Source: Opitutales bacterium
GTDB taxonomy: Bacteria > Verrucomicrobiota > Verrucomicrobiia > Opitutales > PNEW01
DNA: 64,000 bases
Assembly: GCA_965197745.1 (NCBI GenBank)
Contig: CBDANS010000007.1
Coordinates: forward strand, 736,001 to 800,000
Reading direction: 5' to 3'
In this document: positions 1 to 64,000 of the stretch, piece by piece
How the letters are laid out: every line of letters begins with the position of its first letter
Numbering within the stretch: position 1 is the stretch's first letter
Translations under genes and position numbers: made by a program
The notes under the pieces: model-generated
The model's database searches: none
What the model was told of the DNA's origin: nothing
The model's input: only the letters and a program-made list of their open reading frames with translations

Positions 1-1717
1 ACTCCCGTGCAATTTTTGACCATCCGATAAGAAGATCAATACGCGCGAGCACTTCTGCCGTATCCTTGAGCCTATCGACTTTTGCCAACACTTGTGCCAC
101 GAGATCACGGAAGAGAACTTCCTCGCGGGCGATAGATTTTTCTTCTGCATGGAGAATTTCTTTCTCTCTTTCTTTGAGCTCAGGCGTATAGTATCGCTCG
201 GCATTGGTCATCGTCTGCTTGCGGATATAATTGTCCGGAACCAGATGAAGATTAGACTTTGTTATTTCGATAAAATAACCGAATGCATTATTGTATTTAA
301 TCCGCAGATTCCTGATTCCACTTCTTTTCTGTTCACTATTTTCCAGTTCACTAATCCATGTTTTATTGTCTTTTGAGAGGTGACGCACACGGTCAAGTTC
401 GTCATCATAATTGTCTCGGATATAATTACCTTCCTGTATTTGATTGGGCAGGGTTTCTACTAAAGCTCTGTCAAGGAGATCGCGTAAATCCGGAAAATCT
501 TCCACTTTTTTACCTAAATCAGACACTCCCGGTTCATTAAATTGCTGAATTACTTCTATAATGAAGGGGAGTTGTTTTAAGGTATCGCGAATTCCACCCA
601 GTTCGCGGGGGTTACGCAAACGGTTCTGCAGTCGCCCGAGAATACGCGCGACATCACGAACACATCTGAGGTATTCATGTAGCTCGGAAGCCAGCCCCGG
701 TACTTCGAGAAATTCCCCTACACAGCGTTGACGACTTTTTATTTCATTCAGATCGAGAGTGGGCTCCGCCAGGTATTGCTCCAGCAGTCTTGCGCCGGCA
801 GCAGTAACCGTGGCGTCCATAACAGCTAGTAGTGATCCATCGCGAAAATTATTAGTGGTTCGAAATATTTCCAGATTTCGCAAGGTAGCGGGATCAAGGA
901 GTAGCGTGCGGGTGCTGTGGTATTCACTAATCCGGTTTAAATTTTCGGGTTTGGCGCAAAGATTTTCTGTAGCATAGGTGACAATGGCACCGGCGCTTCC
1001 GAGTGCCGGGTGATCCTGGTTTATGCCAAAACCTTCGAGATTAAGAACCCCTAACGTTTCCATAATGGTCTTCGCACCCGTGGATTGTTCAAAATGATAA
1101 TCTGGCAGTTCATTTACCGGTCGTCCCTGGCTGAAATTTTTTAAAGGTTCGAGCCATGGCATGAGATGGTCTTTCTCTGCCCAGGTACGGTGACAGCTCT
1201 CAGAAATTATTATTTCGCGGGGATCGATACTCGAGAACAGGGGCAACAGATTTTCCGGATTTTGGTCAGAAGCAATTTGGAAATCGCCCGTCGTTAAATC
1301 CAACCACGCCGCGTGGATGGAGTCATAAGAAAACTCGACGGCTAGCAAGTAATGATTTTTTCGCGCATCGATCTGGTGGTCTTCAAGGGTAGTGCCGGGG
1401 GTAAGTATTCGGGTCAGGGCGCGTTTTACAATTTTTCCCGGCTGCGGGGATTCCATCTGATCGCAGATGGCCACTTTTTTCCCCGCGGCGAGCAGCTTCC
1501 CAACATAATTGTCTGCCGCGTGATAGGGAATACCGGCCATAGGCAGACTGTTTCGAGCCGTAAGTGTGATACCGAGAATCTCAGATCCAATTTTGGCATC
1601 TTCGTTAAACATTTCGTAAAAATCCCCTAATCGAAAAAGGAGTACGGTGTTGGGGGGCAGATTCTCGCGAACCTCCAGGTATTGCCGCATCATCGGGGTA
1701 AGTGCCTTTTTCACCAT
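1..1717 (-). CDS. mutS: DNA mismatch repair protein MutS, 5' part; continues past window start
   Basis: Not in ORF track (no stop in window). Manual translation from ATG at 1717 gives MVKKALTPMMRQYLEVRENLPPNTVLLFRLGDFYEMF...PMAGIPYHA, the MutS domain I signature. Confidence 0.95.
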   Translation of the reverse strand, partial: MVKKALTPMMRQYLEVRENLPPNTVLLFRLGDFYEMFNEDAKIGSEILGITLTARNSLPMAGIPYHAADNYVGKLLAAGKKVAICDQMESPQPGKIVKRALTRILTPGTTLEDHQIDARKNHYLLAVEFSYDSIHAAWLDLTTGDFQIASDQNPENLLPLFSSIDPREIIISESCHRTWAEKDHLMPWLEPLKNFSQGRPVNELPDYHFEQSTGAKTIMETLGVLNLEGFGINQDHPALGSAGAIVTYATENLCAKPENLNRISEYHSTRTLLLDPATLRNLEIFRTTNNFRDGSLLAVMDATVTAAGARLLEQYLAEPTLDLNEIKSRQRCVGEFLEVPGLASELHEYLRCVRDVARILGRLQNRLRNPRELGGIRDTLKQLPFIIEVIQQFNEPGVSDLGKKVEDFPDLRDLLDRALVETLPNQIQEGNYIRDNYDDELDRVRHLSKDNKTWISELENSEQKRSGIRNLRIKYNNAFGYFIEITKSNLHLVPDNYIRKQTMTNAERYYTPELKEREKEILHAEEKSIAREEVLFRDLVAQVLAKVDRLKDTAEVLARIDLLIGWSKIARE

Positions 1718-1993
1718 ACTTTTTCTAAATAAAGAGTCAATATGTCAAAAGGTCAAAAAGTCAAAAGGTCAAAAGAAGGAATGCGATTATGCGAAAATGC
1801 GGGTTAGCGGTCCAAGCGTATCTAGACTGAGTAGATTCAACTCTCATCATTAAACTCACATTAACCTGAGCATTGTCGAGGGAACCATAGCGGCAAACCC
1901 TGAAACCTGACTCTTAAAACAGAAAATCCTTAGATTATCTCCCTTTCGAACTTTGACTCTATCTCCAATTCCTATCAGTATTCCTGTACTGTT

Positions 1994-2821
1994 ATGGAAT
2001 CACCAGTGGCATATCGCTATTTTGGGGGAGAAGGTAACCCTCCGCTTGTTATTCTTCATGGTTTATTAGGCTCCTCAAGAAATTGGCAAAGCGTAGGCAA
2101 AGCTCTGGTTAATGACTATGAAGTCTTTGCTCTCGACTTGCGCAATCACGGTAATTCCCCGCATACCGAAGCTATGACCTTTACCGGTTTAGTGGATGAC
2201 CTTCAAGACTGGCTTAATTGTCAGGGATTAAAGGAGGTTAACATTATGGGGCACAGCCTGGGGGGGAAAGTGGCGATGGCCTTTGCCTGTCAGTACGCTG
2301 ATCGAGTAGCCACCCTGCTGATTATCGATATTGCACCGAAAAACTATCCACCACATCATGATCATACATTCGATGCGATGAACGGATTGGATCTAGAGAA
2401 TCTCCAGAGCAGGGCAGATGCTGATAGGGAACTGGAGTCTGATATCTCAGATTTGGCGTTACGCCAATTTCTACTTACCAACTTGAAAAAAGATCCTGAT
2501 GGAGGACATCGCTGGCAGGTGAACCTGCCCGTCCTTACTGAGAGTTTACCGACACTTTCGTTAAACCCACTCGATTTAGCAGACCGGTATTTTGGCCCCA
2601 CACTTTTTATTCGCGGGGCACATTCTGATTATGTTTCGGAACAGGATATCCCAACGCTTAAGCGCCATTTTCCACAAAATGTCATGGTCACTTTAGAAAA
2701 TACCATGCACAATCCCCACCAGAGCAATCCAGATGCATTTATTACCTGCCTCACCGAGTTCAGGGCATTCCTCAGTCGAAGTGACAGCGCCTGGGAACCC
2801 GGCGGCACATGCACATCCTGA
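1994..2821 (+). CDS. Alpha/beta-fold hydrolase (YbfF-like esterase)
   Basis: HGLLGS, DLRNHG and GHSLGG nucleophile motifs. Confidence 0.9.
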   Translation: MESPVAYRYFGGEGNPPLVILHGLLGSSRNWQSVGKALVNDYEVFALDLRNHGNSPHTEAMTFTGLVDDLQDWLNCQGLKEVNIMGHSLGGKVAMAFACQYADRVATLLIIDIAPKNYPPHHDHTFDAMNGLDLENLQSRADADRELESDISDLALRQFLLTNLKKDPDGGHRWQVNLPVLTESLPTLSLNPLDLADRYFGPTLFIRGAHSDYVSEQDIPTLKRHFPQNVMVTLENTMHNPHQSNPDAFITCLTEFRAFLSRSDSAWEPGGTCTS

Positions 2822-2874
2822 GCGTCGCAAATGCGGACATAGACAAAGATTATGGATAATCACCATACAATGAA

Positions 2875-3107
2875 TCTTCGTCTTCGTCTGCCTCCTCGTC
2901 TTCGTCCTTATTTACCCTAATTACTAAATAATTAGGGTTATTAAATCTTAGACTATATATCATACTTCCCAACGGACGCGATCAGCCGTCGCCCCGCAAC
3001 CGCGGGGCTATGGCCGACAGGCTTTACGCGTCCCTCCATATTATTTTTGTGATTTTTATGGCTATTTAATGGGAGGACCAAGACGCAGACGATGACGAAG
3101 ACGACGA
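2875..3107. repeat. Inverted hexamer-repeat arms (TCTTCG-type / CGAAGA-type) enclosing a REP-like hairpin with a mini-insert
   Basis: Left arm 2875-2908, right arm 3074-3107; related arms at 6516-6543/6727-6742. Confidence 0.75.
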
Positions 3108-3160
3108 TTATAGGCATATCGCCATACAATGAAGCTTCATCTGCGTCCTCTTAAATATAT

Positions 3161-3359
3161 CACCCTGGAGGGGTGACACAATCATAGCCCACAGCGTAAG
3201 CTGTGGGAAATAATATACGAAAAATTAAGCCCCAGCGGGGCGACACAAATTGACAGATAATCCGGTTTGTGTCGCCCCGCTGGGGCTCTAAAATTGGGTT
3301 GCCATCACCTTACCCATTGCTTGCGCAATGGGCTAATTATGTTACGCCCCTCCGGGGCT
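3161..3359. repeat. ~200-bp multi-hairpin REP/MITE-like doublet, copy 1
   Basis: Near-identical to 6270-6470 and 60985-61183; the two halves are imperfect inverted copies. Confidence 0.85.
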
Positions 3360-3417
3360 AATAGAAAGCCGAAGATTATCGTATATTATCATACCCCTCT
3401 ACCTGCCGGAAAGCTGG

Positions 3418-4356
3418 CTAGCGCGACCAGATTCGCAGGGAATTCAGAAAGAAATACTCCATTGCTGCACCCTCATTAAGGTTTACTTCAAGCAGGCCTG
3501 CACATTGCTCGAGATTCGAAACCGCCTGAGCAAATTGATAAACAAGAAATTCTTGTGTTTCTTTAGCTGAATGGACGACAAAATGCCTTGTTTGTATTTC
3601 CAGTTCAGTAATCAATTGTTTTCGAATGCTTTTTTGCATCCCTACTTTATAAGCTTCTTTTTCCTCCTCGTCCAAATGGTCGGGCATGACTGATTTCTCA
3701 TTATTCCAGATGGTCTCGGTGTATGTTTTGATTATACTTTGGTAACGCGTCACTAACCCGTAAGTGGCTAATACTAATTCTGCTTTATCTTGAGCTGTTT
3801 CCACGCCATCGTTCAGTCCCTTCAACCATTTTCGATAATCTTCTATCCAGGATTGCCATTCGGGGTCTTCAATAAGGATTAATTGGGAGGGTAGGTGGAA
3901 ATTAAAACAGCGGCTGCGAATAGTATCGAGAAGGGCGTAAGGACGGGTCGATAATAAAATAATCGTTGTATTGGCGGGGGGTTCTTCCAGGGTTTTCAGG
4001 AATGCGTTGGCGGACTCACGGTTCATTCTGTCAGCATCGTAGACAAGCGCTACTTTATTATTACTTAGACGAGGCGTATGTTGAATCCGGCGATTAAGTT
4101 CCCGTGTTTCTCCTATCCTGATTTGTCTCGCTTTGTGAGAGGGTCGCAGAGTGAAAAAATCCGGATGCGCACTGGCTTGATTGGACGATTCAAGTAAGGT
4201 CGAAGCCAGCGCCAACCCGACTTCTTCAAGGGTCTCGCTATTTTTTCCATGAAGAAGGATCCCGTGCGCAAGACGACCTTTCTTGATTGAACGGTCGAGA
4301 ACCTTTACGGGACGGCTATGGCACAGTGGCTCAGATAAAGCGTCCGCTAAGCTCAT
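3418..4356 (-). CDS. holB: DNA polymerase III delta-prime subunit
   Basis: HPDF, ANAFLKTLEEPP and TIRSRC motifs; overlaps tmk. Confidence 0.9.
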   Translation of the reverse strand: MSLADALSEPLCHSRPVKVLDRSIKKGRLAHGILLHGKNSETLEEVGLALASTLLESSNQASAHPDFFTLRPSHKARQIRIGETRELNRRIQHTPRLSNNKVALVYDADRMNRESANAFLKTLEEPPANTTIILLSTRPYALLDTIRSRCFNFHLPSQLILIEDPEWQSWIEDYRKWLKGLNDGVETAQDKAELVLATYGLVTRYQSIIKTYTETIWNNEKSVMPDHLDEEEKEAYKVGMQKSIRKQLITELEIQTRHFVVHSAKETQEFLVYQFAQAVSNLEQCAGLLEVNLNEGAAMEYFFLNSLRIWSR

Positions 4357-4972
4357 CCCAGATTATTACCTCCAGTTCTCTTGCGGGCATGGTTCCATCA
4401 ACGACCACAAATCTTTCTGGCATGGCTTTTGCGAGCATCAAGTAACCCTCCCGCACTTTGTGATAAAAATCGATATTTTCCTCTTCCATGCGATCCGGAA
4501 GGTCGGATACCCGTTTTTTAATACGTTGAAGGCCAATTTCCGCGGGCACATCAAGGACTATCGTGATATTAGGCATCAGATTGCCGATGGCAAAAGTGTT
4601 AATGACGTGAACCGGTTCTGCTGAGATCTGCCTGCCAACTCCCTGGTAGACTGTCGTGGAATCAAGAAACCGGTCACAAAGAATAATTTTCCCCAAATCC
4701 AAATTTGGGATGATTACTTCGCGCACGAGTTGTGCACGGCTCGCGGCAAAAAGTAAGAGTTCGGTTTCAGGGCAGAAATTACTGTTTGGAGATGCATGCT
4801 TGAGAAGGTGACGTATTTCTTCACCCACCTCTGTCCCTCCGGGTTCGCGCGTAACAACAACTTCATGCCCTGCATCCTGAAAGCGATCTGCGATCCGGCC
4901 GATTTGGGTGGTTTTACCACTACCTTCTGAACCTTCAAATGAAATGAGCACACCGCTTTTTGAATCTTCCAT
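4331..4972 (-). CDS. tmk: Thymidylate kinase
   Basis: FEGSEGSGKTTQ, TREPGGT, CDRF...YQG. Confidence 0.97.
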   Translation of the reverse strand: MEDSKSGVLISFEGSEGSGKTTQIGRIADRFQDAGHEVVVTREPGGTEVGEEIRHLLKHASPNSNFCPETELLLFAASRAQLVREVIIPNLDLGKIILCDRFLDSTTVYQGVGRQISAEPVHVINTFAIGNLMPNITIVLDVPAEIGLQRIKKRVSDLPDRMEEENIDFYHKVREGYLMLAKAMPERFVVVDGTMPARELEVIIWDELSGRFI

Positions 4973-4977
4973 GGCTT

Positions 4978-6090
4978 TTAATTCCAGTTGCGAATATAAT
5001 TATCAATTTCGAATAGAGTAGGGCTAGTTGCCGTCCCCACATAATGACTGGAAAATGCCACGGCCAAAGTAAGACAAGCGAGAGGGCTCATGCCAAGGAT
5101 TAATCCCGTGGTAAATCCAGCATTAAAATGGTCACCGGCTCCTGTGGTTATTTTTGGAGTGTCGGTAGTGTGACCCTCAATCCACCATGCATCATCTTTC
5201 GTCGCACAGGTTGCAGATTCAACAGGATGAATAACGACGCAATGAATCTTTAGCTCCTTTCTGATATTGGACGCCATTTTCTTAAGTCCCTTGGCATCGG
5301 CATCGACACTTTTCTTGCCCATTACTTTATAAACACGTTGTGCTTCTTTAAAATTGAGCCCCAGACACACATTTCCATGACTGCGGAATTTAGATATGAT
5401 CGAGAGAACCACCTTGATATCGCCATCAGAGCGTTTCTCCGGATCGGAAAGATCGAAGAAAAACTGACGTCCGTCGTGAGGAGGAAGATTGGGCAGAACC
5501 TTTTCGAGCAATGATGCAAATAGGGCCGTCATGTTCGGGATCATCGTCCAGTTTAACAGGGCGATGAGATCCGCTTTAGAAAGGGCATCAAACAATGCGC
5601 CTTCGCCCAGGGTATTGACAATATTTTCATAAGTCAGTTCATCGAAGCCCGAGGTATCATTGAGCATGATTTTACCGTCCGAAAATTCCAGGGCCATCGT
5701 AATTCCATGATTACCGACAGACCCGCCTTCAGCCTGTTCGGCGAATTCTTTGAAAACCGGGTGGATGTTCGGTTTTCCTAACGCCCCAAGATATTTAACA
5801 TGCATTCCTGTAGCGAGCAATGCATTTGCCATGATTGGACCGTTTCCGCCAATCTTCTCCATTTTTTGGTATAGTTCGATGTTGGTGCTCTTACCTGCGG
5901 CATCACTTATCCGGGTTCCCAAGGCATCGATCGTTTCAATCGGCCTAAAATTTTCACCGGACCCGGTACGTTGATCTACAACCTTCATGATCTTGTCGAC
6001 AAAGCCGTCAAATCCGACGAGAGCATTTTTCGAACTGATCACACCGCTTTTTTTTTCAAGCTCTTCTAATGTTTTTTGCTTAAAATCCAT
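4978..6090 (-). CDS. PfkB/ribokinase-family carbohydrate kinase
   Basis: GGNGPIMA near N-terminus; C-terminal TTGAGDHFNAGF. Confidence 0.8.
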   Translation of the reverse strand: MDFKQKTLEELEKKSGVISSKNALVGFDGFVDKIMKVVDQRTGSGENFRPIETIDALGTRISDAAGKSTNIELYQKMEKIGGNGPIMANALLATGMHVKYLGALGKPNIHPVFKEFAEQAEGGSVGNHGITMALEFSDGKIMLNDTSGFDELTYENIVNTLGEGALFDALSKADLIALLNWTMIPNMTALFASLLEKVLPNLPPHDGRQFFFDLSDPEKRSDGDIKVVLSIISKFRSHGNVCLGLNFKEAQRVYKVMGKKSVDADAKGLKKMASNIRKELKIHCVVIHPVESATCATKDDAWWIEGHTTDTPKITTGAGDHFNAGFTTGLILGMSPLACLTLAVAFSSHYVGTATSPTLFEIDNYIRNWN

Positions 6091-6269
6091 TTATCTACAA
6101 TTTTCAATTGACAATGAAAACACCACGCCAAAATACGGCAACTTAATTCCATTAGCCGGGGTTAATAACTCCTGGCAAATTGCCAATGCGCGTCAGGGGT
6201 GTTAATAGTGAGTTGTTAATCCCATACCCCTAACGCTGCGTCTTTATCGGCGTGTTCATCCAATGATTT

Positions 6270-6470
6270 CACCCCGGAGGGGTGACACAATCATAGCCCA
6301 CAGCGTAAGCTGTGGGAAATAATTAACGAAAAAAATAAGCCCCAGCGGGGCGACACAAACCGGATTGACAGTCTAATTGTGTCGCCCTTCCGGGGCTCTG
6401 AAAATGGGTGGTACATCACCATACCCATTGCTTGTGCAATGGGCTAAATATGTATCGCCCCGCTGGGGCT
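6270..6470. repeat. ~200-bp multi-hairpin REP/MITE-like doublet, copy 2
   Basis: Aligns with 3161-3359. Confidence 0.85.
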
Positions 6471-6894
6471 TTTTGTAATGCGGGCTCGGGCTTATTGTTA
6501 TACATTTCAGCTTAGTCTTCGTCTGCCTCCTCGTCTTCGTCCTCTTTTCCCTCAATTACCTAATCGCAAGTGGTATTAAATCTAAGTCAGTATTCCAAAC
6601 TTCCCAGCGGCCACGACGATGCGTGGCCCTCCAGAAAAAGAACAAATGGAGGTGGGATGGCAACGTTATGCCTGTCGGCCATAGTCCCGCCACCGCGGAA
6701 CGACGGCTGATGGCTATCTGAATCCAAGGACGAAGACGAAGATTATAGGTAATGATCAAACCATTGTTTGCGCAATGGGCCAATTATGTATCGCTCCTCC
6801 GGGGTTGGGGCGTTATGGTATTGTTTCTTAAGATTGAACTGTTATATCATTTAATGTAACTGTTTAAGTATTATCATAACTCAATATATAGAGT

Positions 6895-7611
6895 ATGCTC
6901 ATAAATAATTTGTTTATTTCATCGGGGATATTAGGAGCGCTTCCCAATGTATTCACCTATTTCAGCCAATCGAATACAGCGGGTAAAGTCATTGTTATTG
7001 CGCTGCTCCTATTAAGTTTGCTCGCATGGACAGTCATGGTCGGTAAGTATCTCGACCTGCGACGTCTTCGTGATATAAATTTGCATTTACAGAGTGAACT
7101 TAACCGTGCTGACTCTATTTTAAAGATCGATCCTCAGTTGTATACCCGCACGCGCGGGCCCTATGGGGTACTCACTAAGAATGCTATTGATTCATTCTAT
7201 CGGTCAGAGGACAGTTGGAAAAATGATGCCGCCCGCATAAGCCATGTTGAAAACGCGCTTCAGCGATCGGTAGCGGAAGCCACTATTCTCTATGAGTCAA
7301 AAATGGTTTTACTCGGATCTATCGTCTCCGGCGCTCCTTTCCTGGGACTGCTTGGCACCGTGTGGGGGGTGATGGACGCCTTTGGCTCGATTGCTTTGAA
7401 GAGCAGCGCCAGTATTCAAATGCTCGCCCCCGGCGTCTCCGGCGCCTTACTCACCACCGTTGCTGCCCTTCTCGTTGCTATCCCATCCGTTTTCGGCTAT
7501 AATTATCTGCTCACGCAGTCGAAAATAATGGTCACCGAACTGGAGAATTTTGCCAGCTCCCTCGCCGATCACATTGAATTAGAAGCCTTTAATCGAAATG
7601 AAAGTGAGTGA
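6895..7611 (+). CDS. MotA/TolQ/ExbB proton-channel protein
   Basis: APFLGLLGTVWGVM...APGVSGALLTT. Confidence 0.93.
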   Translation: MLINNLFISSGILGALPNVFTYFSQSNTAGKVIVIALLLLSLLAWTVMVGKYLDLRRLRDINLHLQSELNRADSILKIDPQLYTRTRGPYGVLTKNAIDSFYRSEDSWKNDAARISHVENALQRSVAEATILYESKMVLLGSIVSGAPFLGLLGTVWGVMDAFGSIALKSSASIQMLAPGVSGALLTTVAALLVAIPSVFGYNYLLTQSKIMVTELENFASSLADHIELEAFNRNESE

Positions 7612-7795
7612 AAAATTCAAAGAATTTCAATTTTTCAGTGTTAAGTATCAGGTTTTAAGTTTTAAGCAAGTAACTGGATTTTTGATTAATGAGCAGAGTG
7701 TGAGAACAGCAAATATTCAACCTTTGACTTTCGACCTTCGACTTTCGACCTAACACCTTACACTTAACACCTTACACTTAACACCTAAAACTTGC
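7611..7795. repeat. Empty heptamer-arm element between the tolQ- and tolR-like genes
   Basis: Left GTGTTAA GTATCAG GTTTTAA GTTTTAA; right CCTAACA CCTTACA CTTAACA CCTTACA CTTAACA CCTAAAA; also a CTTCGAC-type run at ~7723-7750. Confidence 0.8.
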
Positions 7796-7798
7796 TTA

Positions 7799-8215
7799 AT
7801 GGCCCGCATATTTCATCGTAAGGATCGGCTCAGCGCGATATCGGAAATTAATATAATGCCATTGCTGGATCTCGCATTTGCCTTGCTCATTATATTTATG
7901 ATCACAGCCCCATTGCTTGAACAAAGTATTGAGTTGAACTTACCGTTTGAAGAACAGAAAACACAAACACCGGTTGAGAAAAAACAGTTCTTGACCATAT
8001 CGATTAACAATGAGGGAGATTACTATTGGGGAGATCGTGAAGTAGATGCGTTAATGCTGGGTGAATTACTTGAAGATGCTTCCGCTCAGACAGATAAACC
8101 GGTCATTAACATACGCGCTGACCAACAGCTTTCATACCAGCAGGTGATCACTGTCATCGATATGGTAAAGCAAAACAATTTAACTGAGATCAGCCTCGAT
8201 ACTCAGGTTAAATGA
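7799..8215 (+). CDS. ExbD/TolR family protein
   Basis: EINIMPLLDLAFALLIIFMITAP; IRAD motif. Confidence 0.93.
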   Translation: MARIFHRKDRLSAISEINIMPLLDLAFALLIIFMITAPLLEQSIELNLPFEEQKTQTPVEKKQFLTISINNEGDYYWGDREVDALMLGELLEDASAQTDKPVINIRADQQLSYQQVITVIDMVKQNNLTEISLDTQVK

Positions 8216-8224
8216 AATAGGGAA

Positions 8225-8938
8225 ATGATAATTAATTCTAAAAACGCATTTTACGTTTCAGTGATACTTCATGCCTTATTTTTTCTGGTATTAATCGTGT
8301 GGACATTTCTCAGTTCACTTCGGGCTAAAGAGACCCCCTTTGTTTTTAATATGGTTGCCCCTCCGGTTAATTCATCTTCCCAGGAGAGTATTGATCGCAG
8401 TCAAAGCGAAGAATTCCCCCCCGACCCGAATAGTTCTGAGAGTGAAACATTCCAGCCGGAAATTGAAGAGATTCCGCCTTCTAAATTATCATACAAAGAA
8501 TTTGTTGAGCAGCATGGTGTTCCTGAACGTCAGAAATCGGTTACACCTACCCCAAAAAAAGTAAGGATTGAGGATATAGATACTGAAAATCTGCGGGAGG
8601 AACTGGAAAACGCGCTGGCAAGTGATCGCAGACATGAGGTGAACCTCATGTCACTAGCTGAGCAGGGAGAAATTCAGCGTTATATTTCCGCGCTTAAAAT
8701 GCAGATCAACCATGCCTGGAATAAACCATTACAACTCTCCGGCCGCCAATTTCTCACGACGGTACGCTTTGTCGTATCTCAGGATGGTGAATTATCCGGC
8801 GTTGAGATTACTGATTCGTCTAAAAATGAATTATTCGATAGTTCGGTAGTTGCGGCATTTGATAGAGTAGGGCGTGCCGACCCGCCTCCTGACAATAGTT
8901 ATTACACTTTGATTCTCACTTTTCGCATGATTGAGTAG
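8225..8938 (+). CDS. TolA/TonB-like energy transducer
   Basis: N-terminal TM with SVILH, Pro/Glu-rich linker, TonB_C-like end; follows tolQR-like genes. Confidence 0.8.
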   Translation: MIINSKNAFYVSVILHALFFLVLIVWTFLSSLRAKETPFVFNMVAPPVNSSSQESIDRSQSEEFPPDPNSSESETFQPEIEEIPPSKLSYKEFVEQHGVPERQKSVTPTPKKVRIEDIDTENLREELENALASDRRHEVNLMSLAEQGEIQRYISALKMQINHAWNKPLQLSGRQFLTTVRFVVSQDGELSGVEITDSSKNELFDSSVVAAFDRVGRADPPPDNSYYTLILTFRMIE

Positions 8939-8982
8939 TCTTTATGCCGGAGTACTGCTTATGGCTTAACCCTCGCGGGTGA

Positions 8983-9753
8983 TTGATGATTCGTTTGGCC
9001 CAAGTTAAAATATACCCCAACAAGGGTAAGTTAAAAGAAAACCAGTCCTTGTTGATGGGTGTTCTCCAGGGAGTAAGACAATTTAAACCCGATGTTGTTA
9101 TTGCTCCCGAGTGTTTCCTGGACGGTTATGTTTCAACTGAAGAATATGTGACCAAAGAGAATATTAAAGAATACGCAATTGATCCGGAAGTATCTGAATA
9201 CACGAAGGAAATAGCTGGATGGTCAAAAGACAATAATGCATGGTTTATATATGGCTGCTCCAGACTGACACAAGAAGGGGTATGCAATACCGCTCTTATT
9301 TTTAATCGGGAGGGGAAAATAGTGGGTAATTACGATAAAGTTCACTGTCAAATTCATGACCAGAAATACCTGCCGGGACAGAGTATCCCTGTTTTTCAGT
9401 CTGATTTTGGTTTATTCGGCGTATTGATTTGTGCTGATCGGAGATGGCCTGAAGCGGTGCGCTCGATAGCACTGAAAGGCGCGCGAATAATTTTCAATCC
9501 GACCTATGGGGCGCATGATGATTTAAATAAGCATATGATGCAGACACGGTCCTATGAAAGTGAGATCTTCATTGCTTTTACTCATCCCGGACAATCATTG
9601 GTGACCGGCCCTGAAGGAGAAATATTAAAAAATGAAGAATCTGAGAATGCTGAATTTACGATCACCGAGATCGATCTCAGTGATGCTGACTCCGCGCGTC
9701 AAAAAGGCCTTGCTCATTTAAAAGATCGCCGACCGGAGGTATATTTTAAGTGA
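8983..9753 (+). CDS. Carbon-nitrogen hydrolase (nitrilase superfamily)
   Basis: E-K-C triad: APECF, YDKVH, ICADRRWPE. Confidence 0.92.
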   Translation: MMIRLAQVKIYPNKGKLKENQSLLMGVLQGVRQFKPDVVIAPECFLDGYVSTEEYVTKENIKEYAIDPEVSEYTKEIAGWSKDNNAWFIYGCSRLTQEGVCNTALIFNREGKIVGNYDKVHCQIHDQKYLPGQSIPVFQSDFGLFGVLICADRRWPEAVRSIALKGARIIFNPTYGAHDDLNKHMMQTRSYESEIFIAFTHPGQSLVTGPEGEILKNEESENAEFTITEIDLSDADSARQKGLAHLKDRRPEVYFK

Positions 9754-9825
9754 GTAAAAAGGAGAAAAGCAGGTATTTCTTATCCTGGAGGGACGAGGAC
9801 GAAGGCGTTCCTTCTATCTCACTAT

Positions 9826-10164
9826 TGTCATTGCGAGGGAGGTTATCAGCCGACCGCGGCTACCGAGCGCAGCGACATCTTCCATTCCAGGCGAATAGTC
9901 ATTGTGCTTACGGATTCCAGCTTCCGCTCAGATCTTACTTATGAGGGTGCGTATCATGATTTCTAATTATAAGTAGATAATATTATTAAAACATTCCAGC
10001 GACAGCCGAGGATGAGGATGATCGTGGCCGCTTAAAACATGGGTAACTAATTGTACAATGTAGATCGGCAATTGTATTACTTAGTGAAGCCTTGCATGCA
10101 GGGCCTGTAATTATGCAATAGACATCCCCCTGGATTGCTTCGTCGTTTCACTCCTCGCAATGAC
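9826..10164. repeat. Inverted pair of GTCATTGCGAG-type REP-like units
   Basis: TGTCATTGCGAGG at 9826 and GGATTGCTTCG...CTCGCAATGAC at 10132-10164. Confidence 0.7.
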
Positions 10165-10532
10165 TATAGAGAGTTAGTGAAAAATGGATACGAATATTAT
10201 TATCCATCACTTGCGTAATGGGCTATTTTATATCGCCCTTACGGGGTTTAGAAGAATCGAGTAAATCATCACTCAATGCCTCCTCGTCTTCAATTGCCCC
10301 AATAACTTAAAATATGTTGTATTAAATCCAGTCAATTTCTCGAATTACCCAACGGTCACGGTCAGCCGTCGCCCCGCAACCGCGGGGCTATGGCTGACAA
10401 GTATCGCATTGCCCTCCATTTGAATAAATTCCCATCGGGAAGTGGAGGTTACTTTAAAATATACTTCTCCCGCTTAAACTCGTATACCCATATCCGCGTC
10501 ACCCTTTTTGCATCATCTGACTGCAATCAACG

Positions 10533-10562
10533 AAAAACCCACAGGATGTACCTGTGGGTTTT
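10533..10562 (-). terminator. Intrinsic terminator of hup
   Basis: Hairpin ACCCACAGG-loop-CCTGTGGGT with a T-run on the minus strand, ~35 nt after the stop. Confidence 0.8.
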
Positions 10563-10597
10563 GTTCCCCCTGTTGGTTTTAATTATTGAAAGATTTC

Positions 10598-10873
10598 TTA
10601 AACAGAAGCTTTAAAGGCTGCACCTGGCTTGAATTTAACAGACCTGGATGCTTTTATTTTAATCTTATCTCCGGTTTGAGGATTTATACCGGTTCGAGCA
10701 GATCGTTTAGAAACAGAAAAAGTTCCGAAACCAATTAACTGTACGGATTTCTCCTTTTTTACTCCCTTTTTAATACTATCCAATACAGCGTCAACGGAAC
10801 GTTCGGCTGCAGCTTTGGAAGTATCGCCACCGAGTGATTTTTGGACTTGAGCAACTAACTCAGCTTTATTCAT
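10598..10873 (-). CDS. hup: HU family DNA-binding protein
   Basis: MNKAELV...LIGFGTF...RTGINPQTG. Confidence 0.96.
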   Translation of the reverse strand: MNKAELVAQVQKSLGGDTSKAAAERSVDAVLDSIKKGVKKEKSVQLIGFGTFSVSKRSARTGINPQTGDKIKIKASRSVKFKPGAAFKASV

Positions 10874-11156
10874 AGAATGACTCCTTTAAGAATTTATAAG
10901 ATATTCAGAATTGAACGAACAGATATGAATTGGTTTAAAATAAATTGCGTCAATAAAATTCATAACTAATTTTAATATTTTTTTAAATATTTGGATGGGG
11001 CGCTTTCCCTTTGTCCTTGCGATAAGCGGAGCGACCATGTTATTCAGTAGGTTGAATAGCTTGTTGCAGTTTAAGGATGTACTTTACAACTTTTACTTAT
11101 GTGTGCTGATAAATTTTCTTACTGAAACCTAAGACCTAAAACTTCACACAGAAAAT

Positions 11157-12101
11157 CTAAGGATTTTCTTTTTTTTGATTCTTTTTGAAAAAAACCACCG
11201 GCGTATCGTTAGGCTCGAGGGAGAGACCTGACAGATTTTCGACAGTTCGTTTTTTCAAAAGCGCATGACCAATCCAGGACTTGCCATCATAAGCTGCACT
11301 GCATAGTTGTCCGACGACACTTTCCTGATCATACAGATCGCAGGGAAGCGTGGGGGGTATAGGGATCTCACCGTGAATAGAGTAAATTTTACGTTGAACC
11401 TGGCCCATGGAATGTAAGCGCGCCATTACTTCCTGACCAAGGAAGCAGCCTTTGTCGAATGAGATGGTGTCAATCTCCAGGGCCCCTTCCTGGGGTAAGT
11501 CATCTGGCCCTATGTCATTCGGTATAGCGGGGATACATGATTTCAAACGTTCACAGTGAAGATCTTCATCGGAAGCCCAGGACACCGCCTCACTATCGCC
11601 GAACGCTTCAATTTGAGATTTAATGGCTTCAATTTGAGCGATAGGAAGAATGAGATCGTAATTGTCCTGCGTGGAGCGTCTGCCGTGTATAAGGTATTTA
11701 CCGGATAATTCACCAAAAGATCCAGTACTCGGCTCATTAAGTCCGATTTGATGGAGAAAAAATGCGGCATTTTTACCCCAACAGGAGATGGCAGCTACCG
11801 TTGAAGTGAGATCTTCTAACTCCACCTCATCAGCGATTATGTTCTCTTCCAATTTATCGAGAATCGAACGTGCTGGGCAAAAGTAGCTGAATAACAGGTA
11901 TCGGTTTTCGTCAGTCTGGAATATAAAACTATCGGCAATGGTCTTGCCTTTTCGAGTGAGCCAGAGTCCATAGATGACCGGCTGCGGATTTTCCCGTTGC
12001 AGATCATTGCTGAACTGACTTTGTAAAAAAAATGACGCATCCTCACCCGTAACCCTTATCCAGGCAGCTGGTTGATACTGATAGAAAAATGTGATGCTCA
12101 T
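11157..12101 (-). CDS. ygfZ: Folate-binding YgfZ/GcvT-like protein
   Basis: KGCFLGQE signature. Confidence 0.88.
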   Translation of the reverse strand: MSITFFYQYQPAAWIRVTGEDASFFLQSQFSNDLQRENPQPVIYGLWLTRKGKTIADSFIFQTDENRYLLFSYFCPARSILDKLEENIIADEVELEDLTSTVAAISCWGKNAAFFLHQIGLNEPSTGSFGELSGKYLIHGRRSTQDNYDLILPIAQIEAIKSQIEAFGDSEAVSWASDEDLHCERLKSCIPAIPNDIGPDDLPQEGALEIDTISFDKGCFLGQEVMARLHSMGQVQRKIYSIHGEIPIPPTLPCDLYDQESVVGQLCSAAYDGKSWIGHALLKKRTVENLSGLSLEPNDTPVVFFKKNQKKENP

Positions 12102-12108
12102 CTAAAAT

Positions 12109-12301
12109 AGTCAAAAGGTCAAAAAGTCAAAAAGTCAAAAAGGAATGGGTGGTCATGTATTTAATATAAAAATGGAGGGCCATGCTCCGTCATGGCCGCC
12201 AAAAATAATCGGTGTCTGGCAATAATAATTTCTAACTTTATCTCGGACACAAGGGAGTGCGTCCCTCCAGGATAAGTCATTCCGACTTTTGACCTTAGAC
12301 T
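12109..12301. repeat. GTCAAAAR arm / TTTGAC arm enclosing a GGAG-footed REP doublet
   Basis: Octamer x4 at 12109-12141; REPs at 12173-12199 and 12244-12269; right arm 12283-12301. Confidence 0.8.
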
Positions 12302-12391
12302 CCACCCTCACAGGGATTTTATCTTGCCCCGGGCTTGTTAAAGAATCAGGATTGATAGTTTGTCATTATATCAATTTAAGTAATTCAGACG

Positions 12392-13459
12392 ATGCCCCAG
12401 GTAACAGATATAAATGTTGTATCCACGACCCCGCTTCCCTCACCGCAATCATTTGTAAATGAGGTCGCTCGATCTGAGGAGGAAGCGGCATTTGTTGCCG
12501 ATGCCCGCAAAAAGATTCATAAGATTATTTTTGGTGGTGATAAACGACTTCTTGTCATCGTAGGCCCTTGCTCAATACACGATGTGAGTGTAGGGCTGGA
12601 ATATGCCCAACGACTGGCTGAGCTATCAAAAAGAGTTTCCGACCGGATCTATCTTGTTATGCGCGTCTACTTTGAAAAACCACGCACCACGGTTGGGTGG
12701 AAGGGGCTTATTATGGATCCGAAGATAGACGGAACCTGTGATATACCGGCCGGTCTTTTAATAGCGCGCCAATTTCTTCGGGATGTTATCAAATTGGGCA
12801 TGCCGACCGCCACGGAACTTCTCGACCCCATCACACCACAATATATCGCCGACTATATCTGTTGGTCGGCAATCGGTGCCCGTACCGCTGAATCTCAAAC
12901 CCATCGCCAGATGGCATCGGGTTTATCTATGCCCCTGGGCATTAAAAACGGGACAGGAGGCAGTTTGCAAGTAGCAGTCAATGCCATCAAGGCTGCCATC
13001 CATTCACAGACTTTTCTCGGTATTGATCAAAAGGGACAGGCTGCTGCAGTCACGACCCGAGGTAACCCTAACTGTCATATTATATTGCGTGGCAGTCAAA
13101 ATGGGACCAATTACCATCGTCAGGATATTTCGGAGACAGAGAAAATACTTGGCGACAATAAACTGATCCCCGCCATCATGGTTGACGCCAGTCATGATAA
13201 CAGCGGTAAAGATCACACAAAACAACCAGCCGTCATTCACGAGATCGTCGAGCAGATCAACGAGGGGTGCGAAACCATCATCGGCGTCATGTTAGAGAGT
13301 AATCTCAAGGGTGGAAGACAGAATATCCCCGATAAACGTGAAGAAATCATCTATGGGCAGTCTATCACCGACGCTTGTATTGATTGGGAAACAACTGAGG
13401 CGCTCATTCTTGAAACCTATTCTGCCCTGGAAAGTCGGTTTTCACCCGTTGTCTCATAA
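12392..13459 (+). CDS. DAHP synthase class I (AroF/G/H type)
   Basis: GPCSIHD, RVYFEKPRTTVGWKG, IGARTAESQTHR, SITDAC. Confidence 0.97.
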   Translation: MPQVTDINVVSTTPLPSPQSFVNEVARSEEEAAFVADARKKIHKIIFGGDKRLLVIVGPCSIHDVSVGLEYAQRLAELSKRVSDRIYLVMRVYFEKPRTTVGWKGLIMDPKIDGTCDIPAGLLIARQFLRDVIKLGMPTATELLDPITPQYIADYICWSAIGARTAESQTHRQMASGLSMPLGIKNGTGGSLQVAVNAIKAAIHSQTFLGIDQKGQAAAVTTRGNPNCHIILRGSQNGTNYHRQDISETEKILGDNKLIPAIMVDASHDNSGKDHTKQPAVIHEIVEQINEGCETIIGVMLESNLKGGRQNIPDKREEIIYGQSITDACIDWETTEALILETYSALESRFSPVVS

Positions 13460-13493
13460 TATTTTTATCAATCGTTAAAGTATAATATAATAG

Positions 13494-14477
13494 ATGAAAG
13501 AACCCATACGCGTTGGTGTTACTGGAGCCGCCGGACAAATCGGCTATGCTCTCCTCTATAGAATAGCTTCTGGCGCCATGTTTGGACCGGAACAACCCGT
13601 CAGTTTAAATCTTATCGAAATACCACCTGCCATGGATGCCTTGAATGGGGTTGTGATGGAACTGGCAGATTGTGCGTTCCCCCTTCTCAAGGACATTGTA
13701 CCCACTTCAGATCTCGATGAGGGTTTCAAGAATGTCAATTGGTGCCTGCTCGTAGGGAGTGTGCCGCGTAAAGCGGGAATGGAGCGCAAAGACCTGCTGG
13801 GTATTAATGGAAAGATTTTTGTCGGTCAGGGAAATGCCATTGAAAAAAATGCGGCTGGCGATGTCCGCGTGCTCGTCGTGGGCAACCCCTGCAATACCAA
13901 TTGCCTCATTGCCATGAATAATGCGCGCAGCATACCCTCCGATCACTGGTTTGCAATGACGCGTCTCGACGAAAATCGAGCTCGCTACCAGCTCGCCGAC
14001 AAAGCGGGCGTGGCTATCTCATCGGTTAGCAACATGACCATCTGGGGGAATCATTCCGCGACCCAGTACCCGGATTTTTACAATGCGAGAATCAACGGTA
14101 ACAGCGCTTTTGAAGTAATAGATGATGAAAAATGGCTTAAGGATGAATTTATCCCTATCGTGCAGCAGCGCGGAGCAGCCATTATTAAAGCGCGCGGCGC
14201 TTCATCTGCGGCTTCAGCTGCTAACGCCATTGTTGGTACTGTCATGTCGCTTACCACCCAGGGATCCGACGATGACTGGAATAGTGTGGCCGTCTGCTCG
14301 GATGGTAGCTATGGGACCCAATCAGGATTAATTACCTCTTTCCCTGTTCGCAGTGATGGGGATAAGTGGGAAATCGTCCAAGGGTTACCGGTTAATGACT
14401 ACAGTCGCACTAAAATCGACGCTTCCGTGGCTGAATTAGCTGAAGAGCATTCGATGGTTTCTGAATTATTGTCATAA
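13494..14477 (+). CDS. mdh: Malate dehydrogenase
   Basis: [35 protein letters not shown]. Confidence 0.97.
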
Positions 14478-14725
14478 TTCACAACATCGTTAGTCAAAAA
14501 TGGAGAAAATCTAAGGATTTATTTTTTGGAGAGCCACATGGTGCCTGTCAGCCATAGCCCCGCGGTTGCCGGTTGCGGGGCGACGGTTGATTGTGGCCGA
14601 CAGGGATATTTAATACCGACGGTGTTAATCCTACTCTATCCGCGGACGCGACGAAGCGCGTCCCTCCATTAAAACGCATCACCGCATTCACGCATTTACG
14701 CGTATACCTTTTGACTAATAGACGG

Positions 14726-15571
14726 TCATCTCCCGAAGAGCATCTTCCCTAACATTTGCCAGATACTCATTCCTCCGCCTTGCTGTTGCTGTTGACCTTG
14801 GCTCTGGCTGCTTCCACTGCTGCTTCCGCTGCCTCCTCCTTGTCCGCTCTGCCCTCCACCACTCGAAGCGCTCTGTGAACTCTGACTGTTGCTCTGGTTC
14901 TGGTTTGAAGAAGAATTATTCTGCATTTGACCCATTTGACCGCCGATCTGCTGGATCTGTTGCTGGCCGGACATCGAGTTGGGTTGACCGGGCATGCCAC
15001 CTATAGGTTGACCCGAATCACTGCTTTGTTCGCCCATGACTTGAGTCCCTAGCGCTCTACTTGAGGGATCCGCCGTAATAATTTGGCCCCCTTCCATGTT
15101 TCGCGAACCTGAAGCTGCACCCATCGCTCCACCATCGATCTCGGCTACCTGCAGTCCCTCCTGATCCATATCGCTACCGCTGCCTCCAAGAGCCTGTTCA
15201 AACATATCATGATTAAATTGCCACACATAGATCTCGCTATTTTGCAGATTGGGGTTTTCGAAGGTTGCCAGATCAACAATGTCCTGGAGTTCAAAGCTTT
15301 TCTGTTCTGCTGTCAGGTAATCTTCAACGGGTCCAAAATAGTAAGTGAGATTTTCGTGACTGTACCTGATATAATAACCCTCCACATCAGGAATGTCACT
15401 GGATACATCAATGCCTGGGTACTTCTCCTGGAATTTATCAATAGATAAACGGCCACTGTCATAGATCGCCTCTATCGGTAAAATGAGAGACTTGCCGAGG
15501 AGTGCCGTTACTCCGGAGAAAATAAAAATTCCAATACCGGCTGCTCTGATTAAATTATATATTAAATCCAT
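14726..15571 (-). CDS. Hypothetical exported protein with a Gly/Ser/Gln-rich tail
   Basis: Start moved to the in-frame ATG at 15571 to avoid overlapping the upstream gene; hydrophobic N-terminus. Confidence 0.7.
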   Translation of the reverse strand: MDLIYNLIRAAGIGIFIFSGVTALLGKSLILPIEAIYDSGRLSIDKFQEKYPGIDVSSDIPDVEGYYIRYSHENLTYYFGPVEDYLTAEQKSFELQDIVDLATFENPNLQNSEIYVWQFNHDMFEQALGGSGSDMDQEGLQVAEIDGGAMGAASGSRNMEGGQIITADPSSRALGTQVMGEQSSDSGQPIGGMPGQPNSMSGQQQIQQIGGQMGQMQNNSSSNQNQSNSQSSQSASSGGGQSGQGGGSGSSSGSSQSQGQQQQQGGGMSIWQMLGKMLFGR

Positions 15572-15581
15572 CTGATGATTT

Positions 15582-16340
15582 TCAGATATCGGAAGGAATA
15601 GTATCGCCTTCCTCCATACCCAGTGACTGACCCTTATTTTTACCAACCATGGGTTTCTTTGGATTTGTGGCACCGGCATCAGTTTGAATACTTTCGTTGT
15701 CGGTTCCCTCCATTTTGATGATATCAATCATCTCCGAAGGATCGCCCACTGACACTTTTGCCATTACGGGTCTTCCCGATTGGCCCATCTGCCCGGGTCC
15801 GCCTTGCTGGCTTTCTTCATCCGCAGTATTTCCACCCTGCTGTTCCTCCAAGGATTCCTCACCAGTGCCTCCCATACCTTCCTGTTCTTCGGCCTCAGCG
15901 AGCGCTGACTCATCGACTTCTTCCAATTCTCCTCCTAAAGCGCCTTCAGTATCTTCTTCGATCATTTCAGATTCGTCGCCAAATCCTGATCCTTCTTCTC
16001 CTTCCTCACCTTCTTTGCCTTCCTGGTCGCCTTCACCTTGTCCTTCACCTTCGCCTTGCTTTTCACCTTCCCCTTTTTGATGCTTACTGCTTTCTTTACC
16101 TTCGACTCCCTGGTTCTGTTGCTGACGGCCTTCAGTATTCATGGGACCGGGGATACCCATTTGGGGCCTTTTCTGCAGTATTTTCGCTAAAGATGACATC
16201 GGGCTTTTTTCTGGGGGAATTTGTGAGCCGTCAAAAATGTCAGGGTCCGGTGCCGGCACAAACTGCGCCATCGCTAGTCCTGACCAGGAAAAGGCCAAGA
16301 CGATCAATAGTGTTGGCAATTTAAATGTATTTATACGCAT
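15582..16340 (-). CDS. Hypothetical secreted Glu/Gly-rich disordered protein
   Basis: Signal-peptide-like N-terminus (AMA-Q) and acidic low-complexity core. Confidence 0.75.
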   Translation of the reverse strand: MRINTFKLPTLLIVLAFSWSGLAMAQFVPAPDPDIFDGSQIPPEKSPMSSLAKILQKRPQMGIPGPMNTEGRQQQNQGVEGKESSKHQKGEGEKQGEGEGQGEGDQEGKEGEEGEEGSGFGDESEMIEEDTEGALGGELEEVDESALAEAEEQEGMGGTGEESLEEQQGGNTADEESQQGGPGQMGQSGRPVMAKVSVGDPSEMIDIIKMEGTDNESIQTDAGATNPKKPMVGKNKGQSLGMEEGDTIPSDI

Positions 16341-16830
16341 CGTTTATGGAATTCCTACTTATTATCTTAGAAAAGAATGAAGGACCATTAGTTCCTCAAT
16401 ATATTAAATATTAAGATTTATCTCACTGGCAAATAATAAGTACGATTCTTCGCTCACATCTTCGTCTTTGCTTGCCACGGCGTAGTCTCGCGATCGCGAG
16501 ACGAAGACGGGTCTGCCTCCACGTTCTGGTCCTTGGATTGAGATAGCCACATAAGGCACTACCGAGCGAAGTGAGATCTTCCAAAAGCACAAATCAAGAA
16601 AGTATATCGAGTCTTAATATTTTCCTAAAAAATTCCTATATATTGTATGATCATGCTCCTAAGCGGACGCGACGGAGCGCGTCCCTCCAGAAAAGGAAAA
16701 AATGGAGGGCCACGCTCCGTCGTGGCCGCTTGGAAGTTTGAGAAACTGTCTTAGATTTAATACCTATGATTTAGTAATTAAGGTAAAAGAATACACAGAC
16801 CAAGACGAATATTAAACAAAGCCGTCCTAC

Positions 16831-18555
16831 TCACATACGCTCATTGCAGACAACTTCGATGATGGGCAAATCGCGGCCGGAGCGTACTCGCACCTCATAA
16901 ATAACTTCCTGGTACCCTTTTCGGCGTCCACGGACAATGTAATTTCCGGGTAAAAAGCTTTCGGTCTGTTGTCCCTTGAATTTACCGAGCATCTTATAAC
17001 CGGATACACTCACCCAGGTTTGGCCGTCGGAGGCAAAGACCAGTTGTGAGGGTCTGCTTTGATCTTTCAGGAGCTTTTGAAGTCCACGAGCTCTGTCATC
17101 GAGCGATAAGTAATCAGGTTTAAGAGCCATCGCCGCGTTAAAATCTCTAATCGCCTCTTGATACTCGCCACTGGCTGCTTTTTCCTCCGCGATCTCTAGA
17201 AAATTCTCAAAACGAAGAATCGCGCGAATAATCTTACCCGCCTGGACCAGACCTTCGGTCGCCTCGTCGTGGCCACTCTCTATATCGAGGACTTCCTGGT
17301 AGGCATCGCGCGCCTTGTACCAATCGTACTCATTTTCATAATAGCGCGCTCTGTCCAGAGCATCGTTTATAAGGTATTGGCGCTTTAACTCTTTTGTCTT
17401 GGCGATAGCATCTTTCGGGTCTGTGCGATCGGGGTAAACTTTATAAGCCGCCTCATAATGTTTGATAGCTTCATCCCAAGACTTATCTTCGACCGCGCTT
17501 TCCGCGTATTCTAATAATTGGTCGTATTTATTGTCCTTAATTGTTTTCGCGAGCCGGTATTTTCCCTGTTGCGCTTTAATCGACAACGGATCGATTTCAA
17601 ATGCCTCCTCGTAGGCAACAAGAGCCTCATCGAGATTCCCTTTTTTCTCCTGTATTTCGGCCTTACCGAGGAGCGGATACACCTGGTCGATGGTCTGAGC
17701 ACGAGTCAGGTTATTCGAGGCCAATTCGATGTCCGGTTGAAGCCTGAGAATATCTTCAAATAAAGTGATGGCTGTATCTTTGTCACCTGAGGACAGTGCT
17801 TTTTTCCCATTCAATTCCAATACCGACAATTTAGTGATAATCTTGTTTTCCATGGTTTTCATGGCACCAATACCGGCAGTAAAAGAATTTAATGCATCAT
17901 TGAATATCCCAGCCTCATAAGCGTTTCGTCCTTCCTCACCATATTTCACCGCTATTTCAAATTCGAAAGGGGCGAGCATGCGGATTTTTTCATTTTCTTC
18001 GATAAGAACGAGAAATTCATCGTAACGGGTAGTTGCCTGCTCCTTGAGCGCGATGAGCGCTTTAAATTCCTCGATCAGTACCTGGATACGGTCATATACT
18101 TCCATTGCCTGAGGATAAGAACCGGAATCGATATATTTATCAGCTAATTCAAAATCGTTTTCAATAACGAGAAGTTTGCGCAATAAGGTTTCATGTTCAT
18201 CGGTGAGCTTTTTTACAATCTCAAGCGCACTGTTGGCTTCAGCGCGGAATCGATCAACGCGTTCACGGCTGACGAACCGGTATTTCGTTCTTTCGGTGCC
18301 CAGGGGTGTACTATCCAAAGCTTCCTGGGTGGCTTTGGTATCGTCATCCTGTAATGTTTCTCGCAAACCGGGAATGGGGATGAATAAAATTATCGCTATG
18401 GCGATCAATAGACCCCCACCAATGAAGATGATGGTTTTTTTTGACTTTTTTTTCGGTTCTTTCTCCGGAGGAGAACCGTGAGTCTCTTCAGGGTTCCAAT
18501 GAACGATCTTGCGACGTTTTACCCTACCCATTTCCTGTTCACTATCGTCACTCAT
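16831..18555 (-). CDS. Membrane-anchored TPR-repeat protein with a small C-terminal beta (PEGA-like) domain
   Basis: One TM segment, TPR-like helices, PGNY..RG.RKGY tail. Confidence 0.8.
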   Translation of the reverse strand: MSDDSEQEMGRVKRRKIVHWNPEETHGSPPEKEPKKKSKKTIIFIGGGLLIAIAIILFIPIPGLRETLQDDDTKATQEALDSTPLGTERTKYRFVSRERVDRFRAEANSALEIVKKLTDEHETLLRKLLVIENDFELADKYIDSGSYPQAMEVYDRIQVLIEEFKALIALKEQATTRYDEFLVLIEENEKIRMLAPFEFEIAVKYGEEGRNAYEAGIFNDALNSFTAGIGAMKTMENKIITKLSVLELNGKKALSSGDKDTAITLFEDILRLQPDIELASNNLTRAQTIDQVYPLLGKAEIQEKKGNLDEALVAYEEAFEIDPLSIKAQQGKYRLAKTIKDNKYDQLLEYAESAVEDKSWDEAIKHYEAAYKVYPDRTDPKDAIAKTKELKRQYLINDALDRARYYENEYDWYKARDAYQEVLDIESGHDEATEGLVQAGKIIRAILRFENFLEIAEEKAASGEYQEAIRDFNAAMALKPDYLSLDDRARGLQKLLKDQSRPSQLVFASDGQTWVSVSGYKMLGKFKGQQTESFLPGNYIVRGRRKGYQEVIYEVRVRSGRDLPIIEVVCNERM

Positions 18556-18656
18556 CTCTCTATGTAATCAAATCCTCTTATTAGAAACCCGCTTACCTGA
18601 ATTATTTCAACCTAAATGTCTAATGATTATAATATTAAACAGTTTTTAGAAAACAA

Positions 18657-18871
18657 AGTCAAAAGGTCAATATGGGGAGAAGTGTAAATGCGACAATGTG
18701 AGAATGCGGATAGAGAGAATTCATAGGCGATCCACACTACCGATAGATTCCCCGAACCCCGACTCTTTCTAACGACTCACGCACAACTGAAACCCGACAC
18801 CTGAAACCCTATTCATTCTTCCCTGAACCCTGAACCCCGAATCTTTCGACCTTCGACCTTCGACTTTTGAC
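18657..18871. repeat. Nested inverted 7/8-mer arm element
   Basis: AGTCAAAAGGTCAA left; CTTTCGA CCTTCGA CCTTCGA CTTTTGA right; inner ATGCG octamers and CCTGAAA/CCTGAAC heptamers. Confidence 0.75.
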
Positions 18872-18889
18872 GAAGGGGGACACTACGGT

Positions 18890-21800
18890 TTACCGTTGTC
18901 CACCTTCAAATCGTATCCTCGGATCGAGCCACATGAGGAGAAGATCGCTGACCAGTGTGCCAAATACTCCCAGCATGCTGAGAACCATCAGCATCGAACC
19001 GGCTAAATACATATCTTCGGTCATCAGGGCTTCCAGCATCATTGGGCCCACGGTGGGCAGGCTTAAGACCATCGCCACGATCGCTCCTCCCGATACGAGC
19101 TGCGGAAATAAAATACCTATTCCCGAGATAAAGGGGTTAAGCGCGATCCGTACCGGGTATTTCAAAAGCAGCTTAAACGGTCTTACGCCTTTGGCGATCG
19201 CGGTGACTACATAAGGTTTCTTCAATTCATCGAGTAAATTGCCGCGCATCACCCGGATCATGCTTGCGGTTCCCGTTACCCCCAGGACCACGACCGGCAT
19301 CCAGATATGTTGCATCAGGTCAACTACTTTTCCTCGGGTCCATTCTGGTTGAGTTGCGTACTCGGGTGAAAATAATCCCGTCATACTGATACCGAAATAA
19401 ACGCTGCTCCAGTACATGAGTAATAACGCGAGGAGAAAGCTGGGCACGCACATCCCGATAAACCCGAGAAGGGTGAAAAAGTAATCACCGATCGAATACT
19501 GGCGCACCGCGGAATAAATACCGATGGGTAGGGCGACGGCCCAGGTAAAGAGAACCGAGCCCAGCGAAATTAAAAATGTCAGGAGGATACGGTCGCCCAC
19601 CACTTCATTTACGGGCTTTCGGTTTTGCATGGAAAAACCCATGTGCCCCTGCAGGAGCCCCTGGTCCGCTGGATCAAATGAGAGGAACCAGGGTAAGCCT
19701 AGCCAGTGAATATACTGGTATATGATCGATTCATCGAGGGGAAAGAGCTCACGTAGTTGTTCGGCTTCGGTTATGGCCGTTTGATCGTTCGTTAATTCGG
19801 CTTGTAGTATTTTCAAATCTACAAAATTACCCGGAGGCAATTGGATAATGGTGAAGGCGATGACCGATATGACGAGCAGGGTGGGCACCATGATGAGAAA
19901 ACGCCTCCCGACATAAGGATGCTTTACTCCGACAAGAACCAGTCCGACGACGATACAACCGTAACATAATAGACGGATTAACCGGCTGAGGATTTCACCA
20001 CTACTGAGGTCAGCATGTAATCGGTCAGTTGAATAGGGCGATGGCGCGATATCAACCACCTCTCGCTTGATCTGCGCTATTGCGCCGGGGGAATCCTTCG
20101 GGTTTTCAAAAAAGAAGGTTTCGAATCCGCTGCTGGAAGGGCTCTTATAGAGTGAGGCATAGATGGCTTTACGCGGCACGTTTCTAAAATCTTTCTTAAC
20201 GATCAACACGCTGGGAGGTGATGTCGCAATATTGATATTCCAAAGATTTTCCGCCGCAATATTTTGGATTTTATTATAAATTTTTACCTGCTCCTCAAAT
20301 GTGAGCGCGCTGTAAGCGGCATCAAGCAATTCCATGGATCTTCTCAGGGGGTGACCGATCGGAGGCTCAATGCGACCGGGTTTTTTCGACTCGGGGTCGC
20401 CGTAAAGACCGCCATTTTGGTACCAGAGCGCGTAGCCTGAAGCTTCAATGCTTCCCGGAGAAAAACGATCAATTGAAACTAATGGATGATACTCACCCTC
20501 AACACCCCAGATGTGAAAATCCAATTTGCGGGCGGGCCGTTCTGCATTGAGAAGATTCATGGACCGTACTCTTTCAATGGTATTTAGACCGACCTTTTTC
20601 CAGTCTTCTGCGACAAAAGAGGAGGGGCCTTCGCTGAAATTGGGAACCATGTTTAAATACCATGCCATGCGGGTGCCGTCTTTAAAGGTGCGGAAGCCCT
20701 CGGAATCACGCCCGGTGAGTCCAATTTCATCGAATAGTTGATTGGCGCGTTCGGGGTTGTACTCGATATAACTTTTTTTAAACTTCTCATTGTAAAAGGG
20801 AGATTCTATCCCCGGTGAATTCTGTGACGGTTCTCCATATCCATGGTAAACCGCATCGATGATTTGCTGGCGATTAATGGCGAGGGAGAGAGCTTGACGA
20901 AAACGCTTGTCGTTGAGCAATTCCCATTTATTACGGGTCTTCGGATCATTGGGATCCACGTAGCGATTGAGATTGGGGTATAATGTCCAGTCGGAACAGC
21001 CCGAAGCATACCAGTGGTAGACGTCATAGTTCCCGGCATCACGCTGTGACATAAACAGAGTATAATGAAAATAGTAGATATTAAACCCCTGCATCGTAAT
21101 GGCCCCATTGGCGGCGGCAATGGGGACCAGTCTTTCCGTTTTTACGTCCATCATGAAACGGTCGACATAGGGCAACTGATTTCCCCGGGTGTCGACGGCC
21201 CAGTAATAGGGGTTGCGCACATAAGCCTGGGGAGGATTGGCTTTGTAAGTTCGGTAGATCCAGGGCCAGATGCGGGGGTGCTCCGGGTTGTTGACCAGCT
21301 TTAAGGTAATATAAAGAGCATCTCTTTTGGTTATTTTATTTACCCTCATCATGGCTTCGATGAGATCGCTGTTTCCAAGTATGGGATGATAGGACTCCAG
21401 GTAGTGGCGAGGTGAGAAAAATTCAACGGTCGGAGCCAGGCGCTCAAGCAGCAATGAGTGAGAGACCGGAAAAATAAATTTCACGGTGTGAGAATCTACC
21501 ATGATGATCTCTCCCTTTTTACCCCCCACTTTCATAAAAGCGGGAAACCCGATGATCTCGTCTTTTACTTCGTGCTCCCACCAGTAGAGAATATCACCTG
21601 CGGTGAAAGGATGCCCATCGGACCACTTCATTCCCTTTCGAATGTAAAATGTCCACTCCTTTTTATCGGGAGTGACGTCCCAGCGCTTCGCTATATGAGG
21701 TACAATGGGATACCCCATTGGTGACCACCGCACCAGGCAGGATCCGGACATCCAGGAGTCAATCGCCGTCAGGGTTTGTGGGCTGTTTGTCACCATGTTC

Positions 21801-22174
21801 CAAGTGCCCCCGTAATTTCCGATACCGTCAACCCCCTCGATTACCACTGGTTCAGGTCCCACCCGTTCCGCGACGGGGGGCAGTTTTCTCTCTTTAACCA
21901 GATCCGCTAGAATCGGTGACTCATTTTTCGGGTACCATGCGGCGGACGGGCCCTCCGAGTAATCGACATCCCGCTGCACCGCGAATTGATCCTCTTCACT
22001 GAAAGTAAAATCCCAGAGCTTTTCCTGTTCCTGCAGCTTTTCCAGAGGGTAAACTATCGGCTCCACCTCCAGCTCCGGCTTAGTCACCCCCCCTCCGAAA
22101 TAATAAAGACAGAAAATGAAAAAGCCCGTTATGAATAAAAAAGTAAATTTTGGTAAAATCACTTTTTTATTCAT
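18890..22174 (-). CDS. Fused family-5 ABC substrate-binding protein + DppB/OppB-type permease, paralog 1
   Basis: LPPVAER, KWSDGHPFTA, FRQALSLAINR, then a permease with LDELKKPYVVTAIAKG and DLLLMWLDPRIR. Confidence 0.92.
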   Translation of the reverse strand: MNKKVILPKFTFLFITGFFIFCLYYFGGGVTKPELEVEPIVYPLEKLQEQEKLWDFTFSEEDQFAVQRDVDYSEGPSAAWYPKNESPILADLVKERKLPPVAERVGPEPVVIEGVDGIGNYGGTWNMVTNSPQTLTAIDSWMSGSCLVRWSPMGYPIVPHIAKRWDVTPDKKEWTFYIRKGMKWSDGHPFTAGDILYWWEHEVKDEIIGFPAFMKVGGKKGEIIMVDSHTVKFIFPVSHSLLLERLAPTVEFFSPRHYLESYHPILGNSDLIEAMMRVNKITKRDALYITLKLVNNPEHPRIWPWIYRTYKANPPQAYVRNPYYWAVDTRGNQLPYVDRFMMDVKTERLVPIAAANGAITMQGFNIYYFHYTLFMSQRDAGNYDVYHWYASGCSDWTLYPNLNRYVDPNDPKTRNKWELLNDKRFRQALSLAINRQQIIDAVYHGYGEPSQNSPGIESPFYNEKFKKSYIEYNPERANQLFDEIGLTGRDSEGFRTFKDGTRMAWYLNMVPNFSEGPSSFVAEDWKKVGLNTIERVRSMNLLNAERPARKLDFHIWGVEGEYHPLVSIDRFSPGSIEASGYALWYQNGGLYGDPESKKPGRIEPPIGHPLRRSMELLDAAYSALTFEEQVKIYNKIQNIAAENLWNINIATSPPSVLIVKKDFRNVPRKAIYASLYKSPSSSGFETFFFENPKDSPGAIAQIKREVVDIAPSPYSTDRLHADLSSGEILSRLIRLLCYGCIVVGLVLVGVKHPYVGRRFLIMVPTLLVISVIAFTIIQLPPGNFVDLKILQAELTNDQTAITEAEQLRELFPLDESIIYQYIHWLGLPWFLSFDPADQGLLQGHMGFSMQNRKPVNEVVGDRILLTFLISLGSVLFTWAVALPIGIYSAVRQYSIGDYFFTLLGFIGMCVPSFLLALLLMYWSSVYFGISMTGLFSPEYATQPEWTRGKVVDLMQHIWMPVVVLGVTGTASMIRVMRGNLLDELKKPYVVTAIAKGVRPFKLLLKYPVRIALNPFISGIGILFPQLVSGGAIVAMVLSLPTVGPMMLEALMTEDMYLAGSMLMVLSMLGVFGTLVSDLLLMWLDPRIRFEGGQR

Positions 22175-22181
22175 GACGGGC

Positions 22182-22528
22182 GTCGAAAAGCGAAGCGAAC
22201 TCCGCCGTTTTAGGTGTTAAGTGTTAGGTTTAAGGCTATTCAGTCGTATCTTTAAAAGTTAATCATAATAAGCCAGTTCACCAAATTATACCATATATGT
22301 TTTATTGAATTTCCTTACCTAAAACCTAACACCTAAAACTTAACACAGAAAATCCTTGGATTTTCTCCCCCTTCCCTGTCTTCCTGTAAAAATTAATTTA
22401 TCTTTTATGTGTTTCTTGCCTGCCGGCCATAGTCCCGCAACTGCGGGACGGCGACCGGTGACTTTGGAAAATCTCACTTGGCTCGGTAGTGGCTATCCTC
22501 TTCTTCTTAGACCTTCGACTTTCGACTC
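22182..22528. repeat. Compound repeat: heptamer-arm element (22208-22365) plus a 9-mer arm with two mini-inserts and a CTTCGAC arm
   Basis: TTTTAGG TGTTAAG TGTTAGG / CCTAAAA CCTAACA CCTAAAA CTTAACA CAGAAAATCCTTGGATTTT. Confidence 0.8.
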
Positions 22529-22533
22529 GCGGT

Positions 22534-25500
22534 TCACCGAACGCCCCCTTCAAAACGTATCCTTGGATCGAGCCACATGAGAAGAAGATCACTGACCAGG
22601 GTGCCAAACACTCCAAGCATACTGAGGACCATCAGCATGGAACCCGCTAAATACATATCTTCGGTCATCAGGGCTTCCAGCATCATCGGGCCTACGGTGG
22701 GCAGGCTTAAGACCATCGCCACGATCGCTCCACCCGATACGAGCTGCGGGAATAACATGCCTATTCCCGAGATAAAGGGGTTGAGCGCGATACGCACAGG
22801 GTACTTTAAAAGTAGTTTAAACGGCCTTACGCCTTTGGCTATCGCCGTGACGACATAAGGCTTCTTCAATTCATCGAGTAAATTGCCGCGCATCACCCGG
22901 ATCATACTTGCCGTTCCCGTCACTCCCAGGACCACGACCGGCATCCAGATATGTTGCATCAGGTCAACCACCTTGCCCCGGGTCCATTCCGGTTGGGTCG
23001 CGTACTCGGGTGAAAATAATCCCGACATGGTGATACCGAAATAAACACTGCTCCAGTACATGAGTAATAACGCGAGGAGGAAGCTGGGCACACACATCCC
23101 GATAAAGCCGAGAAGGGTAAAAAAGTAATCACCGATCGAATACTGGCGCACCGCGGAATAAATACCGATGGGCAGAGCCACGGCCCAGGTAAACAGAACG
23201 GAGCCCAGTGAAATCAAAAAAGTCAGCAGGATGCGGTCGCCCACCACTTCATTTACGGGCTTTCGGTTTTGCATGGAAAAACCCATGTGCCCCTGGAGCA
23301 GTCCCTGATCTGCAGACTGAAATGAGAGAAACCAGGGCAGACCTAACCAGTGGGTGTACTGGGTGATGATCGGTTGATCGATGGGAAAGATTTCACGCAG
23401 TTGTTGGGCTTCTGTTATCGCCTTTTGATCGTTTGTTAATTCTGCCTGTAATATTTTCGAGTCTATGTAGTTTCCCGGGGGCAGTTGGATGATCGTAAAC
23501 GCGATAACGGAAATTACGAACAGGGTGGGCACCATAATGAGAAAACGCCTTCCAATATAAGGATGCTTCACGCCGACAAGAACTAATCCGACGACTGCTA
23601 TACCATAGCAGAAAAAGCGGATTAACCGGCCGAGGATTTCACCACTGTCACTTACGTGAAATATTCTTTCAGTCGAGTAGGGTGATGGCGCAATTTCCGT
23701 CACCTCTCGTTTGATTTGCGCGACGGCGCCGGGGGAATCCTTTGGGTTTTCAAAGTAGAAAGTTTCAAATCCACTGCTGGAAGGACTCTTATAAAGAGAA
23801 CCGTAGATGGCTTTGCGCGGAACATTTCTAAAATTTTTCTTAACAATCAGTACACTTGGTGGAGGGGTTGAAATATTGATATTCCATAGGTTTTCCGCCG
23901 CGATATCCTGAATTTCACTGTAAATCCTTACCTGTTCCTCGAAAGTAAGCGCGCTATAAGCGTCATCGAGCAATTCCATGGATCGCCTCAGGGGGTGATC
24001 GGGTGAGGGTTCCGTGCGACCGGGTTTTTTCGACTCCGGGTCGCCGTATAGACCGCCATCTTGGTACCAGAGAAAATAACCTGCAGCCTCAATGTGTCCC
24101 GGTGAAAAACGGTTTAATGAAACTAATGGGTGATACTCACCTGCAACTCCCCAGATATTGAAATCCAATTTGCGGGCCGGCTGTTCCGCGATGTGAAGGT
24201 TATAGGACCGCACCTTTTCAATCGAATTGATGCCGACCTTTTTCCAGTCATTTGCGACAAAAGAGGAGGGGCCTTCGCTGAAATTTGGAATCATACTTAA
24301 ATACCATGTCATGCGTGTGCCGTCTTTAAAGGTACGGAAACCCTCGGAGTCACGTCCGGTGAGCCCGATTTCGTCAAGCATTTGGTTGGCGCGTTCGGGA
24401 TCATATTCGATATAGCTGTTTTTAAGCTTCTCATGGTAAAAGGGAGATTCCCTTCCCGGTGAATTCTGTGCAGGTTCTCCATATCCGTGGTAAACCGCAT
24501 CAATAATCTGCTGGCGATTGATGGCAAGGGAGAGGGCTTGCCGAAATCGTTTATTGTTAAGCAATTCCCATTTCTTACGGGTACTTGGATCATTGGGATC
24601 TATATAGCGATCGAGATTGGGATATATTGCCCAATCGGAAGAGCCAGATTTATACCAGTGGTAGACATCGTAATTTCCAATATCACGATGTGACATAAAC
24701 AAAGTGTAATGAAAATAGTAGATATTAAAGCCCTGCATCGTTATCGAGCCATTCGATGCAGCGATAGGTACCAACTTTTCTGTTTTCACATCGACCGTAA
24801 AACGGTCGACATAGGGTAACTGGTTTCCCAGGGAGTCAACGGCCCAGTAATAGGGATTGCGCACGTAGTTCTGAGGGGGATTGGGTCTGTAGGAGCGGTA
24901 TATCCAGGGCCAGATGCGTGGATGTTCCGGGTTGTTGCTCAACTTTAAGGTAATGTATAGAGCGTCTCTCTGGGTGATTTTATTTACCCGCATCATCCCC
25001 TCGATGAGGTCACTGTCCCCTAGGGTGGGGTGATAGGGCTCCAGGTAGTGGCGGGGTGAAAAAAATTCAATGGTCGGAGCTATGCGTTCCAGCAATAACG
25101 AGTGAGAGTAGGGAAAAATTAATTTCACGGTGTGAGAATCTATTTTAATGATGTCACCCTTCTTACCTTTTAATTTCATCCATGCCGGGAATCCAATAAT
25201 CTCGTCTTTCACCTCGTGCTCCCACCAGTAGAGAATATCATCCGCGGTGAAGGGATGGCCATCGGACCATTTCATGCCCTTGCGCAGGTAAAACGTCCAC
25301 TCTCTCTTGTCAGGAGTAGCTTCCCAGCTTTTGGCTACATGAGGGACAATGGGATACCCCATCGGTGACCAGCGAACCATGCAGGACCCGGCCATCCAGG
25401 CTTCAATATGATCCAGCGTAGCGGGGCTGTTCGTTACAATATTCCAGGTCCCCCCGTAATTGCCGATGCCATCGACCCCCTCGATGACCACCGGTTCGGG

Positions 25501-25818
25501 ACCCACCCTTTCTGCTACGGGCGGGAGCTTTCCTTCCTCGACAAGCTCCGCTAGAATCGGGGATTCCCTCTTAGGATACCATGCTCCAGACACTCCCTCC
25601 GAGTAATCGACATCCCGTTGAACCGCGAACTGGTCCTCTTCGCTGAATTTATAATCCCAGAGCGCTTCATGTTCCCGCATTTTTTCCGGGGGGTAAACAA
25701 TCGGTTCCACTTCCAGTTCCGGCTTAGTCACACCTCCTCCGAAATAATAAAGACAGAAAATGAAAAAGCCCGTTATGAATAAAATAAGAAATTTTTGGAA
25801 AATTACTTTTTTATTCAT
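22534..25818 (-). CDS. Fused family-5 ABC substrate-binding protein + permease, paralog 2
   Basis: Same length (1094 aa) and colinear with 18890..22174. Confidence 0.92.
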   Translation of the reverse strand: MNKKVIFQKFLILFITGFFIFCLYYFGGGVTKPELEVEPIVYPPEKMREHEALWDYKFSEEDQFAVQRDVDYSEGVSGAWYPKRESPILAELVEEGKLPPVAERVGPEPVVIEGVDGIGNYGGTWNIVTNSPATLDHIEAWMAGSCMVRWSPMGYPIVPHVAKSWEATPDKREWTFYLRKGMKWSDGHPFTADDILYWWEHEVKDEIIGFPAWMKLKGKKGDIIKIDSHTVKLIFPYSHSLLLERIAPTIEFFSPRHYLEPYHPTLGDSDLIEGMMRVNKITQRDALYITLKLSNNPEHPRIWPWIYRSYRPNPPQNYVRNPYYWAVDSLGNQLPYVDRFTVDVKTEKLVPIAASNGSITMQGFNIYYFHYTLFMSHRDIGNYDVYHWYKSGSSDWAIYPNLDRYIDPNDPSTRKKWELLNNKRFRQALSLAINRQQIIDAVYHGYGEPAQNSPGRESPFYHEKLKNSYIEYDPERANQMLDEIGLTGRDSEGFRTFKDGTRMTWYLSMIPNFSEGPSSFVANDWKKVGINSIEKVRSYNLHIAEQPARKLDFNIWGVAGEYHPLVSLNRFSPGHIEAAGYFLWYQDGGLYGDPESKKPGRTEPSPDHPLRRSMELLDDAYSALTFEEQVRIYSEIQDIAAENLWNINISTPPPSVLIVKKNFRNVPRKAIYGSLYKSPSSSGFETFYFENPKDSPGAVAQIKREVTEIAPSPYSTERIFHVSDSGEILGRLIRFFCYGIAVVGLVLVGVKHPYIGRRFLIMVPTLFVISVIAFTIIQLPPGNYIDSKILQAELTNDQKAITEAQQLREIFPIDQPIITQYTHWLGLPWFLSFQSADQGLLQGHMGFSMQNRKPVNEVVGDRILLTFLISLGSVLFTWAVALPIGIYSAVRQYSIGDYFFTLLGFIGMCVPSFLLALLLMYWSSVYFGITMSGLFSPEYATQPEWTRGKVVDLMQHIWMPVVVLGVTGTASMIRVMRGNLLDELKKPYVVTAIAKGVRPFKLLLKYPVRIALNPFISGIGMLFPQLVSGGAIVAMVLSLPTVGPMMLEALMTEDMYLAGSMLMVLSMLGVFGTLVSDLLLMWLDPRIRFEGGVR

Positions 25819-25937
25819 AATGGGTTTTTAAGCTAAAATCCTGGGTAAATGAGTAACAATGAATTATAGCCACAAAATACACAAAAAAGAGAGAAAGATT
25901 TTACAGGAAGGCCGGGAAGAACGGGAAGTATAATAAG

Positions 25938-26089
25938 TTGGAGCGTTATATATGCCTACTACAGAACCGCTGCTACGGATCGGCTGATCACTGATAACGC
26001 GTATTAAAAATAAATTTTTAAACACGTTATTGGTAATAGCCATAGCTCAGATACACCCTGAGTAATAGTACGTATACATAACGCCCCAA
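25938..26089. other. Candidate structured element (multi-branch fold) nested in 9-mer repeat arms
   Basis: Outer stem TTGGAGCGTTAT.../...ATAACGCCCCAA, a long AT-tipped inner hairpin and a CTCAG..CTGAG hairpin. Confidence 0.6.
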
Positions 26090-26328
26090 AAGATCTTATA
26101 CTATATAAAAAAATCCGTGTAAATCCGTGGTTAAATATATTGTGAATTTGAAAAATAACCTCTGAATCTCTATTTGTGTGCTTTATGTGGCTATCCTCTT
26201 CTCCTTAGACTTTCGACATTAGACCTTCGACTCCCCAATTCAGATTAACTTAATATTGCATTCATGCGAATTAATACTTATTTAAATGATTTTAATTCTA
26301 AATATAATTAAAGCAAAGAAGGAGAACT

Positions 26329-26526
26329 ATGAAGGGATGTCTTGAAAAATTAGGTAAAATAGGGGGTTATGTTGGAGCAATCATTTGTATAGCAGCAGTC
26401 ATTGGACGTTTTTATGGCCATCCAACATTTTTGACTTTCAATGCCACACACGTATTTATCGGTGGCGTCGGAATTATCGCATTTGCCTGCTGGGCAAAAC
26501 TCGAAGCCGGTTCAGCAAAAGAATAG
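26329..26526 (+). CDS. Small two-TM hypothetical membrane protein
   Basis: AAGGAG RBS before ATG; two hydrophobic segments. Confidence 0.75.
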   Translation: MKGCLEKLGKIGGYVGAIICIAAVIGRFYGHPTFLTFNATHVFIGGVGIIAFACWAKLEAGSAKE

Positions 26527-26530
26527 AAAG

Positions 26531-26826
26531 AAAATCATTAGATTTTCTGTGTTAAGTTTTAGGTGTTAGCTGCCGTCGTATAAACTAGGGCGTACCAGGG
26601 ATTTTAAGTAGAGTTTGAATCAATCTCTCTCTTTCTATTTATAGCTTTGTCACCTAAACACGTGGCAAGCCATCTTTTCGGCGACGATTGGTGCCTTTGA
26701 AAGATCACGCTTCGCTCTGGTAGTAGCCTACCTCTTCTTTTTCTCCCCGCTTGCCACGCCATAGCCCTTAGCGACGGCAGGGCCTTCGACTCTTAACTTA
26801 AAACCTAACACCTAAAACTTAACACA
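26531..26826. repeat. Empty heptamer-arm element containing mini-inserts
   Basis: Left AAAATCATTAGATTTTCTGTGTTAAGTTTTAGGTGTTAG; right CTAACACCTAAAACTTAACACA (reverse complement). Confidence 0.85.
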
Positions 26827-26840
26827 TCCCTATTTAGACG

Positions 26841-28729
26841 CTAGTCTAAATAGGGATCGTACTCCGGCACAAACTTCCTTATACACTCCTTGATCTCGTT
26901 TCCGGGAAGATCAAGCATGCCGTTATTTTTTAATTCATTAAAAAATTCCTCTACCCCATTGCGGTTGTTCGATACATTGGCAAAGCGAAAAATGCGTGGG
27001 TGTTCGGTCTCTTCGTGCATCTCCTCTATGTGTTGATATTCTTCGAAAAGTTTTTCCCCGGGGCGAAGTCCGATATATTTGAGATCGATATCGATGCCCG
27101 GGCGGAATCCACTTAACTCGATCATTTGTTTAGCCAGGTCGACGATTTTTATCGTCTCTCCCATGTCCAAGACAAAAATTTCTCCTCCTTTTCCCTGGGT
27201 TGCAGCCTGTAGGATAAGACCCACCGATTCCGGTACCGTCATAAAATAACGTGTCACGTCGGGATGCGTTATGGTGACAGGTCCTCCTTCATCAATCTGT
27301 TTCTTAAAAATAGGAACTACGCTGTTAGACGATCCAAGGACGTTTCCGAATCGCACTGCCATGAAATGGGTCTTATTCTCCAGCTTATTTTGTTTGGTCT
27401 GGATATATATTTCCGCCATGCGTTTGCTTACTCCCATGACACTTGTTGGATTAATCGCTTTGTCCGTCGAAATTAAAATAAAGTGCTCTACAGAATACTT
27501 ACTGGCAAGATCAGCCAGCAACTCAGTTCCCAGGGTATTATTCTTAATAGCTTCACCCGGTTGCCGCTCCATCATGTGAACATGCTTATGCGCAGCGGCG
27601 TGAAAAACAATCTGCGGTTGGAAACGCTGAAACAAACTGTCCATCCGTTTTTTATCAAGAATATCAGCGACCAGGGGAAGAACGACCGAACCGTAACCTT
27701 CATCTTTCAACTGTTCTTCAATTTGAAAAAGGGTTCCTTCAGTTTTCTCTACCATGAGGAGGCGACGGGGGTTATTGAATACTACCTGTCGACATAATTC
27801 ACTGCCGATGCTACCTCCCGCTCCTGTGACCATGACTACTTTGTCCTGGATCATGTGTTGAATATTTTCGGAGTCCAGTTTGACCGGTTCCCGACCGAGC
27901 AGGTCCTCTACTTCCACCGGTCTCAATCGATTAGTGCGAACGGTCCCTGTCGTTAATTGCGCTAATGAAGGAACGATTTCTGCCTTTAGATTAGCTTGCT
28001 GTGCAGCTATGATAACTTCCTTGACTCGCCATGCTGGAGCTGAAGGCATGGCAATAATAATTTTTTCGATCCCATATTTTCTTTTTATCGCATTGAGCCT
28101 GTCGATTCCATTAATGACTTTAATTCCATGCAGATTCAGATTCCACTTTGTTTCATCGTCATCTAAAAAAACAACAGGGCGCATCCCAAGACCCCGTTTT
28201 GATAATAAGTCACTGGCGATGGTTTCACCGACATCTCCGGCTCCAACGATGGCAACATTTTCAATTTCATGGGGAGTAGCAGATCCTCCTGAAAGGTAGC
28301 GTTCACGGATAACGCGCATGGAAAGCCGGAATCCACATACGAGGATAAATGAAAAAACAAAATCCGCGAGAATGACACTTCGGGGAGGTGAATAGCTGCC
28401 GCTACTGAAAAACCAGATACAAATGAGAATTGCGCTGGATACGGCGAGTGCGGAAAAATACGATACAGATTCGGTAATCTGAAATAGCTGAGCATCCCTC
28501 CATATTGACCGAAGGGCCAAAAAATTATCAGCTTTAATGGTACTATTATAAGCAAATTAGCAATGCGAGCTGTCTGATGGTGCAGGGGTACCTGGAAATC
28601 AAAACGCAGTTCATAGCCGATAAACAGGTTGACCGTAAATATTATCATGTAGGCAAAAAAAAAGATGAGTGCCTTGAATGGCACTAATACCTTTAAAAAA
28701 GAAAATATCGCTGAACTCCTATTAGGCAT
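26841..28729 (-). pseudogene. CapD/PglF-type nucleotide-sugar dehydratase, split by a 1-nt frameshift at ~28454-28458
   Basis: TM N-terminus in ORF 28163..28729; TGAGGSIGSEL, HAAAHKHV, STDKA and RPGEKL in ORF 26841..28520. One extra T joins them. Confidence 0.85.
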
Positions 28730-28776
28730 AGGGAAAATATCAACAGATATACTCTTATTTTACTGTAAGAGCGGAT

Positions 28777-29904
28777 CTAAAAACAAGAGCGAAAAACTTC
28801 AGAAACGCGCTTTAAATCGTCTTGTGTGAGCGATGAACCCGAAGGTAAACACAAACCTGAATTAAAAAGCTCTTCTGCTACCTCTCCACCATATACTTGA
28901 GCATCTTTATATAAGGGTTGAAGGTGCATGGGTTTCCATACCGGACGGCACTCAATGCCTTTACTCTCCATTGTCTGGCAGATCGCTTCACAATTAGTTA
29001 CCGCATCTTTTGATTTTACCGTCAGACAAGTTAACCATCGTGTCGAACGCCCGTAAGGAACATCCGGCATAAACGCTACTCCCGGTAAATCATTGAGAGT
29101 ATTATAATAGTATTCGAAATTAGCGCGACGCGATTTCACTCGCTCATCAAGAACCTTGAGCTGTCCCCTCCCGATTGCAGCCAGAAGATTACTCATGCGA
29201 TAGTTATAACCGAGTTGGGAGTGTTCGTAATGGAGAGCTGAATCTTTAGCCTGATTTGCAAGAAATCGCGCTTTATCAACAATATCAGAATCATTAGAGA
29301 CCAGCATGCCACCGCTGCTCGTTGTAATTATTTTATTTCCATTAAAAGAATATACTCCCGCCCATCCAAGAGTTCCTGTGAACTTTCCGTTATATGATGA
29401 GCCCAATGCCTCCGCGGCATCCTCAATGACTTTTATCTCATAGCGATTGCATACATCAATGATGGGATCAAAGTCGGCACTCTGTCCATAGAGATGGACT
29501 ACGATCACGGCTTTGGGCAATCGGTTTTGTGTTGCTCGCTCTTCGAGAGCCGTCGCCAGTAATTCAGGATCCATGTTCCAGGATTGCCGATCGCTATCGA
29601 TAAAGACTGGCTTAGCTCCCTGGTAGAGAATGGGATTAACCGAAGCCACAAACGTCAGTGTGGAACAAAACACCTCGTCCCCGGGTGACACGCCAGCCAT
29701 TATAAGCGCAAGATGCAGTGCGGCTGTACCTGAACTTAGTGCAACAGCATGTGATGCACCTGTAGTAGTGCAAAATTCTTTTTCAAACGCATCCACATGT
29801 GGGCCTACCGGCGCAATCCAATTGGATTCGAAAGCGTCTAATAGCAAGTCCTTTTCTTTATCACCTATATCTGGCGGTGAAAGATAAATTTTTAATTTTT
29901 TCAG
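28777..29904 (-). CDS. DegT/DnrJ/EryC1/StrS sugar aminotransferase
   Basis: SSGTAALH, EDAAEALG, SFNGNKIITT. In-frame IYLSPP lies upstream of the track start; CTG at 29904 is proposed as start. Confidence 0.9.
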   Translation of the reverse strand: MKKLKIYLSPPDIGDKEKDLLLDAFESNWIAPVGPHVDAFEKEFCTTTGASHAVALSSGTAALHLALIMAGVSPGDEVFCSTLTFVASVNPILYQGAKPVFIDSDRQSWNMDPELLATALEERATQNRLPKAVIVVHLYGQSADFDPIIDVCNRYEIKVIEDAAEALGSSYNGKFTGTLGWAGVYSFNGNKIITTSSGGMLVSNDSDIVDKARFLANQAKDSALHYEHSQLGYNYRMSNLLAAIGRGQLKVLDERVKSRRANFEYYYNTLNDLPGVAFMPDVPYGRSTRWLTCLTVKSKDAVTNCEAICQTMESKGIECRPVWKPMHLQPLYKDAQVYGGEVAEELFNSGLCLPSGSSLTQDDLKRVSEVFRSCF

Positions 29905-29959
29905 ATTTAGAAAAGTGTTGTATTGATTTATTGCAAGGTCAGTACAGAGTCTTTAAAAT

Positions 29960-32512
29960 TTAATTTTGTAAGTGAGAGGGCAACTCAAGAATACTCAAGT
30001 CATCAATCCAAAAATAGTCATTAGGTTCTTGGTTATTAATTTCTAGCAACAGATAACCGTTAATTGCATTATCAGGAGCTTCAGCAAGAATAGCGAGACG
30101 CGTCCAATCCTGTATGTTTCCGTAAGGAAGTCGATCTCTTGGTTGTAAATCATAGTAATTCCCTTGTCGATCACGCCATCTAACCGTGAGAGCTAATTTG
30201 CTGGCTGGACTAATCACACCTTTATGCCAAGACGTAAACAGATATGACCGTCCAGGCAAAACGGGTACCATTTGATAAATTAAAGTTGCATCCGAACCTC
30301 TAACCTCCATACCCCATTCGCCGGTCCGCGCGGCATAGTGATTTAAACTTATGCGTACTGACTTTGCAGGTCTTATATTAATTATCCATTTGTTCGGCCA
30401 AAGAACGAACTCATCAATATCCGATACTCTGGTTATCTCAAGATCTGTATTATGTAAAATTTCTCGGGCAAGCGAATGATTTTCGAGATAGGATTGAAGG
30501 ATAAACAGGTCATCTTTTGTTTCTTTATTTGCAAATTGTAATAGTGGCAGACCTTCTTCTTCCCACTGCTGATTATATTTAGCCCACTCTAAAGCGTTAA
30601 CTATAACTCGATCTGCGGGGTCAGAGTTAAATAGATAATCAAAGTCAGAAAGATATTGGTTCAATGGATGAGATGATTTGAGACGATGATTATGATCTTG
30701 TAAATTTTTCTTAATATCCCAGTAATTAATAAGCACATCCTGCAGAGTTTGGATATCCTCCAAAGTATCAATTCGTTTTCGTGCCAAAACATTTTTAGCA
30801 TTTTGGTACTCGACTAATAACTCAGTCATTCGAAAGGCTTCGGAAACCAGTTCTACACGTTTTTGGACTATGGGGTGAATTGCTTGTGAAAGAGCACCAT
30901 CAAGGATCCTTCGTAATTTTACACATACTTTGCTAGAGAAAAGAGTTGCTTGGTTCACGTCTTTAAAATACTTGATCCAACGAGCGGGTACAGGTTGATT
31001 CAACCATTGCTCTTCACATTTCTCGAAGAAACGCCGCATGGGTCTGGCGGTTTCCTGGAAATAATTATGGTAATATTCATCGAGTAGCTTTTCTGAAGAT
31101 TGATTTATATTCCAAAGTAACTTCGCGGCTAACCAGAGTTTAGGTCCATCGAATCCCCAAATAGGATTGGTTTCAGCGTAAAAAGCACGCACTCCAGTAT
31201 TATAAGCATACTTCAAACTTTCAGTTTCCAGAGAAAAATAAATCCGTGGGATTGTGTATCGAAATCCATAGTAGTAATCGTAGATGCCAATAATTTCCGG
31301 TCCAGCATTTACCCATCGTTGTATAAGCGCCTTATCCTCTTTCTTGAATACAGGATCATACCATTGACTGCGGTCGGCAGTGAGGTAGGGTAAGACCTTG
31401 GGTTCTACGGGAAATGTCGGCGTATTTTCACACCAGAAGTAGGCCAGGCAACCAAGATATTTATCGGGATAAGAGGTGGCTAACTTTAGGGCTGCTTCAT
31501 TCATAAAATTGAATACGTAATCGGAATAGTCGGGTCGACCGCGAAAAAATCGCTTAGGTTCTACGAGACCTGAAGTGATAGGAGTGTCGCCTAATCGGAC
31601 ATTATCATTAAGCCCCAATGAAAAGCTGATTGTATTCTTATTATCTTCGAAATGTTTTTCTGCAAACTCTACAGCTTCTTTGGCGACTTCACTATTAGTT
31701 AAATCGGGTTGCCATAGTGTATCTTCTGGCCCTTTAGGACGATATCGCTTACCATTGACAACTGGAAACCACTCGGGATGATCCTCATAATCCTGGGGAC
31801 GTATGACGCGATGGATATTGTGGTGGAATGCAAATCGCCCACGCAATAAATTGCGACGCATCCATAGTTCACTTCCTTCCCCGCTCATTCCGCTAAATTC
31901 GCGTGAGAGAAAATCAGGTTTAACATTTTCATCGATTAAGGGTAATACCCAGGATGTCTTCTTGGAAATATGCTCACCCAATTCCGTGGGTAAATACCAA
32001 CGTACCCCTCCGTATTTCTGCAGAAACCAGTAAACAGCAAAAGCCGTAGCATCCGGTGTTAATCCTGCAAGAATTAGTCTATCGCCATCTGTACGTATAA
32101 AGAAAGAATCTTTATCTATTAAATTACTTAACAAATCTAAATTTTTTACCAATTGTGTATTACCAATAAAGATTCCAGCCGTATCTTGATAGAGATGTTC
32201 TTGAATTATAGTATAAGTATGACCAGACATAGAATTGAGAACACGTGCAAAATCTTCAGCTATTTCTTGTTCAAGAGTATTCGAATTCTTTGGCAGTACT
32301 ATCTGCAATCTAGGTCCAGATTCATTAAAAACTGTAATTGGTTTTGAATCGGATATATGGTGACCAATTAAAAAAGAAAAAAAACATAAGACAGTTCTAT
32401 AATACATGCAATGTTTTGATATTACTCTACCTATTGCATAGATATCTCGGAACTGTATCATAATTGAAATTACATAAGAAGATACATGTAAGGTAATGAA
32501 AAAAAACCTCAT
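29960..32512 (-). CDS. DUF4838-like putative carbohydrate-active protein with a C-terminal CBM-like domain
   Basis: ATAFAVYWFLQKYGGVRW, QPDLTN, SLGLND, LAY pattern recognised by eye; start uncertain. Confidence 0.65.
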   Translation of the reverse strand: MRFFFITLHVSSYVISIMIQFRDIYAIGRVISKHCMYYRTVLCFFSFLIGHHISDSKPITVFNESGPRLQIVLPKNSNTLEQEIAEDFARVLNSMSGHTYTIIQEHLYQDTAGIFIGNTQLVKNLDLLSNLIDKDSFFIRTDGDRLILAGLTPDATAFAVYWFLQKYGGVRWYLPTELGEHISKKTSWVLPLIDENVKPDFLSREFSGMSGEGSELWMRRNLLRGRFAFHHNIHRVIRPQDYEDHPEWFPVVNGKRYRPKGPEDTLWQPDLTNSEVAKEAVEFAEKHFEDNKNTISFSLGLNDNVRLGDTPITSGLVEPKRFFRGRPDYSDYVFNFMNEAALKLATSYPDKYLGCLAYFWCENTPTFPVEPKVLPYLTADRSQWYDPVFKKEDKALIQRWVNAGPEIIGIYDYYYGFRYTIPRIYFSLETESLKYAYNTGVRAFYAETNPIWGFDGPKLWLAAKLLWNINQSSEKLLDEYYHNYFQETARPMRRFFEKCEEQWLNQPVPARWIKYFKDVNQATLFSSKVCVKLRRILDGALSQAIHPIVQKRVELVSEAFRMTELLVEYQNAKNVLARKRIDTLEDIQTLQDVLINYWDIKKNLQDHNHRLKSSHPLNQYLSDFDYLFNSDPADRVIVNALEWAKYNQQWEEEGLPLLQFANKETKDDLFILQSYLENHSLAREILHNTDLEITRVSDIDEFVLWPNKWIINIRPAKSVRISLNHYAARTGEWGMEVRGSDATLIYQMVPVLPGRSYLFTSWHKGVISPASKLALTVRWRDRQGNYYDLQPRDRLPYGNIQDWTRLAILAEAPDNAINGYLLLEINNQEPNDYFWIDDLSILELPSHLQN

Positions 32513-32514
32513 TT

Positions 32515-33141
32515 TTACCTAATAACTGTCTTCCAAATATACCCCAAGTCTTTCCAAAATTTATAATTACTAACATACTCGCGATTGATGCGGACCTTTT
32601 CAGGCCAGATCACTTCGTCATTGTATTTTTCAGGTTTAGTTTGCTCAGCCAGTAATTTTTCTTCATTGCGAAAATGTAAGGTGGCTGGACCGGTAATGCC
32701 TGGACGCACACTTAAAATGATGCGGTCTTTTCCCACGAGTTTGTCTGCGTAACCCGGAATATCTGGACGAGGGCCAACAAAACTCATTTGTCCAATTATA
32801 ATATTAAACAATTGGGGTAGTTCATCGAGCTTTGTCTTTCTTAAATATCGTCCGATGTTGGTAATTCGTGGATCGTTCTCAGAAGTGACATTGGTATGAG
32901 GTCCCAAATCATTTCGCATAGTTCGAAATTTACATACCCGAAAAATTCGACCATTACAGCCAATACGATGCTGGAGGAATATTCCGCTTTGCTTAGTACT
33001 AAACGATGTAAGCACATAAAGAATCAACATTAACCACCCTGTCAGCAGTAAACCAATAAATGCCCCTAGTAAATCAAAGCTTCGCTTGGCGATTCTCTGT
33101 TGCAAAGTCAAATTCCCTTTGCGGTATTCATATATACCCAT
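32515..33141 (-). CDS. Bacterial sugar transferase (initiating phosphoglycosyl transferase)
   Basis: KRSFD, KFRTM, DELPQL, MSFVGPRP, RPGITG. Confidence 0.95.
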   Translation of the reverse strand: MGIYEYRKGNLTLQQRIAKRSFDLLGAFIGLLLTGWLMLILYVLTSFSTKQSGIFLQHRIGCNGRIFRVCKFRTMRNDLGPHTNVTSENDPRITNIGRYLRKTKLDELPQLFNIIIGQMSFVGPRPDIPGYADKLVGKDRIILSVRPGITGPATLHFRNEEKLLAEQTKPEKYNDEVIWPEKVRINREYVSNYKFWKDLGYIWKTVIR

Positions 33142-33982
33142 ATCGATCCAAAGTATCTCCTATTAGTGGCAGCAAATCTTTCTGAATTTCACCATATGTG
33201 AATCTTTTTCGCCAATTTCCCACACTCTTGTCAGATACGCTAGCGGTAATTCGCTCTAAATCTATGCTCGTTGAGCTGATCTCAAGAAAATTCAGAATCC
33301 TTTTGAACTCTTTTGCTGGATCGCGAACGAACTTCTCATACTTTAGACGACATATTCGATCTTCAGATATTCTCTGTAACCCGCGTTCGGAATTCTCAAT
33401 GCAGCGTTGCCATTGAAGGGCAGCAACCTGCTCTAAACTCTGTGATTTCAGTGCATTCTCAAACCCTTTAAATCGTGGACCCCAAAAGGCCAGTTGTTTA
33501 TTACTTGAAAAGACTTTTATTAACCTATTCATAGCGTAGTGAATGGCATAGTAGGGCAAATCACATAATGGAACATAACAGGCTTTTTTCATCAGGTAGA
33601 CGGGATCTAAAGATGCCTTCCATCGCTTTAATGCAGAGGCCACAACATCTCTACCATCCCGAAAAATGAAAAGGTATCTTGCTTCAGGTAAAACTTTATT
33701 CACGAACTCAACTCGCAATGAATTAGCGCACGTCTTCTCGACTACATTATCAACGGACAGTTTCTTAGCTATAAATTCAAAACGGTTCCTGATGTAATCA
33801 CGTACCACGGGGTGCGCCATATCTTCTGATAGTTCATCTGTTATTTCCGACCTATTTCCGTGCCTCCAAATATAATTGATCTCATCACAAGGCCAAGTTC
33901 CAAATTTAGGTAACGTACAGAGTAGGTCACGCAAAATATTAGTACCACTACGCCCAGCTCCGATGATGATAACGGGTTTCAT
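33128..33982 (-). CDS. Sulfotransferase
   Basis: GAGRSGT PAPS-binding loop; RDGRDVVAS. Confidence 0.9.
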   Translation of the reverse strand: MKPVIIIGAGRSGTNILRDLLCTLPKFGTWPCDEINYIWRHGNRSEITDELSEDMAHPVVRDYIRNRFEFIAKKLSVDNVVEKTCANSLRVEFVNKVLPEARYLFIFRDGRDVVASALKRWKASLDPVYLMKKACYVPLCDLPYYAIHYAMNRLIKVFSSNKQLAFWGPRFKGFENALKSQSLEQVAALQWQRCIENSERGLQRISEDRICRLKYEKFVRDPAKEFKRILNFLEISSTSIDLERITASVSDKSVGNWRKRFTYGEIQKDLLPLIGDTLDRYGYI

Positions 33983-34801
33983 AGTTTAAATACCAACAGT
34001 TTTAAGCAATGGCTCTAACTGGTTGATAGGAATCTGTGTTCCACACGCACAGGTTTTTCGGCCGTTGTATGCATATATCCCAGTTCATGGTAGAAGATTA
34101 CGGGACGGAAAAAGGAATCAAGAATGAACAGGTTAATGACAAGGGTTGTATTCGATTGAAATGAAGGAGGTGATGCTATTAGAAGATCTGAGTAATACCT
34201 AATGAACGAACACTGCCTACTATCTTGCATAAGCTTATCTAATCATTGACGATGAGAAAAAGGATAGGCTATGATCTGTGTGATAAAATTCCTGATCAAC
34301 ATTCTTTTTTCTAATTACCCGAGAGGGTAAACCCATTTATCCTTACATGAATATACTACAAGACAGTCTTTCTTAATTTTCTCACAGTGGAACCGGGATA
34401 ACCTTTTCTCAGGTCGCTGCAATCTAGGTTTTTGCTAACGACTTCCTCGACCACCGGCTTTAGCTATACATTTTTTTAAAACTAATAGATAATATTTTAT
34501 AAAATTATAGAGAGGCACAAGCTAGCTGAGTTTCCTCGTTCTGCAAACGGTTCTATCTCATTTTCAATCCCAATCCTTTAGATTTTTGTGATGAAGTAAA
34601 TAATCATGTACTTGTAGATAAACTAGCGGTACTAAATTTATCATTGAAATTAACAAGCCAATAAAATCATCTAATAATTTATTAGATGCTGGAATAATTA
34701 AATTATAGATGTTCCTTTTACTACTTATGTATTAGCTCTATTAGATTTCCCAAAAAACTCATCAATTGTTTAATTCACACCAAAAATACTGTAAATAGCG
34801 T

Positions 34802-36152
34802 TGATCGGACCCCGTATTTCGTATCAAATTTTAAGTGAGAGAACTACCGGGTGTTAATGGTTTTAGGATTGATGTATATGAGAGATCTTGGCGCAGTGAG
34901 GGCGTAGCCCGAACGCGGCCAAGAGCGGAAAGGAATGTGACAAACTCTTGTGGGCTTTTAAAGCCTAATCGACTGTGGGGATGTTCATTGTTATAGGTCT
35001 GACGCCATTGTTCTATTAGCACTTGCGCTTCAGCCACGCTGAGCAACACTTCACGGTTCAAACACTCATCGCGTAAGCGGTTGTGAAACGACTCGATGAA
35101 ACCGTTTTGCCAGGGACTGCCCGGATCGATATATATCGCCTTGATCTTTTTGTCGGACAACCACTGCTGCACCTGATGAGCAATGAATGGCTTCGCATGT
35201 CGTCGCTTCGCTCCTCGGAACACTGCCGTTGTCACTGCGGATATAGCTAGGAACTCCCTCTTCATCGATGGTTTCGCTGAGTACCGAGAGAACATCGGTT
35301 GAGGTGAGCTGTCGAGCTACCCGGATGCGTAAACATTTACGCGTATATGTCTTCGCTTCGCTTGAGTGTCGTCGCTTTCAGCTCCTCGGTACATCGATCA
35401 AGGTCATCATCTTTAGCATACCGCCATTGTCTGTACGATCATGGACAAAGTCCCAGGACCAGACGTGATTGCGACCGGTTGCTTTAGTAGGGAGCCCAGT
35501 AGAGATCCCCTGACGGTGTCTACGCTTTTTCGGTGGCTTTACCTGTAAGCCCGAAGAACGTCGCACTGCCTGTACAAATTTCCTGCTTGCCGCCCAACCT
35601 TCTTTCACCAGCAAGGCACGAATGCGCCGGTAACCGTAACGGGGATGTTCCCAGGACAAGGTCAAAATCCGCTCGGCCAATTGCTGAGCCTTCTTACTGG
35701 CCTGCTTGGGTCGGTAGCTGTACGTTGACCAACTGAGGCTGAGATAAGCACAAGCCCTCTAAAACGAGCACAGCCCCTTCTCAGCCGCATCTTTTACTGC
35801 TCGCTTCTTCTGCTTTGGGCTCACCATTTTTTTGAGAGCGTTTCCTCCAACACCCGAAGCTTGAGCATTTGATCAGCGAGCATCTTCTTCAGCTCCGTAT
35901 TCTCCTTTTCCAGCTCTTTAAATCGCTTCGCATCAGCCAGCTCCAAGTTGCCATACTTTTTGCCCCAGCGATAGAAGGTCTGTTCACTTAGGTTGTTGCC
36001 GTGGCAGACTTCCTGCACGGTTTTGCCCGTATCGGGCTGCCGCAGTATTGCTATGATCTGTTCTGTTGTATATCTTTTTCTTTTCATTGAGGTTATCTGT
36101 TTATCCCGATAACCTCTCTCTGTTAATGATACCATTTTTGGGGGTCACTCCA
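34802..36152 (-). mobile_element. Degenerate IS3-family insertion sequence
   Basis: Imperfect IRs TGATCGGACCCC..GTATCA / TGGAGTGACCCC..GTATCA. OrfA MKRKRYTTEQII..KKW with an A7 run. OrfB with WSWDF, SDNG and PWQNGFIESF, broken by a TAG and two short inserts. Confidence 0.92.
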
Positions 36153-37430
36153 CCTGCAATTACATTGCTGAAAAAGCTGTTTCTGCTCCTGCCCTGGATC
36201 CTCGCGGGAATCTTTATGCTTATCAGCATTCTTAACCCGGCTTACGAGAGATATTTTTTACCCAATACTCAAGACGCTTTTCGAAGAATAGATTACAATA
36301 ATTTATTACCCTCAACGGTAGATGTGGTGCGAACAACAGAGAAAGTTTCACTCTTAACCGGTGTGATGGCGCTCTCTGTTGCCTTGTTCTATCTCGTGCG
36401 TCGAAGACGGGATATACGTCTTATACTGAATATCATCTTCATCAACAGCCTTGTCTTAGGCATTGTCGGTACGGTGTTTAACCTGATGGGAACTGACCGT
36501 ATTCTTGGAATGTTTGATCCCGTCAATACCATGTTTTTTTCCAGTTTTCGCTACCACAACCACTGGGCTGGGTTTACTCTCCTTTGCCTTGGTGTGGGGC
36601 TGGCGCTTTACAGCTACTATCACAGTAAAGACGATGCCAGGAAAAGTCGGTCTCGTACATCCACTTTTTTTCTCGGGATGTTATTTTTTTTAGCGTTGAG
36701 TATCCCTTTATCGGGGGGGCGCACGGGCATGCTTCTGCTAATTGTCATGGGGGTATTATTTTTCTTCAGGCTTTGGTGGAGTGAAATTCAAAAGCGCCGA
36801 AGGGGATATCACAGAAGATACTTATTAACTAAGTTAGTCGCAGTCGTCACTGTCGTCATGGTCGTCACCTGGCTGATTTATCAACTCGGTGAGGAGATGA
36901 TCCAAGTTCGCTGGGAAAAATCGATTCATCAGTATGAAGATATATTAAGGGGTGAGGCAATGGAAATGCGGGTATATTCCACACGTGACACACAGGGTAT
37001 GGCGTTGGACAAACCCTGGTGGGGTTGGGGTTTAGGTTCTTTTACCTACGCTTTTAAACTTTATGCGGGACCTGAGTTCTACCGTGGAAAACACTATTTA
37101 CGCATGGAGTTCGCCCACCAGGACTGGCTGCAGTATTGGGCCGAATTGGGGACTGTGGGTTTTGCCGCCTTGTTAGCTCTCCCCGTATTCATTGTCATTA
37201 TTGTTTTGAGACGAGGAAAGTCCAACCCGGTTACGGGCTGGCTAGCGGTCGGTTGCGGCCTGATCCTCGTAATGGCTTGTTTTGAATTCCCCCTGAGCAA
37301 CCCGGCGATTATCGCCCTGTTTTTTATACTCGGAACTCTCGCCGCGAAGTATGCGTTATTAGAAAGTCAAATGTCAAAGGTCGAAGGTCGAAGGCGGGAT
37401 GGGGAAATGGGTGAAAGCGATAAAGGGTGA
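36153..37430 (+). pseudogene. O-antigen ligase-like membrane protein, probably 5'-truncated by the IS3
   Basis: SGGRTG, GWGLGSF, AHQDWLQ..AELG; the first ~29 codons of the track ORF lie inside the IS. Confidence 0.8.
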
Positions 37431-37575
37431 ATGCGGATTGATGCAGGATACAGGATGCAAGATGCAGGGTAATATAACCGCTTATATACCTATTCGCTTC
37501 AACGCATGTACGCATGCTCTCGTTTACACATATACCTTAGACTTTAGACCTTCGACTTTCGACAAAATCGAATAT

Positions 37576-37956
37576 TCAATTCGATTTTAATACCGCATCA
37601 TATTTCGCTTTATTGGCAAATAGGAGGTAGATATTCAAAGCGGTTACGATGAGGGCGACGGGGATGCCTTTGAGGTCGAGGGCGAGATGGTAGAGGATAA
37701 TATTGACACTGAAGGGTGCGAGCAGGAGGAGAGCGAGAGCGACATAGCGGTTTATAAGTAACATCACTCCGACCCCGATTTTTACGACCCCGATCATGGG
37801 GAAGATGTATCCGGACTCCGCGAAAGCTCCTAAGAGTTTACCGGCGTCTTCCGGCGGTTCAGGCATAGGCATGAAATGAAAAAAGGTGTTCAATCCAAAT
37901 AGAAGAAGGATCACACCGAGAAGAATACGAGCAACGAGATCAATTTTTGACTTCAT
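37576..37956 (-). CDS. DoxX family membrane protein
   Basis: ARILLG..FGLN.F, multiple TMs, P..VNI..YH. Confidence 0.8.
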   Translation of the reverse strand: MKSKIDLVARILLGVILLLFGLNTFFHFMPMPEPPEDAGKLLGAFAESGYIFPMIGVVKIGVGVMLLINRYVALALLLLAPFSVNIILYHLALDLKGIPVALIVTALNIYLLFANKAKYDAVLKSN

Positions 37957-38137
37957 ACATTTTAATTTACAGGAAGATCGGGGAGGACGGGAAGAAAATT
38001 ATAGCCACAAAAAGCACAAAATGAGAGAGGGAATTGGCTGACAGATGTCGTCACGTTAAAGCAAGATGTACAATATATTTAACCACGAATGACACGGATA
38101 TCTAATATATATAAAGGAGTTGAATAGGGGATTAATG

Positions 38138-38972
38138 AGGAGTCTAAAGTCGAATGTCTAATGTCGAAAGTCGGAAAACGAAGAATTTTTACAGGAAGAT
38201 CCAGCCGTCGCCAAGGCTATGGCCTGGCAGGCGGGAAGAACGGGAAGAAAATAATAGCCACATTTCAGGAAGAGAATAAACCACGAATGGACGCGAATTA
38301 GCGCGGATTACCACGGATATTTTATATAGAGAAGAGTTAATTAGCCACCAACCGTCGTCCCGCGGTGGCGGGACTATGGTCGGCAAAGCAAGATGCACTA
38401 CCAGAGCACAGCGAGATTTTCTAATGACACAAGATACCTTCAGGTGAAAGTTAGTGCTTAATCGCAAAAGCTCAGCAGTAGCTGAGCTTCGGCTGTTCCT
38501 TACCGTTTTTTTAATTTTGATTTAAAAAACCGCGTAAAGGATTATCCGTATCAGTTCCGCTCGCGTGCGCGTGCGGGATGACTTTGCGATGAAGCATCGT
38601 ATTTCACCTTTTCTTAACTTCATGTATTTAAATCCGCGACATCTGCGTAATCCGCGTCTCCGCGACATCCGCGTAATCTGCGGTCAGATATTTCCGTCTT
38701 TCCCGCTTGCCACGCCATAGCTCACTAGAGCGACGGTGGGATCTTCCTGTAAAATCCCTCTCTTTTTTTGTGTCTCTTGCCTGCCGGTCATAGTCACGGC
38801 GTCAGTTGTTCATATCCGCGAAAGTATAAAAAAGGAATAATGATGTGTTATAAAGTGGAATCTCGGACGCAATCGGCCGTCGTCCTTACAAATACAGGAC
38901 TATGGCCGACAGGCACCATGCGTCCCTCCAGAAAAAGGAATATCGACTTTTGACATTAGACCTTCGACTTGA
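38138..38972. repeat. Multi-layer nested repeat element
   Basis: Heptamer arms outside, two kinds of 9-mer arms inside, central structured core. Confidence 0.85.
38439..38610. other. ~175-nt four-way-junction element, copy 1
   Basis: Near-identical to 39988-40162 and 42623-42797. Confidence 0.8.
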
Positions 38973-38998
38973 TCCTCCATCATTCAAACGATGGAGGA

Positions 38999-39685
38999 TC
39001 AAAATTTATATCCATGTAGCTCGATTTCTTTTCGGAAATGGGTTTCGATGATTAATCGCTGTTTTTCGTTGAGGACTTCTTGATAGGGTCTTTTGTCTTT
39101 TCGGAATTCGGATTTTGCATGGACGTGGAGTGATCCGTCAAAGGGAATGCCGAGATGATTAAAGACTTCGCTGAGTTCCTGGTTTAAATTCTCATTCCGA
39201 ACAACTCGATCAACGATGATCTCACCTTTGTCATTCGTGTATTTTTGGAAGCTTACTGGAAATTCACCTCGGGAGAAATACTCATCTAAAGAGAGCCTAC
39301 CGCCACTGCGGTTTCTTTTCATATAATAATGGGACAATGTCTTGTCCCAGGAGTTTCTCTCTACACAAAATTTGTAGTAGCTATCCCAGATTTCTGCAGG
39401 CAGATATTTTTTAATTAATTTTGCAGGAATATGATTAAAGTATTTTATCCCGGAAAAAAAATGTTCAATGGTTCTTCTCTTCCTTTTCCATTTCATGGCC
39501 ACCATTTCCGTAAAAGGATTGAATAAACCTTTATAGTTTCGCGGTTCATGAAGTTCATCGGGTGGATTAAGGGGTGTGACAATATCATTTTCACCACAAT
39601 GTTGAGATAAATAAATTTCAATGCTGGAACCCGCTGTTTTTTCCATCTTTATAAAGATGAATTTATACTTATGGGAGAGGATCAT
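38999..39685 (-). CDS. Sulfotransferase family 2 protein
   Basis: MILSHKYKFIFIK..KTAGSSI; YKFCVERN.WD...S. Confidence 0.85.
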   Translation of the reverse strand: MILSHKYKFIFIKMEKTAGSSIEIYLSQHCGENDIVTPLNPPDELHEPRNYKGLFNPFTEMVAMKWKRKRRTIEHFFSGIKYFNHIPAKLIKKYLPAEIWDSYYKFCVERNSWDKTLSHYYMKRNRSGGRLSLDEYFSRGEFPVSFQKYTNDKGEIIVDRVVRNENLNQELSEVFNHLGIPFDGSLHVHAKSEFRKDKRPYQEVLNEKQRLIIETHFRKEIELHGYKF

Positions 39686-39987
39686 TGTGACTAGGAGTCA
39701 AAGGTCGAAGGTCTAAAGTCGAAAGTCTGAAAAATGAAGATTTTTGCAAGACGGCCGGAAAGAAAAGAATAGCCACATTTCAGGAAGAGAATAAACCACG
39801 AATGGACACTAATTTACACGAATATTATTTAAAGGATGAGAAAGAAAGAGATAGCCACCAGCCGATGCCGAGGCTATGGCAGGCAGGCAAGAGGCACCTA
39901 CCGACTTCCCGCAGTGGCGGGACTATGGCCAGCAAAGCAAGATGCACTACTGGAGCACAGCGAGATTTTCCAATGACACAAGAAAAC

Positions 39988-40162
39988 TTCAGGTGAAATT
40001 TGGTGCTTAATCGCAAAAGCTCAGCAATAGCTGAGCTTCGGCTGTTCCTTATCGCTTTTTTTAAATTTTGATTTAAAAAACCGCGTACAGGAATATCCGT
40101 ATCAGTTCCGCTCGCGTAGCAGTGCGGATGACTTTGCGATGAAGCAACGTATTTCACCTGAA
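39988..40162. other. ~175-nt four-way-junction element, copy 2
   Basis: Outer stem TTCAGGTGAAA..TGCTTAATCGCAAA / TTTGCGATGAAGCA..TTTCACCTGAA. Confidence 0.8.
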
Positions 40163-40238
40163 TTAAACCCAAAATTAGTATCCGCGATATTCGCGTCATC
40201 CGCGGTTAGATCTTTCTGCATTTTTCTTCTATGGTGCT

Positions 40239-40994
40239 TTACCTCATACACTCCACATACAATGACCCGGGTTTGTATTCCTTGTTGTCCTGAATATCGA
40301 GGTTTTCTGACAGATATTCTTTGTAGAGGCTATTATTATAAGTCATCTTTTCGATCTTACTAAAACCATTTTGACGTAACCAATAGGACAGACTCTGCCA
40401 ATCATAAGTCCAGAAGTGGCGTTCACCTGAAACCTCAAATCCGGACTTTCTAAAAAGATTTTTAATAAAACTTTTGATATTGATTTTTGAATGGGGTGTA
40501 ACATCGGGTTTATCAAGTAACTGGAGCAATTCGCTGCTCAGAATTGGGCGCAGCCATTTTTGATTTTCTACATTTCCTCTCGCAGCTTTTAAAAATGATG
40601 CTTTTTGGCCTCCAGATTCGGTTCGAGTCAATTGATCGAGGAGTTCTATCATGTACCAGTGATGTTTGACTGGATTATCCTGGTTAAGTTCGACGCTCTT
40701 AATATAATTACGTGTTAAGACTTCCAAATCGGGTAGGGAAATTCGAAAAACACCGCCGGGTTTTAGACAGCGACATACCTCTCTCATTAAAAACTGACCA
40801 GTCTCTATGGGGAAATGGTCGAGAACATGTGAGGTGTAGACAAACTCAAAGGAATTGTCCGGATAGGGAAGTCCTTCCCAGAGATTAACCTGCTTAACAA
40901 ATGGGGGGTGCGAGTGAACATCTACATTCTCACAGGCATCTCCCTTGTTGTAACGAAAACCACAGCCTATGTTTAATTTTATTTTAGAATCCAT
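40239..40994 (-). CDS. Class I SAM-dependent methyltransferase domain protein
   Basis: LNIGCG, LPYPDNSF, SHVLDH, LKPGG. Confidence 0.88.
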   Translation of the reverse strand: MDSKIKLNIGCGFRYNKGDACENVDVHSHPPFVKQVNLWEGLPYPDNSFEFVYTSHVLDHFPIETGQFLMREVCRCLKPGGVFRISLPDLEVLTRNYIKSVELNQDNPVKHHWYMIELLDQLTRTESGGQKASFLKAARGNVENQKWLRPILSSELLQLLDKPDVTPHSKINIKSFIKNLFRKSGFEVSGERHFWTYDWQSLSYWLRQNGFSKIEKMTYNNSLYKEYLSENLDIQDNKEYKPGSLYVECMR

Positions 40995-41096
40995 ACTGGA
41001 TGTTAATTCGACCTCGGATACTGCTCATATATATGACCGTCCCTAATCAGGATCAAAGTTCTTAAAGATTTTAGATTAACGGGTTTCAGGTATTTC

Positions 41097-42107
41097 TCAA
41101 TAACGATTGGCCCATGACGTCACTAGAGTTTCATGTAAACGCGAATAAGGGTGTTTTTTTTCACCCTCTAGAGAAACCCTCTGTATTAATTGATATTGAG
41201 GTTTATGAAACCACCCAGTTGTTCCAAAGTGTAGATCTACGCTATTGTCTTCCAACATCATTTTATAATACTCATGGCTCACTCCCATATCAGAAAAAGG
41301 AAAAGCGAATATTCTGTGTTTTAACTGAAACTCTTCTTCTAAAAAGCGCATACTCTCACGGGTCTGTCTCAGTTGTTCATCGAGAGAAAGAATTGTATAA
41401 GGCGGATGATCTATGCTGTGCGCGCCAATGGCAAATCCATCATTTATTAATCCCGTTATCTGTTCTCTGTCCATGTACGGTTTAACTCGAGCCAGATATT
41501 CCGAGAAATTCAAGTCACATAAGTGAGCGATCTCATCCAGTAAATCTCTATGGTGATAATCAATACCCTTTAAGCTCTCTTTAAACTCGGTGTATAATAG
41601 ACCACGGGTTTTAAATTTATCCTTAACCGCATTTTGCAATATTTTACTTGAAGAGTTTAAATGTTGTTCAATGAGCAAGCTTACTTTGAAGCGATAGAAC
41701 AGATCTTTGTTTTCCCAAAAGCTGGAACTGATAAAAAAGGCTGCAGGTAAACCTTTCCTCTTAAGAATAGGGGCGACGATTTCTGACATTTCCCTAAGTC
41801 CATCATCAAAGGTAAGGAATACGCTACGGGATGGCGGAGGTTTTCCGCTCCTGCTATAATCCAGTATATCATCCAATGATATAGGACTGAATAATTTAAG
41901 AACACACTCGAGACTATCACAAAAATCTTTTACTCCCTTATACCTGTAAAGGTGCCGAATGTGGCCGAGGGGCTCATCACTTACAACGTGGTAATAAAGG
42001 ACTAATAGATTTCTACCGGTAACGCGTAAAAGTAGGCTTAGGGGCATGCAAGCACCCACACCCGTAATAGTTCGGTGCACCCCATTTTTCACTAACCGCT
42101 TTATCAT
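41097..42107 (-). CDS. Polysaccharide deacetylase (CE4/NodB)
   Basis: TFDDG, HSIDH, FAFPF. Confidence 0.9.
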   Translation of the reverse strand: MIKRLVKNGVHRTITGVGACMPLSLLLRVTGRNLLVLYYHVVSDEPLGHIRHLYRYKGVKDFCDSLECVLKLFSPISLDDILDYSRSGKPPPSRSVFLTFDDGLREMSEIVAPILKRKGLPAAFFISSSFWENKDLFYRFKVSLLIEQHLNSSSKILQNAVKDKFKTRGLLYTEFKESLKGIDYHHRDLLDEIAHLCDLNFSEYLARVKPYMDREQITGLINDGFAIGAHSIDHPPYTILSLDEQLRQTRESMRFLEEEFQLKHRIFAFPFSDMGVSHEYYKMMLEDNSVDLHFGTTGWFHKPQYQLIQRVSLEGEKKHPYSRLHETLVTSWANRY

Positions 42108-42622
42108 CTATTACCGCTTCCTCTCTTACGCACAAAAAACAATAGTATTAACAGTTTATTGTGTAACCTTATGATCTCTATTAATATACCTACATATTGC
42201 AGTTTTTACCACTTCGAATTACGCCGGCCTCCGCCTCGACAGATATAGATCGTAACATTCTTTACCGAGCGATTGGGTCAGTTTTTGAGCTGAAGGACCG
42301 TCAGCCACGGGTAGGTGGAATATCATTTTTCGGGGGAGTGCATATGAGGAGTCAAAGGTCGAAATCTAGAATACAGGAATATTTTTTACAGGAAGAGCGG
42401 AAAGAATAGCCACATTTCAGGAAGAGAATTAACCACTAAAGGACACTAATTAATACAGATATCTAATTTTTTAACCACGAATGGACACGAATTTACACGG
42501 ATATTTTATATAGAGAAGAGTTAATTAGCCACCAACCGTCGTCCCGCGGTGGTGGGACTATGGTCGGCAAAGCAAGATGCACTACCAGAGCACAGCGAGA
42601 TTTTCTAATGACACAAGATAAC

Positions 42623-42797
42623 TTCAGGTGAAAGTTGGTGCTTAATCGCAAAAGCTCAGCAGTAGCTGAGCTTCGGCTGTTCCTTACCGTTTTTTTAAAT
42701 TTTGATTTAAAAAACCGCGTACAGGAATATCCGTATCAGTTCCGCTCGCGTGTGCGTGCGGGATGACTTTGCGATGAAGCAACGTATTTCATCTGAA
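42623..42797. other. ~175-nt four-way-junction element, copy 3
   Basis: As copies 1 and 2; flanking homology extends ~42404-42850. Confidence 0.8.
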
Positions 42798-43025
42798 TTA
42801 AACCCAAAATTAATATCCGCGATATTCGCGTCATCCGCGGTAAGATCTTGCTGTTTATTTTTGTGCCTCTTGCCTGCCGGTCATAGTCCCGCCACTGGGG
42901 GACGACGGTTGGTGCCTTTGAAAGATGTCGTCCCGGTGTCGCGGGACTCGGTAGTGGCTATCTTAAAAAAACCACAGCAGTGAATGTTACTGAAATAAAA
43001 GTTAAAGAATGGGCTATTTTAACTT

Positions 43026-43265
43026 TCAGCTTTCGACATTTGCCTCTTTAACTTCCTTCGGGGGATCTTTCCACTGAAATTCGGTGTTCCCGGGGATGCG
43101 GTCAGAGATATTCCAGGTTGCATGACCGCGTTTGACGGCTTCATTTTTAAAAAAGGCTAATTCCTTATGCGCCTCTTCCAAGGCGATGATTTTAAAATAA
43201 TAAGCGATAATGGACGCAATTAAACCAATTAAGCTAAGCACCATCGCTAGAAATACAAAGGCCAT
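43026..43265 (-). CDS. Small hypothetical protein with an N-terminal TM
   Basis: 79-aa ORF, co-oriented with neighbours. Confidence 0.6.
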   Translation of the reverse strand: MAFVFLAMVLSLIGLIASIIAYYFKIIALEEAHKELAFFKNEAVKRGHATWNISDRIPGNTEFQWKDPPKEVKEANVES

Positions 43266-43271
43266 GGGGGA

Positions 43272-43460
43272 AAAATCAGTAGATTTTTAGTGTTATGTTT
43301 TAGGTGTTAGGTATTAGGAAAGAGCAAATATTCAAAAAGTCAAAATGTAGCTTCGCAGTTTTAGCTGTAAGATTGAATCATAACAAAAATGTGAAATTCA
43401 AATTTTTCTTTAACTTAACACTTAAAACCTAACACTTAATACTGAAAATCGTTAGATTTT
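43272..43460. repeat. Empty heptamer-arm element with AAAATC-N4-GATTTT palindromes at both ends
   Basis: Palindromes at 43272-43287 and 43445-43460; inverted heptamer runs inside. Confidence 0.88.
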
Positions 43461-44581
43461 CATTCTTTTGACATAGAAATTTCTAATTTAGAAATTTCTA
43501 ATTCCTTCGTCATTCCTTCAAACCATTCTATGACCTCTGTATGTAAGGGTATTCCCTTAACGCGCCGCTCTTGCTCTTCTTCATGTTCCAGCATGCCGGG
43601 GTAAAGGACGCGTTCTTGGCCCGGTGCCGGTTTTGTTTCCCTGATCATCTTGAGCATGCGATCCATGTTATCTTTAAAGATATCGAGATCGGTGAATGCT
43701 TCGATGTCGTAGGCGACGAAATGATGTTTATGCGTCATACCCGGTTCACCCGGGGATGCGAGCATGCTGGGAATGGAACCTGCCAATATTGACCCGAGGA
43801 TTTCTGTTACCATCGCGAGCCCATAACCTTTATGGGAACCCTGCTCTCGCGTGCCGCCCAAGGGGAGTATATGTACAGGGATGCCATCCTTGAATTCAGG
43901 TACGCGAACGGCTTCCATTATGGGAACACCTTCGGCATCGGCAATCCAGCCTGGGTCCAGTTTTGACCCTATTCTGCGGGCGAGCTCAATTTTATTTCCG
44001 GCGACTGAGCAAGTCGCGGCGTCATATAGAAAAGGGGCTTCATTGCGTGTAGGTGCCGCGAGAGCAATGGGATTTGTGCCAAGCAGACCTTTTGAAGCAA
44101 AAGTTGGCACTACTTGTGTACCTGCAGCAGTCGTTACCAGACCTACCATATTGTTTTGAACCGCTTGCATGGCATGATGGCCGATGGCACCCGAATGGCC
44201 GCTGTTATAAACGGACACAGCACCGATGCCAACCTGCTTAGCTTTGTCGATCGCGATTTGCATCACATGACGACCAATAATGATGACTAAACCTCTATCC
44301 GCATCAATGGTCGCCGTTCCAGGCTTTTCACGCATAATCTTCCAATTGGCCTGCGCGTTGATATCTTTATTTTTATACTGCGTATGGTAAGCTCTCAGCA
44401 TATTAGATACACCGTGACTTTCCACTCCACGCAGGTCAGAAGTTACGAGCGTGTCTGCCGCGATTGCGGCATCTTCTGGAGTCTCACCCATCTTTTCAAA
44501 AAACTCCGTCACCGTTCGGCGTAATGATTCCTCCGGAACAATGACCTGTTCTTTTATCGGGACTTTGAAACGTTCTAGCAT
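43460..44581 (-). CDS. Ldh_2 family (malate/lactate/ureidoglycolate-type) oxidoreductase
   Basis: DLRGVESHG, GTNPIA, HKGYGL, YPG..E. Confidence 0.92.
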   Translation of the reverse strand: MLERFKVPIKEQVIVPEESLRRTVTEFFEKMGETPEDAAIAADTLVTSDLRGVESHGVSNMLRAYHTQYKNKDINAQANWKIMREKPGTATIDADRGLVIIIGRHVMQIAIDKAKQVGIGAVSVYNSGHSGAIGHHAMQAVQNNMVGLVTTAAGTQVVPTFASKGLLGTNPIALAAPTRNEAPFLYDAATCSVAGNKIELARRIGSKLDPGWIADAEGVPIMEAVRVPEFKDGIPVHILPLGGTREQGSHKGYGLAMVTEILGSILAGSIPSMLASPGEPGMTHKHHFVAYDIEAFTDLDIFKDNMDRMLKMIRETKPAPGQERVLYPGMLEHEEEQERRVKGIPLHTEVIEWFEGMTKELEISKLEISMSKE

Positions 44582-44757
44582 AACTCAACAATGTTGAGTT
44601 ATGCGGTCGAAGGTCAAATGTCAAAGGTCAAAAGTGAAAAAATCTAAAGATTTTTTGTTTTAGGTGTAAGATGTTAAATTTTAAGTAAGATTTTTCATCA
44701 AAGCATAATTAGTAAATGTTCCGACCTTCGACTTTCGACTCTTTGACCTTGTTATAC

Positions 44758-45717
44758 CTAGGTCAAAGATTTCAGTAATCGGTCCTCTTCCGTAAAATCC
44801 CAGGGTTCTTTGTCATAGCCCTGTTCCAGCCACCAATTGTAAGTCATTTCCAGACCCTCGCGAATGTTATAACGGGGTTCCCATTCCAGGTCGCGACGCG
44901 CTTTTTCGTTGCTGTAAACAGAGCTGACTCCCCATCCGAAAGGGAAGATTTCAACCTCCTGCTCTTCATAGTGAGCGGGATCGACGTGAATCACTTCCAC
45001 TTCCTTACTCATTATATCAGTCAGTGTTTGAATGTAAGCGTTAACCGTAATCATCTCATTTGAAGCGATGGTGTAGATCTGTCCCTCCGCCTGTTTTCGA
45101 TCGGGAACAGAGGCAAATGCAGCGGCCAGATCATCGACGTGGATAAAGTGAAGAAGTCGTTGACCGTCTCCCGGAATAATAATTTTACGACCGTGAGTGA
45201 GTCGGGCAAAAAACGTGTGCTCGCGTTGTTTCAGGTTATTGTGCGGCCCGTAAACATAGACCAACCTCAGAGAGGTTGTCGGCAGACCGCGCTCTTCGTA
45301 AACCTTTAAGAGATAATCTTCACAGGCAATCTTATCCCTGGCGTAGTCACTGGCTTCCGGTCTTCGGTCTAGAGTTGAATCTTCGAAGATCGGTCTGATT
45401 TCGGAGGGGGCATAGACGGAAGTTGAGCTGCAGAAAACATAAGTACCTATCTTCCCATCGAGAACATTGATGACAGTTTCAACCACGTCAGGTGTATAAC
45501 CCGAAATGTCATAGACGACATCAAAGGTCTTGCCATTCAATACCTCTGCGACCTGTTTCCTGTCATTGCGGTCGGCGATGAGACGATTGACCTTGCTGGG
45601 TATTTGCGCCTCGCTCTGGCCCCGATTCAAGATCGTTACCTCATGTCCCTGGTTAATTAAATAATCAACAAGGTGAAGCCCGACAAATTGTGTCCCCCCT
45701 AAGACTAGTGAATCCAT
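44758..45717 (-). CDS. NAD-dependent epimerase/dehydratase family protein
   Basis: LVLGGTQFVG, YARDK, HVDDLA; start set at ATG 45717. Confidence 0.9.
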   Translation of the reverse strand: MDSLVLGGTQFVGLHLVDYLINQGHEVTILNRGQSEAQIPSKVNRLIADRNDRKQVAEVLNGKTFDVVYDISGYTPDVVETVINVLDGKIGTYVFCSSTSVYAPSEIRPIFEDSTLDRRPEASDYARDKIACEDYLLKVYEERGLPTTSLRLVYVYGPHNNLKQREHTFFARLTHGRKIIIPGDGQRLLHFIHVDDLAAAFASVPDRKQAEGQIYTIASNEMITVNAYIQTLTDIMSKEVEVIHVDPAHYEEQEVEIFPFGWGVSSVYSNEKARRDLEWEPRYNIREGLEMTYNWWLEQGYDKEPWDFTEEDRLLKSLT

Positions 45718-45726
45718 GGATTCACT

Positions 45727-46285
45727 AGTCAAAAAGTCAAAAGGTCAAAAAGTCAAAAAATAAAAATCCTTGGATTTTTAGTGTTATGTTTTAGGTTAGA
45801 GATTGAATTAATGCATGAAGTTTTCCTGATATCATTTTTGTTTCAGTAATTAATGCATTAGCTTCTTTAGATGGTATAAGGCCAATATTTTTAGCGATAA
45901 ATAATTGAGTTCGAACTTCAGCAGCTGAACCTTTAGCATAACCAAGAAATAATTTAAACTCATGTATCGAGTTTCTCTCAGCTCCCTCTGCAATATTTGA
46001 AGGTATCGAAACAGCTGCTCGCGATATTTGATCTCTAAATCCGTAATTACGTGAGTCTTTCAATTCGGAATATATACTTATAACTAAAGCACACGCTCTT
46101 TGCCAAACATCCAGTTCTTCGAATGATTGATAGGCCATGACTTAAGAGTTAAAGTGTATTTCTACGCGATTATCGGAAGAGATAACTAGATGATATAAAT
46201 CGACAGTTAATACCTGACGATTAATAGTGAAAAATAATATTATTTCTTCGACTTAACACCTAACACCTAAAACTTAACACAGCAA
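45727..46285. mobile_element. Putative element: inverted heptamer arms carrying a four-helix-bundle gene
   Basis: Left arm palindrome plus AGTGTTATGTTTTAGGT; right arm ACTTAAC ACCTAAC ACCTAAA ACTTAAC ACAG. Mobility is inferred only. Confidence 0.6.
45791..46138 (-). CDS. Four-helix-bundle protein (23S rRNA IVS protein-like, TIGR02436-type)
   Basis: FEELDVWQ, DQISRAAVSIPSNIAEG, FLGYAKGSAAEVRTQL. Confidence 0.95.
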   Translation of the reverse strand: MAYQSFEELDVWQRACALVISIYSELKDSRNYGFRDQISRAAVSIPSNIAEGAERNSIHEFKLFLGYAKGSAAEVRTQLFIAKNIGLIPSKEANALITETKMISGKLHALIQSLT

Positions 46286-46288
46286 TAT

Positions 46289-47872
46289 ATGTCTGAAATG
46301 TTAGACACATCTTCTCGAGGTCTTCACATTGTGGATTGGTTGTGCATTGCCCTCTACGCGGCTGTGGTTTTGGGAGTCGGGTGGATTTATTCGCGCAGGC
46401 ATTCGGACACGGGGAGTTATTTTGTTGGCAGCGGGAAGATGAATTCCTTTCTCATCGGTATTTCCATATTAGCAACGCTCTTAAGTTCCGCCTCTTTTTT
46501 AATGATTCCCGGTGAAATGATTAAAAATGGGCCGGTCATATTATGCTATCTCTTCGCGATACCTATCGCCTATGTCATCGTCGGTTACGTCTTGATCCCC
46601 GCCCTCATGCGTTACCGTGTGATCAGCGCTTACGAGATATTGGAAAAGAAGATGGGGGTAAAAATACGCCTGCTCGGTGCCAGCCTGTTTATCATGCTCA
46701 GGCTTACCTGGATGTCAGTCATTGTTTACTTCGCGGCAGAAGCGACAGTGGTAATCATCGGACTCGACCGATCAATGGTTCCCTGGGTTGTTCTGGTAAT
46801 TGGGATTGTCTCCGTAACTTATACCACCATGGGGGGATTACAGGCTGTAGTTATAACCGATCTTCTTCAATTCTGCATCCTATTTGGCGGTGCGATATTG
46901 ACCCTAACCATTATCAGTTTTCGTCTCGACGGTCTTCACTGGATTCCTACGGAGTGGTCACCTAATTGGGACGTACAACCATTCTTCAGCTTCGATCCAA
47001 CGGTGCGCGTGACGGTGGTTGGATCGATAATCTCATTTTTAATCTGGTTAATATGTATGGGAGGATCTGATCAGACGGTGATCCAAAGATATATGTGTAC
47101 CGAGGACGCCGCTACTGCTCGACGAGCCTACTTTCGAAATTCCCTCACAAATATGATAACCATTCCATTAATTGCTCTCGTGGGATTTGGGGTATTGGGA
47201 TTTTATATGCAGTACCAGGAGTATATTCCTGAAGGGGAGACCATTCAGTCCTATGCTGACAGACTCTTTCCACTATTTATATCAGAACATTTACCGATCG
47301 GTGTAGCCGGCCTCGTCGTTTCAGCATTATTCGCAGCCGGAATGTCGAGCATCGACTCAGGAATAAATTCAATAACAGCAGTCACGATGACAGACTTTTT
47401 AGATCGCTTTGGTCTTAAATCAAAAAGCGAGCGACAGCATTTGAGAATGGCCAGGTTCATAGCCATTGGCATCGGTGTCTTTGTCATGCTTGTGAGTATT
47501 CAAATGCATCGAGTGCCCGGCAACTTCGTAGAAATACCCCAGAAAACAATTAATCTTTTTACGGTGCCCATGTTCTGCCTGTTTTTCTTTGCTTTGTTTG
47601 TTCCGTTCGCCACTCCATTTGGCGTTGCCCTGGGTGCTCTCTATGGATGGGTGGCTGCGCTCCTCGTCGCCTACTGGGACATTTTCACTGGCCTCGACAG
47701 ACTAAGTTTCCAATTGATCATGTTTACGGCCCTCGTAGTAGACCTCTCTATCGGATGTCTATTCAGTCTCATTCCCATTAAGCATAACCCCCCCCCTGTG
47801 ATCGCCGTCTGGACGGTTATGGCACTTTCCCCGCTAATCGCGGGGATACTCACGCTCTTTTTCAGAGCGTGA
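46289..47872 (+). CDS. Sodium:solute symporter (SSS family)
   Basis: YTTMGGLQAVVITDLLQ, DQTVIQRY, AAGMSSIDSGINS. Confidence 0.93.
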   Translation: MSEMLDTSSRGLHIVDWLCIALYAAVVLGVGWIYSRRHSDTGSYFVGSGKMNSFLIGISILATLLSSASFLMIPGEMIKNGPVILCYLFAIPIAYVIVGYVLIPALMRYRVISAYEILEKKMGVKIRLLGASLFIMLRLTWMSVIVYFAAEATVVIIGLDRSMVPWVVLVIGIVSVTYTTMGGLQAVVITDLLQFCILFGGAILTLTIISFRLDGLHWIPTEWSPNWDVQPFFSFDPTVRVTVVGSIISFLIWLICMGGSDQTVIQRYMCTEDAATARRAYFRNSLTNMITIPLIALVGFGVLGFYMQYQEYIPEGETIQSYADRLFPLFISEHLPIGVAGLVVSALFAAGMSSIDSGINSITAVTMTDFLDRFGLKSKSERQHLRMARFIAIGIGVFVMLVSIQMHRVPGNFVEIPQKTINLFTVPMFCLFFFALFVPFATPFGVALGALYGWVAALLVAYWDIFTGLDRLSFQLIMFTALVVDLSIGCLFSLIPIKHNPPPVIAVWTVMALSPLIAGILTLFFRA

Positions 47873-48093
47873 GTATTGTCAAAAAGTCAAGAAGATATGC
47901 GGTAAGGCGTAAATGCGATAAAGCGTGAATGCGGATTAATACCTGAGACATAATGCAGGATGCGAGGAGACCCTAGAGATTACCCCTTATTCGCATAAAC
48001 ACATATACGCGTATGAGGATGACGAGCTACGCTCTCGGTACGCACATACCCTTCGACATTTGACTTTCGACTTTCGACTCCTTTAATAAATCC

Positions 48094-48972
48094 ATGATTA
48101 AAAGTAAAAACGGCTATCCAACTGCTGAAGAACTGATAGAAAAAGTGCGTGAGGTTGGCTATTGTCTGATTGAAGACATAATTCCTGAAGATAAGATTGA
48201 GCCGATCAAAAAAGAAATTTCTGACGCGGCTCACGCTAATTGCAGTGATTATGCGTCCGATAATATTACCCATATGTCAGGGACTATTAATCATACCCAG
48301 ATTTTCGCGGAATATGTCGCACACCCTCGTATCATGGCGTTGGTGGACACATTTTTTGGCCCCTATGCGCGTGTCTCCTCGACCACAACGACGATTAATG
48401 AACCGGGGAACAAGCGAGGTATGTGGCACTCCGATTGGCCGTTTAACCAGAGAAACGCGGGGCACATCCCGGTTCCCTATCCCGACATCATGCTTCACAT
48501 CACTTCTATCTGGATGCTGTCGGCATTCAGTAAAGAGAATGGAGGGACCTTAATTCGACCCGGTAGCCATAAACTCGATTATAACCCGAGCGTCGATTAT
48601 CCGGTAAATAAAGCGAAAACAGATGATAAGGAAGCGATGGCAAAAGGGTGGACGGAGGTTGCCTGTGATCCATTAGATGATGAAATAAATGCTACGGGAC
48701 CGGCGGGCAGTGTGCTCTTCTTTGACAGTCGCTTATGGCATGCCACCGCGCCCAACACTTCCAGTGATCCAAGGGTAGCGTTGATCGTGCGTTATGCTCC
48801 CTGGTGGATAAATCTTAAATCCTGGCGGCCCGGTTCGATTGATCGGAAAATAATTTCTGAAGAACCCGGCATATTTGAAAACGTGCTCGCGCCACTTCCC
48901 ATCGATGTCTATAATCGGCTACCCGAAGTCACCAAACCCCTTTTCCGGCATTGGGTAGAGGAAAACGCGTAG
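48094..48972 (+). CDS. PhyH-family Fe(II)/2OG dioxygenase
   Basis: WHSD, PGSH, LWH..APN....R. Confidence 0.9.
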   Translation: MIKSKNGYPTAEELIEKVREVGYCLIEDIIPEDKIEPIKKEISDAAHANCSDYASDNITHMSGTINHTQIFAEYVAHPRIMALVDTFFGPYARVSSTTTTINEPGNKRGMWHSDWPFNQRNAGHIPVPYPDIMLHITSIWMLSAFSKENGGTLIRPGSHKLDYNPSVDYPVNKAKTDDKEAMAKGWTEVACDPLDDEINATGPAGSVLFFDSRLWHATAPNTSSDPRVALIVRYAPWWINLKSWRPGSIDRKIISEEPGIFENVLAPLPIDVYNRLPEVTKPLFRHWVEENA

Positions 48973-49201
48973 CGTTTTCGTCGAAAGTCGAAGGTCAAAG
49001 GTCGAAAGCGAAAATCGTTATTCTGGAGGGACGCGCTCTGTCGCGTCCGCTTAAAAATCAGGTGTATTTATTTTTCGATATTATAAATGATGATTATAGC
49101 CACAACGGCGTGTGGCCCTCCAATTTATTTTCTTCGCTAAAAATTGTATCAGCATCATTCTACCTTTGACATTAGACCTTAGACTTTCGACAAAAGAACC
49201 C

Positions 49202-50194
49202 ATGGGTTCTTTTCAAGATAAGCCGATTGGACGCAGTGGATTGAAGATGAGCGCGATTGCGCTGGGGGCGGGAACTTACGGACGAGAGATCGACGAAGAA
49301 GCATCCTGGCGGTTACTCGACTATGCGACAGAAAAAGGAATTACATTTCACGATAACGCGGAAATGTATGGTGGGGGTAACACCTATGAAAAACGTAAAG
49401 CGGATTACGGTACCACCGATGTGAGGGAGGCATCGACTGAAATGTACTCGGGCGAGAAAATTCTCTCTCGATGGATGAAAAATCGGGGTTGCCGGGATGA
49501 AATTATCCTCTGCACAAAAGTCAGCACCGGGAACAGCGCGGAAAATATTAAAAAACAGATGGCGGCCAGCCTCGAGCGTCTGGAAGTCGACTGTGTGGAC
49601 GTTTACATGTTGCATTCCCCCGATGACAACGTGCCTATAGAAGAAACAATGGATGCCCTCAACGAGGAAGTTGAGGCCGGACATACCAGGGTTCTTGGGT
49701 GCAGTAATTTTTCGGGCGCGCAATTGCGTGATGCGCTCGCGGTCAGCGCGAAAAAGGGGTACGCCCGTTTTGAAATCTCTGAACCCCGCTATAATCTCGG
49801 CGATCGAGAAGCCGAAACAGATCATTTTCCCATTTGCCGAGAGGAAGAGATAACGGTTATGCCCTACAGCCCGCTGGGGGCGGGATTTCTCACCGGGAAG
49901 TACAGCCCCGACCGTTCAAAGTTTCCCAAGGGTGCGCGCTTTGACCTCTCACCCGGTCATGCCGACATTTACTTTAACGATCATAATTTTCGGGTGGTCG
50001 AACACCTGCGTAAAAAAGCCGAGGAGATGGGACTTACGATGGTGCGTCTCGCCATGGCCTGGGCCATGACGCATCCCGACGTCACCGCAACTCTCATAGG
50101 CGCCCGAACAACCGATCACATCGACAACGCCCTCCTCGCCGCCGAAATGGGACTGGATCCAGGATTACGTGAAGAAATGAACGAATTTTCATAA
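49202..50194 (+). CDS. Aldo/keto reductase
   Basis: DNAEMYG, GCSNF, PYSPLGAGFLTGKY. Start set at ATG 49202 because upstream codons are repeat arm. Confidence 0.92.
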   Translation: MGSFQDKPIGRSGLKMSAIALGAGTYGREIDEEASWRLLDYATEKGITFHDNAEMYGGGNTYEKRKADYGTTDVREASTEMYSGEKILSRWMKNRGCRDEIILCTKVSTGNSAENIKKQMAASLERLEVDCVDVYMLHSPDDNVPIEETMDALNEEVEAGHTRVLGCSNFSGAQLRDALAVSAKKGYARFEISEPRYNLGDREAETDHFPICREEEITVMPYSPLGAGFLTGKYSPDRSKFPKGARFDLSPGHADIYFNDHNFRVVEHLRKKAEEMGLTMVRLAMAWAMTHPDVTATLIGARTTDHIDNALLAAEMGLDPGLREEMNEFS

Positions 50195-50376
50195 AAATTC
50201 GTTGTGTTAGGTTTTAGGTGTTAAGTGTTAGGTTGAAGGGTGTGTACATGGGCCTCCATTTATTTATTAATCAAACTATTCCCGCGTTCCCGCATTTACG
50301 CGTTTTCGCATCATCGCATATCCCCATCTCCCATTACTTTTGACTTTTTGACCTTTTGACCTTTTGACTATGACCC

Positions 50377-51501
50377 ATGGGGTCATATTCCGATAAGCTG
50401 ATATTGATTATCGATGGTCACTTGGATATGGGGTTTAATGCGCTTTTTAATCGGCGTGATCTTACCCAACCGGTTCAGGAATTACGTGCTCGCGAAGACT
50501 CGCTTGAGAACCCGTTAGGTCCCTATGAAAACGATCCTGGAACGGTTACGGTTTCACTCCCGGAAATGCGGAGGGGTCATATTGGTATTATGCTGTCAAC
50601 TATTATGGCGCGTGTCCAAGTGCCCTGGCCCGGAAGACCCAGGACCCACAACGCGGTGCGCACTCAAGCCACAGCCTATGCGCGCGGGCAATCCCATCTC
50701 GCTTATTACCAGGCTTTGGAAAGGGAAGGAGAGACAACCTGGATTAAAACACTCGAGGACTTGAATTCGTGTGTTGCGGCCTGGGAAAACCCCACACCGG
50801 AAACTCCTGTGGGTCTTATCCTCTCCATGGAAAGCGCCGATCCCATCCTTGGTCCCGACCAGGTAGGGGAGTGGTGGGATGCCGGATTGCGTTCTGTCGG
50901 CATTACTCATTTCGGGGCCAATTCTTATGGACACGGAACCGGTACGCCGGGGGGACTATACCCCACAGCATACCCGCTGATGGATGCATTTGCAGATACA
51001 AAAATGATTATTGATCTCACCCATGCCGCTGATATCACATTCTGGCAGATCCTAGATTATTGGGATGGACCGATACATGCCAGCCATTGCAACTGTCGCG
51101 CACTCGTACCCGGTCAACGCCATCTCAGTGACGAAATGATAAAGGCGGTCTGCGAACGCGATGGCGTAATTGGCGCTGTATTTGCCGAGCCCATGCTCAA
51201 TCCTCAGTGGGATTGGGATGATCCGAGAACACATTATACTAATGCGTCGCGATCGATGAAGGCGGTAATTGAACATGTCGATCACATCTGTCAGCTCGTC
51301 GGTAACACGGATCACGTAGCTATTGGCACTGATCTCGATGGCGGATTTGGACGTGAACTGGCCCCAACCGACATGAATACTATCTACGACCTGCAAATAT
51401 TTTTAAATCTGCTGCGTGAAAGGGGATACAGCGAAGAGGACGTTACAAAAATTGCTCATGGTAATTTGCTACGCCTCTTCCGCCATGCATGGAGTAAATA
51501 A
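50377..51501 (+). CDS. Membrane dipeptidase (peptidase M19), paralog 1
   Basis: IDGHLD, MESAD, IDLTH, ASHCN, IGTDLDGG. Confidence 0.92.
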   Translation: MGSYSDKLILIIDGHLDMGFNALFNRRDLTQPVQELRAREDSLENPLGPYENDPGTVTVSLPEMRRGHIGIMLSTIMARVQVPWPGRPRTHNAVRTQATAYARGQSHLAYYQALEREGETTWIKTLEDLNSCVAAWENPTPETPVGLILSMESADPILGPDQVGEWWDAGLRSVGITHFGANSYGHGTGTPGGLYPTAYPLMDAFADTKMIIDLTHAADITFWQILDYWDGPIHASHCNCRALVPGQRHLSDEMIKAVCERDGVIGAVFAEPMLNPQWDWDDPRTHYTNASRSMKAVIEHVDHICQLVGNTDHVAIGTDLDGGFGRELAPTDMNTIYDLQIFLNLLRERGYSEEDVTKIAHGNLLRLFRHAWSK

Positions 51502-51503
51502 TC

Positions 51504-52589
51504 ATGGCTGATAAACCCATACTCATTGTAGACAGCCATCTCGACCTGGCTTTTAACGCTATTCAGATTAATCGGGATATTACACAACCGGCAGCTGTTG
51601 TTCGCACCCATGATCATCAATCCCATCTTTACCGATGGGGAAGCGCTACCGTTACTTTTCCTGAACTGAGAAAAGGAAAAGTAGGGATCGTGTTCGGAAC
51701 GGTTATGTCTCGAATCGATCCTACCGATTGGCTGGGGCGCACCGGGGGGATGTATTCGCAAGCGCAATGTTACGGAGTAGGTCACGGGCATTACTCTTTT
51801 TACAAGGCGATGGAAAGGGAAGGTATACTTAAATTTATCCATAATGCCGAAGATCTAGATGCGATGGTCACGGCCTGGCAAAATCCCGCTGCCGATACCC
51901 CTTTTGGTTTAGTTCTCGCGATGGAAAGCGCGGATCCTATCTTGAACCCGGACCATGTCTCCGAATGGTACGACCGTGGTTTGCGCATCGTCAGTATTTC
52001 TCATTACGGCACCAGTACCTATGCCCACGGCACCGACACGGAAGGCGGTCTGTTACCCAAGGGTAAGCCTCTTCTCGATGCCTTGAAAGCGAGCGGTATT
52101 ATTGTCGATCTGACACATACAACAGACCAGGGGTTTTGGGAAATACTCGATTATTATGATGGGCCGGTTGCCGCTTCTCATCACAATTGCAGGGCCCTCG
52201 TTCCGGGCCAGCGACAGTTAACCGATGATATGATCAAAGCCATTGTCGAACGCAATGGCGTGATTGGAGCCGCATTTGATGTATGGATGCTCGATCCCGA
52301 TTGGATAAGGGGTGTTCGTGGGTGTGATCAAACGACGAAAGCCACGCTTGAAACGGTTGTCGATCACATAGAGCACATTGTCCAACTTGTGGGCAGTACC
52401 AATCACTGTGGGATTGGCACCGACCTCGATGGGGGTTATGGACAGGAGCAATCTCCCCGCGATCTCAACACTATTGCTGACCTCCAAAATCTTCCCGCAA
52501 TTTTTAAACAGCGTGGTTACAAAGAAGATGACATTGAAAAGTTCATGTCAGGGAATTGGATTCGTTTTTTAAAAGAAGTCTGGGGTTGA
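51504..52589 (+). CDS. Membrane dipeptidase (peptidase M19), paralog 2
   Basis: VDSHLD, MESAD, VDLTH, ASHHN, IGTDLDGG. Confidence 0.92.
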   Translation: MADKPILIVDSHLDLAFNAIQINRDITQPAAVVRTHDHQSHLYRWGSATVTFPELRKGKVGIVFGTVMSRIDPTDWLGRTGGMYSQAQCYGVGHGHYSFYKAMEREGILKFIHNAEDLDAMVTAWQNPAADTPFGLVLAMESADPILNPDHVSEWYDRGLRIVSISHYGTSTYAHGTDTEGGLLPKGKPLLDALKASGIIVDLTHTTDQGFWEILDYYDGPVAASHHNCRALVPGQRQLTDDMIKAIVERNGVIGAAFDVWMLDPDWIRGVRGCDQTTKATLETVVDHIEHIVQLVGSTNHCGIGTDLDGGYGQEQSPRDLNTIADLQNLPAIFKQRGYKEDDIEKFMSGNWIRFLKEVWG

Positions 52590-52726
52590 AAAGTTGGTTG
52601 ATGCATGATGCAGGATGCGGGATACAAAGTAATATAACCGCTTATACGCATATTCGCATTTTCCCATACACGCATGTCCCCATATACCTTTGACTTTTGA
52701 CCTTCGACATTAGACTTTAATTATTC

Positions 52727-53506
52727 ATGCGCTTGAAAAATAAAGTTGCGTTAATAACTGGGGCTTCCCGGGGGTTAGGGAAGGCTATGGCCCTTTGCTT
52801 TGCCAAAGAGGGAGCGGCTGTTGCCGTTAACTATGTCAAAAGCCGTGAACAGGCTGAACTGATCTGCGAGGGCATTGTCGAATCGGGGGGCAAAGCCATG
52901 CCCGTGCAGGCCGATGTGTCCAATGTTGAGGAAGTAAAGCAGATGGTGCAAATCGTAGAGGAGGCATATCATAACATTGATGTCCTAGTAAACAACGCCG
53001 GGCTCTTTATCCCCATCAATATAATGGAAGACCCGCCGTCTGTTATAGATCGTTTATACGAAGTAAATATTAAGGGGATTATTCACACCGTACAGGCCGT
53101 AGTCGGTAAGATGAAAGAGAGGAAATACGGAAGAATTCTTAATCTCAGTTCTATCGCAGGACTGGGTACTGATTTTGCCGGGACCAGTGGGTACGCCGCG
53201 ACTAAAGCGGCGGTAATATCACTTACTAAACGAATGGCACTGGATTTAGGGGAGTATGGTATAACCGTTAACTCAATTGCACCGGGATTTATTAAAACAG
53301 ATATGGCACTACGTGACGGCGTGACGGAAGTAAGTGCTGAAAATTTAAAAGCCGTCGCAAAGAAAGCGATGTTGAATCGAGTGGGGGAACCCGAAGATAT
53401 CGCCTATCCCGCGTTATTTCTCGTATCCGACGAGGCCAGTTTTATAACCGGTCAAATTCTCACCGTCGATGGTGGGAGAAAAGATTTTCTCACTTTTTCA
53501 GCTTAA
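52727..53506 (+). CDS. SDR family oxidoreductase
   Basis: TGASRGLG, NNAG, YAATK. Confidence 0.95.
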   Translation: MRLKNKVALITGASRGLGKAMALCFAKEGAAVAVNYVKSREQAELICEGIVESGGKAMPVQADVSNVEEVKQMVQIVEEAYHNIDVLVNNAGLFIPINIMEDPPSVIDRLYEVNIKGIIHTVQAVVGKMKERKYGRILNLSSIAGLGTDFAGTSGYAATKAAVISLTKRMALDLGEYGITVNSIAPGFIKTDMALRDGVTEVSAENLKAVAKKAMLNRVGEPEDIAYPALFLVSDEASFITGQILTVDGGRKDFLTFSA

Positions 53507-53514
53507 ATCCGAAA

Positions 53515-53697
53515 AGTCGAAAGTCTAAGGTCAAAGGTCGAAAGCGGAAGGAGGGTTGAGGAAATGTGTATACGCGGTAAAGCGTGAATGTGAATTGATA
53601 CAGTATAATCTAACCGCTTATCCCCATTATCGCTTTTACGCGTCTACGCATTATCGCATATACCTTTTGACTTTTTGACCTTTTGACTTTTTGACTT
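53515..53697. repeat. Two-layer nested arm element
   Basis: GTCGAAA GTCTAAG GTCAAAG GTCGAAA / (CTTTTGAC-type)x4 outside; GCG/CGC octamer arms inside. Confidence 0.8.
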
Positions 53698-53706
53698 AAA
53701 TCCTCA

Positions 53707-55116
53707 ATGGAAAGTAAGGGGATTAAAGGTACGGAAATTCTGATTGTTGAAGACGAACCGCTCTTGCGAAAGCGGCTGGTCGCCTTTCTCGAAAGCGAGG
53801 GGGCCGAAGTCACAGCGACGGAAAATCTGGAGGGGGCCAGCAACTGCTTGAGCAGTTTACATTTTGATTTCGCTTTAATTGATATCCATCTTCCCGATGG
53901 TCTTGGGATCGACCTTTTGCGTGAGAAAAAATTTTCCGCGAATACCAATATTGTCATCATGACAGCTGAAGGTGGTGTAGAAAGTGCGGTTGAAGCGATG
54001 CGCCTTGGGGCCTCTGATTATTTGAGAAAGCCATTTGATCTTGAAGAGCTCCCGATTATTTTTAAACGCTGTGCACTTGCTCATCATACCGCTCGTCTTC
54101 AGGAACATCGCCGTAAAGAAGATTCAAAAGCTGAAGATCGGTTCTTTTTCGGTGAAGCGCTTACGGGGATCAAAAATCAACTGGAAAAGATCTTAGAAGC
54201 GGATCGGCGATTAGGTGAAGGATTGCCACCCGTCCTTATTGAGGGCGATACAGGGACGGGGAAAACGGCTATTGCCCGATGGCTGCATAACCTCGGGTCT
54301 CGAGCAAATCAACCGCTCGTTGAAGTTAACGGTTCAACGCTTCCAGACAACCTCGCTGAATCGGAACTTTTCGGTCACGAACGTGGAGCCTTTACGGATG
54401 CCCGGAGTGCCCGTATCGGACTCTTTGAAGCTGCTGACGGAGGCACTCTGTTTCTCGACGAATTGCCCAGCCTTAGCTCCGCTGTTCAGGTCAAGATATT
54501 GACGGCGATTGAAGACCGTAAAATCCGCCGAGTGGGAGGTAATAAAGAAGTCCCGGTTGATGTTCGCCTGATTACGGCTACCAATCAAAATTTACAGCAA
54601 CTTGTCACTGACGGTGTTTTCCGCGAAGATCTCTACCACCGGCTTGACCTCATGCGCATAAATATTCCCCCTTTACGTGATCGTGGGCCTGACATCTTAA
54701 ATTTGGCGGAGCACTTGCTTGAAGATCTTTGCCGTCGCTACCGGGTAAAAAAAGTCAGTATTTCTGAATCGGGAAGGCGAAAACTTATAGCTTATCCCTG
54801 GCCAGGAAACGTGCGCGAACTGGCACACGAGTTGGAACGTTCCATTGTCATGTTGGAGGGGGACACTTTGGATTTCGATAAATTGGATATTACACATGGG
54901 AGGAGTGTGACTATTGATGAGTCACCGCATTCGTCCAATGACTGGTTTAATAATAATTTCGTGTTTCCTGATGGTGAATTCAAGCTTGAGGAAGCCATCA
55001 CGAGAATTATTCATCAAGCCCTCAAGCAAACCGATAACAATGTCTCGGCGGCGGCTCGCCTTCTTGGTGTTCCCCGGGATTATGTCCGTTATCGCTTGTC
55101 AGGCCAAAAGAAATAA
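53707..55116 (+). CDS. Sigma54-dependent response regulator (NtrC family)
   Basis: Receiver domain, GDTGTGKT, ESELFGHERGAFTDA, WPGNVREL, Fis-type HTH. Confidence 0.95.
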   Translation: MESKGIKGTEILIVEDEPLLRKRLVAFLESEGAEVTATENLEGASNCLSSLHFDFALIDIHLPDGLGIDLLREKKFSANTNIVIMTAEGGVESAVEAMRLGASDYLRKPFDLEELPIIFKRCALAHHTARLQEHRRKEDSKAEDRFFFGEALTGIKNQLEKILEADRRLGEGLPPVLIEGDTGTGKTAIARWLHNLGSRANQPLVEVNGSTLPDNLAESELFGHERGAFTDARSARIGLFEAADGGTLFLDELPSLSSAVQVKILTAIEDRKIRRVGGNKEVPVDVRLITATNQNLQQLVTDGVFREDLYHRLDLMRINIPPLRDRGPDILNLAEHLLEDLCRRYRVKKVSISESGRRKLIAYPWPGNVRELAHELERSIVMLEGDTLDFDKLDITHGRSVTIDESPHSSNDWFNNNFVFPDGEFKLEEAITRIIHQALKQTDNNVSAAARLLGVPRDYVRYRLSGQKK

Positions 55117-55125
55117 AACATAATG

Positions 55126-55183
55126 TGGGGTTTATTTACCAATACTGACAGGTGTCAGGTGCTTTAATGGGGATTATACACCA
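55126..55183. promoter_or_regulatory. Candidate pair of enhancer (bEBP) sites
   Basis: TGGGGTTTATTTACCA (55126) and TGGGGATTATACACCA (55168), 42 bp apart. Confidence 0.5.
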
Positions 55184-55268
55184 CTCAGCTCGTTTTAAGT
55201 GCTCCTTAGAATCTGCTATAATGTCACATATCATTTATATACAAGGGGTTAAATAAATTACTTAATCG

Positions 55269-55284
55269 TGGCACAAGCCCTGCT
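55269..55284 (+). promoter_or_regulatory. Sigma54 -24/-12 promoter
   Basis: TGGCACAAGCCCTGCT with exact GG-N10-GC spacing, ~40 nt before ATG 55326. Confidence 0.75.
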
Positions 55285-55325
55285 CCTATATATGCGTATA
55301 AACCATTGAAACCATTATAATTATT

Positions 55326-55982
55326 ATGAAACCATTAATAAAAATACTATTCATTCCCATCTTGATTTTACTGGCTTTTGGGCTCCAGGTTCACGGACAG
55401 AACGACAATACGGATGCTACCGATACCAGGGATAATACCGATACCACTGATGGATCTACAATTGATAACCCGATAATTCGACCGGTTGAATTGAATGATG
55501 CCATCATTGATCGTCTGGGGGAATACCGCGATGAGCAGAATACCTTGCGCGACGAATTGCGTTCACGATTGGACGCTCTCGAAGAACCCACCCCGGATTC
55601 CAGGCGTGCCTTAATTGAAAATTTTCGTCATGAACACGCCGATCGAATCGCGGCGCAAAGAAGGCTGGCTGAAGAAATTCGTCAGGCTCAGCTCCAGTAT
55701 CGCAGAGATAATTTAACCGGCGATCGCCCTCAACGTGACGATTTATCTATAGCCGTTGCTGAGCGAAAGGAACTCTTTAATCAGAGACGGGCCGCGCTAT
55801 TGGAAAAGCGGCGTATCTTGCGCGATGCATTACAAGACGCATCGGATGAAGAGCGTACTAAAATTATTGAAAATTTCCGTGAGGAAAATCTGCAGCAGTT
55901 GAGGGATCATAAACAATTGCGCAGGCAACTGAGAGATGAATTGAATGAAGATCTCAGTGGCGATCGTCGACCGACCGAGTAA
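55326..55982 (+). CDS. Secreted Arg/Glu-rich helical protein
   Basis: Signal peptide; internally duplicated helical block (IENFR..GDR.P twice). Confidence 0.8.
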   Translation: MKPLIKILFIPILILLAFGLQVHGQNDNTDATDTRDNTDTTDGSTIDNPIIRPVELNDAIIDRLGEYRDEQNTLRDELRSRLDALEEPTPDSRRALIENFRHEHADRIAAQRRLAEEIRQAQLQYRRDNLTGDRPQRDDLSIAVAERKELFNQRRAALLEKRRILRDALQDASDEERTKIIENFREENLQQLRDHKQLRRQLRDELNEDLSGDRRPTE

Positions 55983-56022
55983 TTAATCTCGCATTTTGAC
56001 GATCACGGTTATTCGCCACGGG

Positions 56023-56052
56023 GGACAGACGGCTGCTTGAAGCCGTCTGTCC
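56023..56052. terminator. Stem-loop after the secreted-protein gene (terminator or stabiliser)
   Basis: GGACAGACGGCT-loop-AGCCGTCTGTCC; no clear U-tract. Confidence 0.45.
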
Positions 56053-56152
56053 AATCCCACTTGAATCAAAATCTTGCTGGATCTGCAGCATTTATGGCAT
56101 CTTGTGTATAAATTAATTGGCCAGAAATTTTAATTAAAGAAAGAAGAGAACT

Positions 56153-57295
56153 TTGTCCTCAAAATGGAATATATCGTTTACCGCGCTAGTGCTGATACCT
56201 TGTATTCTTTGGTCTCAGGACGACGCCACGATCGATTCCTGGTTATACGATGACACTATCGAATTAGAAGTGCGCGATTGGGAGAGGGACATCAATCTAC
56301 GCGTTAGTACCGGCTACAGTGACAACGTGCTTCTCGCCTCGATTTTTGAACAGGGCAGTGCGTTTATCGGCGCGGAAGTTGAATTATTTACCTGGAGAAA
56401 GCCAAAAAAAGATAAAGCGAATATGCATTTCTACCTGGATGCTCAACAAATTCATTATTTTGACGTGGAAGGTATAGATAACGAATACTTGATTGTCTCA
56501 CAGGGACAGCTGAGCAAACGGTTGAATGATCGAATGACGGTGGGTGGGTCGCTCCAAGCCAATTATATTGATCAAGTTTATGATATATCAGCCAGTTCAT
56601 TTGAACTTGATACTACTACTCTGAAAGTTGGTGAAATTAAATTTACCCCGTTTTTTAAAATAAAAAATCCAAATGGCTATTTTTCAGGGGTGGACTTTGA
56701 TCTGCGACGGGATTTTTTTGAGGACACAACATTTGATTTTACTGAACCCTCGATAGAATTTCACGCGGGTAAACGCTTTAAACACGGATCCATCATCCGC
56801 TTTAATTATGCTTTCGCCCATCGATTTTTCGATACCCGAGTCAAGCGTGACACAAATGGGTTCCCCTTACCGGGAACTATTCTGGAATGGAATGGACACA
56901 CTGTTGATGTTCGTTGGTTACAATTTCTAAATAAAGATAAAACTTTTCATATCCAATCGAAATGGGGTGTTAAATGGAATTCAGATAATGGCACTGGGTA
57001 CTATGACTATTCCCTTTATAAAATAAGCGAATCCTTTATGTTTGAAAAAAATAAATGGGAAATTGCAGGTGAAATTGCCTACAAGTATTATGATTATGAT
57101 ATCCAAACCGTTAGCTTTGATAATTTGGAGGGGCGTTATCTGAGCCAGACTAACATATTGATGAAAGTAGAAAGAAAGATTAATGATAAATGGGAAATGT
57201 TTCTTGAGTACAACCGCGAAAGAAGCCGTTCCAATCGTTTAGAAGATGAGTATAGCGCAAACCGTGTGATTTTGGGATTTGATTATCTTTTTTAA
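56153..57295 (+). CDS. Putative outer-membrane beta-barrel protein
   Basis: Signal peptide, aromatic alternating strands, terminal ...GFDYLF. Confidence 0.75.
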   Translation: MSSKWNISFTALVLIPCILWSQDDATIDSWLYDDTIELEVRDWERDINLRVSTGYSDNVLLASIFEQGSAFIGAEVELFTWRKPKKDKANMHFYLDAQQIHYFDVEGIDNEYLIVSQGQLSKRLNDRMTVGGSLQANYIDQVYDISASSFELDTTTLKVGEIKFTPFFKIKNPNGYFSGVDFDLRRDFFEDTTFDFTEPSIEFHAGKRFKHGSIIRFNYAFAHRFFDTRVKRDTNGFPLPGTILEWNGHTVDVRWLQFLNKDKTFHIQSKWGVKWNSDNGTGYYDYSLYKISESFMFEKNKWEIAGEIAYKYYDYDIQTVSFDNLEGRYLSQTNILMKVERKINDKWEMFLEYNRERSRSNRLEDEYSANRVILGFDYLF

Positions 57296-57407
57296 ACTGA
57301 AAGATGAAAATATCACAGGCATTAGCTATACCCCATTCTAAGTTTTGGTTATTTATAACAACTTAGTTTTTATTAACTAATAATTAATGGAATACGAATT
57401 AAGCTAA

Positions 57408-58841
57408 GTGTCAGTTAAAACCAACAGTCGTCCATTTCCGGGAATTCCGATCTTAGTGGTTATACTTATAACTGTTATTTTCGGGTCCTTAATAAGCATA
57501 CTGGGCCTGAAATCCCGGAAGGCAATACGCAGCCAGATCATTAATCGTGATGCTGAGGTGCTGTATTCGCTGGCGTTGATGGAATTTGCCCGTGCCAATG
57601 AAGAATCTCTGGCTAATTCCTGGTTAGAAGAAATGGGGACCGACCTCTTAACGGTGGTTTTAAGAACATCGGAAATGAGGAGTGTTATAGCGGTCAGGCT
57701 CTTTGACAGTGAAGGGCGATTTACTGATGCGTTACCTGTAGAGTTTTTAAAGGGTGAACTTGGTCCTCAGGATTTAGAGCGCGTTCGACGCTTACAACCG
57801 GTAAGCGTCTACCATCCTGAAGCACGTCTCAGTTATTATTTCGTAGACGTTCTGGGGATAAATGATGATTCAGGTTTTCCTATGCTTGAAGTGCTTTTAC
57901 CGCTTCATGAGGCTGATTCAGATTTATTATTGGGTATTGCCCAGTATCTAATTGACGGTGCCAGTATTAAAAATGATTTTTCCGCTCTTGACAGCAATTT
58001 GATTAATCAAGCGGGAATTGTCTTTGGATGCGGGACACTGACCATCGCAATTATTCTGATATTATCATTTCGCCGACTCCAACGATATAGCTATTTACTT
58101 GAAGACAGAAGCCAACGTCTCCTCAATGCAAATCATGAACTGGCGATGGCAGCTAAATCATCAGCCATTGGTGCCGTGACATCGCACCTTATTCACGGTC
58201 TCAAAAATCCTTTGTCGGGACTGCAGGAGTTCGTTAAAAGTAGAGATTCAAATGAATTAAAAGAATCATCAGAGGAATGGCAAACTGCAGCGGAATCCGC
58301 TCGACGCATGCAGATAATGATCCAGGAAATAACAGCCGTTCTTCGGGACCAGGAGACCGCCCAGAATTACGATTTTACCCTTGAGGAAATACGCGAGATC
58401 ATAATTAGCAAAGCGGAACCACTAACACAAAAATCAGGTATTACTTTCAATGCCGGAGAGACTTCTCATAGTAATCTTGATAGTCGTCGTGGTAACCTGC
58501 TTCTCCTTATTTTGATGAACCTGATTCAAAATGCGGTGGAAGCTACACCCGTCGGCAAAGAGGTGGCGCTCGAATTTCACAACCATGAGAATCGCGTGGA
58601 TATTCATGTCACCGATGAGGGGGAGGGTTTACCCTCTCACATTCAGGAAAACCTTTTTTCACCTTGTCAGAGCAGTAAAGAGAATGGCAGCGGCATTGGA
58701 CTCGCCATCAGTTATCAACTGGCAAAGCACATCGATGCCGATATTACACTTCATGCAACCGGAGCCAATGGGACTTGCTTTATTGTCAGTATTGCAATTT
58801 CAACTAACGTAGTTGAGCGTAAAGAGAATAAATCAGAATGA
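57408..58841 (+). CDS. Sensor histidine kinase
   Basis: Two TMs; HGLKNPL, NLIQNA, DEGEG, GSGIGL boxes. Confidence 0.93.
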   Translation: MSVKTNSRPFPGIPILVVILITVIFGSLISILGLKSRKAIRSQIINRDAEVLYSLALMEFARANEESLANSWLEEMGTDLLTVVLRTSEMRSVIAVRLFDSEGRFTDALPVEFLKGELGPQDLERVRRLQPVSVYHPEARLSYYFVDVLGINDDSGFPMLEVLLPLHEADSDLLLGIAQYLIDGASIKNDFSALDSNLINQAGIVFGCGTLTIAIILILSFRRLQRYSYLLEDRSQRLLNANHELAMAAKSSAIGAVTSHLIHGLKNPLSGLQEFVKSRDSNELKESSEEWQTAAESARRMQIMIQEITAVLRDQETAQNYDFTLEEIREIIISKAEPLTQKSGITFNAGETSHSNLDSRRGNLLLLILMNLIQNAVEATPVGKEVALEFHNHENRVDIHVTDEGEGLPSHIQENLFSPCQSSKENGSGIGLAISYQLAKHIDADITLHATGANGTCFIVSIAISTNVVERKENKSE

Positions 58842-58866
58842 ACCAGCGAATAAAATTAATTATACT

Positions 58867-60836
58867 ATGCGGAAGTTTATTTATTTTCTCACTATCCTGC
58901 TGTTTTCATTTTCATTGAGAGGACAGTCTCCCGGTGATTTGATTTGGACCTATAATACGGGGGGGTAGTATATTCCTCTCCCGCAGTAGGAGATGATGGG
59001 ACAATCTATGTTGGGTCACATAACAACAGGTTTAATGCTATTAATCCGGATGGTTCATTAAAATGGCAATTCAGCGCAGGTGATTTTATAGATTCTTCGC
59101 CGGCCATCGGTCCTGATGACACGCTTTATGTGGGATCATGGGACAATAGGCTCTATGCTCTTAACCCGGACAATGGTGCTAAAATATGGGAATATGAGAC
59201 CGGAAGCCTGGTTATATCATCTCCCGCCATTAGCGAAGATAGCACTATTTATTTTGGCTCTTCCGACGGTTTTTTCTACGCTTTAAATTCTGATGGATCA
59301 TTAAAATGGGAATTTTCCACCACGGACGAACTCGATTCTTCACCGGCCATCGGCTTTGATGGCACTATCTATTTTGGCAGTTATGAAGGTATCCTCTATG
59401 CGCTTAATCCCGATGGCACGCTGAAGTGGTCTTATCAGGTTGATGTTGTTCCGGGCGAAAATAGTCGCATTGCTTCGTCTCCCGCTATCGATATTGAAGA
59501 CAATATTTATTTCGGTTCAGGGAATAATATTTTCTATTCCCTGGATTCAAATGGGAACCTGAATTGGTCATTTATAGCGGATGGTAAAATCGACACCTCG
59601 CCCGCTTTGGGGTTTGATGGTAATATATATTTTGCAACCCGAGAGGGATCTTTATATTGCCTTGATGATAGCGGTATCGAGCAGTGGTCGGTGATAGTAG
59701 GTGATGTTTTTTTTAGTTCTCCTGTTGTAGACACCGAGGGAAATATATATATCGCTTCATTTGTTGGCAGTAATGAAAGCCGCCTTTTCGTATTAGACCC
59801 GAATGGCGATCTCCTTTGGTCTTTCAGTTTCGTTGGTCTTATAGATTCATCTCCGACAATTTCAAATGACGGAAGCGTCTATATCGGCAGTTATGATCAA
59901 AAATTATATGCTATTTTTTCCGGAAAGTCACTGACTGATAGTTACTGGCCGAAATTTAGAAGTACTTTGGGCAATACCGGAAATATATTTTTCGAATTAC
60001 AAAGCGGAATCGTAATTGAAGGATCAGGAGACGTCGTGGGTGAAAACATTGTGCATCCGAGTGGAAACATTTTCGATCAGGTCTTGCTCACCGGCCAGAG
60101 CGTGAAACTGCGCGCCAAGGAAAACCAGATCACCCGCGTTTCATTCATGGACGAAAATGAAGACATAGTGCAGGTAGAGTTCTCGGGCGAAGGTACCTTT
60201 ACCGTAACTCTGGACCCGGTAACCTTCCTGCCACCAGCCCTCCCCCCGCGCTACAACCAGGCAGTAGAGTACGTGACCGGCAAACCCAGCGTGGTCATCG
60301 ATGGAGCCGACTCCACTACTTTCTTCAGTATATTTACCGTAGGTACCATTAATGCCGTGAACCAGGCACTGTTCCCCGAGGGTCAGATCTATGATGCTCA
60401 AGCGGATGTGACCCTGGTGGAAGTTGTAAATTCCACGGGAATGGGGGGAATGCAGTTATCGAACTCCGTATTTTCTGCGAGCACCGGAAGAACAGGCGTG
60501 GTTGCCGAGGGAGTTCCGATTGCGGTACGGTTGACCGTGGGTGACATCGATGCCAGTGGAGACGCAGTGCCGCAGCTGCTCTTTGGAACCGGCTCGTTCA
60601 CGGTGCCGGCGGGTAACCCGGGATTGAGAATAACTGGCGGTGATCTCCTCCAGAGTAATGGAGCATCCATCGTCGTCGCGCCGAGCGGATCGACTACCCC
60701 CGGATTCGAAACCCTGATCTCACAGAACAACTTTAAGTCAGACGAAACGCCTCAGCCCACACAGAGTATTAATGCAACATTCGTTAGCGCCGATGGGACG
60801 GTAATAAATGTTACTATAGAAGAAGTAACGTTTTAA
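58867..60836 (+). pseudogene. Secreted PQQ-like beta-propeller repeat protein, frameshifted at a G7 tract (58959-58965)
   Basis: Signal peptide MRKFIYFL... ends at TAG 58966; one more G gives ..NTGGVVYSSPAVG.., continuous with ORF 59130..60836. Confidence 0.85.
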
Positions 60837-60984
60837 AAGGGATGAGTCAAAAGTCGAAAGTCAATTGGACGCAACGGAGTGCGTCCCTCCAGAAAATAAA
60901 TGGAGAGATGAAGACACGGGCGATGACGAAGATTGTCGATTTACATTATAGAATATAGCTTCTTCTTCGTCCTTCCAGTTATTT

Positions 60985-61183
60985 CACCCCGGAGGGGTGA
61001 CACAATCACAGCTCGCAGCGTAAGCTTTGGGAATAATTTACGAATAATTTAAGCCCCAGCGGGGCGACACAAACCGGCTTATCTGTCAATTTGTATCGCC
61101 CCTCCGGGGCTCTGAAAATGGGTTGCACATCTCAAACCCATTGCTTACGCAATGGGCTAATTATGTTACGCCCCTCCGGGGCT
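60985..61183. repeat. ~200-bp multi-hairpin REP/MITE-like doublet, copy 3
   Basis: Aligns with 3161-3359 and 6270-6470. Confidence 0.85.
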
Positions 61184-61210
61184 TCGACGCTAAGATAAAC
61201 GAACTTAAAA

Positions 61211-61305
61211 GCGGACGCGACGACGCGCGTCCCTCCAGAAAATGAATGACATTGCGTGCTCTCCTATTCTGTTCTTTTCCGGAGGGCCACGCGTTGTCGT
61301 GGCCG
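61211..61305. repeat. GGAG-footed REP doublet
   Basis: GCGGACGCG..CGCGTCCCTCCA and GGAGGGCCACG..CGTGGCCG. Confidence 0.8.
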
Positions 61306-61537
61306 TAACCATCAATTAAAATACTAAAAATAATTGATTCGCATGTTAAATCGGACGCAATCAGCCGTCGTCCCGCGATTGCAGGATGAAGGGTGATGGT
61401 GGCTGTCTAAATCGTAGACGAGGACGAAGATTGGTTCATATCATCATACCCATTTCCGGTGTCATTTGGGAATATATAATAGCCCCGTAGGGGTACAGGC
61501 TATTAGCCGGGGGTTTTAAACCCCTGGGAAAAATAGC

Positions 61538-61563
61538 AAAAAAAAGCGCCCTTAAAGGGCGCT
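61538..61563 (-). terminator. Possible intrinsic terminator downstream of the ferredoxin gene
   Basis: AGCGCCCT-loop-AGGGCGCT followed by a T-run on the minus strand; may also be part of a REP-like unit. Confidence 0.5.
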
Positions 61564-61655
61564 GATAAACAGGTAAACTTGAAGGTTAAATCGTTTCGGG
61601 TATCGATTATAATTGCCACCACCCCTTCAGGGCGGGTGGTACTATTTATTCTGTT

Positions 61656-61955
61656 TTACCCGGCGTTAGGGTCTACACATTTAGGACCTAGAAGCGGGTC
61701 TTTGGAAGCAAAGATCTGTGGGTGTTTTTCAGCTTCTTCATTTTTCGCTATCCATTCTTCATATTCATCGGGGACATCGGCATCACGATATATAGCTTCA
61801 ACCGGGCATTCAGCAACACAAGCATCACAGTCTATACAGGTGTCCGGATTGATGTATAAAATATCAGGGCCTTCATGAAATGCTTCTACGGGGCATACGT
61901 CGACGCAGTTCGTATATTTGCAATCAACACATTTTTCTGTAACTATGTATGTCAT
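61656..61955 (-). CDS. fdxA: Dicluster ferredoxin (FdxA type)
   Basis: CVDCKYTNCVDVCP and CIDCDACVAECP. Confidence 0.9.
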   Translation of the reverse strand: MTYIVTEKCVDCKYTNCVDVCPVEAFHEGPDILYINPDTCIDCDACVAECPVEAIYRDADVPDEYEEWIAKNEEAEKHPQIFASKDPLLGPKCVDPNAG

Positions 61956-62442
61956 ATTGAGTCTTAATTTAAACGATACGCTACTTTAGATAAAATTTTA
62001 TTAAAAATAATAATAAAATAAGATGTGAGTTTTCTATCAGAATATTCCTATCCTTTTTGTCAAGCCTCTAACGAACAGGTTGGGATTATTAGTCAAAAGG
62101 TTTATGCGTATTCGCGTAAGTGCGACAAAGCAAATATGAGTATAAGCGATAGGATCACCTTGCACCCTCGCTTGTTTTTATGAAGTCCGACTTCCTCTAC
62201 ATCATATACGCATTATGACACTCACACTATAACGCTTTTCCCCGTTCCACTTTTACCCTTGATTTTTAAAACCCACTCTTCTGTTTAAATCGCTTGTTCA
62301 GGAAGTATCTTAAACTGTCAAATTGCTCTTTACTTAGTCGACCGGCAAGATTCGCTTCGTCAATTTTCGTGATTACCGGTTTTGGTAAATCCTTTTTTAA
62401 TAAATCCAGATTTTAAACGTAACATGGAAAATCCATGGATTT

Positions 62443-62739
62443 TCAATTATCTGGATTTTGACGCTTATCAGTGTGGCCTAAGTCTTTTCCCGGGGCAACT
62501 TGATCTCTAACCAACTGCTTTAATTCTGTGATTTCCGGAAAACGGCCCTTCTCTTTGCGTGACCAGATGACTTTACCATTAACGCGTACCTCAAAAACGC
62601 CTCCTGATCCCGGGACTAAAGCCACCTCACCAATTTCTTCATCAAATGTGGTCAATAATTCCTGGGCGTACCAAGACCCGCGTAATAACCAACGACACTG
62701 TCTACAGTATTGAATTTCTACTCGTGGTTGTTGAGGCAT
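62443..62739 (-). CDS. SelT/SelW/SelH (Rdx) family protein, Cys form
   Basis: IQYCRQCRW..AQELL.TF..GGVFEV..GRFPE. Confidence 0.92.
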   Translation of the reverse strand: MPQQPRVEIQYCRQCRWLLRGSWYAQELLTTFDEEIGEVALVPGSGGVFEVRVNGKVIWSRKEKGRFPEITELKQLVRDQVAPGKDLGHTDKRQNPDN

Positions 62740-62998
62740 TTTCAATCTTCAATTGTACCCGTAGAGCATTCGTTCCTGAATATGATTGAATACTGAATTC
62801 GGATTGCGGATATACACAGTCGAAAAGTATAATTATAATCTAAGAGAGGATCTTTAAAGAGGTGATTCTATTATTGCATTTTTGCAATAATATGGCATTG
62901 AAATACATGCAATTAATATCATGTAATGATATTCCTATTATTTTAATTCGAGTTCTTTCTTAAAATGAAGTCATAACGTCATTTTAAAGTAAAGAAAT

Positions 62999-63850
62999 AT
63001 GGCTCTAATATACACCGATTCAAAACATGATGTTCTCGATGGTGAAAAAAATGCATCATGTGATCAGCAAAACCCCAGTACCCCACATCAATTGAATAAG
63101 GGTAGCCGACGTAAAAGGTTTTCTTTAAAGAAGAAACTCCTTTTTTCTGTCATTGTCGCTGGGTTATTTTTCGGAAGTCTTGAGTTTGTCTGTTTTCTTA
63201 CCAAGTCTCTCTATATTAATTTTCGCAAACTTGGTTTACCCGCATATGCGGTTAATTACATGCCAAGTACGATTAAATACACGCTTCGCGAAAACGTGCT
63301 TTCTAAACCGGACAAAGAACTTTTATTTCGAGTAGAGCAAAACCCATCAGGTTTATCTATGCAGGGTTATTCTGGAATTAATGCACATGGCTTTCGCGGT
63401 AATATTTATGATCCGAGTCTTATAAATAAAGATGAGACAAAAATTATGATTCTTGGTGACTCCTGTGCCTTCGGGTGGGGTATACGGGATTATGGACTTA
63501 CATTTCAGTCGATATTGGAAAAACGGTTAAATCAACGGCAATGTGACTATAAAGTTTATAACTTTTCACAACCCGGATACAGTTCCAGTCAGGGAAGAAT
63601 AATATTTGAAAAATGGTTCTCTAGAGTCAGTCCCGATCTTCTTATAATTTATTTAGGGTGGAATGATATCTGGGAAACACCGCTATTAACGGATAGCCAG
63701 AATCTTAATCTATTTAAATACACAAAAAAAACCCCCTTTAAGTGGATTCAAAAATCTCACACTTACCTGGCATTTGAATCTCTCTATCAATCGTTAATAA
63801 AACCAAGTGGTGAGTATGCAGATATCAAAAATAAAAAATTAAGAGTCTGA
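62999..63850 (+). pseudogene. SGNH/GDSL hydrolase, 3'-truncated by IS3
   Basis: LGDS, PGYSS and GWND present, DxxH block absent; the stop TGA is the first 3 nt of the IS end. Confidence 0.8.
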
Positions 63851-64000
63851 TTGGACCCCGTTTTTCGTACCAATTATTAAGTGAGAGAGTTCCCGGGTAT
63901 TAATGGTTTTAGGATTGATGTATATGAGAGATCTTGGCGAAGTGAGGGCGTAGCCCGAACGCGGCCAAGATCTGAAAGGAATGTGACAAACTCTTGTGGG
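63848..64000 (-). mobile_element. End of a second IS3 copy, continues past window end
   Basis: Aligns with 34802-34955 in the same orientation. Confidence 0.9.

Follow-up and report, generated by a model that had tools for sequence, protein, structure and literature searches.

An IS3-family element with two inserts in its transposase gene

The window analyzed here, 64,000 nucleotides of an Opitutales bacterium (assembly GCA_965197745.1, contig CBDANS010000007.1, positions 736,001 to 800,000), carries an IS3-family insertion sequence (IS) on its minus strand. This element, the end of a second copy and two short members of a dispersed repeat family are listed below by window position.

9861..9884, plus strand: short-form member of the dispersed family, TACCGAGCGCAGCGACATCTTCCA, within a larger repeat that starts TGTCATTGCGAG at 9826
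34802..36152, minus strand: IS3-family insertion sequence, subfamily A, 1351 bp, IS407-like layout, defined by BLAST copies, located ends and Pfam
34802..36152, minus strand: ends of the subfamily A element, TGGAGTGACCCCC... / ...GGGGTCCGATCA
34831..35187, minus strand: OrfB fragment 3, 118 codons plus stop, FIAHQV...PGSPWQNGFIESFH..., rve_3, in a frame different from that of fragment 2
35188..35220, minus strand: insert 2 (variant f), TTCCGAGGAGCGAAGCGACGACATGCGAAGC-CA, 33 nt, net +31; empty sites in G000, G001 and G002 and in an X1 contig
35222..35347, minus strand: OrfB fragment 2, 42 codons, YTRKCL...YIRSDNGS, between both inserts
35348..35391, minus strand: insert 1 (variant e), TACCGAGGAGCTGAAAGCGACGACACTCAAGCGAAGCGAAGA-CA, 44 nt, net +42; empty site in 6 of 34 copies and in an X1 contig
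35393..35758, minus strand: OrfB fragment 1, 122 codons, HTH_21...WSWDFVHD...LKMMTLID, stopping before insert 1
35821..36135, minus strand: orfA, 104 aa, HTH_Tnp_1
42920..42953, minus strand: short-form member, TACCGAG-TCCCGCGACACCGGGA-CGACATCTTTCA, with a 6-7-bp hairpin
63848..64000, minus strand: right end of a second IS copy, subfamily B, which leaves the window

The first-pass annotation had called the host an IS3 transposase, and Pfam agrees: HTH_Tnp_1 (E 1.8e-19), HTH_21 (E 3.9e-10) and rve_3 (E 6.2e-26) describe an OrfA with a helix-turn-helix (HTH) and an OrfB with a DDE (rve) integrase core. The imperfect inverted terminal repeats are of the 5'-TG...CA-3' type (ends TGGAGTGACC... / ...GGTCCGATCA). 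A slippery run of seven A at 35827-35833 is followed by TGG TGA, the end of orfA, and orfB is open in the -1 frame; from this arrangement, characteristic of the IS3 family, -1 frameshifting into orfB is predicted to occur at the A7 run, the usual position. Target duplications of 4 bp accompany 6 of the 31 IS copies with recognizable ends, and the flanks of the window copy at 34802-36152 carry none.

The same annotation had placed two related segments in OrfB, at 35349-35391 and 35189-35220 on the minus strand, and both are present in the sequence. Insert 1 (TACCGAGGAGCTGAAAGCGACGACACTCAAGCGAAGCGAAGAC, 35391 to 35349) stands between TTGATCGATG and ATATACGCGT, and takes the place of AA in the Glu codon GAA of the motif LID-E-YTR. 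Insert 2 (TTCCGAGGAGCGAAGCGACGACATGCGAAGCC, 35220 to 35189) stands between GGCAGTG and ATTCATTGCT, and takes the place of AG in the Glu codon GAG of SDNGS-E-F. Both are located in the catalytic (DDE) core, each starts with a Shine-Dalgarno-like GAGGAG, and insert 2 contains two GCGAAGC heptamers. Insert 1 introduces an in-frame TGA at 35378-35380, so that the ORF at 35378..35680 ends ..MMTLIDVPRS*, and past insert 2 the OrfB reading (FIAHQVQQW..PGSPWQNG..) resumes in a different frame. Since orfA of this same element ends in TGA, this triplet is an ordinary stop codon here, and we reject an alternative genetic code as an explanation for the TGA of insert 1. The in-frame stop and the frame shift of +31 therefore show that OrfB of the window copy is broken under the standard code.

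Sequences from the inserts occur more often than chance would give. Three occurrences of CCGAGGAGC were found in the window (0.39 expected), two of GCGAAGCGACGAC with at most one mismatch (0.07 expected), and 109 of AGCGACGACA genome-wide (about 8.5 expected). The initial description of the inserts as hairpins holds for the GC-GAA-GC-type mini-hairpin motifs they contain, but not for their overall folding: nearest-neighbor DNA folding gave only -1.1 to -1.6 kcal/mol, a stability that shuffled sequences reach as well (z +1.2 to +1.8), and the hairpin character of inserts 1 and 2 is marginal.

Filled and empty sites and the dispersed module family

BLAST against the source genome (G000) identified 34 full-length IS copies. 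In their MAFFT alignment, site 1 is empty (GATG|AA|TATACG) in the six copies listed above and site 2 (CAGTG|AG|TTCATT) in two; more copies with an empty site 2 occur in genomes G001 and G002. Contigs of run X1, for which the kind of library is not recorded, carry CT instead of 33 nt on the plus strand, and T instead of 43 nt. Both states, filled and empty, are seen for four OrfB sites, always as a transition from S|AR|W to an element ending in CA, and at all four sites an identical flank haplotype of 30+30 nt is seen both filled and empty. Because the filled and empty sites share local flank haplotypes, the conclusion that inserts 1 and 2 are true insertions into OrfB coding DNA is supported, as the first-pass annotation had proposed. 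That annotation had also given TG^AT as the target context and suspected a codon left one base short or a 1-nt loss. The former describes the filled state only (the empty sites read TG|AA|TA and TG|AG|TT), and the latter proved incorrect: an AR dinucleotide is replaced by an element that ends in CA.

The net length gains at the four OrfB sites are +42, +31, +42 and +35; two sites are frame-shifting, and one frame-preserving insert brings a stop. All filled copies of a site carry one fixed variant. Amplified subfamilies show insertions at sites 1 and 2 and at a site in orfA; insertions at sites 3 and 4 are confined to single, degenerate copies. Each empty site is a perfect Glu or Gln codon of a conserved IS3 motif (DEYTR, SDNGSEF, PWQNG); besides those of sites 1 and 2, the empty targets include GGC|AA|TCCAGG. 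Intact relatives that also carry these segments would have spoken against insertion; instead, no intact relative contains them, and relatives read through these codons without them.

The inserts are mutually related, as noticed in the initial inspection, and both belong to a dispersed repeat family. The family formula is T[A/T]CCGAG, a C-GNA-G-type or longer mini-hairpin, and GAC(G)ACA..., with CA at the end and a length of 24-44 nt. It yields 226 matches in G000 and 1 in the reversed control. A short-form pattern gives 100 matches (2 in the control), with 70 distinct variable cores that keep the hairpin symmetry. Stems range from 2 to 7 bp; 48 of the 100 short-form copies have a 2-bp stem and 34 a stem of at least 4 bp, compared with 87 of 2000 shuffles for the latter. 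Only 10 of the 100 lie within a spanning ORF of at least 200 codons, as opposed to 767 of 1000 random positions, an intergenic skew compatible with copies persisting only at places that bear an insertion. The module is ultra-small and gene-less, and its variants inside IS3 elements form a special long class. The module also lacks the hallmarks of a MITE: its ends, T[AT]CCGAG and ...CA, do not form an inverted pair, and two target bases are replaced and none duplicated.

The distribution of the module across other Opitutales is patchy. Among 151 genomes, nine contain 11-143 copies (controls 0-1). On contigs C7 (20 plus, 22 minus) and C6 (27 and 22) of G000 the orientation shows no replication-strand bias. 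A search for an autonomous parent, with GACATC[TC]..CA ends and no TACCGAG nearby, returned 58 orphans (15 in the control), mostly degenerate short copies, and no long element. The 120 loci of a metagenome pattern scan were largely chance coding matches (AEEL.CDD, high-GC genes) with a minority of true modules, and we therefore draw no habitat or taxon conclusion from them. An intron in the tRNA T-loop was also considered and rejected: 116 boundary removals at each of 10 metagenome loci, two of them partly cut, gave no ARAGORN tRNA call, and these loci are tRNA-3'-half-like fragments rather than interrupted tRNA genes. Around the tRNA-linked module copies, Rfam reported only tRNAs and a sub-threshold RtT match.

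Recurrence at fixed codons and spread of the interrupted element

The interrupted IS has multiplied with its inserts. The copy that begins at 63848 is complete beyond the window (G000:C7:799848-801197); when checked against the window copy, as the first-pass annotation had advised, it proved to be a member of subfamily B (89.6% identity) with both inserts and a 4-bp target duplication, GACT. Both inserts are present in 14 of 14 copies that are more than 98% identical and in 9 of 9 copies at about 89.7%. In the lineage of the window IS, none of 45 copies is free of inserts (34 from G000 and 11 distinct sequences from 30 loci of G001 and G002, which are assembled in one and two contigs). Point variants within the inserts (TGCAAAGCC in about 12 lineage-2 copies, GAAGCC in four subfamily-B copies) are inherited by subfamily. 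These 14 and 9 near-identical copies, together with six fresh 4-bp duplications, show that the insert-bearing IS multiplied after insertion.

The inserts are also more uniform than the DNA around them. Between subfamilies A and B, 0 of 77 insert bases differ, compared with 152 of 1371 positions (11%) overall. The coding flanks of A and B are under purifying selection (orfB dN/dS 0.145 with dS 0.39; orfA dN/dS 0.075). Insert 2 is identical (33/33) across IS3 lineages that align over only ~197 nt at 73-76%, and also in two genomes of another genus. A maximum-likelihood tree of the 45 copies calls for at least 5, 3, 6 and 6 state changes at the four sites, with nine state combinations among the copies. 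Identical inserts on diverged flanks, and the same insert at the same codon in IS3 lineages that are only ~71% identical, indicate that the sites were acquired repeatedly. Recurrence of module variants at the same codons is thereby shown for subfamilies, for deeper IS3 lineages and for two sister genomes; it may proceed via site-specific insertion or via very short patch copying between IS copies. As to whether the module targets mobile DNA or collects in dead genes, the alternative posed at the outset, the answer differs by form: short forms are mostly intergenic, and the long forms in IS3 recur at fixed codons, which passive accumulation alone does not explain.

We favor, with a probability of about 0.6, a joint reading in which module insertions broke OrfB of the IS3 element, the IS continued to spread in trans, its sites were re-acquired, and a host enzyme moves the module. 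The broken IS would then be non-autonomous and moved by the transposase of related IS3 copies. Candidate helpers are four lineage-2 copies whose frame runs from HTH to DDE without interruption, which are empty at both sites and have similar inverted repeats. Three considerations count against them: the leucine-zipper segment is out of frame in this apparently intact reading; since none of the 45 copies is insert-free, the helper would need to be a 48%-identical transposase; and IS3 transposases are known for cis preference.

The module itself might be moved or copied in trans by an enzyme of the host that works on hairpins in single-stranded DNA, and the 2-nt replacement at S|AR|W could be what cutting and repair of the target leave behind. 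The best candidates are 97-aa single-domain GIY-YIG nucleases (one is encoded at G000:C7:1541995-1542282) that carry the module in their own terminal inverted repeats. G000 has five small GIY-YIG genes, three of which have a module 60-90 nt upstream, inside a TGTCATTGCGAGGAG... terminal repeat; the downstream inverted arm of these three is without module. Roughly 35 copies of the TGTCATTGCGAGGAG... repeat are empty. In G001, the distance between a module and a homologue of this GIY-YIG gene is 32 nt. The proteins match only GIY-YIG in Pfam, and their nearest solved structure is the UPF0213 protein PDB 1ZG2 (E 1.5e-5). The case is tempered by a partial phyletic association and by the published pattern for Ssn-related motifs (SRM), which the module does not match: a homologue occurs in only 4 of 9 module-rich genomes, and the G000 query found none in G040, which has 142 modules. 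The next candidate would be a Y1 (IS200-like) transposase. Y1_Tnp is encoded in all nine module-rich genomes, but this association is unspecific because the domain is found in 78 of the 151 genomes overall. No TACCGAG occurs within the 3.3-kb locus of the single Y1_Tnp gene of G000, on contig C6, and in G040 only 2 of 46 Y1 matches have a module, both at an offset of 985 nt and close to chance expectation. With the gene unflanked, the association unspecific and the adjacency near chance, a RAYT is the weaker candidate for the mover.

The repeated acquisition that our reading includes has to be weighed against recombination, which is evident among the IS copies and may be behind some of the apparent recurrence. 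Each site might have been hit only once, after which homologous recombination or gene conversion shuffled the states and no site-specific targeting took place. Such shuffling would agree with the mosaic divergence of A and B (dS 0.14 in segment 3, the 3' third, and 0.56-0.90 in segments 1-2), with two chimeric copies that cross over exactly at insert 2 (G000 C7:1673285-1674708 and G001 locus L006), with the nine filled/empty combinations, with the single variant always held by each site, and with point mutations passed on by subfamily. It accords poorly with the immediate surroundings of the inserts. A and B differ within ~10 nt on either side of insert 1 although the 44-nt insert is identical, so gene conversion would need tracts of less than ~65 nt; directly beside insert 2, each of lineages 1, 2 and 3 retains bases specific to it (CAGTG, TTCCG and ATCGG on the left); and flanks of ~71% identity are a poor substrate for homologous exchange. 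We regard single hits followed by shuffling as unlikely, albeit the most serious challenge to repeated acquisition. An extension in the opposite direction strikes us as similarly doubtful: the long forms could be homing-like, site-specific "transposase breakers", each variant having its own codon site in the DDE core of IS3 transposase genes and being repeatedly copied into empty sites across lineages and genomes by an enzyme whose cutting site is S|AR|W. If so, they would be either selfish hyper-parasites of insertion sequences or a host-serving brake, breaking might be reversible by recombination between differently hit copies, and they would be the first REP/SRM-type repeat whose spread can be traced event by event.

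Two further explanations dispute that the inserts did lasting damage or arrived at all. In one, they are tolerated or bypassed (by read-through of the TGA in insert 1 and, at insert 2, by a hop, a +1 shift or excision from RNA or DNA), the element is autonomous and the inserts throttle its expression. This would make sense of insert-bearing subfamilies that multiplied in three genomes with no insert-free copy, of selection on the flanks, of an insert 1 that is a multiple of three with one stop, of the two open frames across insert 2, of the Shine-Dalgarno-like starts and of the restriction of amplified subfamilies to sites 1, 2 and the orfA site. However, the net lengths differ by site, so no single bypass mechanism serves all sites; neither slippery sites nor matched take-off and landing codons are visible by eye in either insert; the frame is not restored when the whole element is taken out; the inserts lie inside the DDE core; and with the lineage-2 copies a helper candidate is available. 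Rfam returned no match at E ≤ 1 over window positions 34700-36300, neither a self-splicing intron nor a known structured RNA. For removal at the RNA level we inspected contigs of two metatranscriptome runs (X17, X19) and of two runs of unrecorded kind (X1, X2). In the RNA libraries, contigs that cross site 1 (record 14) and site 2 (record 13) still contain the inserts, and there was no skip joint among the contigs of X17 and X19. This speaks weakly against such removal because contigs drop rare forms and the libraries may contain DNA. On balance, we consider bypass improbable, distinctly more so than shuffling. In the other explanation, the segments are native to the IS3 clade and conserved for function, and empty copies are deletions. 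The conservation of the inserts, far above that of their flanks and complete for insert 2 across lineages, is what this would predict. It is already contradicted by the junctions: the empty sites are perfect Glu/Gln codons in conserved IS3 motifs, AA or AG could not be restored from a filled allele, which ends in CA, identical flank haplotypes occur in both states, and the segments belong to a mostly intergenic family. We give it almost no credence.

Significance and comparison with known repeat systems

How micro-repeats of the REP, SRM and SDR types spread is a long-standing open question, and their insertion junctions are rarely seen because almost all copies lie in non-comparable intergenic DNA. 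A multi-copy IS supplies dozens of exact filled/empty pairs at four sites. These pairs yield a defined junction (AR replaced, element end CA, no duplication) and evidence for repeated acquisition at the same codons, and the case offers a physical link from the module to small GIY-YIG nuclease mini-elements. Insertion sequences inactivated by still smaller mobile DNA, with multiplication continuing, are also of relevance to the control of IS load in symbiont-type genomes. We consider this a clean natural case for studying the movement of ultra-small repeats.

Translational bypass elements such as phage T4 gene 60 and the mobile "byps" of Magnusiomyces mitochondria are likewise short coding insertions (27-55 nt) in genes that still look active. 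In contrast to these, our inserts show no matched take-off and landing codons by eye, have uneven net lengths and are retained in RNA-library contigs.

REP/REPIN sequences (moved by RAYT, a Y1 HUH enzyme) and IS200/IS605-derived PATEs are mobilized in trans, and single-strand transposition of the IS200/IS605 type shows replication-strand bias. The module resembles them as a short, mainly intergenic hairpin repeat without terminal inverted repeats or target duplication, and every module-rich genome has a Y1_Tnp gene. It differs in that it has no GTAG tag, is placed singly and not as inverted doublets, and does not flank the single Y1 gene of G000. It also has no fixed 4-5-nt 5' target (left flanks include ATG, GTG, CCG, CGG, GGC and TAC) and no replication-strand bias.

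RPEs of Rickettsia are longer and frame-keeping, and their host proteins stay functional. In our IS, two of four OrfB sites are frame-shifting and one frame-preserving insert carries a stop. The likeness is that RPEs are palindromic repeats inside protein-coding genes and belong to the CGTC/TGTC-tagged REP superfamily that we compare below, RPE-6 and RPE-4 being CGTC-1 and CGTC-4 according to the accessible portion of Di Nocera et al. 2013 (PMC3733652).

The small dispersed repeats (SDRs) of Nostocaceae, the subject of Elhai et al. 2008 (Genome Res 18:1484), come from another host phylum and have another sequence. We know of no report of SDRs that hit catalytic codons of a transposase. They share with the module that they are mobile repeats of less than ~30 nt and of unknown mechanism, whose insertions go to fixed sites within other repeats (SDR5 into HIP1) and now and then to genes (see also PMC5861425).

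A literature search found nothing on this module family or on REP-like inserts recurring in transposase codons; Additional file 3 of PMC3733652 (intragenic REPs) may list transposase hosts. The accessible portions of PMC3733652 and PMC11893778 likewise do not mention recurrent insertion at fixed transposase codons or a 2-nt replacement junction.

The module resembles REP elements and Ssn-related motifs most directly. The CGTC/TGTC-tagged REP superfamily corresponds to the SRMs (NTS/dRS3 of Neisseria), and no dedicated transposase for it is reported in the accessible portions of the two sources (Di Nocera et al. 2013, PMC3733652; PMC11893778). Differences lie in the architecture. The stem of these tagged REPs is 8-9 bp long, starts with two A/T pairs, closes on a 4-5-nt loop and comes with a CCA tail, whereas module stems have 2-7 bp and their CCA is found in the other arm, at its far end. 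The reverse strand of the module reads ..ATGTCG-stem.. or ..TGTCGTC-GCTTCGC.., so that a tag-like TGTC/CGTC is present, offset by one base and inside a longer conserved arm; its conserved arms (TACCGAG and GACATCTTCCA) are longer than those described for CGTC/TGTC-REP families. The published SRM search pattern matches G000 16 times, compared with 19 in a reversed-sequence control, and none of these matches is in the module family. The GIY-YIG proteins of G000 match UPF0213. On the side of likeness, the module reads (T/C)GTC(G), stem-loop, C and short tail on the opposite strand; some of its stems are the same TCCCGC/GCGGGA as in NTS; and its copies are numerous, oriented and for the most part extragenic, and come in many stem and loop types. 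A precedent is provided by SRMs and the Ssn nucleases (Chenal et al. 2025, PMC11893778), single-domain GIY-YIG proteins of about 94 aa in cd10448 that cut single-stranded DNA beside the motif and whose genes have the repeat on both sides. The 97-aa GIY-YIG genes of G000 are reminiscent of these, three of the five lying between inverted repeats of which the upstream arm carries the module.

Two inserts in OrfB and their junctions

The two related inserts that the first-pass annotation had reported in an IS3 transposase are both present, exactly at the positions claimed, on the minus strand of the window. The element that hosts them is an ordinary IS3 member:

36152 to 34802, minus strand: IS3-family element, 1351 bp
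within this element: orfA, 104 aa, HTH_Tnp_1
at the end of orfA: A7 slippery run, then TGG TGA
35391 to 35348, minus strand: insert 1, 44 nt, in OrfB
35220 to 35188, minus strand: insert 2, 33 nt, in OrfB

The OrfB pieces match HTH_21 and rve_3. At insert 1, ..MMTLID is followed by G-TACCGAGGAGCTGAAAGCGACGACACTCAAGCGAAGCGAAGAC-ATATACGCGT, with an in-frame TGA at 35380-35378. At insert 2, ..IRSDNGS is followed by G-TTCCGAGGAGCGAAGCGACGACATGCGAAGCC-ATTCATT, and the OrfB reading resumes in a different frame. The proposed kinship of the two inserts holds. Their common words far exceed chance both in the window and in the genome.

To compare filled with empty sites, we aligned the 34 full-length copies of this IS in the source genome (G000: 4.45 Mb, 7 contigs, 45% G+C). 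As the earlier annotation had suggested, this alignment recovered empty forms of both sites and defined the pre-insertion codons: insert 1 is absent from six copies, which read GAT GAA TAT (D-E-Y), and insert 2 from two, which read AGT GAG TTC (S-E-F). Since filled and empty copies exist at both sites, the segments are true insertions into coding DNA. Two more sites are polymorphic, one 3' of TGG C in P-W-Q-N-G (filled in 10/34 copies) and one 3' of GAT G in R-D-E-C (8/34). At all four OrfB sites an AR dinucleotide after G or C is replaced by an element T[A/T]CCGAG...CA, with net gains of +42, +31, +42, and +35. Contigs from public runs give, filled versus empty, 33 nt versus 2, 43 versus 1, 43 versus 1, and 37 versus 2. 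The puzzle that clean excision leaves the codon one base short is settled by this two-base replacement, seen in IS copies and public-run contigs. The description of the inserts as hairpins stands in part: they have the GC-GAA-GC type of mini-hairpin word in common with a dispersed module family, but by DNA nearest-neighbour parameters the window's two inserts fold no better than shuffled sequence. With these corrections of junction and folding, the first reading is supported.

The window copy (ends at 34802 and 36152) has no target duplication, and an adjoining long membrane-protein ORF (36066-37430, plus strand) starts within the IS terminus. Recombination between IS copies may therefore have brought the two flanks together, or the neighbouring gene may be 5'-truncated.

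Multiplication of broken elements and recurrence of the inserts

Our preferred reading, to which we assign a probability of about 0.6, is that two REP/SRM-like micro-insertions, acquired repeatedly and site-specifically, break OrfB of an IS3 element that is now non-autonomous. In the window's own IS3 lineage (lineage 1), both inserts occur in 14/14 copies with >98% identity (subfamily A) and in 9/9 copies at 89.7% (subfamily B). Among the 31 copies with recognisable ends, six (three A, three B) have a 4-bp target duplication, against a calculated chance expectation of ~0.1, and point variants within the inserts follow the subfamily, as inherited changes do. Insert-bearing copies have thus served as templates of many transposition events. 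No insert-free copy was found among 45 of lineage 1, namely the 34 in the source genome and 11 distinct sequences that represent 21 full-length matches, from 30 loci of two sister-genus assemblies of 1 and 2 contigs. A tblastn query in which X linked the OrfB fragments yielded no uninterrupted relatives except four copies, nearly identical to one another, from a second IS3 lineage (48% protein identity), empty at both sites.

Insert-free lineage-2 copies in the source genome
contig C7, 1901266-1902552
contig C4, 136857-138146
contig C7, 1352649-1353939
contig C7, 406740-408025

Lineage 2, whose inverted repeats are similar to those of lineage 1, also includes about 30 copies whose essential difference from the uninterrupted ones is insert 2 alone (97.3% and 91.9% identity, 31-nt gap). 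In the uninterrupted frame the orfA HTH runs directly into the DDE domain; both the leucine-zipper segment and the A8 slippery site lie in another frame. Either the uninterrupted copies encode a constitutively fused transposase or they are frameshift mutants; given the out-of-frame leucine zipper, they are only a putative helper.

Of 1371 positions, 152 distinguish the A and B consensus sequences, but 0 of the 77 within the inserts do (calculated probability ~1e-4 at equal rates). Their surroundings evolved under purifying selection (orfB flanks: dN/dS 0.145, dS 0.39; orfA: dN/dS 0.075), so that the identical inserts are not old neutral passengers of a gene dead before the A/B split. Compared with the elements that host them, the inserts are young. 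In lineages 2 and 3, too, insert 2 occupies the homologous Ser-Glu-Phe codons, where BLAST between lineages aligns only ~197 nt at 73-76% identity (a derived ~71% for the flanks with the insert left out) and the bases touching the insert remain lineage-specific (CAGTG, TTCCG, ATCGG). At 4/4 sites an identical 30+30-nt flank haplotype is seen both filled and empty, by counts that are approximate as some loci overlap. When insert columns were neutralised, a maximum-likelihood tree of the 45 copies demanded at least 5, 3, 6, and 6 state changes at the four sites, and nine filled/empty combinations occur. Since filled alleles end in CA whatever the original base, empty AA or AG alleles cannot come from excision, and the recurrent events must be gains.

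Recombination between IS copies certainly happens. Between A and B, the last third has a dS of 0.14 versus 0.56-0.90 before, and two chimeric copies (source genome, C7:1673285-1674708; locus L006 of the sister-genus genome G001) join halves from different IS3 lineages with the crossover exactly at insert 2; this 33-nt insert seems to serve as a patch or site for recombination. Ordinary conversion tracts nevertheless fail to explain the sharing of inserts, because A and B already diverge within about 10 nt of insert 1, to its left and to its right. We conclude that the inserts were acquired repeatedly and in a site-specific manner, either by true targeted insertion or by very short patch copying. 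Insert 2 starts with TTCCGAG, seven bases that are also native to the empty lineage-2 target, GGTTCCGAGTTC.

The dispersed module and candidate enzymes

A family regex (T[AT]CCGAG, 4-16 nt, then GACGACA/GACATC-type) matches 226 sites in the source genome versus one in the reversed genome. The common short form of 24-35 nt, TACCGAG + variable palindromic core + (C)GACATCTTCCA, has 100 matches there versus two in the control. Its cores differ in 70 of the 100 with hairpin symmetry kept: a stem of at least 4 bp occurs in 34/100 versus 87/2000 shuffles, and GC-NNN-GC in 48 further copies. Short-form copies show no preference for either strand on the two large contigs and avoid genes; with the element taken out, 10/100 lie within an open frame of at least 200 codons versus 767/1000 random positions. 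The form is abundant (11 to 143 copies, controls 0-1) in 9/151 Opitutales genomes from five families, the others being at background level. Long variants, with a GACGACA core and a second GCGAAGC, occur in IS3 and, elsewhere in the source genome, only in three tRNA-3'-half-like repeats. The exact insert-2 sequence (at most 3 mismatches) is limited to 3/41 genomes searched, the source genome (73 copies) and the two of the sister genus (12 and 14); among species representatives it was found in one Opitutales MAG.

Many short-form modules of the source genome lie within tandem AATC(C/G)(G/A)C-type heptamer arrays (e.g., C6:562560-562640, C6:1235000-1235060, C7:1472000-1472060), always between ..AATC(C)G and (A)AATC... 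tRNA-Asn and tRNA-Gln are each followed downstream by partial copies of their own 3' half ending ..CCGGGCAGCCA (C6:355530-355720, locus L010 730-900; C5:236530-236620, locus L011 630-720), in each of which a long-form module occupies the T-loop position between TTCG and TCCATCC. Similar contexts occur in several metagenome contigs; no tRNA was called at such loci with the insert taken out. Eight contigs from different metagenomes (L068, L077, L098, L108, L114, L131, L150, L154) have a conserved long hairpin, ..TAACATTTGCTTAACCTGCGAGGCG..GGCGCGATTCTTG [CCGAGGAGC-GNA-GCGACGACA] AGCAAGAATCGTGAC..GGTTGAAGCAGTTGTTA, whose tip is the 21-nt core of the long form, which is thus not confined to Opitutales. 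A second micro-insert family of like architecture with other arms (TTCACGAG + GC-ACA-GC-type hairpin + CGAGAAGGCCTGA, 27-28 nt) occurs in orfA of ~30 amplified IS copies of the sister-genus genome G002 (L027/L043) and in the source genome (C6:1197766-1197793, C6:182475-182502, C7:976425-976452). A resemblance between this family and the 3' half of the insert at site 3 suggests that micro-inserts are modular composites.

Two enzymes are candidate leads for module mobility, neither decisive. Among five small GIY-YIG genes in the source genome, three have a module 60-90 nt upstream, within an arm beginning TGTCATTGCGAGGAG, and an inverted arm 3' of the gene; a UPF0213 protein is the closest relative with a solved structure. 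Inverted TGTCATTGCGAGGAG arms bracket the genes that encode 97-aa single-domain GIY-YIG nucleases, and these units have the appearance of ~450-bp nuclease mini-elements.

GIY-YIG mini-elements in the source genome and a repeat noted with them
C7:1541900-1542350, plus strand
C7:1545550-1546000, minus strand
C6:787700-788400, minus strand
C7:483500-483900, minus strand
window 9826: repeat beginning TGTCATTGCGAG

The TGTCATTGCGAGGAG head occurs 111 times in the source genome, mostly in gene-less hairpin derivatives. Such a hairpin of two GIY-YIG-type arms is the larger repeat that hosts most short-form modules; about 35 copies of this repeat are empty (..GC-AA-TCCAGG) and at least 56 filled. The phyletic match is incomplete, with GIY-YIG homologues in only 4/9 module-rich genomes. 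An IS200-like Y1 transposase is present in 9/9 of these, yet also in 78/151 genomes searched; its gene in the source genome is not flanked by modules, and in G040, another module-rich Opitutales genome, Y1 genes hardly are either. Removal of the inserts at the RNA level was not supported.

Comparison with known repeat systems

REP-type repeats within genes are already known (PMC3733652). A literature search found no report combining 24-44-nt modules whose junction replaces two bases, their recurrence at fixed codons of the transposase catalytic core, and a broken IS that still multiplies. The inserts fail the tested defining features of MITEs, the stem geometry of CGTC-REPs, and, for RAYT/IS200 systems, flanked transposase, fixed target, and strand bias. 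They also fail that of SRMs, whose published search pattern is not enriched in the source genome (16 versus 19 in the control). As described by Chenal et al. (PMC11893778), Ssn nucleases and their motifs have the same architecture as the arm-bracketed GIY-YIG genes described here, and on the other strand the module resembles the NTS, (T/C)GTC + stem (e.g., TCCCGC/GCGGGA) + C after the stem. In their behaviour, the inserts are like REP/SRM/SDR-type micro-repeats.

Follow-up and report, generated by a model that had tools for sequence, protein, structure and literature searches.

Concentric hairpin-forming repeats stacked in one intergenic gap of an Opitutales bacterium

The intergenic gap at 38138-38972 of the window, by which we mean the whole 64,000-nt stretch of Opitutales DNA that was analysed, is a mosaic of dispersed repeat families. 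We lean, with reservations, towards reading it as a layered pile of non-coding, hairpin-forming repeats of known kinds within a single gap. From outside to inside, the proposed layers would be heptamer arms, F, K and N/E modules, REP-like hairpins with CGTC, and a MITE-like core of 176 bp. Every layer belongs to a dispersed family, and the core, like the REP-like hairpins, is inserted as a discrete unit; the outer arms persist across genera and the interiors turn over, whole nests duplicate as blocks, and gene gains and one gene inversion have nests at their sides. The layering is genuine and is inherited, and its kinds of repeat are already known in bacteria.

Four concentric inverted pairs lie in the gap (Table 1), each above shuffled sequence. 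When left arms were locally aligned with the reverse complement of their right partners, with 2000 shuffles for each pair, the heptamer arms scored 45 and the F arms 66, values reached by none of the shuffles (0/2000 in both cases); the core closing stem scored 28 (1/2000), and the 9-mer (E) arms, the weakest of the four with 19 aligned nt, scored 21 (3/2000). As single-stranded DNA the 835 nt fold to -169.1 kcal/mol against -107.8 +/- 6.4 for 20 shuffles (z -9.63), and in the MFE structure the layers pair concentrically. TRF reported period 7 at 38141-38173 (4.7 copies), period 9 at 38232-38249 in the left F arm, period 10 at 38292-38310 in the left 9-10-mer arm and, in the right arm at 38632-38682, period 9 (5.8 copies) together with period 26 (1.9 copies). 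Repeat search, shuffles and TRF thus confirm the arm pairs and the heptamer and 9-mer periodicity described in an earlier note on this DNA, which had also called 38187-38250 a 9-mer arm; that description applies to the two copies of CGGGAAGAA, the rest not being 9-mer and holding an inserted 30-nt hairpin. The outer heptamer arms can be written GTCRAAR/YTTYGAC. The nest is not wholly symmetric: on its left nothing pairs with 38755-38935, the stretch that separates the right F arm from the right heptamer arm.

Two predicted ORFs, 39825-40199 (124 aa) and 38189-38467 (92 aa), run through repeat modules and were taken as spurious, and the former has no Pfam or NCBIfam family. At gathering thresholds the sole Rfam match, Acido-Lenti-1, fell at two places other than the nest; with E-value thresholds, 37900-43500 gave only a chance-level match to mir-248 within core copy C (28.9 bits, where the gathering score is 90).

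Table 1. Positions of the repeat features in and around the nest, numbered from the first letter of the window
Feature	Position	Strand	Description	Evidence
Inverted pair I1	38139-38173 / 38944-38978		35 nt, 86%	repeat search
Inverted pair I4	38187-38211 / 38730-38754		25 nt, 92%	repeat search
Inverted pair I3	38216-38246 / 38691-38721		31 nt, 84%	repeat search
Inverted pair I5	38442-38468 / 38583-38609		27 nt, 78%	repeat search
Left outer arm	38139-38173		4-5 tandem heptamers GTCNAAN, family A	repeat search, TRF, arm alignment
Right outer arm	38944-38978		NTTNGAC heptamers, 86% complementary to left arm	0/2000 shuffles
Left F arm	38187-38250		TTTTACAGGAAGATC, then H1 hairpin (~38202-38231), then CGGGAAGAA x2	
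Right F arm	38690-38754		mirror-image hairpin H1' (~38706-38739)	arm alignment score 66; H match 38715-38736, minus strand
K module	38250-38262		AATAATAGCCACA; recurs left of cores, complement TGTGGCTA recurs right	
Left 9-10-mer arm, modules N/E	38279-38320		CCACGAATGG ACGCGAATTAG CGCGGATTAC CACGGATA	TRF; 3/2000 shuffles
H2, REP-like hairpin	38352-38385	+	CGTC motif, 7-bp stem GTCCCGC/GCGGGAC, 4-nt loop	motif match 38352-38379
Core	38441-38610	+	~176-bp element, 28-30-nt inverted ends closing three internal hairpins	
Right 9-mer arm	38632-38684		ATCCGCGNN x about 6	TRF
H3, degenerate H hairpin, reversed	38778-38800	-		inverted pairs I6 + I10; read by eye
G hairpin	38865-38935	+	GGACGC...GCGTCCCTCCAGAAAA; REP-like H4 (38877-38905) in loop	
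16-nt hairpin	38969-39002		overlaps stop codon of ORF 38999-39685 (minus strand)	inverted pair I8, 94%
Row Z	37966-38137		partial direct copy of left half (F, K, N modules), directly before nest	
Second composite-unit copy	39686-40238		core 91% identical to first	
Third composite-unit copy	42340-43040		core 96% identical to first	
PF05635 gene	45791-46138		one of the three such genes in this genome, in array-hairpin loop	

The 176-bp central element represents a new family of structured repeats confined to a single bacterial family. Its 31 aligned copies, from three related genomes, have sharp boundaries (..AT, then CAGGTGAAAC...GTTTCACCTG, then AT..) set in unrelated flanks; the flanking AT, present in most copies, may extend the palindrome, so that a target-site duplication is not clear. 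By the 28-nt end pattern on which its distribution rests, 3 genomes among 201 in the order have the terminal repeat. The core folds better than shuffled sequence (z -4.7 and -4.6), 94.3% of alignment cells are paired as against 34-48% when the partners are slid, and compensatory changes occur in 15 of 42 pairs, the observed values being reached by 0/500 shuffles. The third hairpin is visible by eye and resisted placement into alignment columns. A search for an autonomous partner found no widely spaced pair of core ends in this genome and none in metagenome or viral scans; among the matches listed for the two relatives that carry the core, with six further matches outside the list, core ends stand about 145 nt apart and no pair is wide. 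An ORF lying between two cores on a metagenome contig was considered as a transposase and proved to encode a SASA esterase. We identified no enzyme, transposase or other, that might mobilise the nests, and no reverse transcriptase was found in this genome (92% complete).

Four REP-like hairpins of 18-29 nt with a CGTC motif (H) are carried by the nest. The H motif gave 96 matches in several host contexts; inspected by eye, about 70 of these are true copies. In some copies of the hairpins of the form GGACGC..GCGTCCCTCC (G), an H hairpin occupies the loop, and in others it is absent (60869 and 61215 are G copies without the insert); H hairpins also occur within a heptamer array in one of the relatives. 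H1 in the left F arm (motif match 38205-38222) is missing in copies B, C and Z, and the arm alignment places a 30-nt H hairpin at the mirror position of both F arms, an arrangement that requires arm-to-arm copying or inverted duplication. The motif CCGTCG precedes the stem in the listed H copies, which is not independent support, as the search pattern required it. A single Y1 (RAYT) transposase gene, PF01797, is present in this genome (C6:163380-163706), and no H-like inverted repeats flank it.

Arrays of at least three units are dispersed across the genome: family A has 74 of them, C 62, X 46 and B 44, where an order-3 Markov control gave 0-2. Of the 74 A arrays, 69 lie less than half within crude ORFs. 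They were collected by unit-chain scans, since pairing of TRF consensuses was too insensitive (30 inverted pairs, many missed). Where adjacent arrays stand at most 400 nt apart, the arrangement '><' was seen 34 times, '<<' 18 times, '>>' 9 times and '<>' 3 times; two of the three '<>' cases belong to family X, whose left form had been labelled in reverse. The pattern is one of nesting, not of arrays set side by side. The same-side cases have B inside A 11 times and the opposite once, and two of the 11 are probably one locus at duplicated contig ends. Around the 31 cores, 155 of 156 module tokens within 420 nt fall on the expected side. This is the arm polarity described in the earlier note, and the simpler nests that it listed elsewhere in the window do show each array type on its own side, left-type to the left and right-type to the right; several have only one arm of at least three units. 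Polarity does not, however, amount to a separate rule, because palindromic elements copied in either orientation, like any copied element with inverted ends, show it. A general rule of 'purine-rich arm first' was rejected on the hexamer family, whose left arm reads TCTTCG and whose right arm reads GACGAA. As for nesting order, the outermost position belongs to the heptamer arms, and the remaining modules follow no fixed order around the cores. The modules on the two sides of a core are often unmatched, for example F> core <E, so that many 'layers' are half elements whose history we infer rather than see.

At the variable unit positions of paired heptamer arms, 14 of 44 agree, against about 0.4 by chance, which means that the stems carry some two mismatches per 7 nt; in one of nine A pairs a 7-mer arm faces an 8-mer arm. 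Judged from these positions, paired heptamer arms do not copy each other, in line with the claim that arms diversify separately; the mirrored H1 of the F arms speaks against extending that claim to every layer.

The interior and outer arms were compared in three genomes, G000 (this one), G001 and G002; a fourth, G003, gave no match. At the orthologous place the nest of G001 is simpler and reads F> E> core <E <F <A. Across some 12 orthologous gaps the outer heptamer arms are common to the three genomes and the interiors differ, which fits the expectation that outer layers are older and inner ones younger. Presence or absence of arms is conserved as well, four gaps being without arms in all three genomes, and the 30-nt left arm between ldh2 and epim is identical by eye in G000 and G002. 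Array copy number and unit type vary between orthologous gaps: G001 has an 8-mer form at all nine displayed gaps, whereas G000 and G002 retain 7-mers at most of them, a pattern for which copying between loci is needed.

Three collinear copies of the nest stand within 5 kb in G000, their cores being 91-96% identical to one another and 75% identical to the G001 orthologue. G000 has three nests and three extra genes where G001 has one nest, and the ORFs 38999-39685, 40239-40994 and 41097-42107 gave no tblastn hit in two syntenic 80-kb stretches. A rhamnosidase gene, flanked on either side by a full nest, occurs in G001 only, and a SASA esterase gene that lies between two cores has opposite orientations in G001 and G002 and a third arrangement on a metagenome contig. 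Cores cluster in sugar-related gene groups, and nests also flank the housekeeping genes mutS, exbBD, DAHP synthase and mdh. The nest studied here lies in a variable polysaccharide-gene region. Serial insertion of element families into each other, as first suggested, is borne out by the core and H, which are discrete inserts, and is incomplete as an account, whole nests being copied as blocks too.

If the layered-pile reading is correct, the nest would have grown as new palindromic elements landed in the loop of a resident hairpin, or were tolerated only there: the heptamer arms lie so close to crude ORF ends (median about 10-12 nt) that they leave no free DNA in the gap outside the loop. Later changes may reflect slippage inside arms, the loss of one arm of a pair, sporadic copying from arm to arm and recombination among nests. 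Were the arms to pair in a transcript, the outer stem could, by analogy, be cut like the intervening sequence of a 23S rRNA, and the contents of the loop would then be harmless. Against this scheme stand the fruitless search for a mobilising enzyme, the want of a clear target-site duplication, the variable module order around cores and the mirrored H1, which does not fit simple insertion. Nesting could also arise simply because no other neutral DNA is at hand, with no preference for loops involved.

The same closeness to genes bears on the idea that the hairpins were selected as intercistronic RNA signals, acting in RNase III processing, stabilisation or control of translation start, with the nest a by-product of function rather than mobility. 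Heptamer arrays adjoining a 3' end lie within +/-30 nt of it in 22 of 31 cases and those adjoining a 5' end in 29 of 42 (crude ORFs), and the conserved presence or absence of arms at orthologous gaps would also be expected of signals. There is precedent in published work, which describes heptamer-bearing IVS stems as RNase III substrates (PMC4990558) and proposes translation regulation by TAACTGA heptamers upstream of start codons (PMC4679880). However, among 38 array hairpins there was no sense-strand folding bias on crude ORF calls (top strand better in 6 and bottom in 8 for '++' gene pairs, 6 and 4 for '--' pairs), so that an RNA-level role gets no support from this quarter; the two arms do not complement each other at their variable positions, one pair combines arms of unequal period, and the interiors are unconstrained. 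On balance we regard selection as RNA signals as unlikely, while taking it seriously.

A more ambitious proposal, which we consider quite speculative, is an active genome-wide system in which an activity perhaps tied to PF05635 four-helix-bundle proteins encoded in loops would copy and rewrite arms across loci, the outer stem would be excised, the loop would serve as a safe landing pad, and nests would act as joints for gain, loss and flipping of sugar-related genes. All three PF05635 genes of G000 lie in array-hairpin loops, each with a different arm family, and none lies within 38138-38972.

That nests are joints of a dedicated, integron-like recombination system for accessory sugar-related genes, with an enzyme not yet known, appears doubtful. 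The three extra genes with their nests, the rhamnosidase gene between two full nests, the rearranged esterase gene and the clustering of cores in such gene groups all point that way. Ordinary homologous recombination at any dispersed inverted repeat would give the same rearrangements, however; no recombinase is linked to the nests, housekeeping genes are flanked by them too, only three events were seen, and the greater likeness of the G000 cores to one another than to their G001 orthologue fits local duplication or conversion better than foreign cassettes. By eye, GTTAGGT/ACCTAAC-like words are present in family C in an arm order opposite to that of the integron attC consensus, and the attC reading was set aside.

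We give equally little credence to an origin in situ, in which slippage during replication and switching of strands at hairpins would make the arrays with no copying between loci. It would account for units that vary within arrays, for arms that differ from each other and for the differences in copy number and unit type between orthologous gaps, but not for a GTCNAAN unit found at 74 places always in the same arm order, for non-repetitive centres and cores common to several loci, or for the genome-wide 8-mer form of G001.

The earlier note had made its reading depend on raw reads; contigs built from public runs agree with the sequence. Logan contigs from four runs in three studies tile 37400-40400: the pieces at 37400-38282 and 38349-38514 differ by 0-3 letters and up to one gap, the piece at 38485-39797 differs by 0-2 letters in runs X1, X2 and X5, and run X4 covers that part with two pieces, 38568-39004 and 38997-39797, with no differing letter in either. 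None of the Logan pieces listed spans 38283-38348, and the best-matching run may be the source sample of the assembly. An assembly artefact of mis-joined repeats, to which the breaks of short-read contigs at 38282-38349 and other repeat borders and several listed contig joints to paralogous copies might point, is very hard to reconcile with near letter-for-letter agreement across these runs and with a relative that has this nest at the orthologous site.

Hairpins of heptamer repeats are widespread and have gone unexplained for decades. This locus and its two syntenic relatives form a natural time series, with conserved outer arms, lineage-specific inner layers, and a simple and an elaborate nest at the same place. 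The unit type also changes genome-wide in one lineage. Together, these features open questions of origin to direct testing, namely copying as against growth in place and the order of layers. Nests are also seen at this locus where genes were gained or inverted within sugar-related clusters. If nests are debris, their value lies mainly in annotation, since the spurious 92- and 124-aa ORFs run through them.

With regard to known systems, the core resembles MITEs in its small size (176 bp), terminal inverted repeats (28-30 nt), many copies, non-coding content and sharp borders; it differs in that no partner transposase was found and no clear target duplication is seen, and in its conserved internal hairpins with compensatory changes, which are unusual for a plain MITE. 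The BIMEs of E. coli are mosaic repeats, and the nest as a whole is likewise a mosaic of modules. Cyanobacterial STRR are heptamer repeats, and the outer arms are of their type, which is also that of the Xanthomonas arrays and of 23S rRNA intervening sequences.

CGTC-tagged REPs, in the description given by Di Nocera et al. (2013; PMC3733652), have a stem of 8-9 bp beginning with complementary A/T, a loop of 4-5 nt and a CCA tail; the same account includes, within the GTAG/CGTC super-families, REPs inserted in longer palindromes, and reports that GTAG REPs are highly enriched in a verrucomicrobium, O. terrae. Set against that description rather than a consensus, H is alike as a short palindrome with CGTC at one end, about 70 copies often inside other palindromes, and a loop of 4 nt in its commonest 28-nt form (37 of 96 matches). 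It departs from the rule in its GC-rich 7-bp stem, GYCCCGC, its TATGG tail and its other end, which reads CTAT (ATAG on the opposite strand).

The 23S rRNA IVS of Coxiella is described as a 28-bp stem with tandem heptamers, cut within the stem by RNase III (PMC4990558). The nest shares with that element, so described, a long stem formed by complementary ends and heptamers in the arm, and the placement of the PF05635 genes of G000 in array-hairpin loops is a further likeness; it differs in holding no such gene and in lying between protein genes rather than in rRNA. In Xanthomonas, Rehm et al. (2015; PMC4692102) describe close, convergent pairs of inverted GGGAATC heptamer arrays, with 70 and 75 pairs in two genomes. 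As far as that account goes, the arrays here are alike in their intergenic tandem 7-nt units, convergent pairing on opposite strands and partly conserved, partly free positions. The GTCNAAN unit is not G-rich and so has no quadruplex potential, making this the same kind of array and a different family, in another phylum, where at least six unit families coexist and stack and arrays stand against ORF ends.

The concentric DNA at 38138-38972 (the nest) is genuine, a striking case of hairpin repeats in layers. It lies in a gap of 1,042 nt between the minus-strand ORFs 37576-37956 and 38999-39685, among polysaccharide-type genes (Wzy_C, methyltransferase, polysaccharide deacetylase, sulfotransferase) of a 4.45 Mb genome in seven contigs with ~45% G+C. 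An inverted-repeat search returned the outer heptamer pair (35 nt, 86%), the second arm pair split in two (25 nt, 92%; 31 nt, 84%) and the stem that closes the centre (27 nt, 78%). In 2000 shuffles each, none matched the scores of the heptamer and F arms, one matched that of the centre stem and three that of the 9-mer arms, the weakest of the four pairs by this test. Folded as single-stranded DNA, the 835 nt reach -169.1 kcal/mol compared to -107.8 +/- 6.4 for shuffles (z -9.6), and the predicted structure pairs the layers concentrically. The concentric arm pairs described in an earlier note are thus borne out, and their symmetry is incomplete. Public data speak against the possibility, also raised there, that raw reads would not support the nest: between 37400 and 40400 the sequence is reproduced by contigs assembled from four runs of three studies, with 0-3 other letters and at most one gap in pieces 37400-38282 and 38349-38514, and 0-2 other letters in 38485-39797 in runs X1, X2 and X5. 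In run X4 the latter part is split into 38568-39004 and 38997-39797, neither of which has any other letter. Breaks fall at repeat borders, and no insertion or deletion is listed for the heptamer arms in contigs of the four runs; the best-matching run may be the source sample.

Layers of the nest and other features (window positions unless a contig is named)
Feature	Position	Description
Nest layer 1 (outermost)		heptamer arms GTCNAAN / NTTNGAC, family A
Nest layer 2		F arms, TTTTACAGGAAGATC then CGGGAAGAA x2
Nest layer 3		K word TAGCCACA
Nest layer 4		9-10-mer arms, left CACGAAT.. + CGCGGAT.., right ATCCGCG..
Nest layer 5		REP-like hairpin H2
Nest layer 6 (innermost)		176-bp core
Right side without left partner	38755-38935	degenerate H hairpin; G hairpin GGACGC...GCGTCCCTCC with further H in its loop
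Partial direct copy of nest's left half	37966-38137	
A/B/D hairpins	37470; 52630; 53606; C7:804294	common non-repetitive centre TAATMTAACCGC
PF05635 gene	45791-46138 (-)	115 aa, in loop of A>C>...<C array hairpin
PF05635 gene	C7:805210-805551	
PF05635 gene	C6:20087-20398	
mutS-holB gap	1718-3417	alpha/beta hydrolase gene 1994-2821 with arrays and REP-like hairpins on its flanks
Tandem 1094-aa genes	18890-22174; 22534-25818	family-5 solute-binding domain fused to ABC permease domain
IS3-type transposase (rve_3)	34831-35295 (-)	154-aa fragment, low-G+C part of polysaccharide region
Rfam Acido-Lenti-1	3313-3359; 61137-61183	39.6 and 43.8 bits (gathering score 37)

The layers of the nest are all dispersed families. 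Scanning the window genome (G000) for unit chains found 74 arrays of tandem-unit family A, 62 of C (GTGTTAG), 46 of X (GACGAA), 44 of B (GCG-8-mer) and a few others, against 0-2 in an order-3 Markov control, and repeat density was highest in the window among regions of the genome. The REP-like hairpin H has 96 motif matches, ~70 of them clear copies by eye, which split into sub-families by host context. Adjacent arrays no more than 400 nt apart (n=64) face each other ('><') in 34 pairs, run in the same direction in 27 and are '<>' in three; at most three '<>' among 37 under equal odds gives p ~6e-8 by our own arithmetic. Two of these three belong to family X, whose left form is labelled the other way, and the third is formed by two neighbouring elements. 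Around 31 aligned copies of the core, the central structured element, 155 of 156 non-H module tokens hold the expected side. The left/right polarity claimed in the earlier note is hence non-random, but it is no separate rule, as copied elements with inverted ends must show the same: a flipped element keeps the same left and right arms, and polarity therefore argues for whole-element copying.

What is informative in the arm layout is nesting: elements sit inside one another instead of side by side. The outermost position belongs to A arms, with B inside A in 11 cases versus one; one locus probably figures twice in this count because contigs C4 and C7 share repeated ends. Folding energies of C4:212763-213104 and C7:1604-1945 are mirrored (-84.7/-104.5 and -104.5/-84.7), as are their array strings; the two ends are probably reverse repeats that double-count a few arrays. 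Except for A outermost and B inside A, module order around cores varies, and mismatch between the left and right neighbours of a core is frequent. All four intergenic copies of the TAATMTAACCGC-centre hairpins fall within 31 kb, a clustering that suggests local spread; two more matches of the motif lie elsewhere, without adjoining arrays.

Serial insertion of element families into each other, as proposed earlier, stands for the core and H as discrete inserts. Core copies have sharp ends and unrelated flanks, H is absent from some and present in other, similar G hairpins (the GGACGC type), a heptamer unit is interrupted by H in the relative G002, and discrete modules distinguish three local unit copies. 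Insertion is not the sole process, however, given a mirrored H1 and block-copied units. The 30-nt H1 of the left F arm has a mirrored counterpart at the equivalent place in the right F arm, and an alignment of the two arms runs over 64 nt with H1 included. H1 is found neither in the F arms of other local copies (B, C and Z) nor, by eye, in further F arms that were displayed; such a mirrored H1 calls for arm-to-arm copying or inverted duplication. The proposal that arms diversify separately is upheld by the heptamer arms, which keep GTC.AA. without being mutual copies: in six clean pairs, two variable unit positions agree 14/44 (chance expectation ~0.4), and 7-mers face 8-mers in one of nine pairs.

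Two complete genomes of a sister genus (G001 and G002) are syntenic with the window, with in-order tblastn hits for 29/40 and 34/40 window ORFs, respectively; three G000 ORFs have no tblastn hit in the syntenic stretches. Across ~12 orthologous gaps, at least two of the three genomes have the outer A arms, while interiors hold differing modules or none; four orthologous gaps lack arrays in all three. At the ldh2|epim gap the left arm of G000 equals that of G002 over 30 nt. By eye, G001 carries 8-mers there and in all nine gaps displayed, and for one lineage to switch unit type at many loci requires copying between them. The variable region 25819-43459 spans 21.3 kb in G000, 4.3 kb in G002 and 18.0 kb in G001. 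Directly after the orthologue of ORF 37576-37956, G001 has this nest in a simple form (F> E> core <E <F <A); at that place G000 has three collinear unit copies (38120, 39680 and 42320, aligned over ~520 nt), whose cores are 91-96% identical mutually and 75% to G001. In the relatives just 157-198 nt separate mutS from holB, and they contain a simple A hairpin. For both 1094-aa genes each relative has one and the same counterpart, which makes their duplication specific to G000, and the gap between them is itself filled with arrays.

Gene order also differs at nests. In a sugar-related cluster of the relatives, G001 and G002 have opposite orientations of a SASA esterase gene bounded by two cores, and G001 alone carries a rhamnosidase gene, which has full nests on both sides. 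As a gene between two nests is framed by inverted repeats, formed by right arms of the first nest and left arms of the second, ordinary recombination can explain these rearrangements. The rhamnosidase place in G002 (C2:1478960-1479345; L033 12960-13345) holds an A array, a K word, an H hairpin, AACAGTG heptamers and a run of ~17 CCCTGAA heptamers.

The core is a new repeat family, with seven matches in G000, 22 in G001 and 13 in G002. The 31 copies, drawn from these three genomes, align at 79% mean column identity, with compensatory changes in 15 of the 42 pairs of the RNAalifold structure; 94.3% of alignment cells are paired compared to 34-48% with slid partners, and 0/500 shuffles reached the observed pairing measures. 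A third hairpin is seen by eye and is not alignable. By our own count the aligned strand has ~43 G:U versus 15 A:C cells, 15 of the G:U coming from one pair, and this excess is a weak hint that the strand may matter. Cores show no consistent orientation relative to the genes beside them, and array hairpins have no sense-strand folding bias. Of 201 genomes sampled from the order, three have the 28-nt end pattern, and these three belong to one family. Metagenome contigs yielded four true cores and the viral contigs searched none; no partner transposase was found in G000, among the matches listed for the relatives or on the metagenome contigs.

Non-coding palindromic elements of known kinds have probably accumulated in a tight gap that offers no other free DNA, with block duplication and recombination acting besides. 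Nested small repeats are reportedly described in a 2008 paper on cyanobacterial small dispersed repeats. At least 121 stretches from many phyla contain the GTCRAAR x3 pattern, with six '><' and one '<>' among paired arrays in 80 of these loci. Each Acido-Lenti-1 match ends a ~200-nt repeated block of other small hairpins (~3150-3360 and ~60985-61185). Convergent heptamer pairs are described in Xanthomonas (PMC4692102) and heptamers adjoining start codons in Beggiatoaceae (PMC4679880); REPs with GTAG or CGTC tags, some inside longer palindromes, are known, and a Verrucomicrobium is reported as REP-rich (PMC3733652). All three G000 genes of PF05635 (23S rRNA intervening-sequence protein) sit in array-hairpin loops, with arm families C, A and B in the order tabulated, and both relatives lack the window hairpin and an SSF transporter gene at the corresponding gap. 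The Coxiella rRNA intervening sequence has a 28-bp stem and tandem heptamers, and RNase III cuts in the stem (PMC4990558). The nest is best read as piled-up palindromic elements of known kinds, rather than as a new kind of system.

Follow-up and report, generated by a model that had tools for sequence, protein, structure and literature searches.

A family of 30-48-nt hairpin units present or absent at one bond of unrelated intergenic repeats in an Opitutales genome

What moves REPs and other tiny dispersed repeats is a long-standing question. Insertion sequences of the IS200/IS605 type carry two different subterminal hairpins, use a fixed 4-5-nt target and have a lagging-strand bias, and single-strand transposition of this type would predict a replichore bias. 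SDR1-8 of heterocyst-forming cyanobacteria were reportedly described by Elhai in 2008 as very small hairpin repeats of 21-27 nt nested in other repeats, and we know of no enzyme that mobilises them. For REPs, TnpA-REP of E. coli is described as cutting C^T beside hairpins tagged with GTAG (PMC3333891, PMC8266576). As presented by Di Nocera (2013, PMC3733652), REPs may themselves reside in small palindromes (T. roseum GTAG-23, A. variabilis GTAG-15 and H. neapolitanus CGTC-1), T. roseum has hundreds of empty target palindromes, CGTC-tagged REPs are listed without a dedicated transposase, and Opitutus terrae, from the same order as the genome analyzed here, is rich in GTAG/GTGG REPs.

We analyzed a 64-kb stretch (the window, C7:736001-800000) of a 4.45-Mb Opitutales genome with 45% GC, in which 37957-38998 is a gene-free spacer crowded with short repeats. 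Comparison of filled with empty sites defines a hairpin unit with the frame N-CAGCC-GTCG-(variable GC hairpin top)-CTAT-GGCYG-N'-CAGG. The unit contains no genes and is 30-48 nt long, with a length of 40 nt in 31 of the 55 copies that match a strict pattern. The first-pass annotation had proposed such a family of mini-inserts from about 18 copies in the window, and the family is real: CCGTCG-N(8-30)-CTATGG has 8 exact matches in the window compared to 0.12 expected, a number reached in none of 100 shuffles. A covariance model seeded with six window copies identified 84 matches in the whole genome at E<=0.01, a few of which are reverse-strand echoes, and 15 distinct copies in the window at E<=0.1. 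The strict pattern, run as a regular expression over the whole genome, found its 55 copies versus none in a block-shuffled genome. The model thus accounts for 15 of the 18 copies first listed; the remaining three (26662, 38779 and 61361) are degenerate or truncated and were recognized by eye only. Copies and empty sites in the window are as follows, where hosts A to I are the repeat contexts listed further below and G001 is a related genome.

2982..3021, plus strand: 40-nt unit in the loop of a host A REP (model)
6671..6710, minus strand: 40-nt unit after ..ATAGCCA^ (host E type; model)
10362..10401, plus strand: 40-nt unit in a diverged REP (GGTCACG..; model)
14544..14590, minus strand: 47-nt unit, top 7 nt longer, in a host B REP (model)
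16471..16511, minus strand: variant unit with the frame CTTCG..CTACG (model, E 3e-4)
22419..22461, minus strand: 43-nt unit in a 9-mer array context (model)
26750..26781, minus strand: 32-nt unit with the top CTAAGGG (model, E 4e-3)
37969..37995, plus strand: empty host F, bond ACAGGAAGAT^CGGG at 37978^37979; G001 ortholog also empty
38201..38231, plus strand: 31-nt unit with the short top CCAAGG, filling the ACAGGAAGAT^CGGG bond of host F (model, E 7e-6)
38348..38387, plus strand: 40-nt unit after ..TTAGCCA^C (host E type; model, E 3e-16)
38706..38740, minus strand: 35-nt unit with the top CTCTAGTGAG, filling a second, inverted host F; G001 ortholog empty (model; clean 35-nt gap)
38779..38808, minus strand: degenerate partial unit, 3' frame retained (by eye; missed by the model at E<=0.1)
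38873..38913, plus strand: 41-nt unit in the loop of a GGACGCA..TGCGTCC-CTCCA REP (host A; model)
39858..39887, plus strand: 30-nt unit with the top CCGAGG, after ATAGCCA^C (model)
39898..39936, plus strand: 5'-truncated unit, top and 3' frame (model, E 8e-6)
42532..42571, plus strand: 40-nt unit within a duplicate of the 38348 region (model)
42873..42912, minus strand: 40-nt unit at AAGGCA^CAAGAGGCAC (host E; model), with 13 empty sites of the same flanks elsewhere in the genome
60867..60891, plus strand: empty host A REP, GGACGCA-ACGGAG-TGCGTCC-CTCCA
61361..61395, plus strand: 3'-truncated unit, 5' frame and top, in the left arm of a host A REP (by eye)

The window has other small features besides the units. 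Two Rfam Acido-Lenti-1 RNA matches above the gathering score (3313-3359 and 61137-61183; 43.8 and 39.6 bits) each lie a few hundred bases from a unit. An IS3-family element at 34831-36135 has decayed, its orfA/orfB now broken up into frames of 104, 100 and 154 aa, and its first 1.15 kb is found in at least 40 copies in a second related genome, G002. Two short related blocks within this element (~35186-35220 and ~35350-35392) suggest a further family of mini-inserts, present in some IS copies and missing from others, and contigs of three out of four public runs join 35187 to 35221, omitting 33 nt of the element.

The halves of the frame are complementary apart from two conserved irregularities, an A that faces C or T and a C that faces T. 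A complete unit is therefore predicted to fold into one long imperfect hairpin, closed by the N-N' pair and followed by a 4-nt 3' tail. N and N' are Watson-Crick partners in 46 of the 55 strict-pattern copies (T-A in 24, C-G in 11 and A-T in 11), compared to a mean of 20.6 and a maximum of 32 in 2000 shuffles. The central stem had been noted to change sequence while staying paired. In an alignment of 53 matches from the genome and its relatives, which was fitted to the covariance model and includes eight reverse-strand echoes, 95.8% of cells are paired and 7 of 14 pairs are changed on both sides, levels reached by none of 500 shuffles, and the predicted hairpin is therefore supported by compensatory change. 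Tops range from CCAAGG up to 24-nt extended stems and their loop sequence is free to vary. The top TCCCGCGGTGGCGGGA is identical across hosts B, C, D and E and one further, unassigned context, and CCAAGG is common to hosts C, D and E. Every copy in the genome is intergenic; the few that seemed to lie inside an ORF were discounted, as those ORFs (111-125 aa) are spurious. A likeness of the reverse strand of the unit to 5S rRNA was ruled out by comparison with the genome's own 5S gene.

To follow the frame in relatives we searched for GCCGTCG...CTATGGC with the reversed pattern as control, and found 61 versus 3 matches in G001, 32 versus 0 in G015, 57 versus 10 in G024 and 10 versus 2 in G028. 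With frame-rich genomes defined as those with a minimum of 10 hits and a fourfold or greater excess over the control, thresholds that were chosen after the counts were seen, the frame is enriched in 11 out of 301 sampled Verrucomicrobiota genomes, from 8 families. It is conserved in several classes of the phylum, with lineage-specific tops, and is patchy within families of the 301-genome sample. The hosts of the unit in G001 are the same REPs as in the source genome; a host inverted repeat again encloses the unit between its two arms in G024 and in two MAGs, one of Opitutaceae and one of Akkermansia. A frame scan of all genome contigs gave 3 real copies among the 117 matches listed (two Opitutales MAGs and one Akkermansia MAG), and a scan of viral contigs gave none among the 118 matches listed, most of the matches in these listings being due to chance.

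Conservation of 9+9 nt of frame over several classes while the tops differ, together with pairing kept by compensatory change and the presence of eight copies after the stop codons of paralogous secreted-protein genes, would be expected if the unit were a functional structured RNA or a protein-binding DNA site under selection, its presence and absence reflecting gain and loss of a regulatory module. We find this improbable, however, as the units show no preferred orientation with respect to neighbouring genes (in unidirectional spacers, 9 are sense and 17 antisense), occur in convergent and divergent spacers alike, and number some 80 copies nested in other repeats on either strand. Furthermore, Rfam 15 families gave no match on the units, and the frame is patchy within families of the phylum. 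The copies beside the secreted-protein genes are a frame variant located 20-25 nt past the stop of genes encoding ~741-754 aa (C5:168034, C6:108369, C6:111154, C6:116441, C6:402372, C6:1112524, C7:891472 and C7:1363981). These paralogs share a conserved C-terminal region of ~1.1 kb with 78-90% DNA identity, and the variants were duplicated with the genes.

Throughout the genome, eight unrelated kinds of short repeat occur both with and without the unit at one exact bond, and its ends fall at the same boundaries in all of them. Empty and filled sites were counted genome-wide using exact flank definitions.

Host A, GGACGCGA^C..CGCGTCC: 38 empty, 8 filled
Host B, GGCCACGA^C..CGTGGCC: 79 empty, 6 filled
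Host C, GCGTGCTAGGGA^CAGCCCGC: 20 empty, 6 filled
Host D, ACGCGSTAGGGA^CASCGCGT: 18 empty, 4 filled
Host E, in 9-mer arrays, AAGGCA^CAAGAGGCAC: 13 empty, 1 filled
Host F, ACAGGAAGAK^CGGGRA: 1 empty, 2 filled
Host G, GGAAGATGT^CGG..: 4 empty, 1 filled
Host I, CAAGCARCCT^CGCGATGAC: 7 empty, 1 filled

Hosts A-D are REPs, built of a 7-bp stem around a 6-nt loop and ending in a tail of CTCCA or TCCACC; empty copies number 141 and 71, and the C and D types form inverted doublets. The unit is found in the loop of these REPs, in a single orientation relative to the tail. Outside REP loops, the unit has targets in the 9-mer arrays and at the end of a small cassette with a nuclease gene, host G being the outer part of a small GIY-YIG gene cassette. 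The filled and empty sites that the first-pass annotation had named for two targets in the window are confirmed: the host F bond is empty at 37978^37979 and filled at 38201-38231 and, on the opposite strand, at 38706-38740; and the GGACGC.. REP loop is empty at 60867-60891 and filled at 2982-3021 and 38873-38913. A blind flank-abutment test found an empty-like site elsewhere for 25 of 57 copies, compared to 7 of 57 with randomly paired flanks.

Of the 55 strict-pattern copies, 49 are preceded by A and 50 are followed by C, defining a W^C insertion bond; bases farther out differ among hosts, and no fixed target tetranucleotide is conserved among the 55. Target duplication, of which no clear case had been noted at the outset, is indeed absent at the junctions of the host contexts and of two orthologous pairs described below; at the filled and empty sites in the window, just one base (C) is ambiguous. 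A MITE of a DDE transposon was rejected on the ground that no junction examined has a target-site duplication. We also observed a second mini-insert family of ~25 nt, ACGATTCGACTGAGCTCRTCGCAGG, which likewise ends in CAGG and is inserted at the same bond (GGGA^C) within D-type REP loops (C4:198967, C6:1382983, C6:946599, C7:518634, C7:1455915 and others). At C6:786381 it stands in tandem with the hairpin unit.

The window region is syntenic in G001 and G002, members of the family to which the source genome (G000) belongs, but of another genus. At the site of 38706-38740, host F is uninterrupted in G001 and affine alignment gives a single 35-nt gap equal to the unit. In the spacer matching ~14480-14750, G002 has a 30-nt unit inside a GTCAAAAAG-type array at which its congener G001 is empty, the difference being one 30-nt gap whose nearest flanks match at 17 of 18 and 19 of 19 bases. 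In the same spacer, the filled REP at 14544..14590 has a filled counterpart in G002 and none in G001, so that the REP+unit composite is present in G000 and G002 and wholly absent from G001. Both filled/empty pairs are unrooted, and either insertion or exact loss would fit. Filled/empty polymorphism at units, for which sequencing reads had been suggested as a source, was not found in the contigs of four public runs, which are near-identical to the window, broken at repeats and stripped of rare variants.

If exact loss were the rule, the empty sites would be hairpin deletions from an ancestrally filled state and the unit an old part of each host repeat. Hairpins are deletion-prone and the two orthologous pairs are unrooted, but empty sites outnumber filled ones in 7 of 8 hosts and the empty loops have a uniform consensus. 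Moreover, eight unrelated repeats would each need to have had this unit, with identical ends, from the start, and by reading we find no flanking direct repeats that could drive exact slippage. We therefore regard deletion as highly improbable.

Intergenic repeat content turns over fast between the genera of the source genome, G001 and G002. The spacer at 1772-3424 is 1652 nt here versus 114 and 215 nt in G001 and G002, longer because repeat modules accumulated. Within 38440-38700, part of the gene-free spacer retains 72-80% identity with G001, including the hairpin AGCTCAGCAGTAGCTGAGCT and an A/T-rich palindrome, and the conserved part may be a small RNA or regulatory region.

On balance we think it probable that these sequences are a family of 30-48-nt gene-less hairpin elements of the REP class, inserted at one A/T^C bond without target duplication. 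The shared boundaries in eight hosts and the two orthologous filled/empty pairs bear out the original proposal of a very small non-autonomous element that targets other repeats, and the unit behaves like one of the smallest mobile elements known. A different account, which we consider rather unlikely, dispenses with transposition: the unit would be an optional inner arm of composite REPs, spread by ectopic recombination, gene conversion or template switching, for example through break repair at extruded hairpin loops. Several observations are in line with it or weigh against the main reading. The identity of the N-N' pair goes with the host family (T-A in A/B, largely A-T in C, a mixture of C-G and A-T in D), and the filled A/B REPs have loop residues slightly unlike those of the commonest empty A/B loops. 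The copy at C7:2071735 has chimeric flanks, with a D-type left arm and a 9-mer array at the right; truncated copies break at the edges of the top; a second insert family uses the same bond of D-type REPs; and one orthologous spacer differs by a whole REP+unit composite between G000 and G002 on one side and G001 on the other. Conversion, however, needs homology on two sides, and hosts F, G and I, the 9-mer arrays and the REP loops share no flank similarity. Nor does recombination readily explain the clean 30- and 35-nt indels at orthologous sites that are not REPs.

Units lie at the A/T^C bond in a constant orientation relative to the host repeat, mostly in the single-stranded loops of REP hairpins. 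A composite formed in a REP loop would then multiply together with its host REP, which would explain why N-N' tracks the host family. Our reading of the data is that true insertions were limited in number, with about ten contexts, and that the units were afterwards co-amplified with their host REP and to some extent recombined among copies. That N-N' follows the host and not the top fits better with few insertions plus co-amplification, or with exchange of tops, than with many independent jumps. The mobilizing enzyme would act in trans on folded single-stranded DNA, recognizing the invariant frame that forms the hairpin foot.

The leading candidate for this enzyme is a Y1/HUH nuclease of the RAYT type, an assignment that we make tentatively. 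The missing target duplication is compatible with HUH chemistry without identifying it. The genome has a single Y1 (PF01797) gene, C6:163149-163742, encoding 198 aa and followed by an overlapping 171-aa frame; the G001 ortholog runs to 347 aa, with 93% identity over 160 residues, which suggests a frameshift in the local copy. No units or host REPs were found within ~1.5 kb of this gene or its G001 ortholog, and none of the 24 further Y1 loci in relatives has a unit beside it, the nearest being one variant copy ~800 nt from a Y1 gene (L201). The Y1/RAYT gene flanked by the hairpin that the first-pass annotation envisaged was thus not encountered at the genome's own gene or at those 24 loci. In G040, the Y1 clade of the source genome's type forms a 1.33-kb IS with ~30-bp terminal inverted repeats unrelated to the unit. 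The G040 IS on contig C1 encodes a 300-350-aa Y1 (HUH) protein and its terminal inverted repeats contain GGGGACGGACC; the own-type Y1 protein has 56 matches in that genome. The units have no replichore strand bias, with both strands represented in both skew domains of C6 and C7 (small n). The earlier attribution to HUH/RAYT activity is not supported by these findings, given the frameshifted-looking gene, the Y1 loci without a hairpin beside them, the IS bounded by terminal inverted repeats, and the lack of both strand bias and a conserved target tetranucleotide. The own-type Y1 clade is present in 6 of 7 motif-bearing versus 5 of 34 other genomes among 41 relatives, and in 9 of 11 frame-rich versus 102 of 290 other genomes in the phylum sample. 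This association of clade and frame is suggestive only, as relatives are not independent and the thresholds are post hoc.

Small GIY-YIG nucleases (8 hits in the genome) were also considered as a partner and rejected: the inverted ends of their cassettes are a repeat other than the unit, and we found no general link, although one cassette end hosts a unit. Genes of this kind (~100 aa) lie in cassettes bounded by the inverted repeat CTCTTGTCATTGCGAGGAG at C7:1544159-1547377 and C7:1540504-1543722. Pieces of the cassette ends that lack the gene are dispersed through the genome, where they act as host G, and in G015 a unit abuts the same kind of cassette end. At C5:55123-58332, ~95-nt structured units (locus positions 1040-1135, ~1225-1320 and 1737-1835, with another at C5:48162-48260) begin exactly at the CCA end of tRNA genes with the frame variant CAGCCTTCG..CTACGGCTGGCAGG, end with its complement and flank an 82-aa GIY-YIG gene. 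They are followed by a GTAG-TCCCGC-GACT-GCGGGA REP, the stem of which is the commonest top of the hairpin unit.

A broader form of the insertion hypothesis is possible, though we rate it as rather unlikely. A hairpin with a near-invariant 9+9-nt foot may have persisted and kept inserting across Verrucomicrobiota classes without a linked transposase, moved by a conserved chromosomal enzyme hitherto unlinked to DNA mobility, or by a domesticated Y1 working only in trans, that pastes folded single-stranded hairpins into exposed A/T^C bonds, for instance in the loops of extruded hairpins. If true, hairpin pasting would be a general way for intergenic repeats of bacteria to acquire their nested, mosaic organization. 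The family offers clean material for such questions: its ends are exact to the base, the genome itself holds dozens of empty targets, two filled/empty pairs exist between species, and the hairpin is defined, its foot being conserved while its top is free. Its phylum-wide distribution allows a presence/absence search for the enzyme. The unit also accounts for much of the mosaic, repeat-filled intergenic DNA of this genome, and such DNA breaks short-read assemblies.

Compared to REP/REPIN-RAYT systems as outlined in the sources we draw on (PMC3116915, PMC3333891, PMC8266576), the unit is likewise a short GC-rich imperfect palindrome, intergenic, in high copy and without target duplication, with an invariant unpaired or mismatched frame at the stem foot and conserved mismatches inside the stem. 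On its reverse strand ATAG immediately precedes the top hairpin on the 5' side, the place that GTAG takes in REPs. The near-invariant tag of the unit is ATAG/CGTCG, one per strand, where that of REPs is GTAG, and neither is a canonical tag in the canonical unpaired position. Unlike REPINs, however, the units are single and not inverted doublets, no RAYT gene is flanked by units at the loci examined, the frame is conserved across the phylum and not just a genus, and the junction bonds are A^N and G^C, in contrast to the C^T of E. coli TnpA-REP. With IS200/IS605 elements the unit shares hairpin-dependent, orientation-specific insertion without target duplication, but it consists of one hairpin, has a W^C-only target and lacks strand bias. 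The cyanobacterial SDR1-8 reportedly differ in sequence and length, and are from another phylum. The REP-type hairpins inside other palindromes presented by Di Nocera (2013, PMC3733652) resemble the unit in this nesting, in an account that, as far as we draw on it, is given without base-exact junctions or orthologous filled/empty sites. The CGTC families described there have 8-9-bp stems that start with A/T pairs, a 4-5-nt loop and a CCA tail; unlike CGTC families 1-4, the stems of the unit start with C or T and then C, and its tail is CAGG. The unit may still be identical to an O. terrae REP family, with which it was compared by description (PMC3733652). A literature search, including one by four exact unit sequences, found no published description of this hairpin family. 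Overall, as judged against these sources, it is a new and well-defined family of hairpins, its closest counterparts being the palindrome-nested REPs of Di Nocera (2013) and, by reported likeness, the cyanobacterial SDRs of Elhai (2008).

Follow-up and report, generated by a model that had tools for sequence, protein, structure and literature searches.

A PF05635 four-helix-bundle gene carried between inverted heptamer arrays in an Opitutales genome, and its place among described repeat-bounded elements

PF05635 is a large protein family with solved structures and an unexplained role, and bacterial genomes carry dispersed heptamer arrays of unexplained origin; these two puzzles meet at the locus described here. 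Members of the family have been noted in rRNA insertions, at CRISPR loci and in DGR neighborhoods (10.1101/2024.02.27.582315, PMC3936711, PMC10053308). The ORF-carrying 23S rRNA IVS of Coxiella and Leptospira encode such a protein between terminal inverted repeats, and in Coxiella heptamers lie just ahead of the S23p ORF (PMC4990558). Avd, the DGR accessory protein, has the same fold and forms a nucleic-acid-binding ring with equivalent pockets (10.1101/2023.10.23.563531; PMC10053308); each of the five Avd protomers in that complex touches an RNA stem-loop, with flipped-out bases held in the inter-protomer crevices (10.1101/2023.10.23.563531). REPIN-RAYT systems consist of two conserved inverted arms around a variable spacer, present in many extragenic copies, together with a single-copy gene that is flanked by its own repeat class and whose protein clades match the repeat classes (10.1101/2021.07.10.451892). 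MITEs are short gene-less elements with inverted ends that occur beside a gene-carrying version. Finally, the heptamer arrays of Xanthomonas and Nostoc (PMC4692102) and of the Beggiatoaceae (PMC4679880) are intergenic, 2–6 units long, partly arranged in convergent pairs and patchily distributed across phyla, with no known mechanism. The available text of both papers names no partner gene, although a supplementary table row lists GGGAATC in four units overlapping the XCC0516 start, the gene of the crystallized pentamer (PMC4692102), and a mobile heptamer-binding protein has been proposed with, in the text available, no candidate from the PF05635 family (PMC4679880).

The cassette analyzed here lies in a 64,000-nucleotide stretch of an Opitutales genome (the window; source genome G000, 4.45 Mb, 92% complete) and resembles each of these systems in part. 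It shares the protein family, the terminal inverted repeats and the heptamers with the rRNA IVS, but stands between protein genes in a genome that also holds dozens of gene-less pairs and several gene/unit pairs; it probably represents the ORF-bearing IVS in free form. Its layout is most like that of REPIN-RAYT. However, its arms are tandem 6–8-mers rather than short palindromes, with outer hairpins of varying sequence; its gene encodes a four-helix bundle and not an HUH/Y1 transposase, and homologues cross phyla and are also present on plasmids and viral contigs. Unlike DGR Avd, with which it shares a fold and, by homology, a ring, the protein is encoded in a genome without an RT. Unlike MITEs, the elements have no common interior and no transposase, and unlike the published heptamer arrays, each unit here has a matching PF05635 clade. 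The cassette thus falls outside the definitions of rRNA IVS, REPIN-RAYT, MITE and DGR, while its gene belongs to the PF05635 family. A literature search, with subscription papers and bioRxiv supplements outside its reach, returned no paper describing the link between gene and arrays.

The focal gene and the repeats of the window

The focal gene (45791–46138, minus strand), recognized as an ORF with a profile match, encodes a four-helix-bundle protein of 115 aa. It matches PF05635 (E 7.6e-32, 110 bits against a curated cut-off of 33.8) and TIGR02436 (E 2.2e-31, 108 against 24), and these models and others of the TIGR02436 type are the sole profile matches of the ORF. The family motif RxxxSxxxNxxE (PMC3936711) is found at residues 40–51, and no catalytic motif is visible in an alignment read by eye. 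Four long helices are predicted with a pLDDT of 95.8, and the model resembles 2GSC (Xcc0516; TM 0.91), Avd (4DWL; TM 0.77) and also 2RLD (BT_0352), with amino acid identities of 39% to the Xcc0516 pentamer and 13% to Avd. Homology to 2GSC suggests that the protein is a homopentamer; a four-copy complex prediction gave 0.37 versus 0.42. The nearest named homologue is from an Opitutales genome. The gene has a GC content of 34.5%, compared with 47–49% in neighboring genes, and is under purifying selection, with dN/dS values of 0.15 and 0.08 in orthologue comparisons at 75–80% nucleotide identity. It lies outside rRNA, between an epimerase gene and a sodium:solute symporter (SSS) gene. Contigs in the DNA data of two studies run across the cassette (X3, 45730–49185; X4, 45730–47168), so it is not an assembly artifact.

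As the initial annotation of this DNA had proposed, the gene is bracketed by inverted heptamer arms, here of the type GT[G/T]TTA[A/G], and its stop codon is part of one of them. The left arm, downstream of the gene (45781–45801, plus), comprises two good units and one degenerate unit, too degenerate for the three-unit array filter used below, and contains the TAA at 45791–45793. A 9-bp hairpin (45761–45780) is flush with its outer edge. The right arm, upstream of the gene (46253–46280, minus), contains four inverted heptamers, ends 8 nt from the SSS start codon and has no clear hairpin. Between the start codon and the right arm is an AT-rich spacer (46139–46252) in which promoter matches do not exceed chance, and a promoter and terminator scan was likewise at chance level. 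The locus as originally noted starts at 45727, but positions 45727–45759 (plus) form an array of 8-mers, GTCAAAA[A/G/T], from a second family that is cognate to another PF05635 clade, and lie outside the focal arm. A perfect 28-bp palindrome (45703–45730), one half of which is the epimerase coding start, marks the outer edge of this array; with a short second copy at 47878–47893 (plus), in direct order, the 8-mer array brackets the cassette and the SSS gene.

Arms of the focal type recur through the window. A 24-mer was correctly reported as an exact repeat, with two copies in the window and in the genome (43282 and 45773). Gene-less inverted pairs lie at 7631–7791, enclosing a GTCGAAA-type array; at 22207–22366, with a hairpin at the right outer end; at 26529–26857, where the pair itself spans 26529–26825 and 8-bp and 14-bp hairpins are flush at the outer ends; and at 43272–43462, with hairpins at both outer ends. 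Single arms with terminal hairpins are found at 11122–11169 (minus), at 44639–44684 (plus; arm 44657–44684), nested within a GTCGAAA-type pair, and at 50180–50238 (plus; arm 50204–50238), where the outer hairpin copies the last codons and the stop of the upstream aldo-keto reductase-like gene. The pairs and single arms of the initial annotation are present, although the single arm at 1893–1940 (minus, with a terminal hairpin) is a degenerate one, mixed with heptamers of another type. Their description as empty copies of the cassette does not hold: only the arms are shared, the interiors are unrelated, and the pairs are not internally deleted copies.

The window is rich in other repeats. Palindromes beside GTCGAAA-type and 8-mer arms cover the start codons of four neighboring genes (45703–45730, 49192–49213, 50369–50387 and 44579–44605), so the AUG would be buried in a stem; the halves of the palindrome at 49192 differ in step between G000 and its relative G002. 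Further palindromic REP-like and 9-mer families, often stacked on heptamer arms, occur at 3228–3359, 6272–6470, 14642–14673, 38294–38682, 42478–42920 and 60865–61242, and two segment duplications are 80–92% identical (18886–20317 with 22530–23961; 34802–34954 with 63848–64000).

Repeat population, movement and junctions

Genome-wide, 68 GT[G/T]TTA[A/G] arrays were identified in G000 at a minimum of three units and at most one mismatch, against 0 in two local shuffles, and 81 at two mismatches, against 0 in one shuffle; the arrays are thus not due to chance. Four units is the commonest length (49/81), and a rule of one unit per subunit of a pentamer was rejected, as the modal length is not five. 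The unit varies G/T and A/G at two fixed positions, its remaining adenines being fixed, and the four variants are in near-equal use. Identical units are adjacent in only 8 of 147 cases, versus 37 expected, and agreement at the variable positions, over 60 units, is 38% and 32% for paired arms versus 46% and 42% between pairs. Because neighboring units differ and paired arms agree no better than others, what is conserved is the period and the five fixed positions, and not perfect tandem or inverted copies; the units look to be maintained as motifs.

Gene-less pairs closer than 1 kb are all convergent (20, with 0 divergent). Their interiors span 10–228 nt, seven pairs having a spacer of only 10–11 nt, and when compared with the cassette and its orthologues 19/20 score no higher than the best of 30 shuffles, the remaining one exceeding it by 1 point. 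The interiors are thus unrelated to the cassette, and a MITE-type derivation of the pairs by internal deletion was rejected. Approximately half of the focal-type arrays are unpaired, and many sit within larger composite repeats. About 20 focal-type arms belong to composites whose outer hairpin recurs and whose inner palindrome is GC-rich (for example C6:113797, C7:494703 and C7:2069057). Eight same-family pairs in G000 are more than 250 bp apart; four of them surround a PF05635 locus, and a fifth contains the focal block. Arrays of all families are concentrated in a few 100-kb stretches, of which the densest includes the window, and nearly all are outside long ORFs. Outer edges fall within 25 nt of a long-ORF boundary for 19/44 focal-type and 32/56 GTCGAAA-type or 8-mer arrays, and inner edges for 0. 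The arm-to-stop offsets are fixed at −1, −8, −15 or −22 in 23/42 cases, which is not independent evidence, since any ORF running into an array gives these values.

Orthologues of the focal gene occupy three unrelated sites in G000 and its relatives G001 and G002. The G002 cassette is located within an 8-mer pair, between genes read from their sequence as peptidase-like and fabF-like; the G001 cassette stands in place of ~156 nt of a different PF05635 gene, within the gap orthologous to the empty pair at 43272–43462 of G000. These three sites in three relatives bear out the proposal that gene and arms change place as one unit, and the cassette is very likely mobile. The predicted empty epimerase–SSS junction was not found among 60 relatives, of which four have any DNA match and none has the adjacent pair, because in the two close relatives the epimerase adjoins a dioxygenase-like gene and both cassette and SSS are absent there. 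A joint of 45756 to 46251 was rejected as an empty site, because one of its sides consists of 26 letters and undetermined bases fill the interval. Orthologous gaps are often occupied by different repeat families in G000, G001 and G002. Cassette neighbors at 31 of the 46 loci are ordinary operon genes, queA–tgt seven times, and in agreement with the initial annotation no transposase or RT is among the 62 neighbor proteins of these 31 cassettes. A PF00078 search found no RT in G000, which is 92% complete, and the single Y1_Tnp match in G000 is on another contig, unlinked to the cassette. Plasmid records (25) and viral contigs (32) also carry homologues, and many of the viral ones have arms of their own.

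Other PF05635 cassettes of G000 have settings of their own. One with TTTCGAT arms is located between 25-bp direct repeats of the tRNA-Ser(CGA) 3' end (C7:619795–620356) and resembles a tiny integrase-type island; another TTTCGAT-family arm abuts tRNA-Ser(GCT) at C7:491730. A cassette with GAATTAT arms lies between genes read as atpG and atpD (C6:1083943–1084251).

The outer junctions of the focal-type arrays carry a second recurrent feature. At sites with unique flanks, a hairpin of at least 8 bp ends at the outer edge in 14/50 cases in G000, 7/24 in G001 and 9/23 in G002, the G001 and G002 sites being drawn 20 each from the first places listed and orthologous sites not being independent. Inner-end controls gave 0, 1 and 0, respectively, and positions shifted by 15 nt gave 0. 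Some outer hairpins recur, and unique ones copy host coding sequence, examples being 50180 and, in the 8-mer family, 45703; when orthologous sites are compared across genomes, the two halves change in concert. The flanks contain inverted and not direct copies, with no direct target duplication seen, and no exact empty site was found in a close strain. Such junctions are compatible with fold-back priming during insertion and also with a later correction by template switching. Elsewhere outer hairpins are scarce (3/119 in other phyla, one N run dropped; 0/11 in the Desulfobacterales genome G142), and the idea that they are general to all repeat families was rejected, with 8/74 at 7 bp or more for the GTCGAAA-type and 8-mer families and none in five others.

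Six loci contain a cassette inside the BREX-1 gene pglX, at one site in L276/L277, L278, L282, L305 and L306 and at a second in L359. There the pglX frame stays open through the overlapped cassette gene for 120–140 codons, and the nested proteins are 56–80% identical. The corresponding frame is open in 3/179 other copies, all with at least 54% GC, and in 3/80 metagenome relatives, all three in pglX; in L295, a viral-contig homologue, the corresponding alternative frame is stop-free too. To judge from the reading frames, this arrangement fits translation of an uncut, unspliced message. Within the same limits of access as above, the literature search returned no description of nesting in pglX.

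Association between gene clade and repeat unit

G000 contains 12 PF05635 loci, two of them frameshifted and one truncated. Arms judged by eye are clearly inverted at nine and weak at three, while an automatic inverted score of at least 20 was reached at only 5/12 and missed the focal locus by picking the 8-mer array. Besides the focal unit, the units are GTCGAAA-type, GTGAACA, GATGCAG, GAATTAT, GGTTCAG, TTTCGAT, an 8-mer and a hexamer; the GGTTCAG, TTTCGAT and hexamer units each occur at two related genes. Within this genome, then, paralogues of one clade have a common unit and different clades have different units. Most units also form gene-less arrays above the shuffle level, the GAATTAT type having just one array under the filter. 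The initial reading, partly supported overall, saw one gene-and-repeat element where the genome holds several such pairs, each matched to a unit of its own.

The same association extends to homologues in GTDB. In the expected orientation, the focal unit flanks 46/77 scorable closest homologues (both sides in 36), against 0/117 other PF05635 loci from the same order and 9/280 control windows; L008 and L126 were excluded as duplicates, and L016 and L164 for short flanks. Many of the 31/77 that miss the strict unit test have a variant unit. Arms are thus strongly enriched around homologues, and the gene was not found syntenic and arm-free in relatives, so neither outcome that would have contradicted the initial annotation was seen. 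Among 197 loci, an inverted match across the gene is found in 131 and a direct match in 22, and the repeat period is 7 in 136, 8 in 27, 6 in 16 and 9 in 3. On a quick tree, which leaves 70/185 forks open and omits 9 short proteins, the focal clade (79 rows, SH-aLRT 97) spans nine named phyla and contains every focal-unit locus, and the hexamer and 8-mer groups stand apart from it. Ten changes of unit label were counted on this tree and are left out of the argument. Fourfold-degenerate sites are 28% identical between phyla (1805/6374), which is chance level. With silent sites saturated, the unit must have been kept by selection or renewed, and the association of unit and clade is very probably under selection. 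As the homologues were picked by likeness to the query and kin share unit labels, the data establish the association and not its cause; given the physical linkage of gene and arms, part of it is accounted for by common descent alone. That each relative has its own repeat suggests a partnership of protein and repeat, which could explain a common kind of bacterial repeat.

Arrays also occur where the matching gene does not. Among 111 Desulfobacterales genomes (the order of G061), with a close homologue defined as E<=1e-22, the array is present in 33, comprising 6/8 with a close homologue and 27/103 without. Fifteen genomes are array-rich, with at least 10 perfect three-unit matches; 12 have no close homologue, and one of the three that do carries another unit. 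All five array-rich genomes inspected, four of them fragmented, have PF05635 genes, none of the focal clade, and the 16 of these copies that were compared have other units or none. G142, a single 8.0-Mb contig, contains 996 perfect three-unit matches and just two PF05635 genes, both with other units; its arrays (L222–L226) reach ~19 units, and several begin at a stop codon or a contig-wide gene boundary. The gene is therefore not needed to keep the arrays, which persist without it and may expand without it. The earlier suggestion that the protein acts on the repeats is weakened by these repeat-rich genomes that lack the matching gene.

Proposed mechanism and alternatives

The observations can be read as a REPIN-like repeat population whose cognate factor is an Avd-like binding ring and not a transposase, a proposal with about an even chance of being correct. 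In a population of inverted short-period repeat elements, built like REPINs and operating without a transposase, the gene with its two arms would be the member that carries a gene. The protein would form an Avd-like ring, as its identity and fold match to the Xcc0516 pentamer suggest, and could recognize its own unit on ssDNA or RNA, with one unit per inter-subunit crevice, through the five fixed positions and irrespective of the two variable ones. Such recognition may be what ties each protein clade to one unit; judged from sequence, direct binding of protein to repeat is rather likely. Arms land in short intergenic gaps, in other elements and occasionally in genes, and other families replace them there. 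Host or unlinked enzymes would do the cutting and joining, and a single-strand end may prime on itself before joining, to which the fold-back copies of neighboring DNA, frequent at the junctions in this family of genomes, point. The arrays would outlast the gene. That the protein is needed for the spread of gene-less arms is less likely than not.

An element acting at the RNA level, although unlikely, would account for several of these features. The arms would pair in the transcript and RNase III would excise the cassette as in 23S rRNA IVS, so that insertions in operons would do no harm or would aid mRNA processing, with the gene a passenger or an RNA chaperone. In the predicted minus-strand fold the arms do pair (z = −2.4, 1/100 shuffles as good), albeit with mismatches at the variable positions; RNase III cuts at the first repeat of the Coxiella IVS, whose heptamers precede a PF05635-family gene (PMC4990558); polarity is fixed, as the exclusively convergent pairs attest; and close homologues are mostly within co-directional operons (queA–tgt, cysD–cysN, wzm–wzt). 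However, complementarity at the variable positions is no higher in paired than in unrelated arms, the pglX frame is open through the cassette at six loci and two sites, and about half of the arrays have no partner with which to pair.

Two further readings are each improbable. The ring could be a domesticated regulator that binds arrays at gene ends and starts and tunes translation or RNA stability, its own arms serving autoregulation and mobility being incidental. Purifying selection on the gene and the closeness of outer, never inner, edges to long-ORF boundaries are consistent with this, and a heptamer-binding regulator has been proposed for the TAACTGA repeats of Beggiatoaceae (PMC4679880). 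The edge effect is, however, also expected from elements that fill short gaps, and different families at orthologous gaps in close relatives, the clustering of arrays in few 100-kb stretches and the array-rich genomes without the gene argue against regulation. Alternatively, the arrays could spread by themselves through slippage, recombination or repair, with the gene a captured hitch-hiker that has no specificity for the arms. G142 and 11 other array-rich genomes without a close homologue, the long uniform G142 arrays that resemble slippage products and the arbitrary pair interiors favor such spread, whereas distinct clades keep distinct units and periods across phyla despite saturated silent sites, adjacent units avoid identity, which is the opposite of fresh slippage, and PF05635 loci or the focal block lie within five of the eight wide same-family pairs.

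The ring-based proposal can be extended to a more speculative one. PF05635 rings may serve as specificity subunits in a widespread system by which short-period arrays are written or moved without a transposase, each ring reading one 6–8-nt unit, recruiting a host polymerase or nuclease and joining arms through fold-back ends; this is possible but unlikely. About eight protein/unit pairs are present in one genome. If the specificity-subunit reading is true, it would account for the excess of heptamers in bacteria, make the ORF-bearing rRNA IVS one landing site among others and provide an origin for the DGR Avd ring. If the rings are specific, they would be natural readers of short repeats, and the links to CRISPR and DGR that have been claimed from gene neighbors would need to be re-examined.
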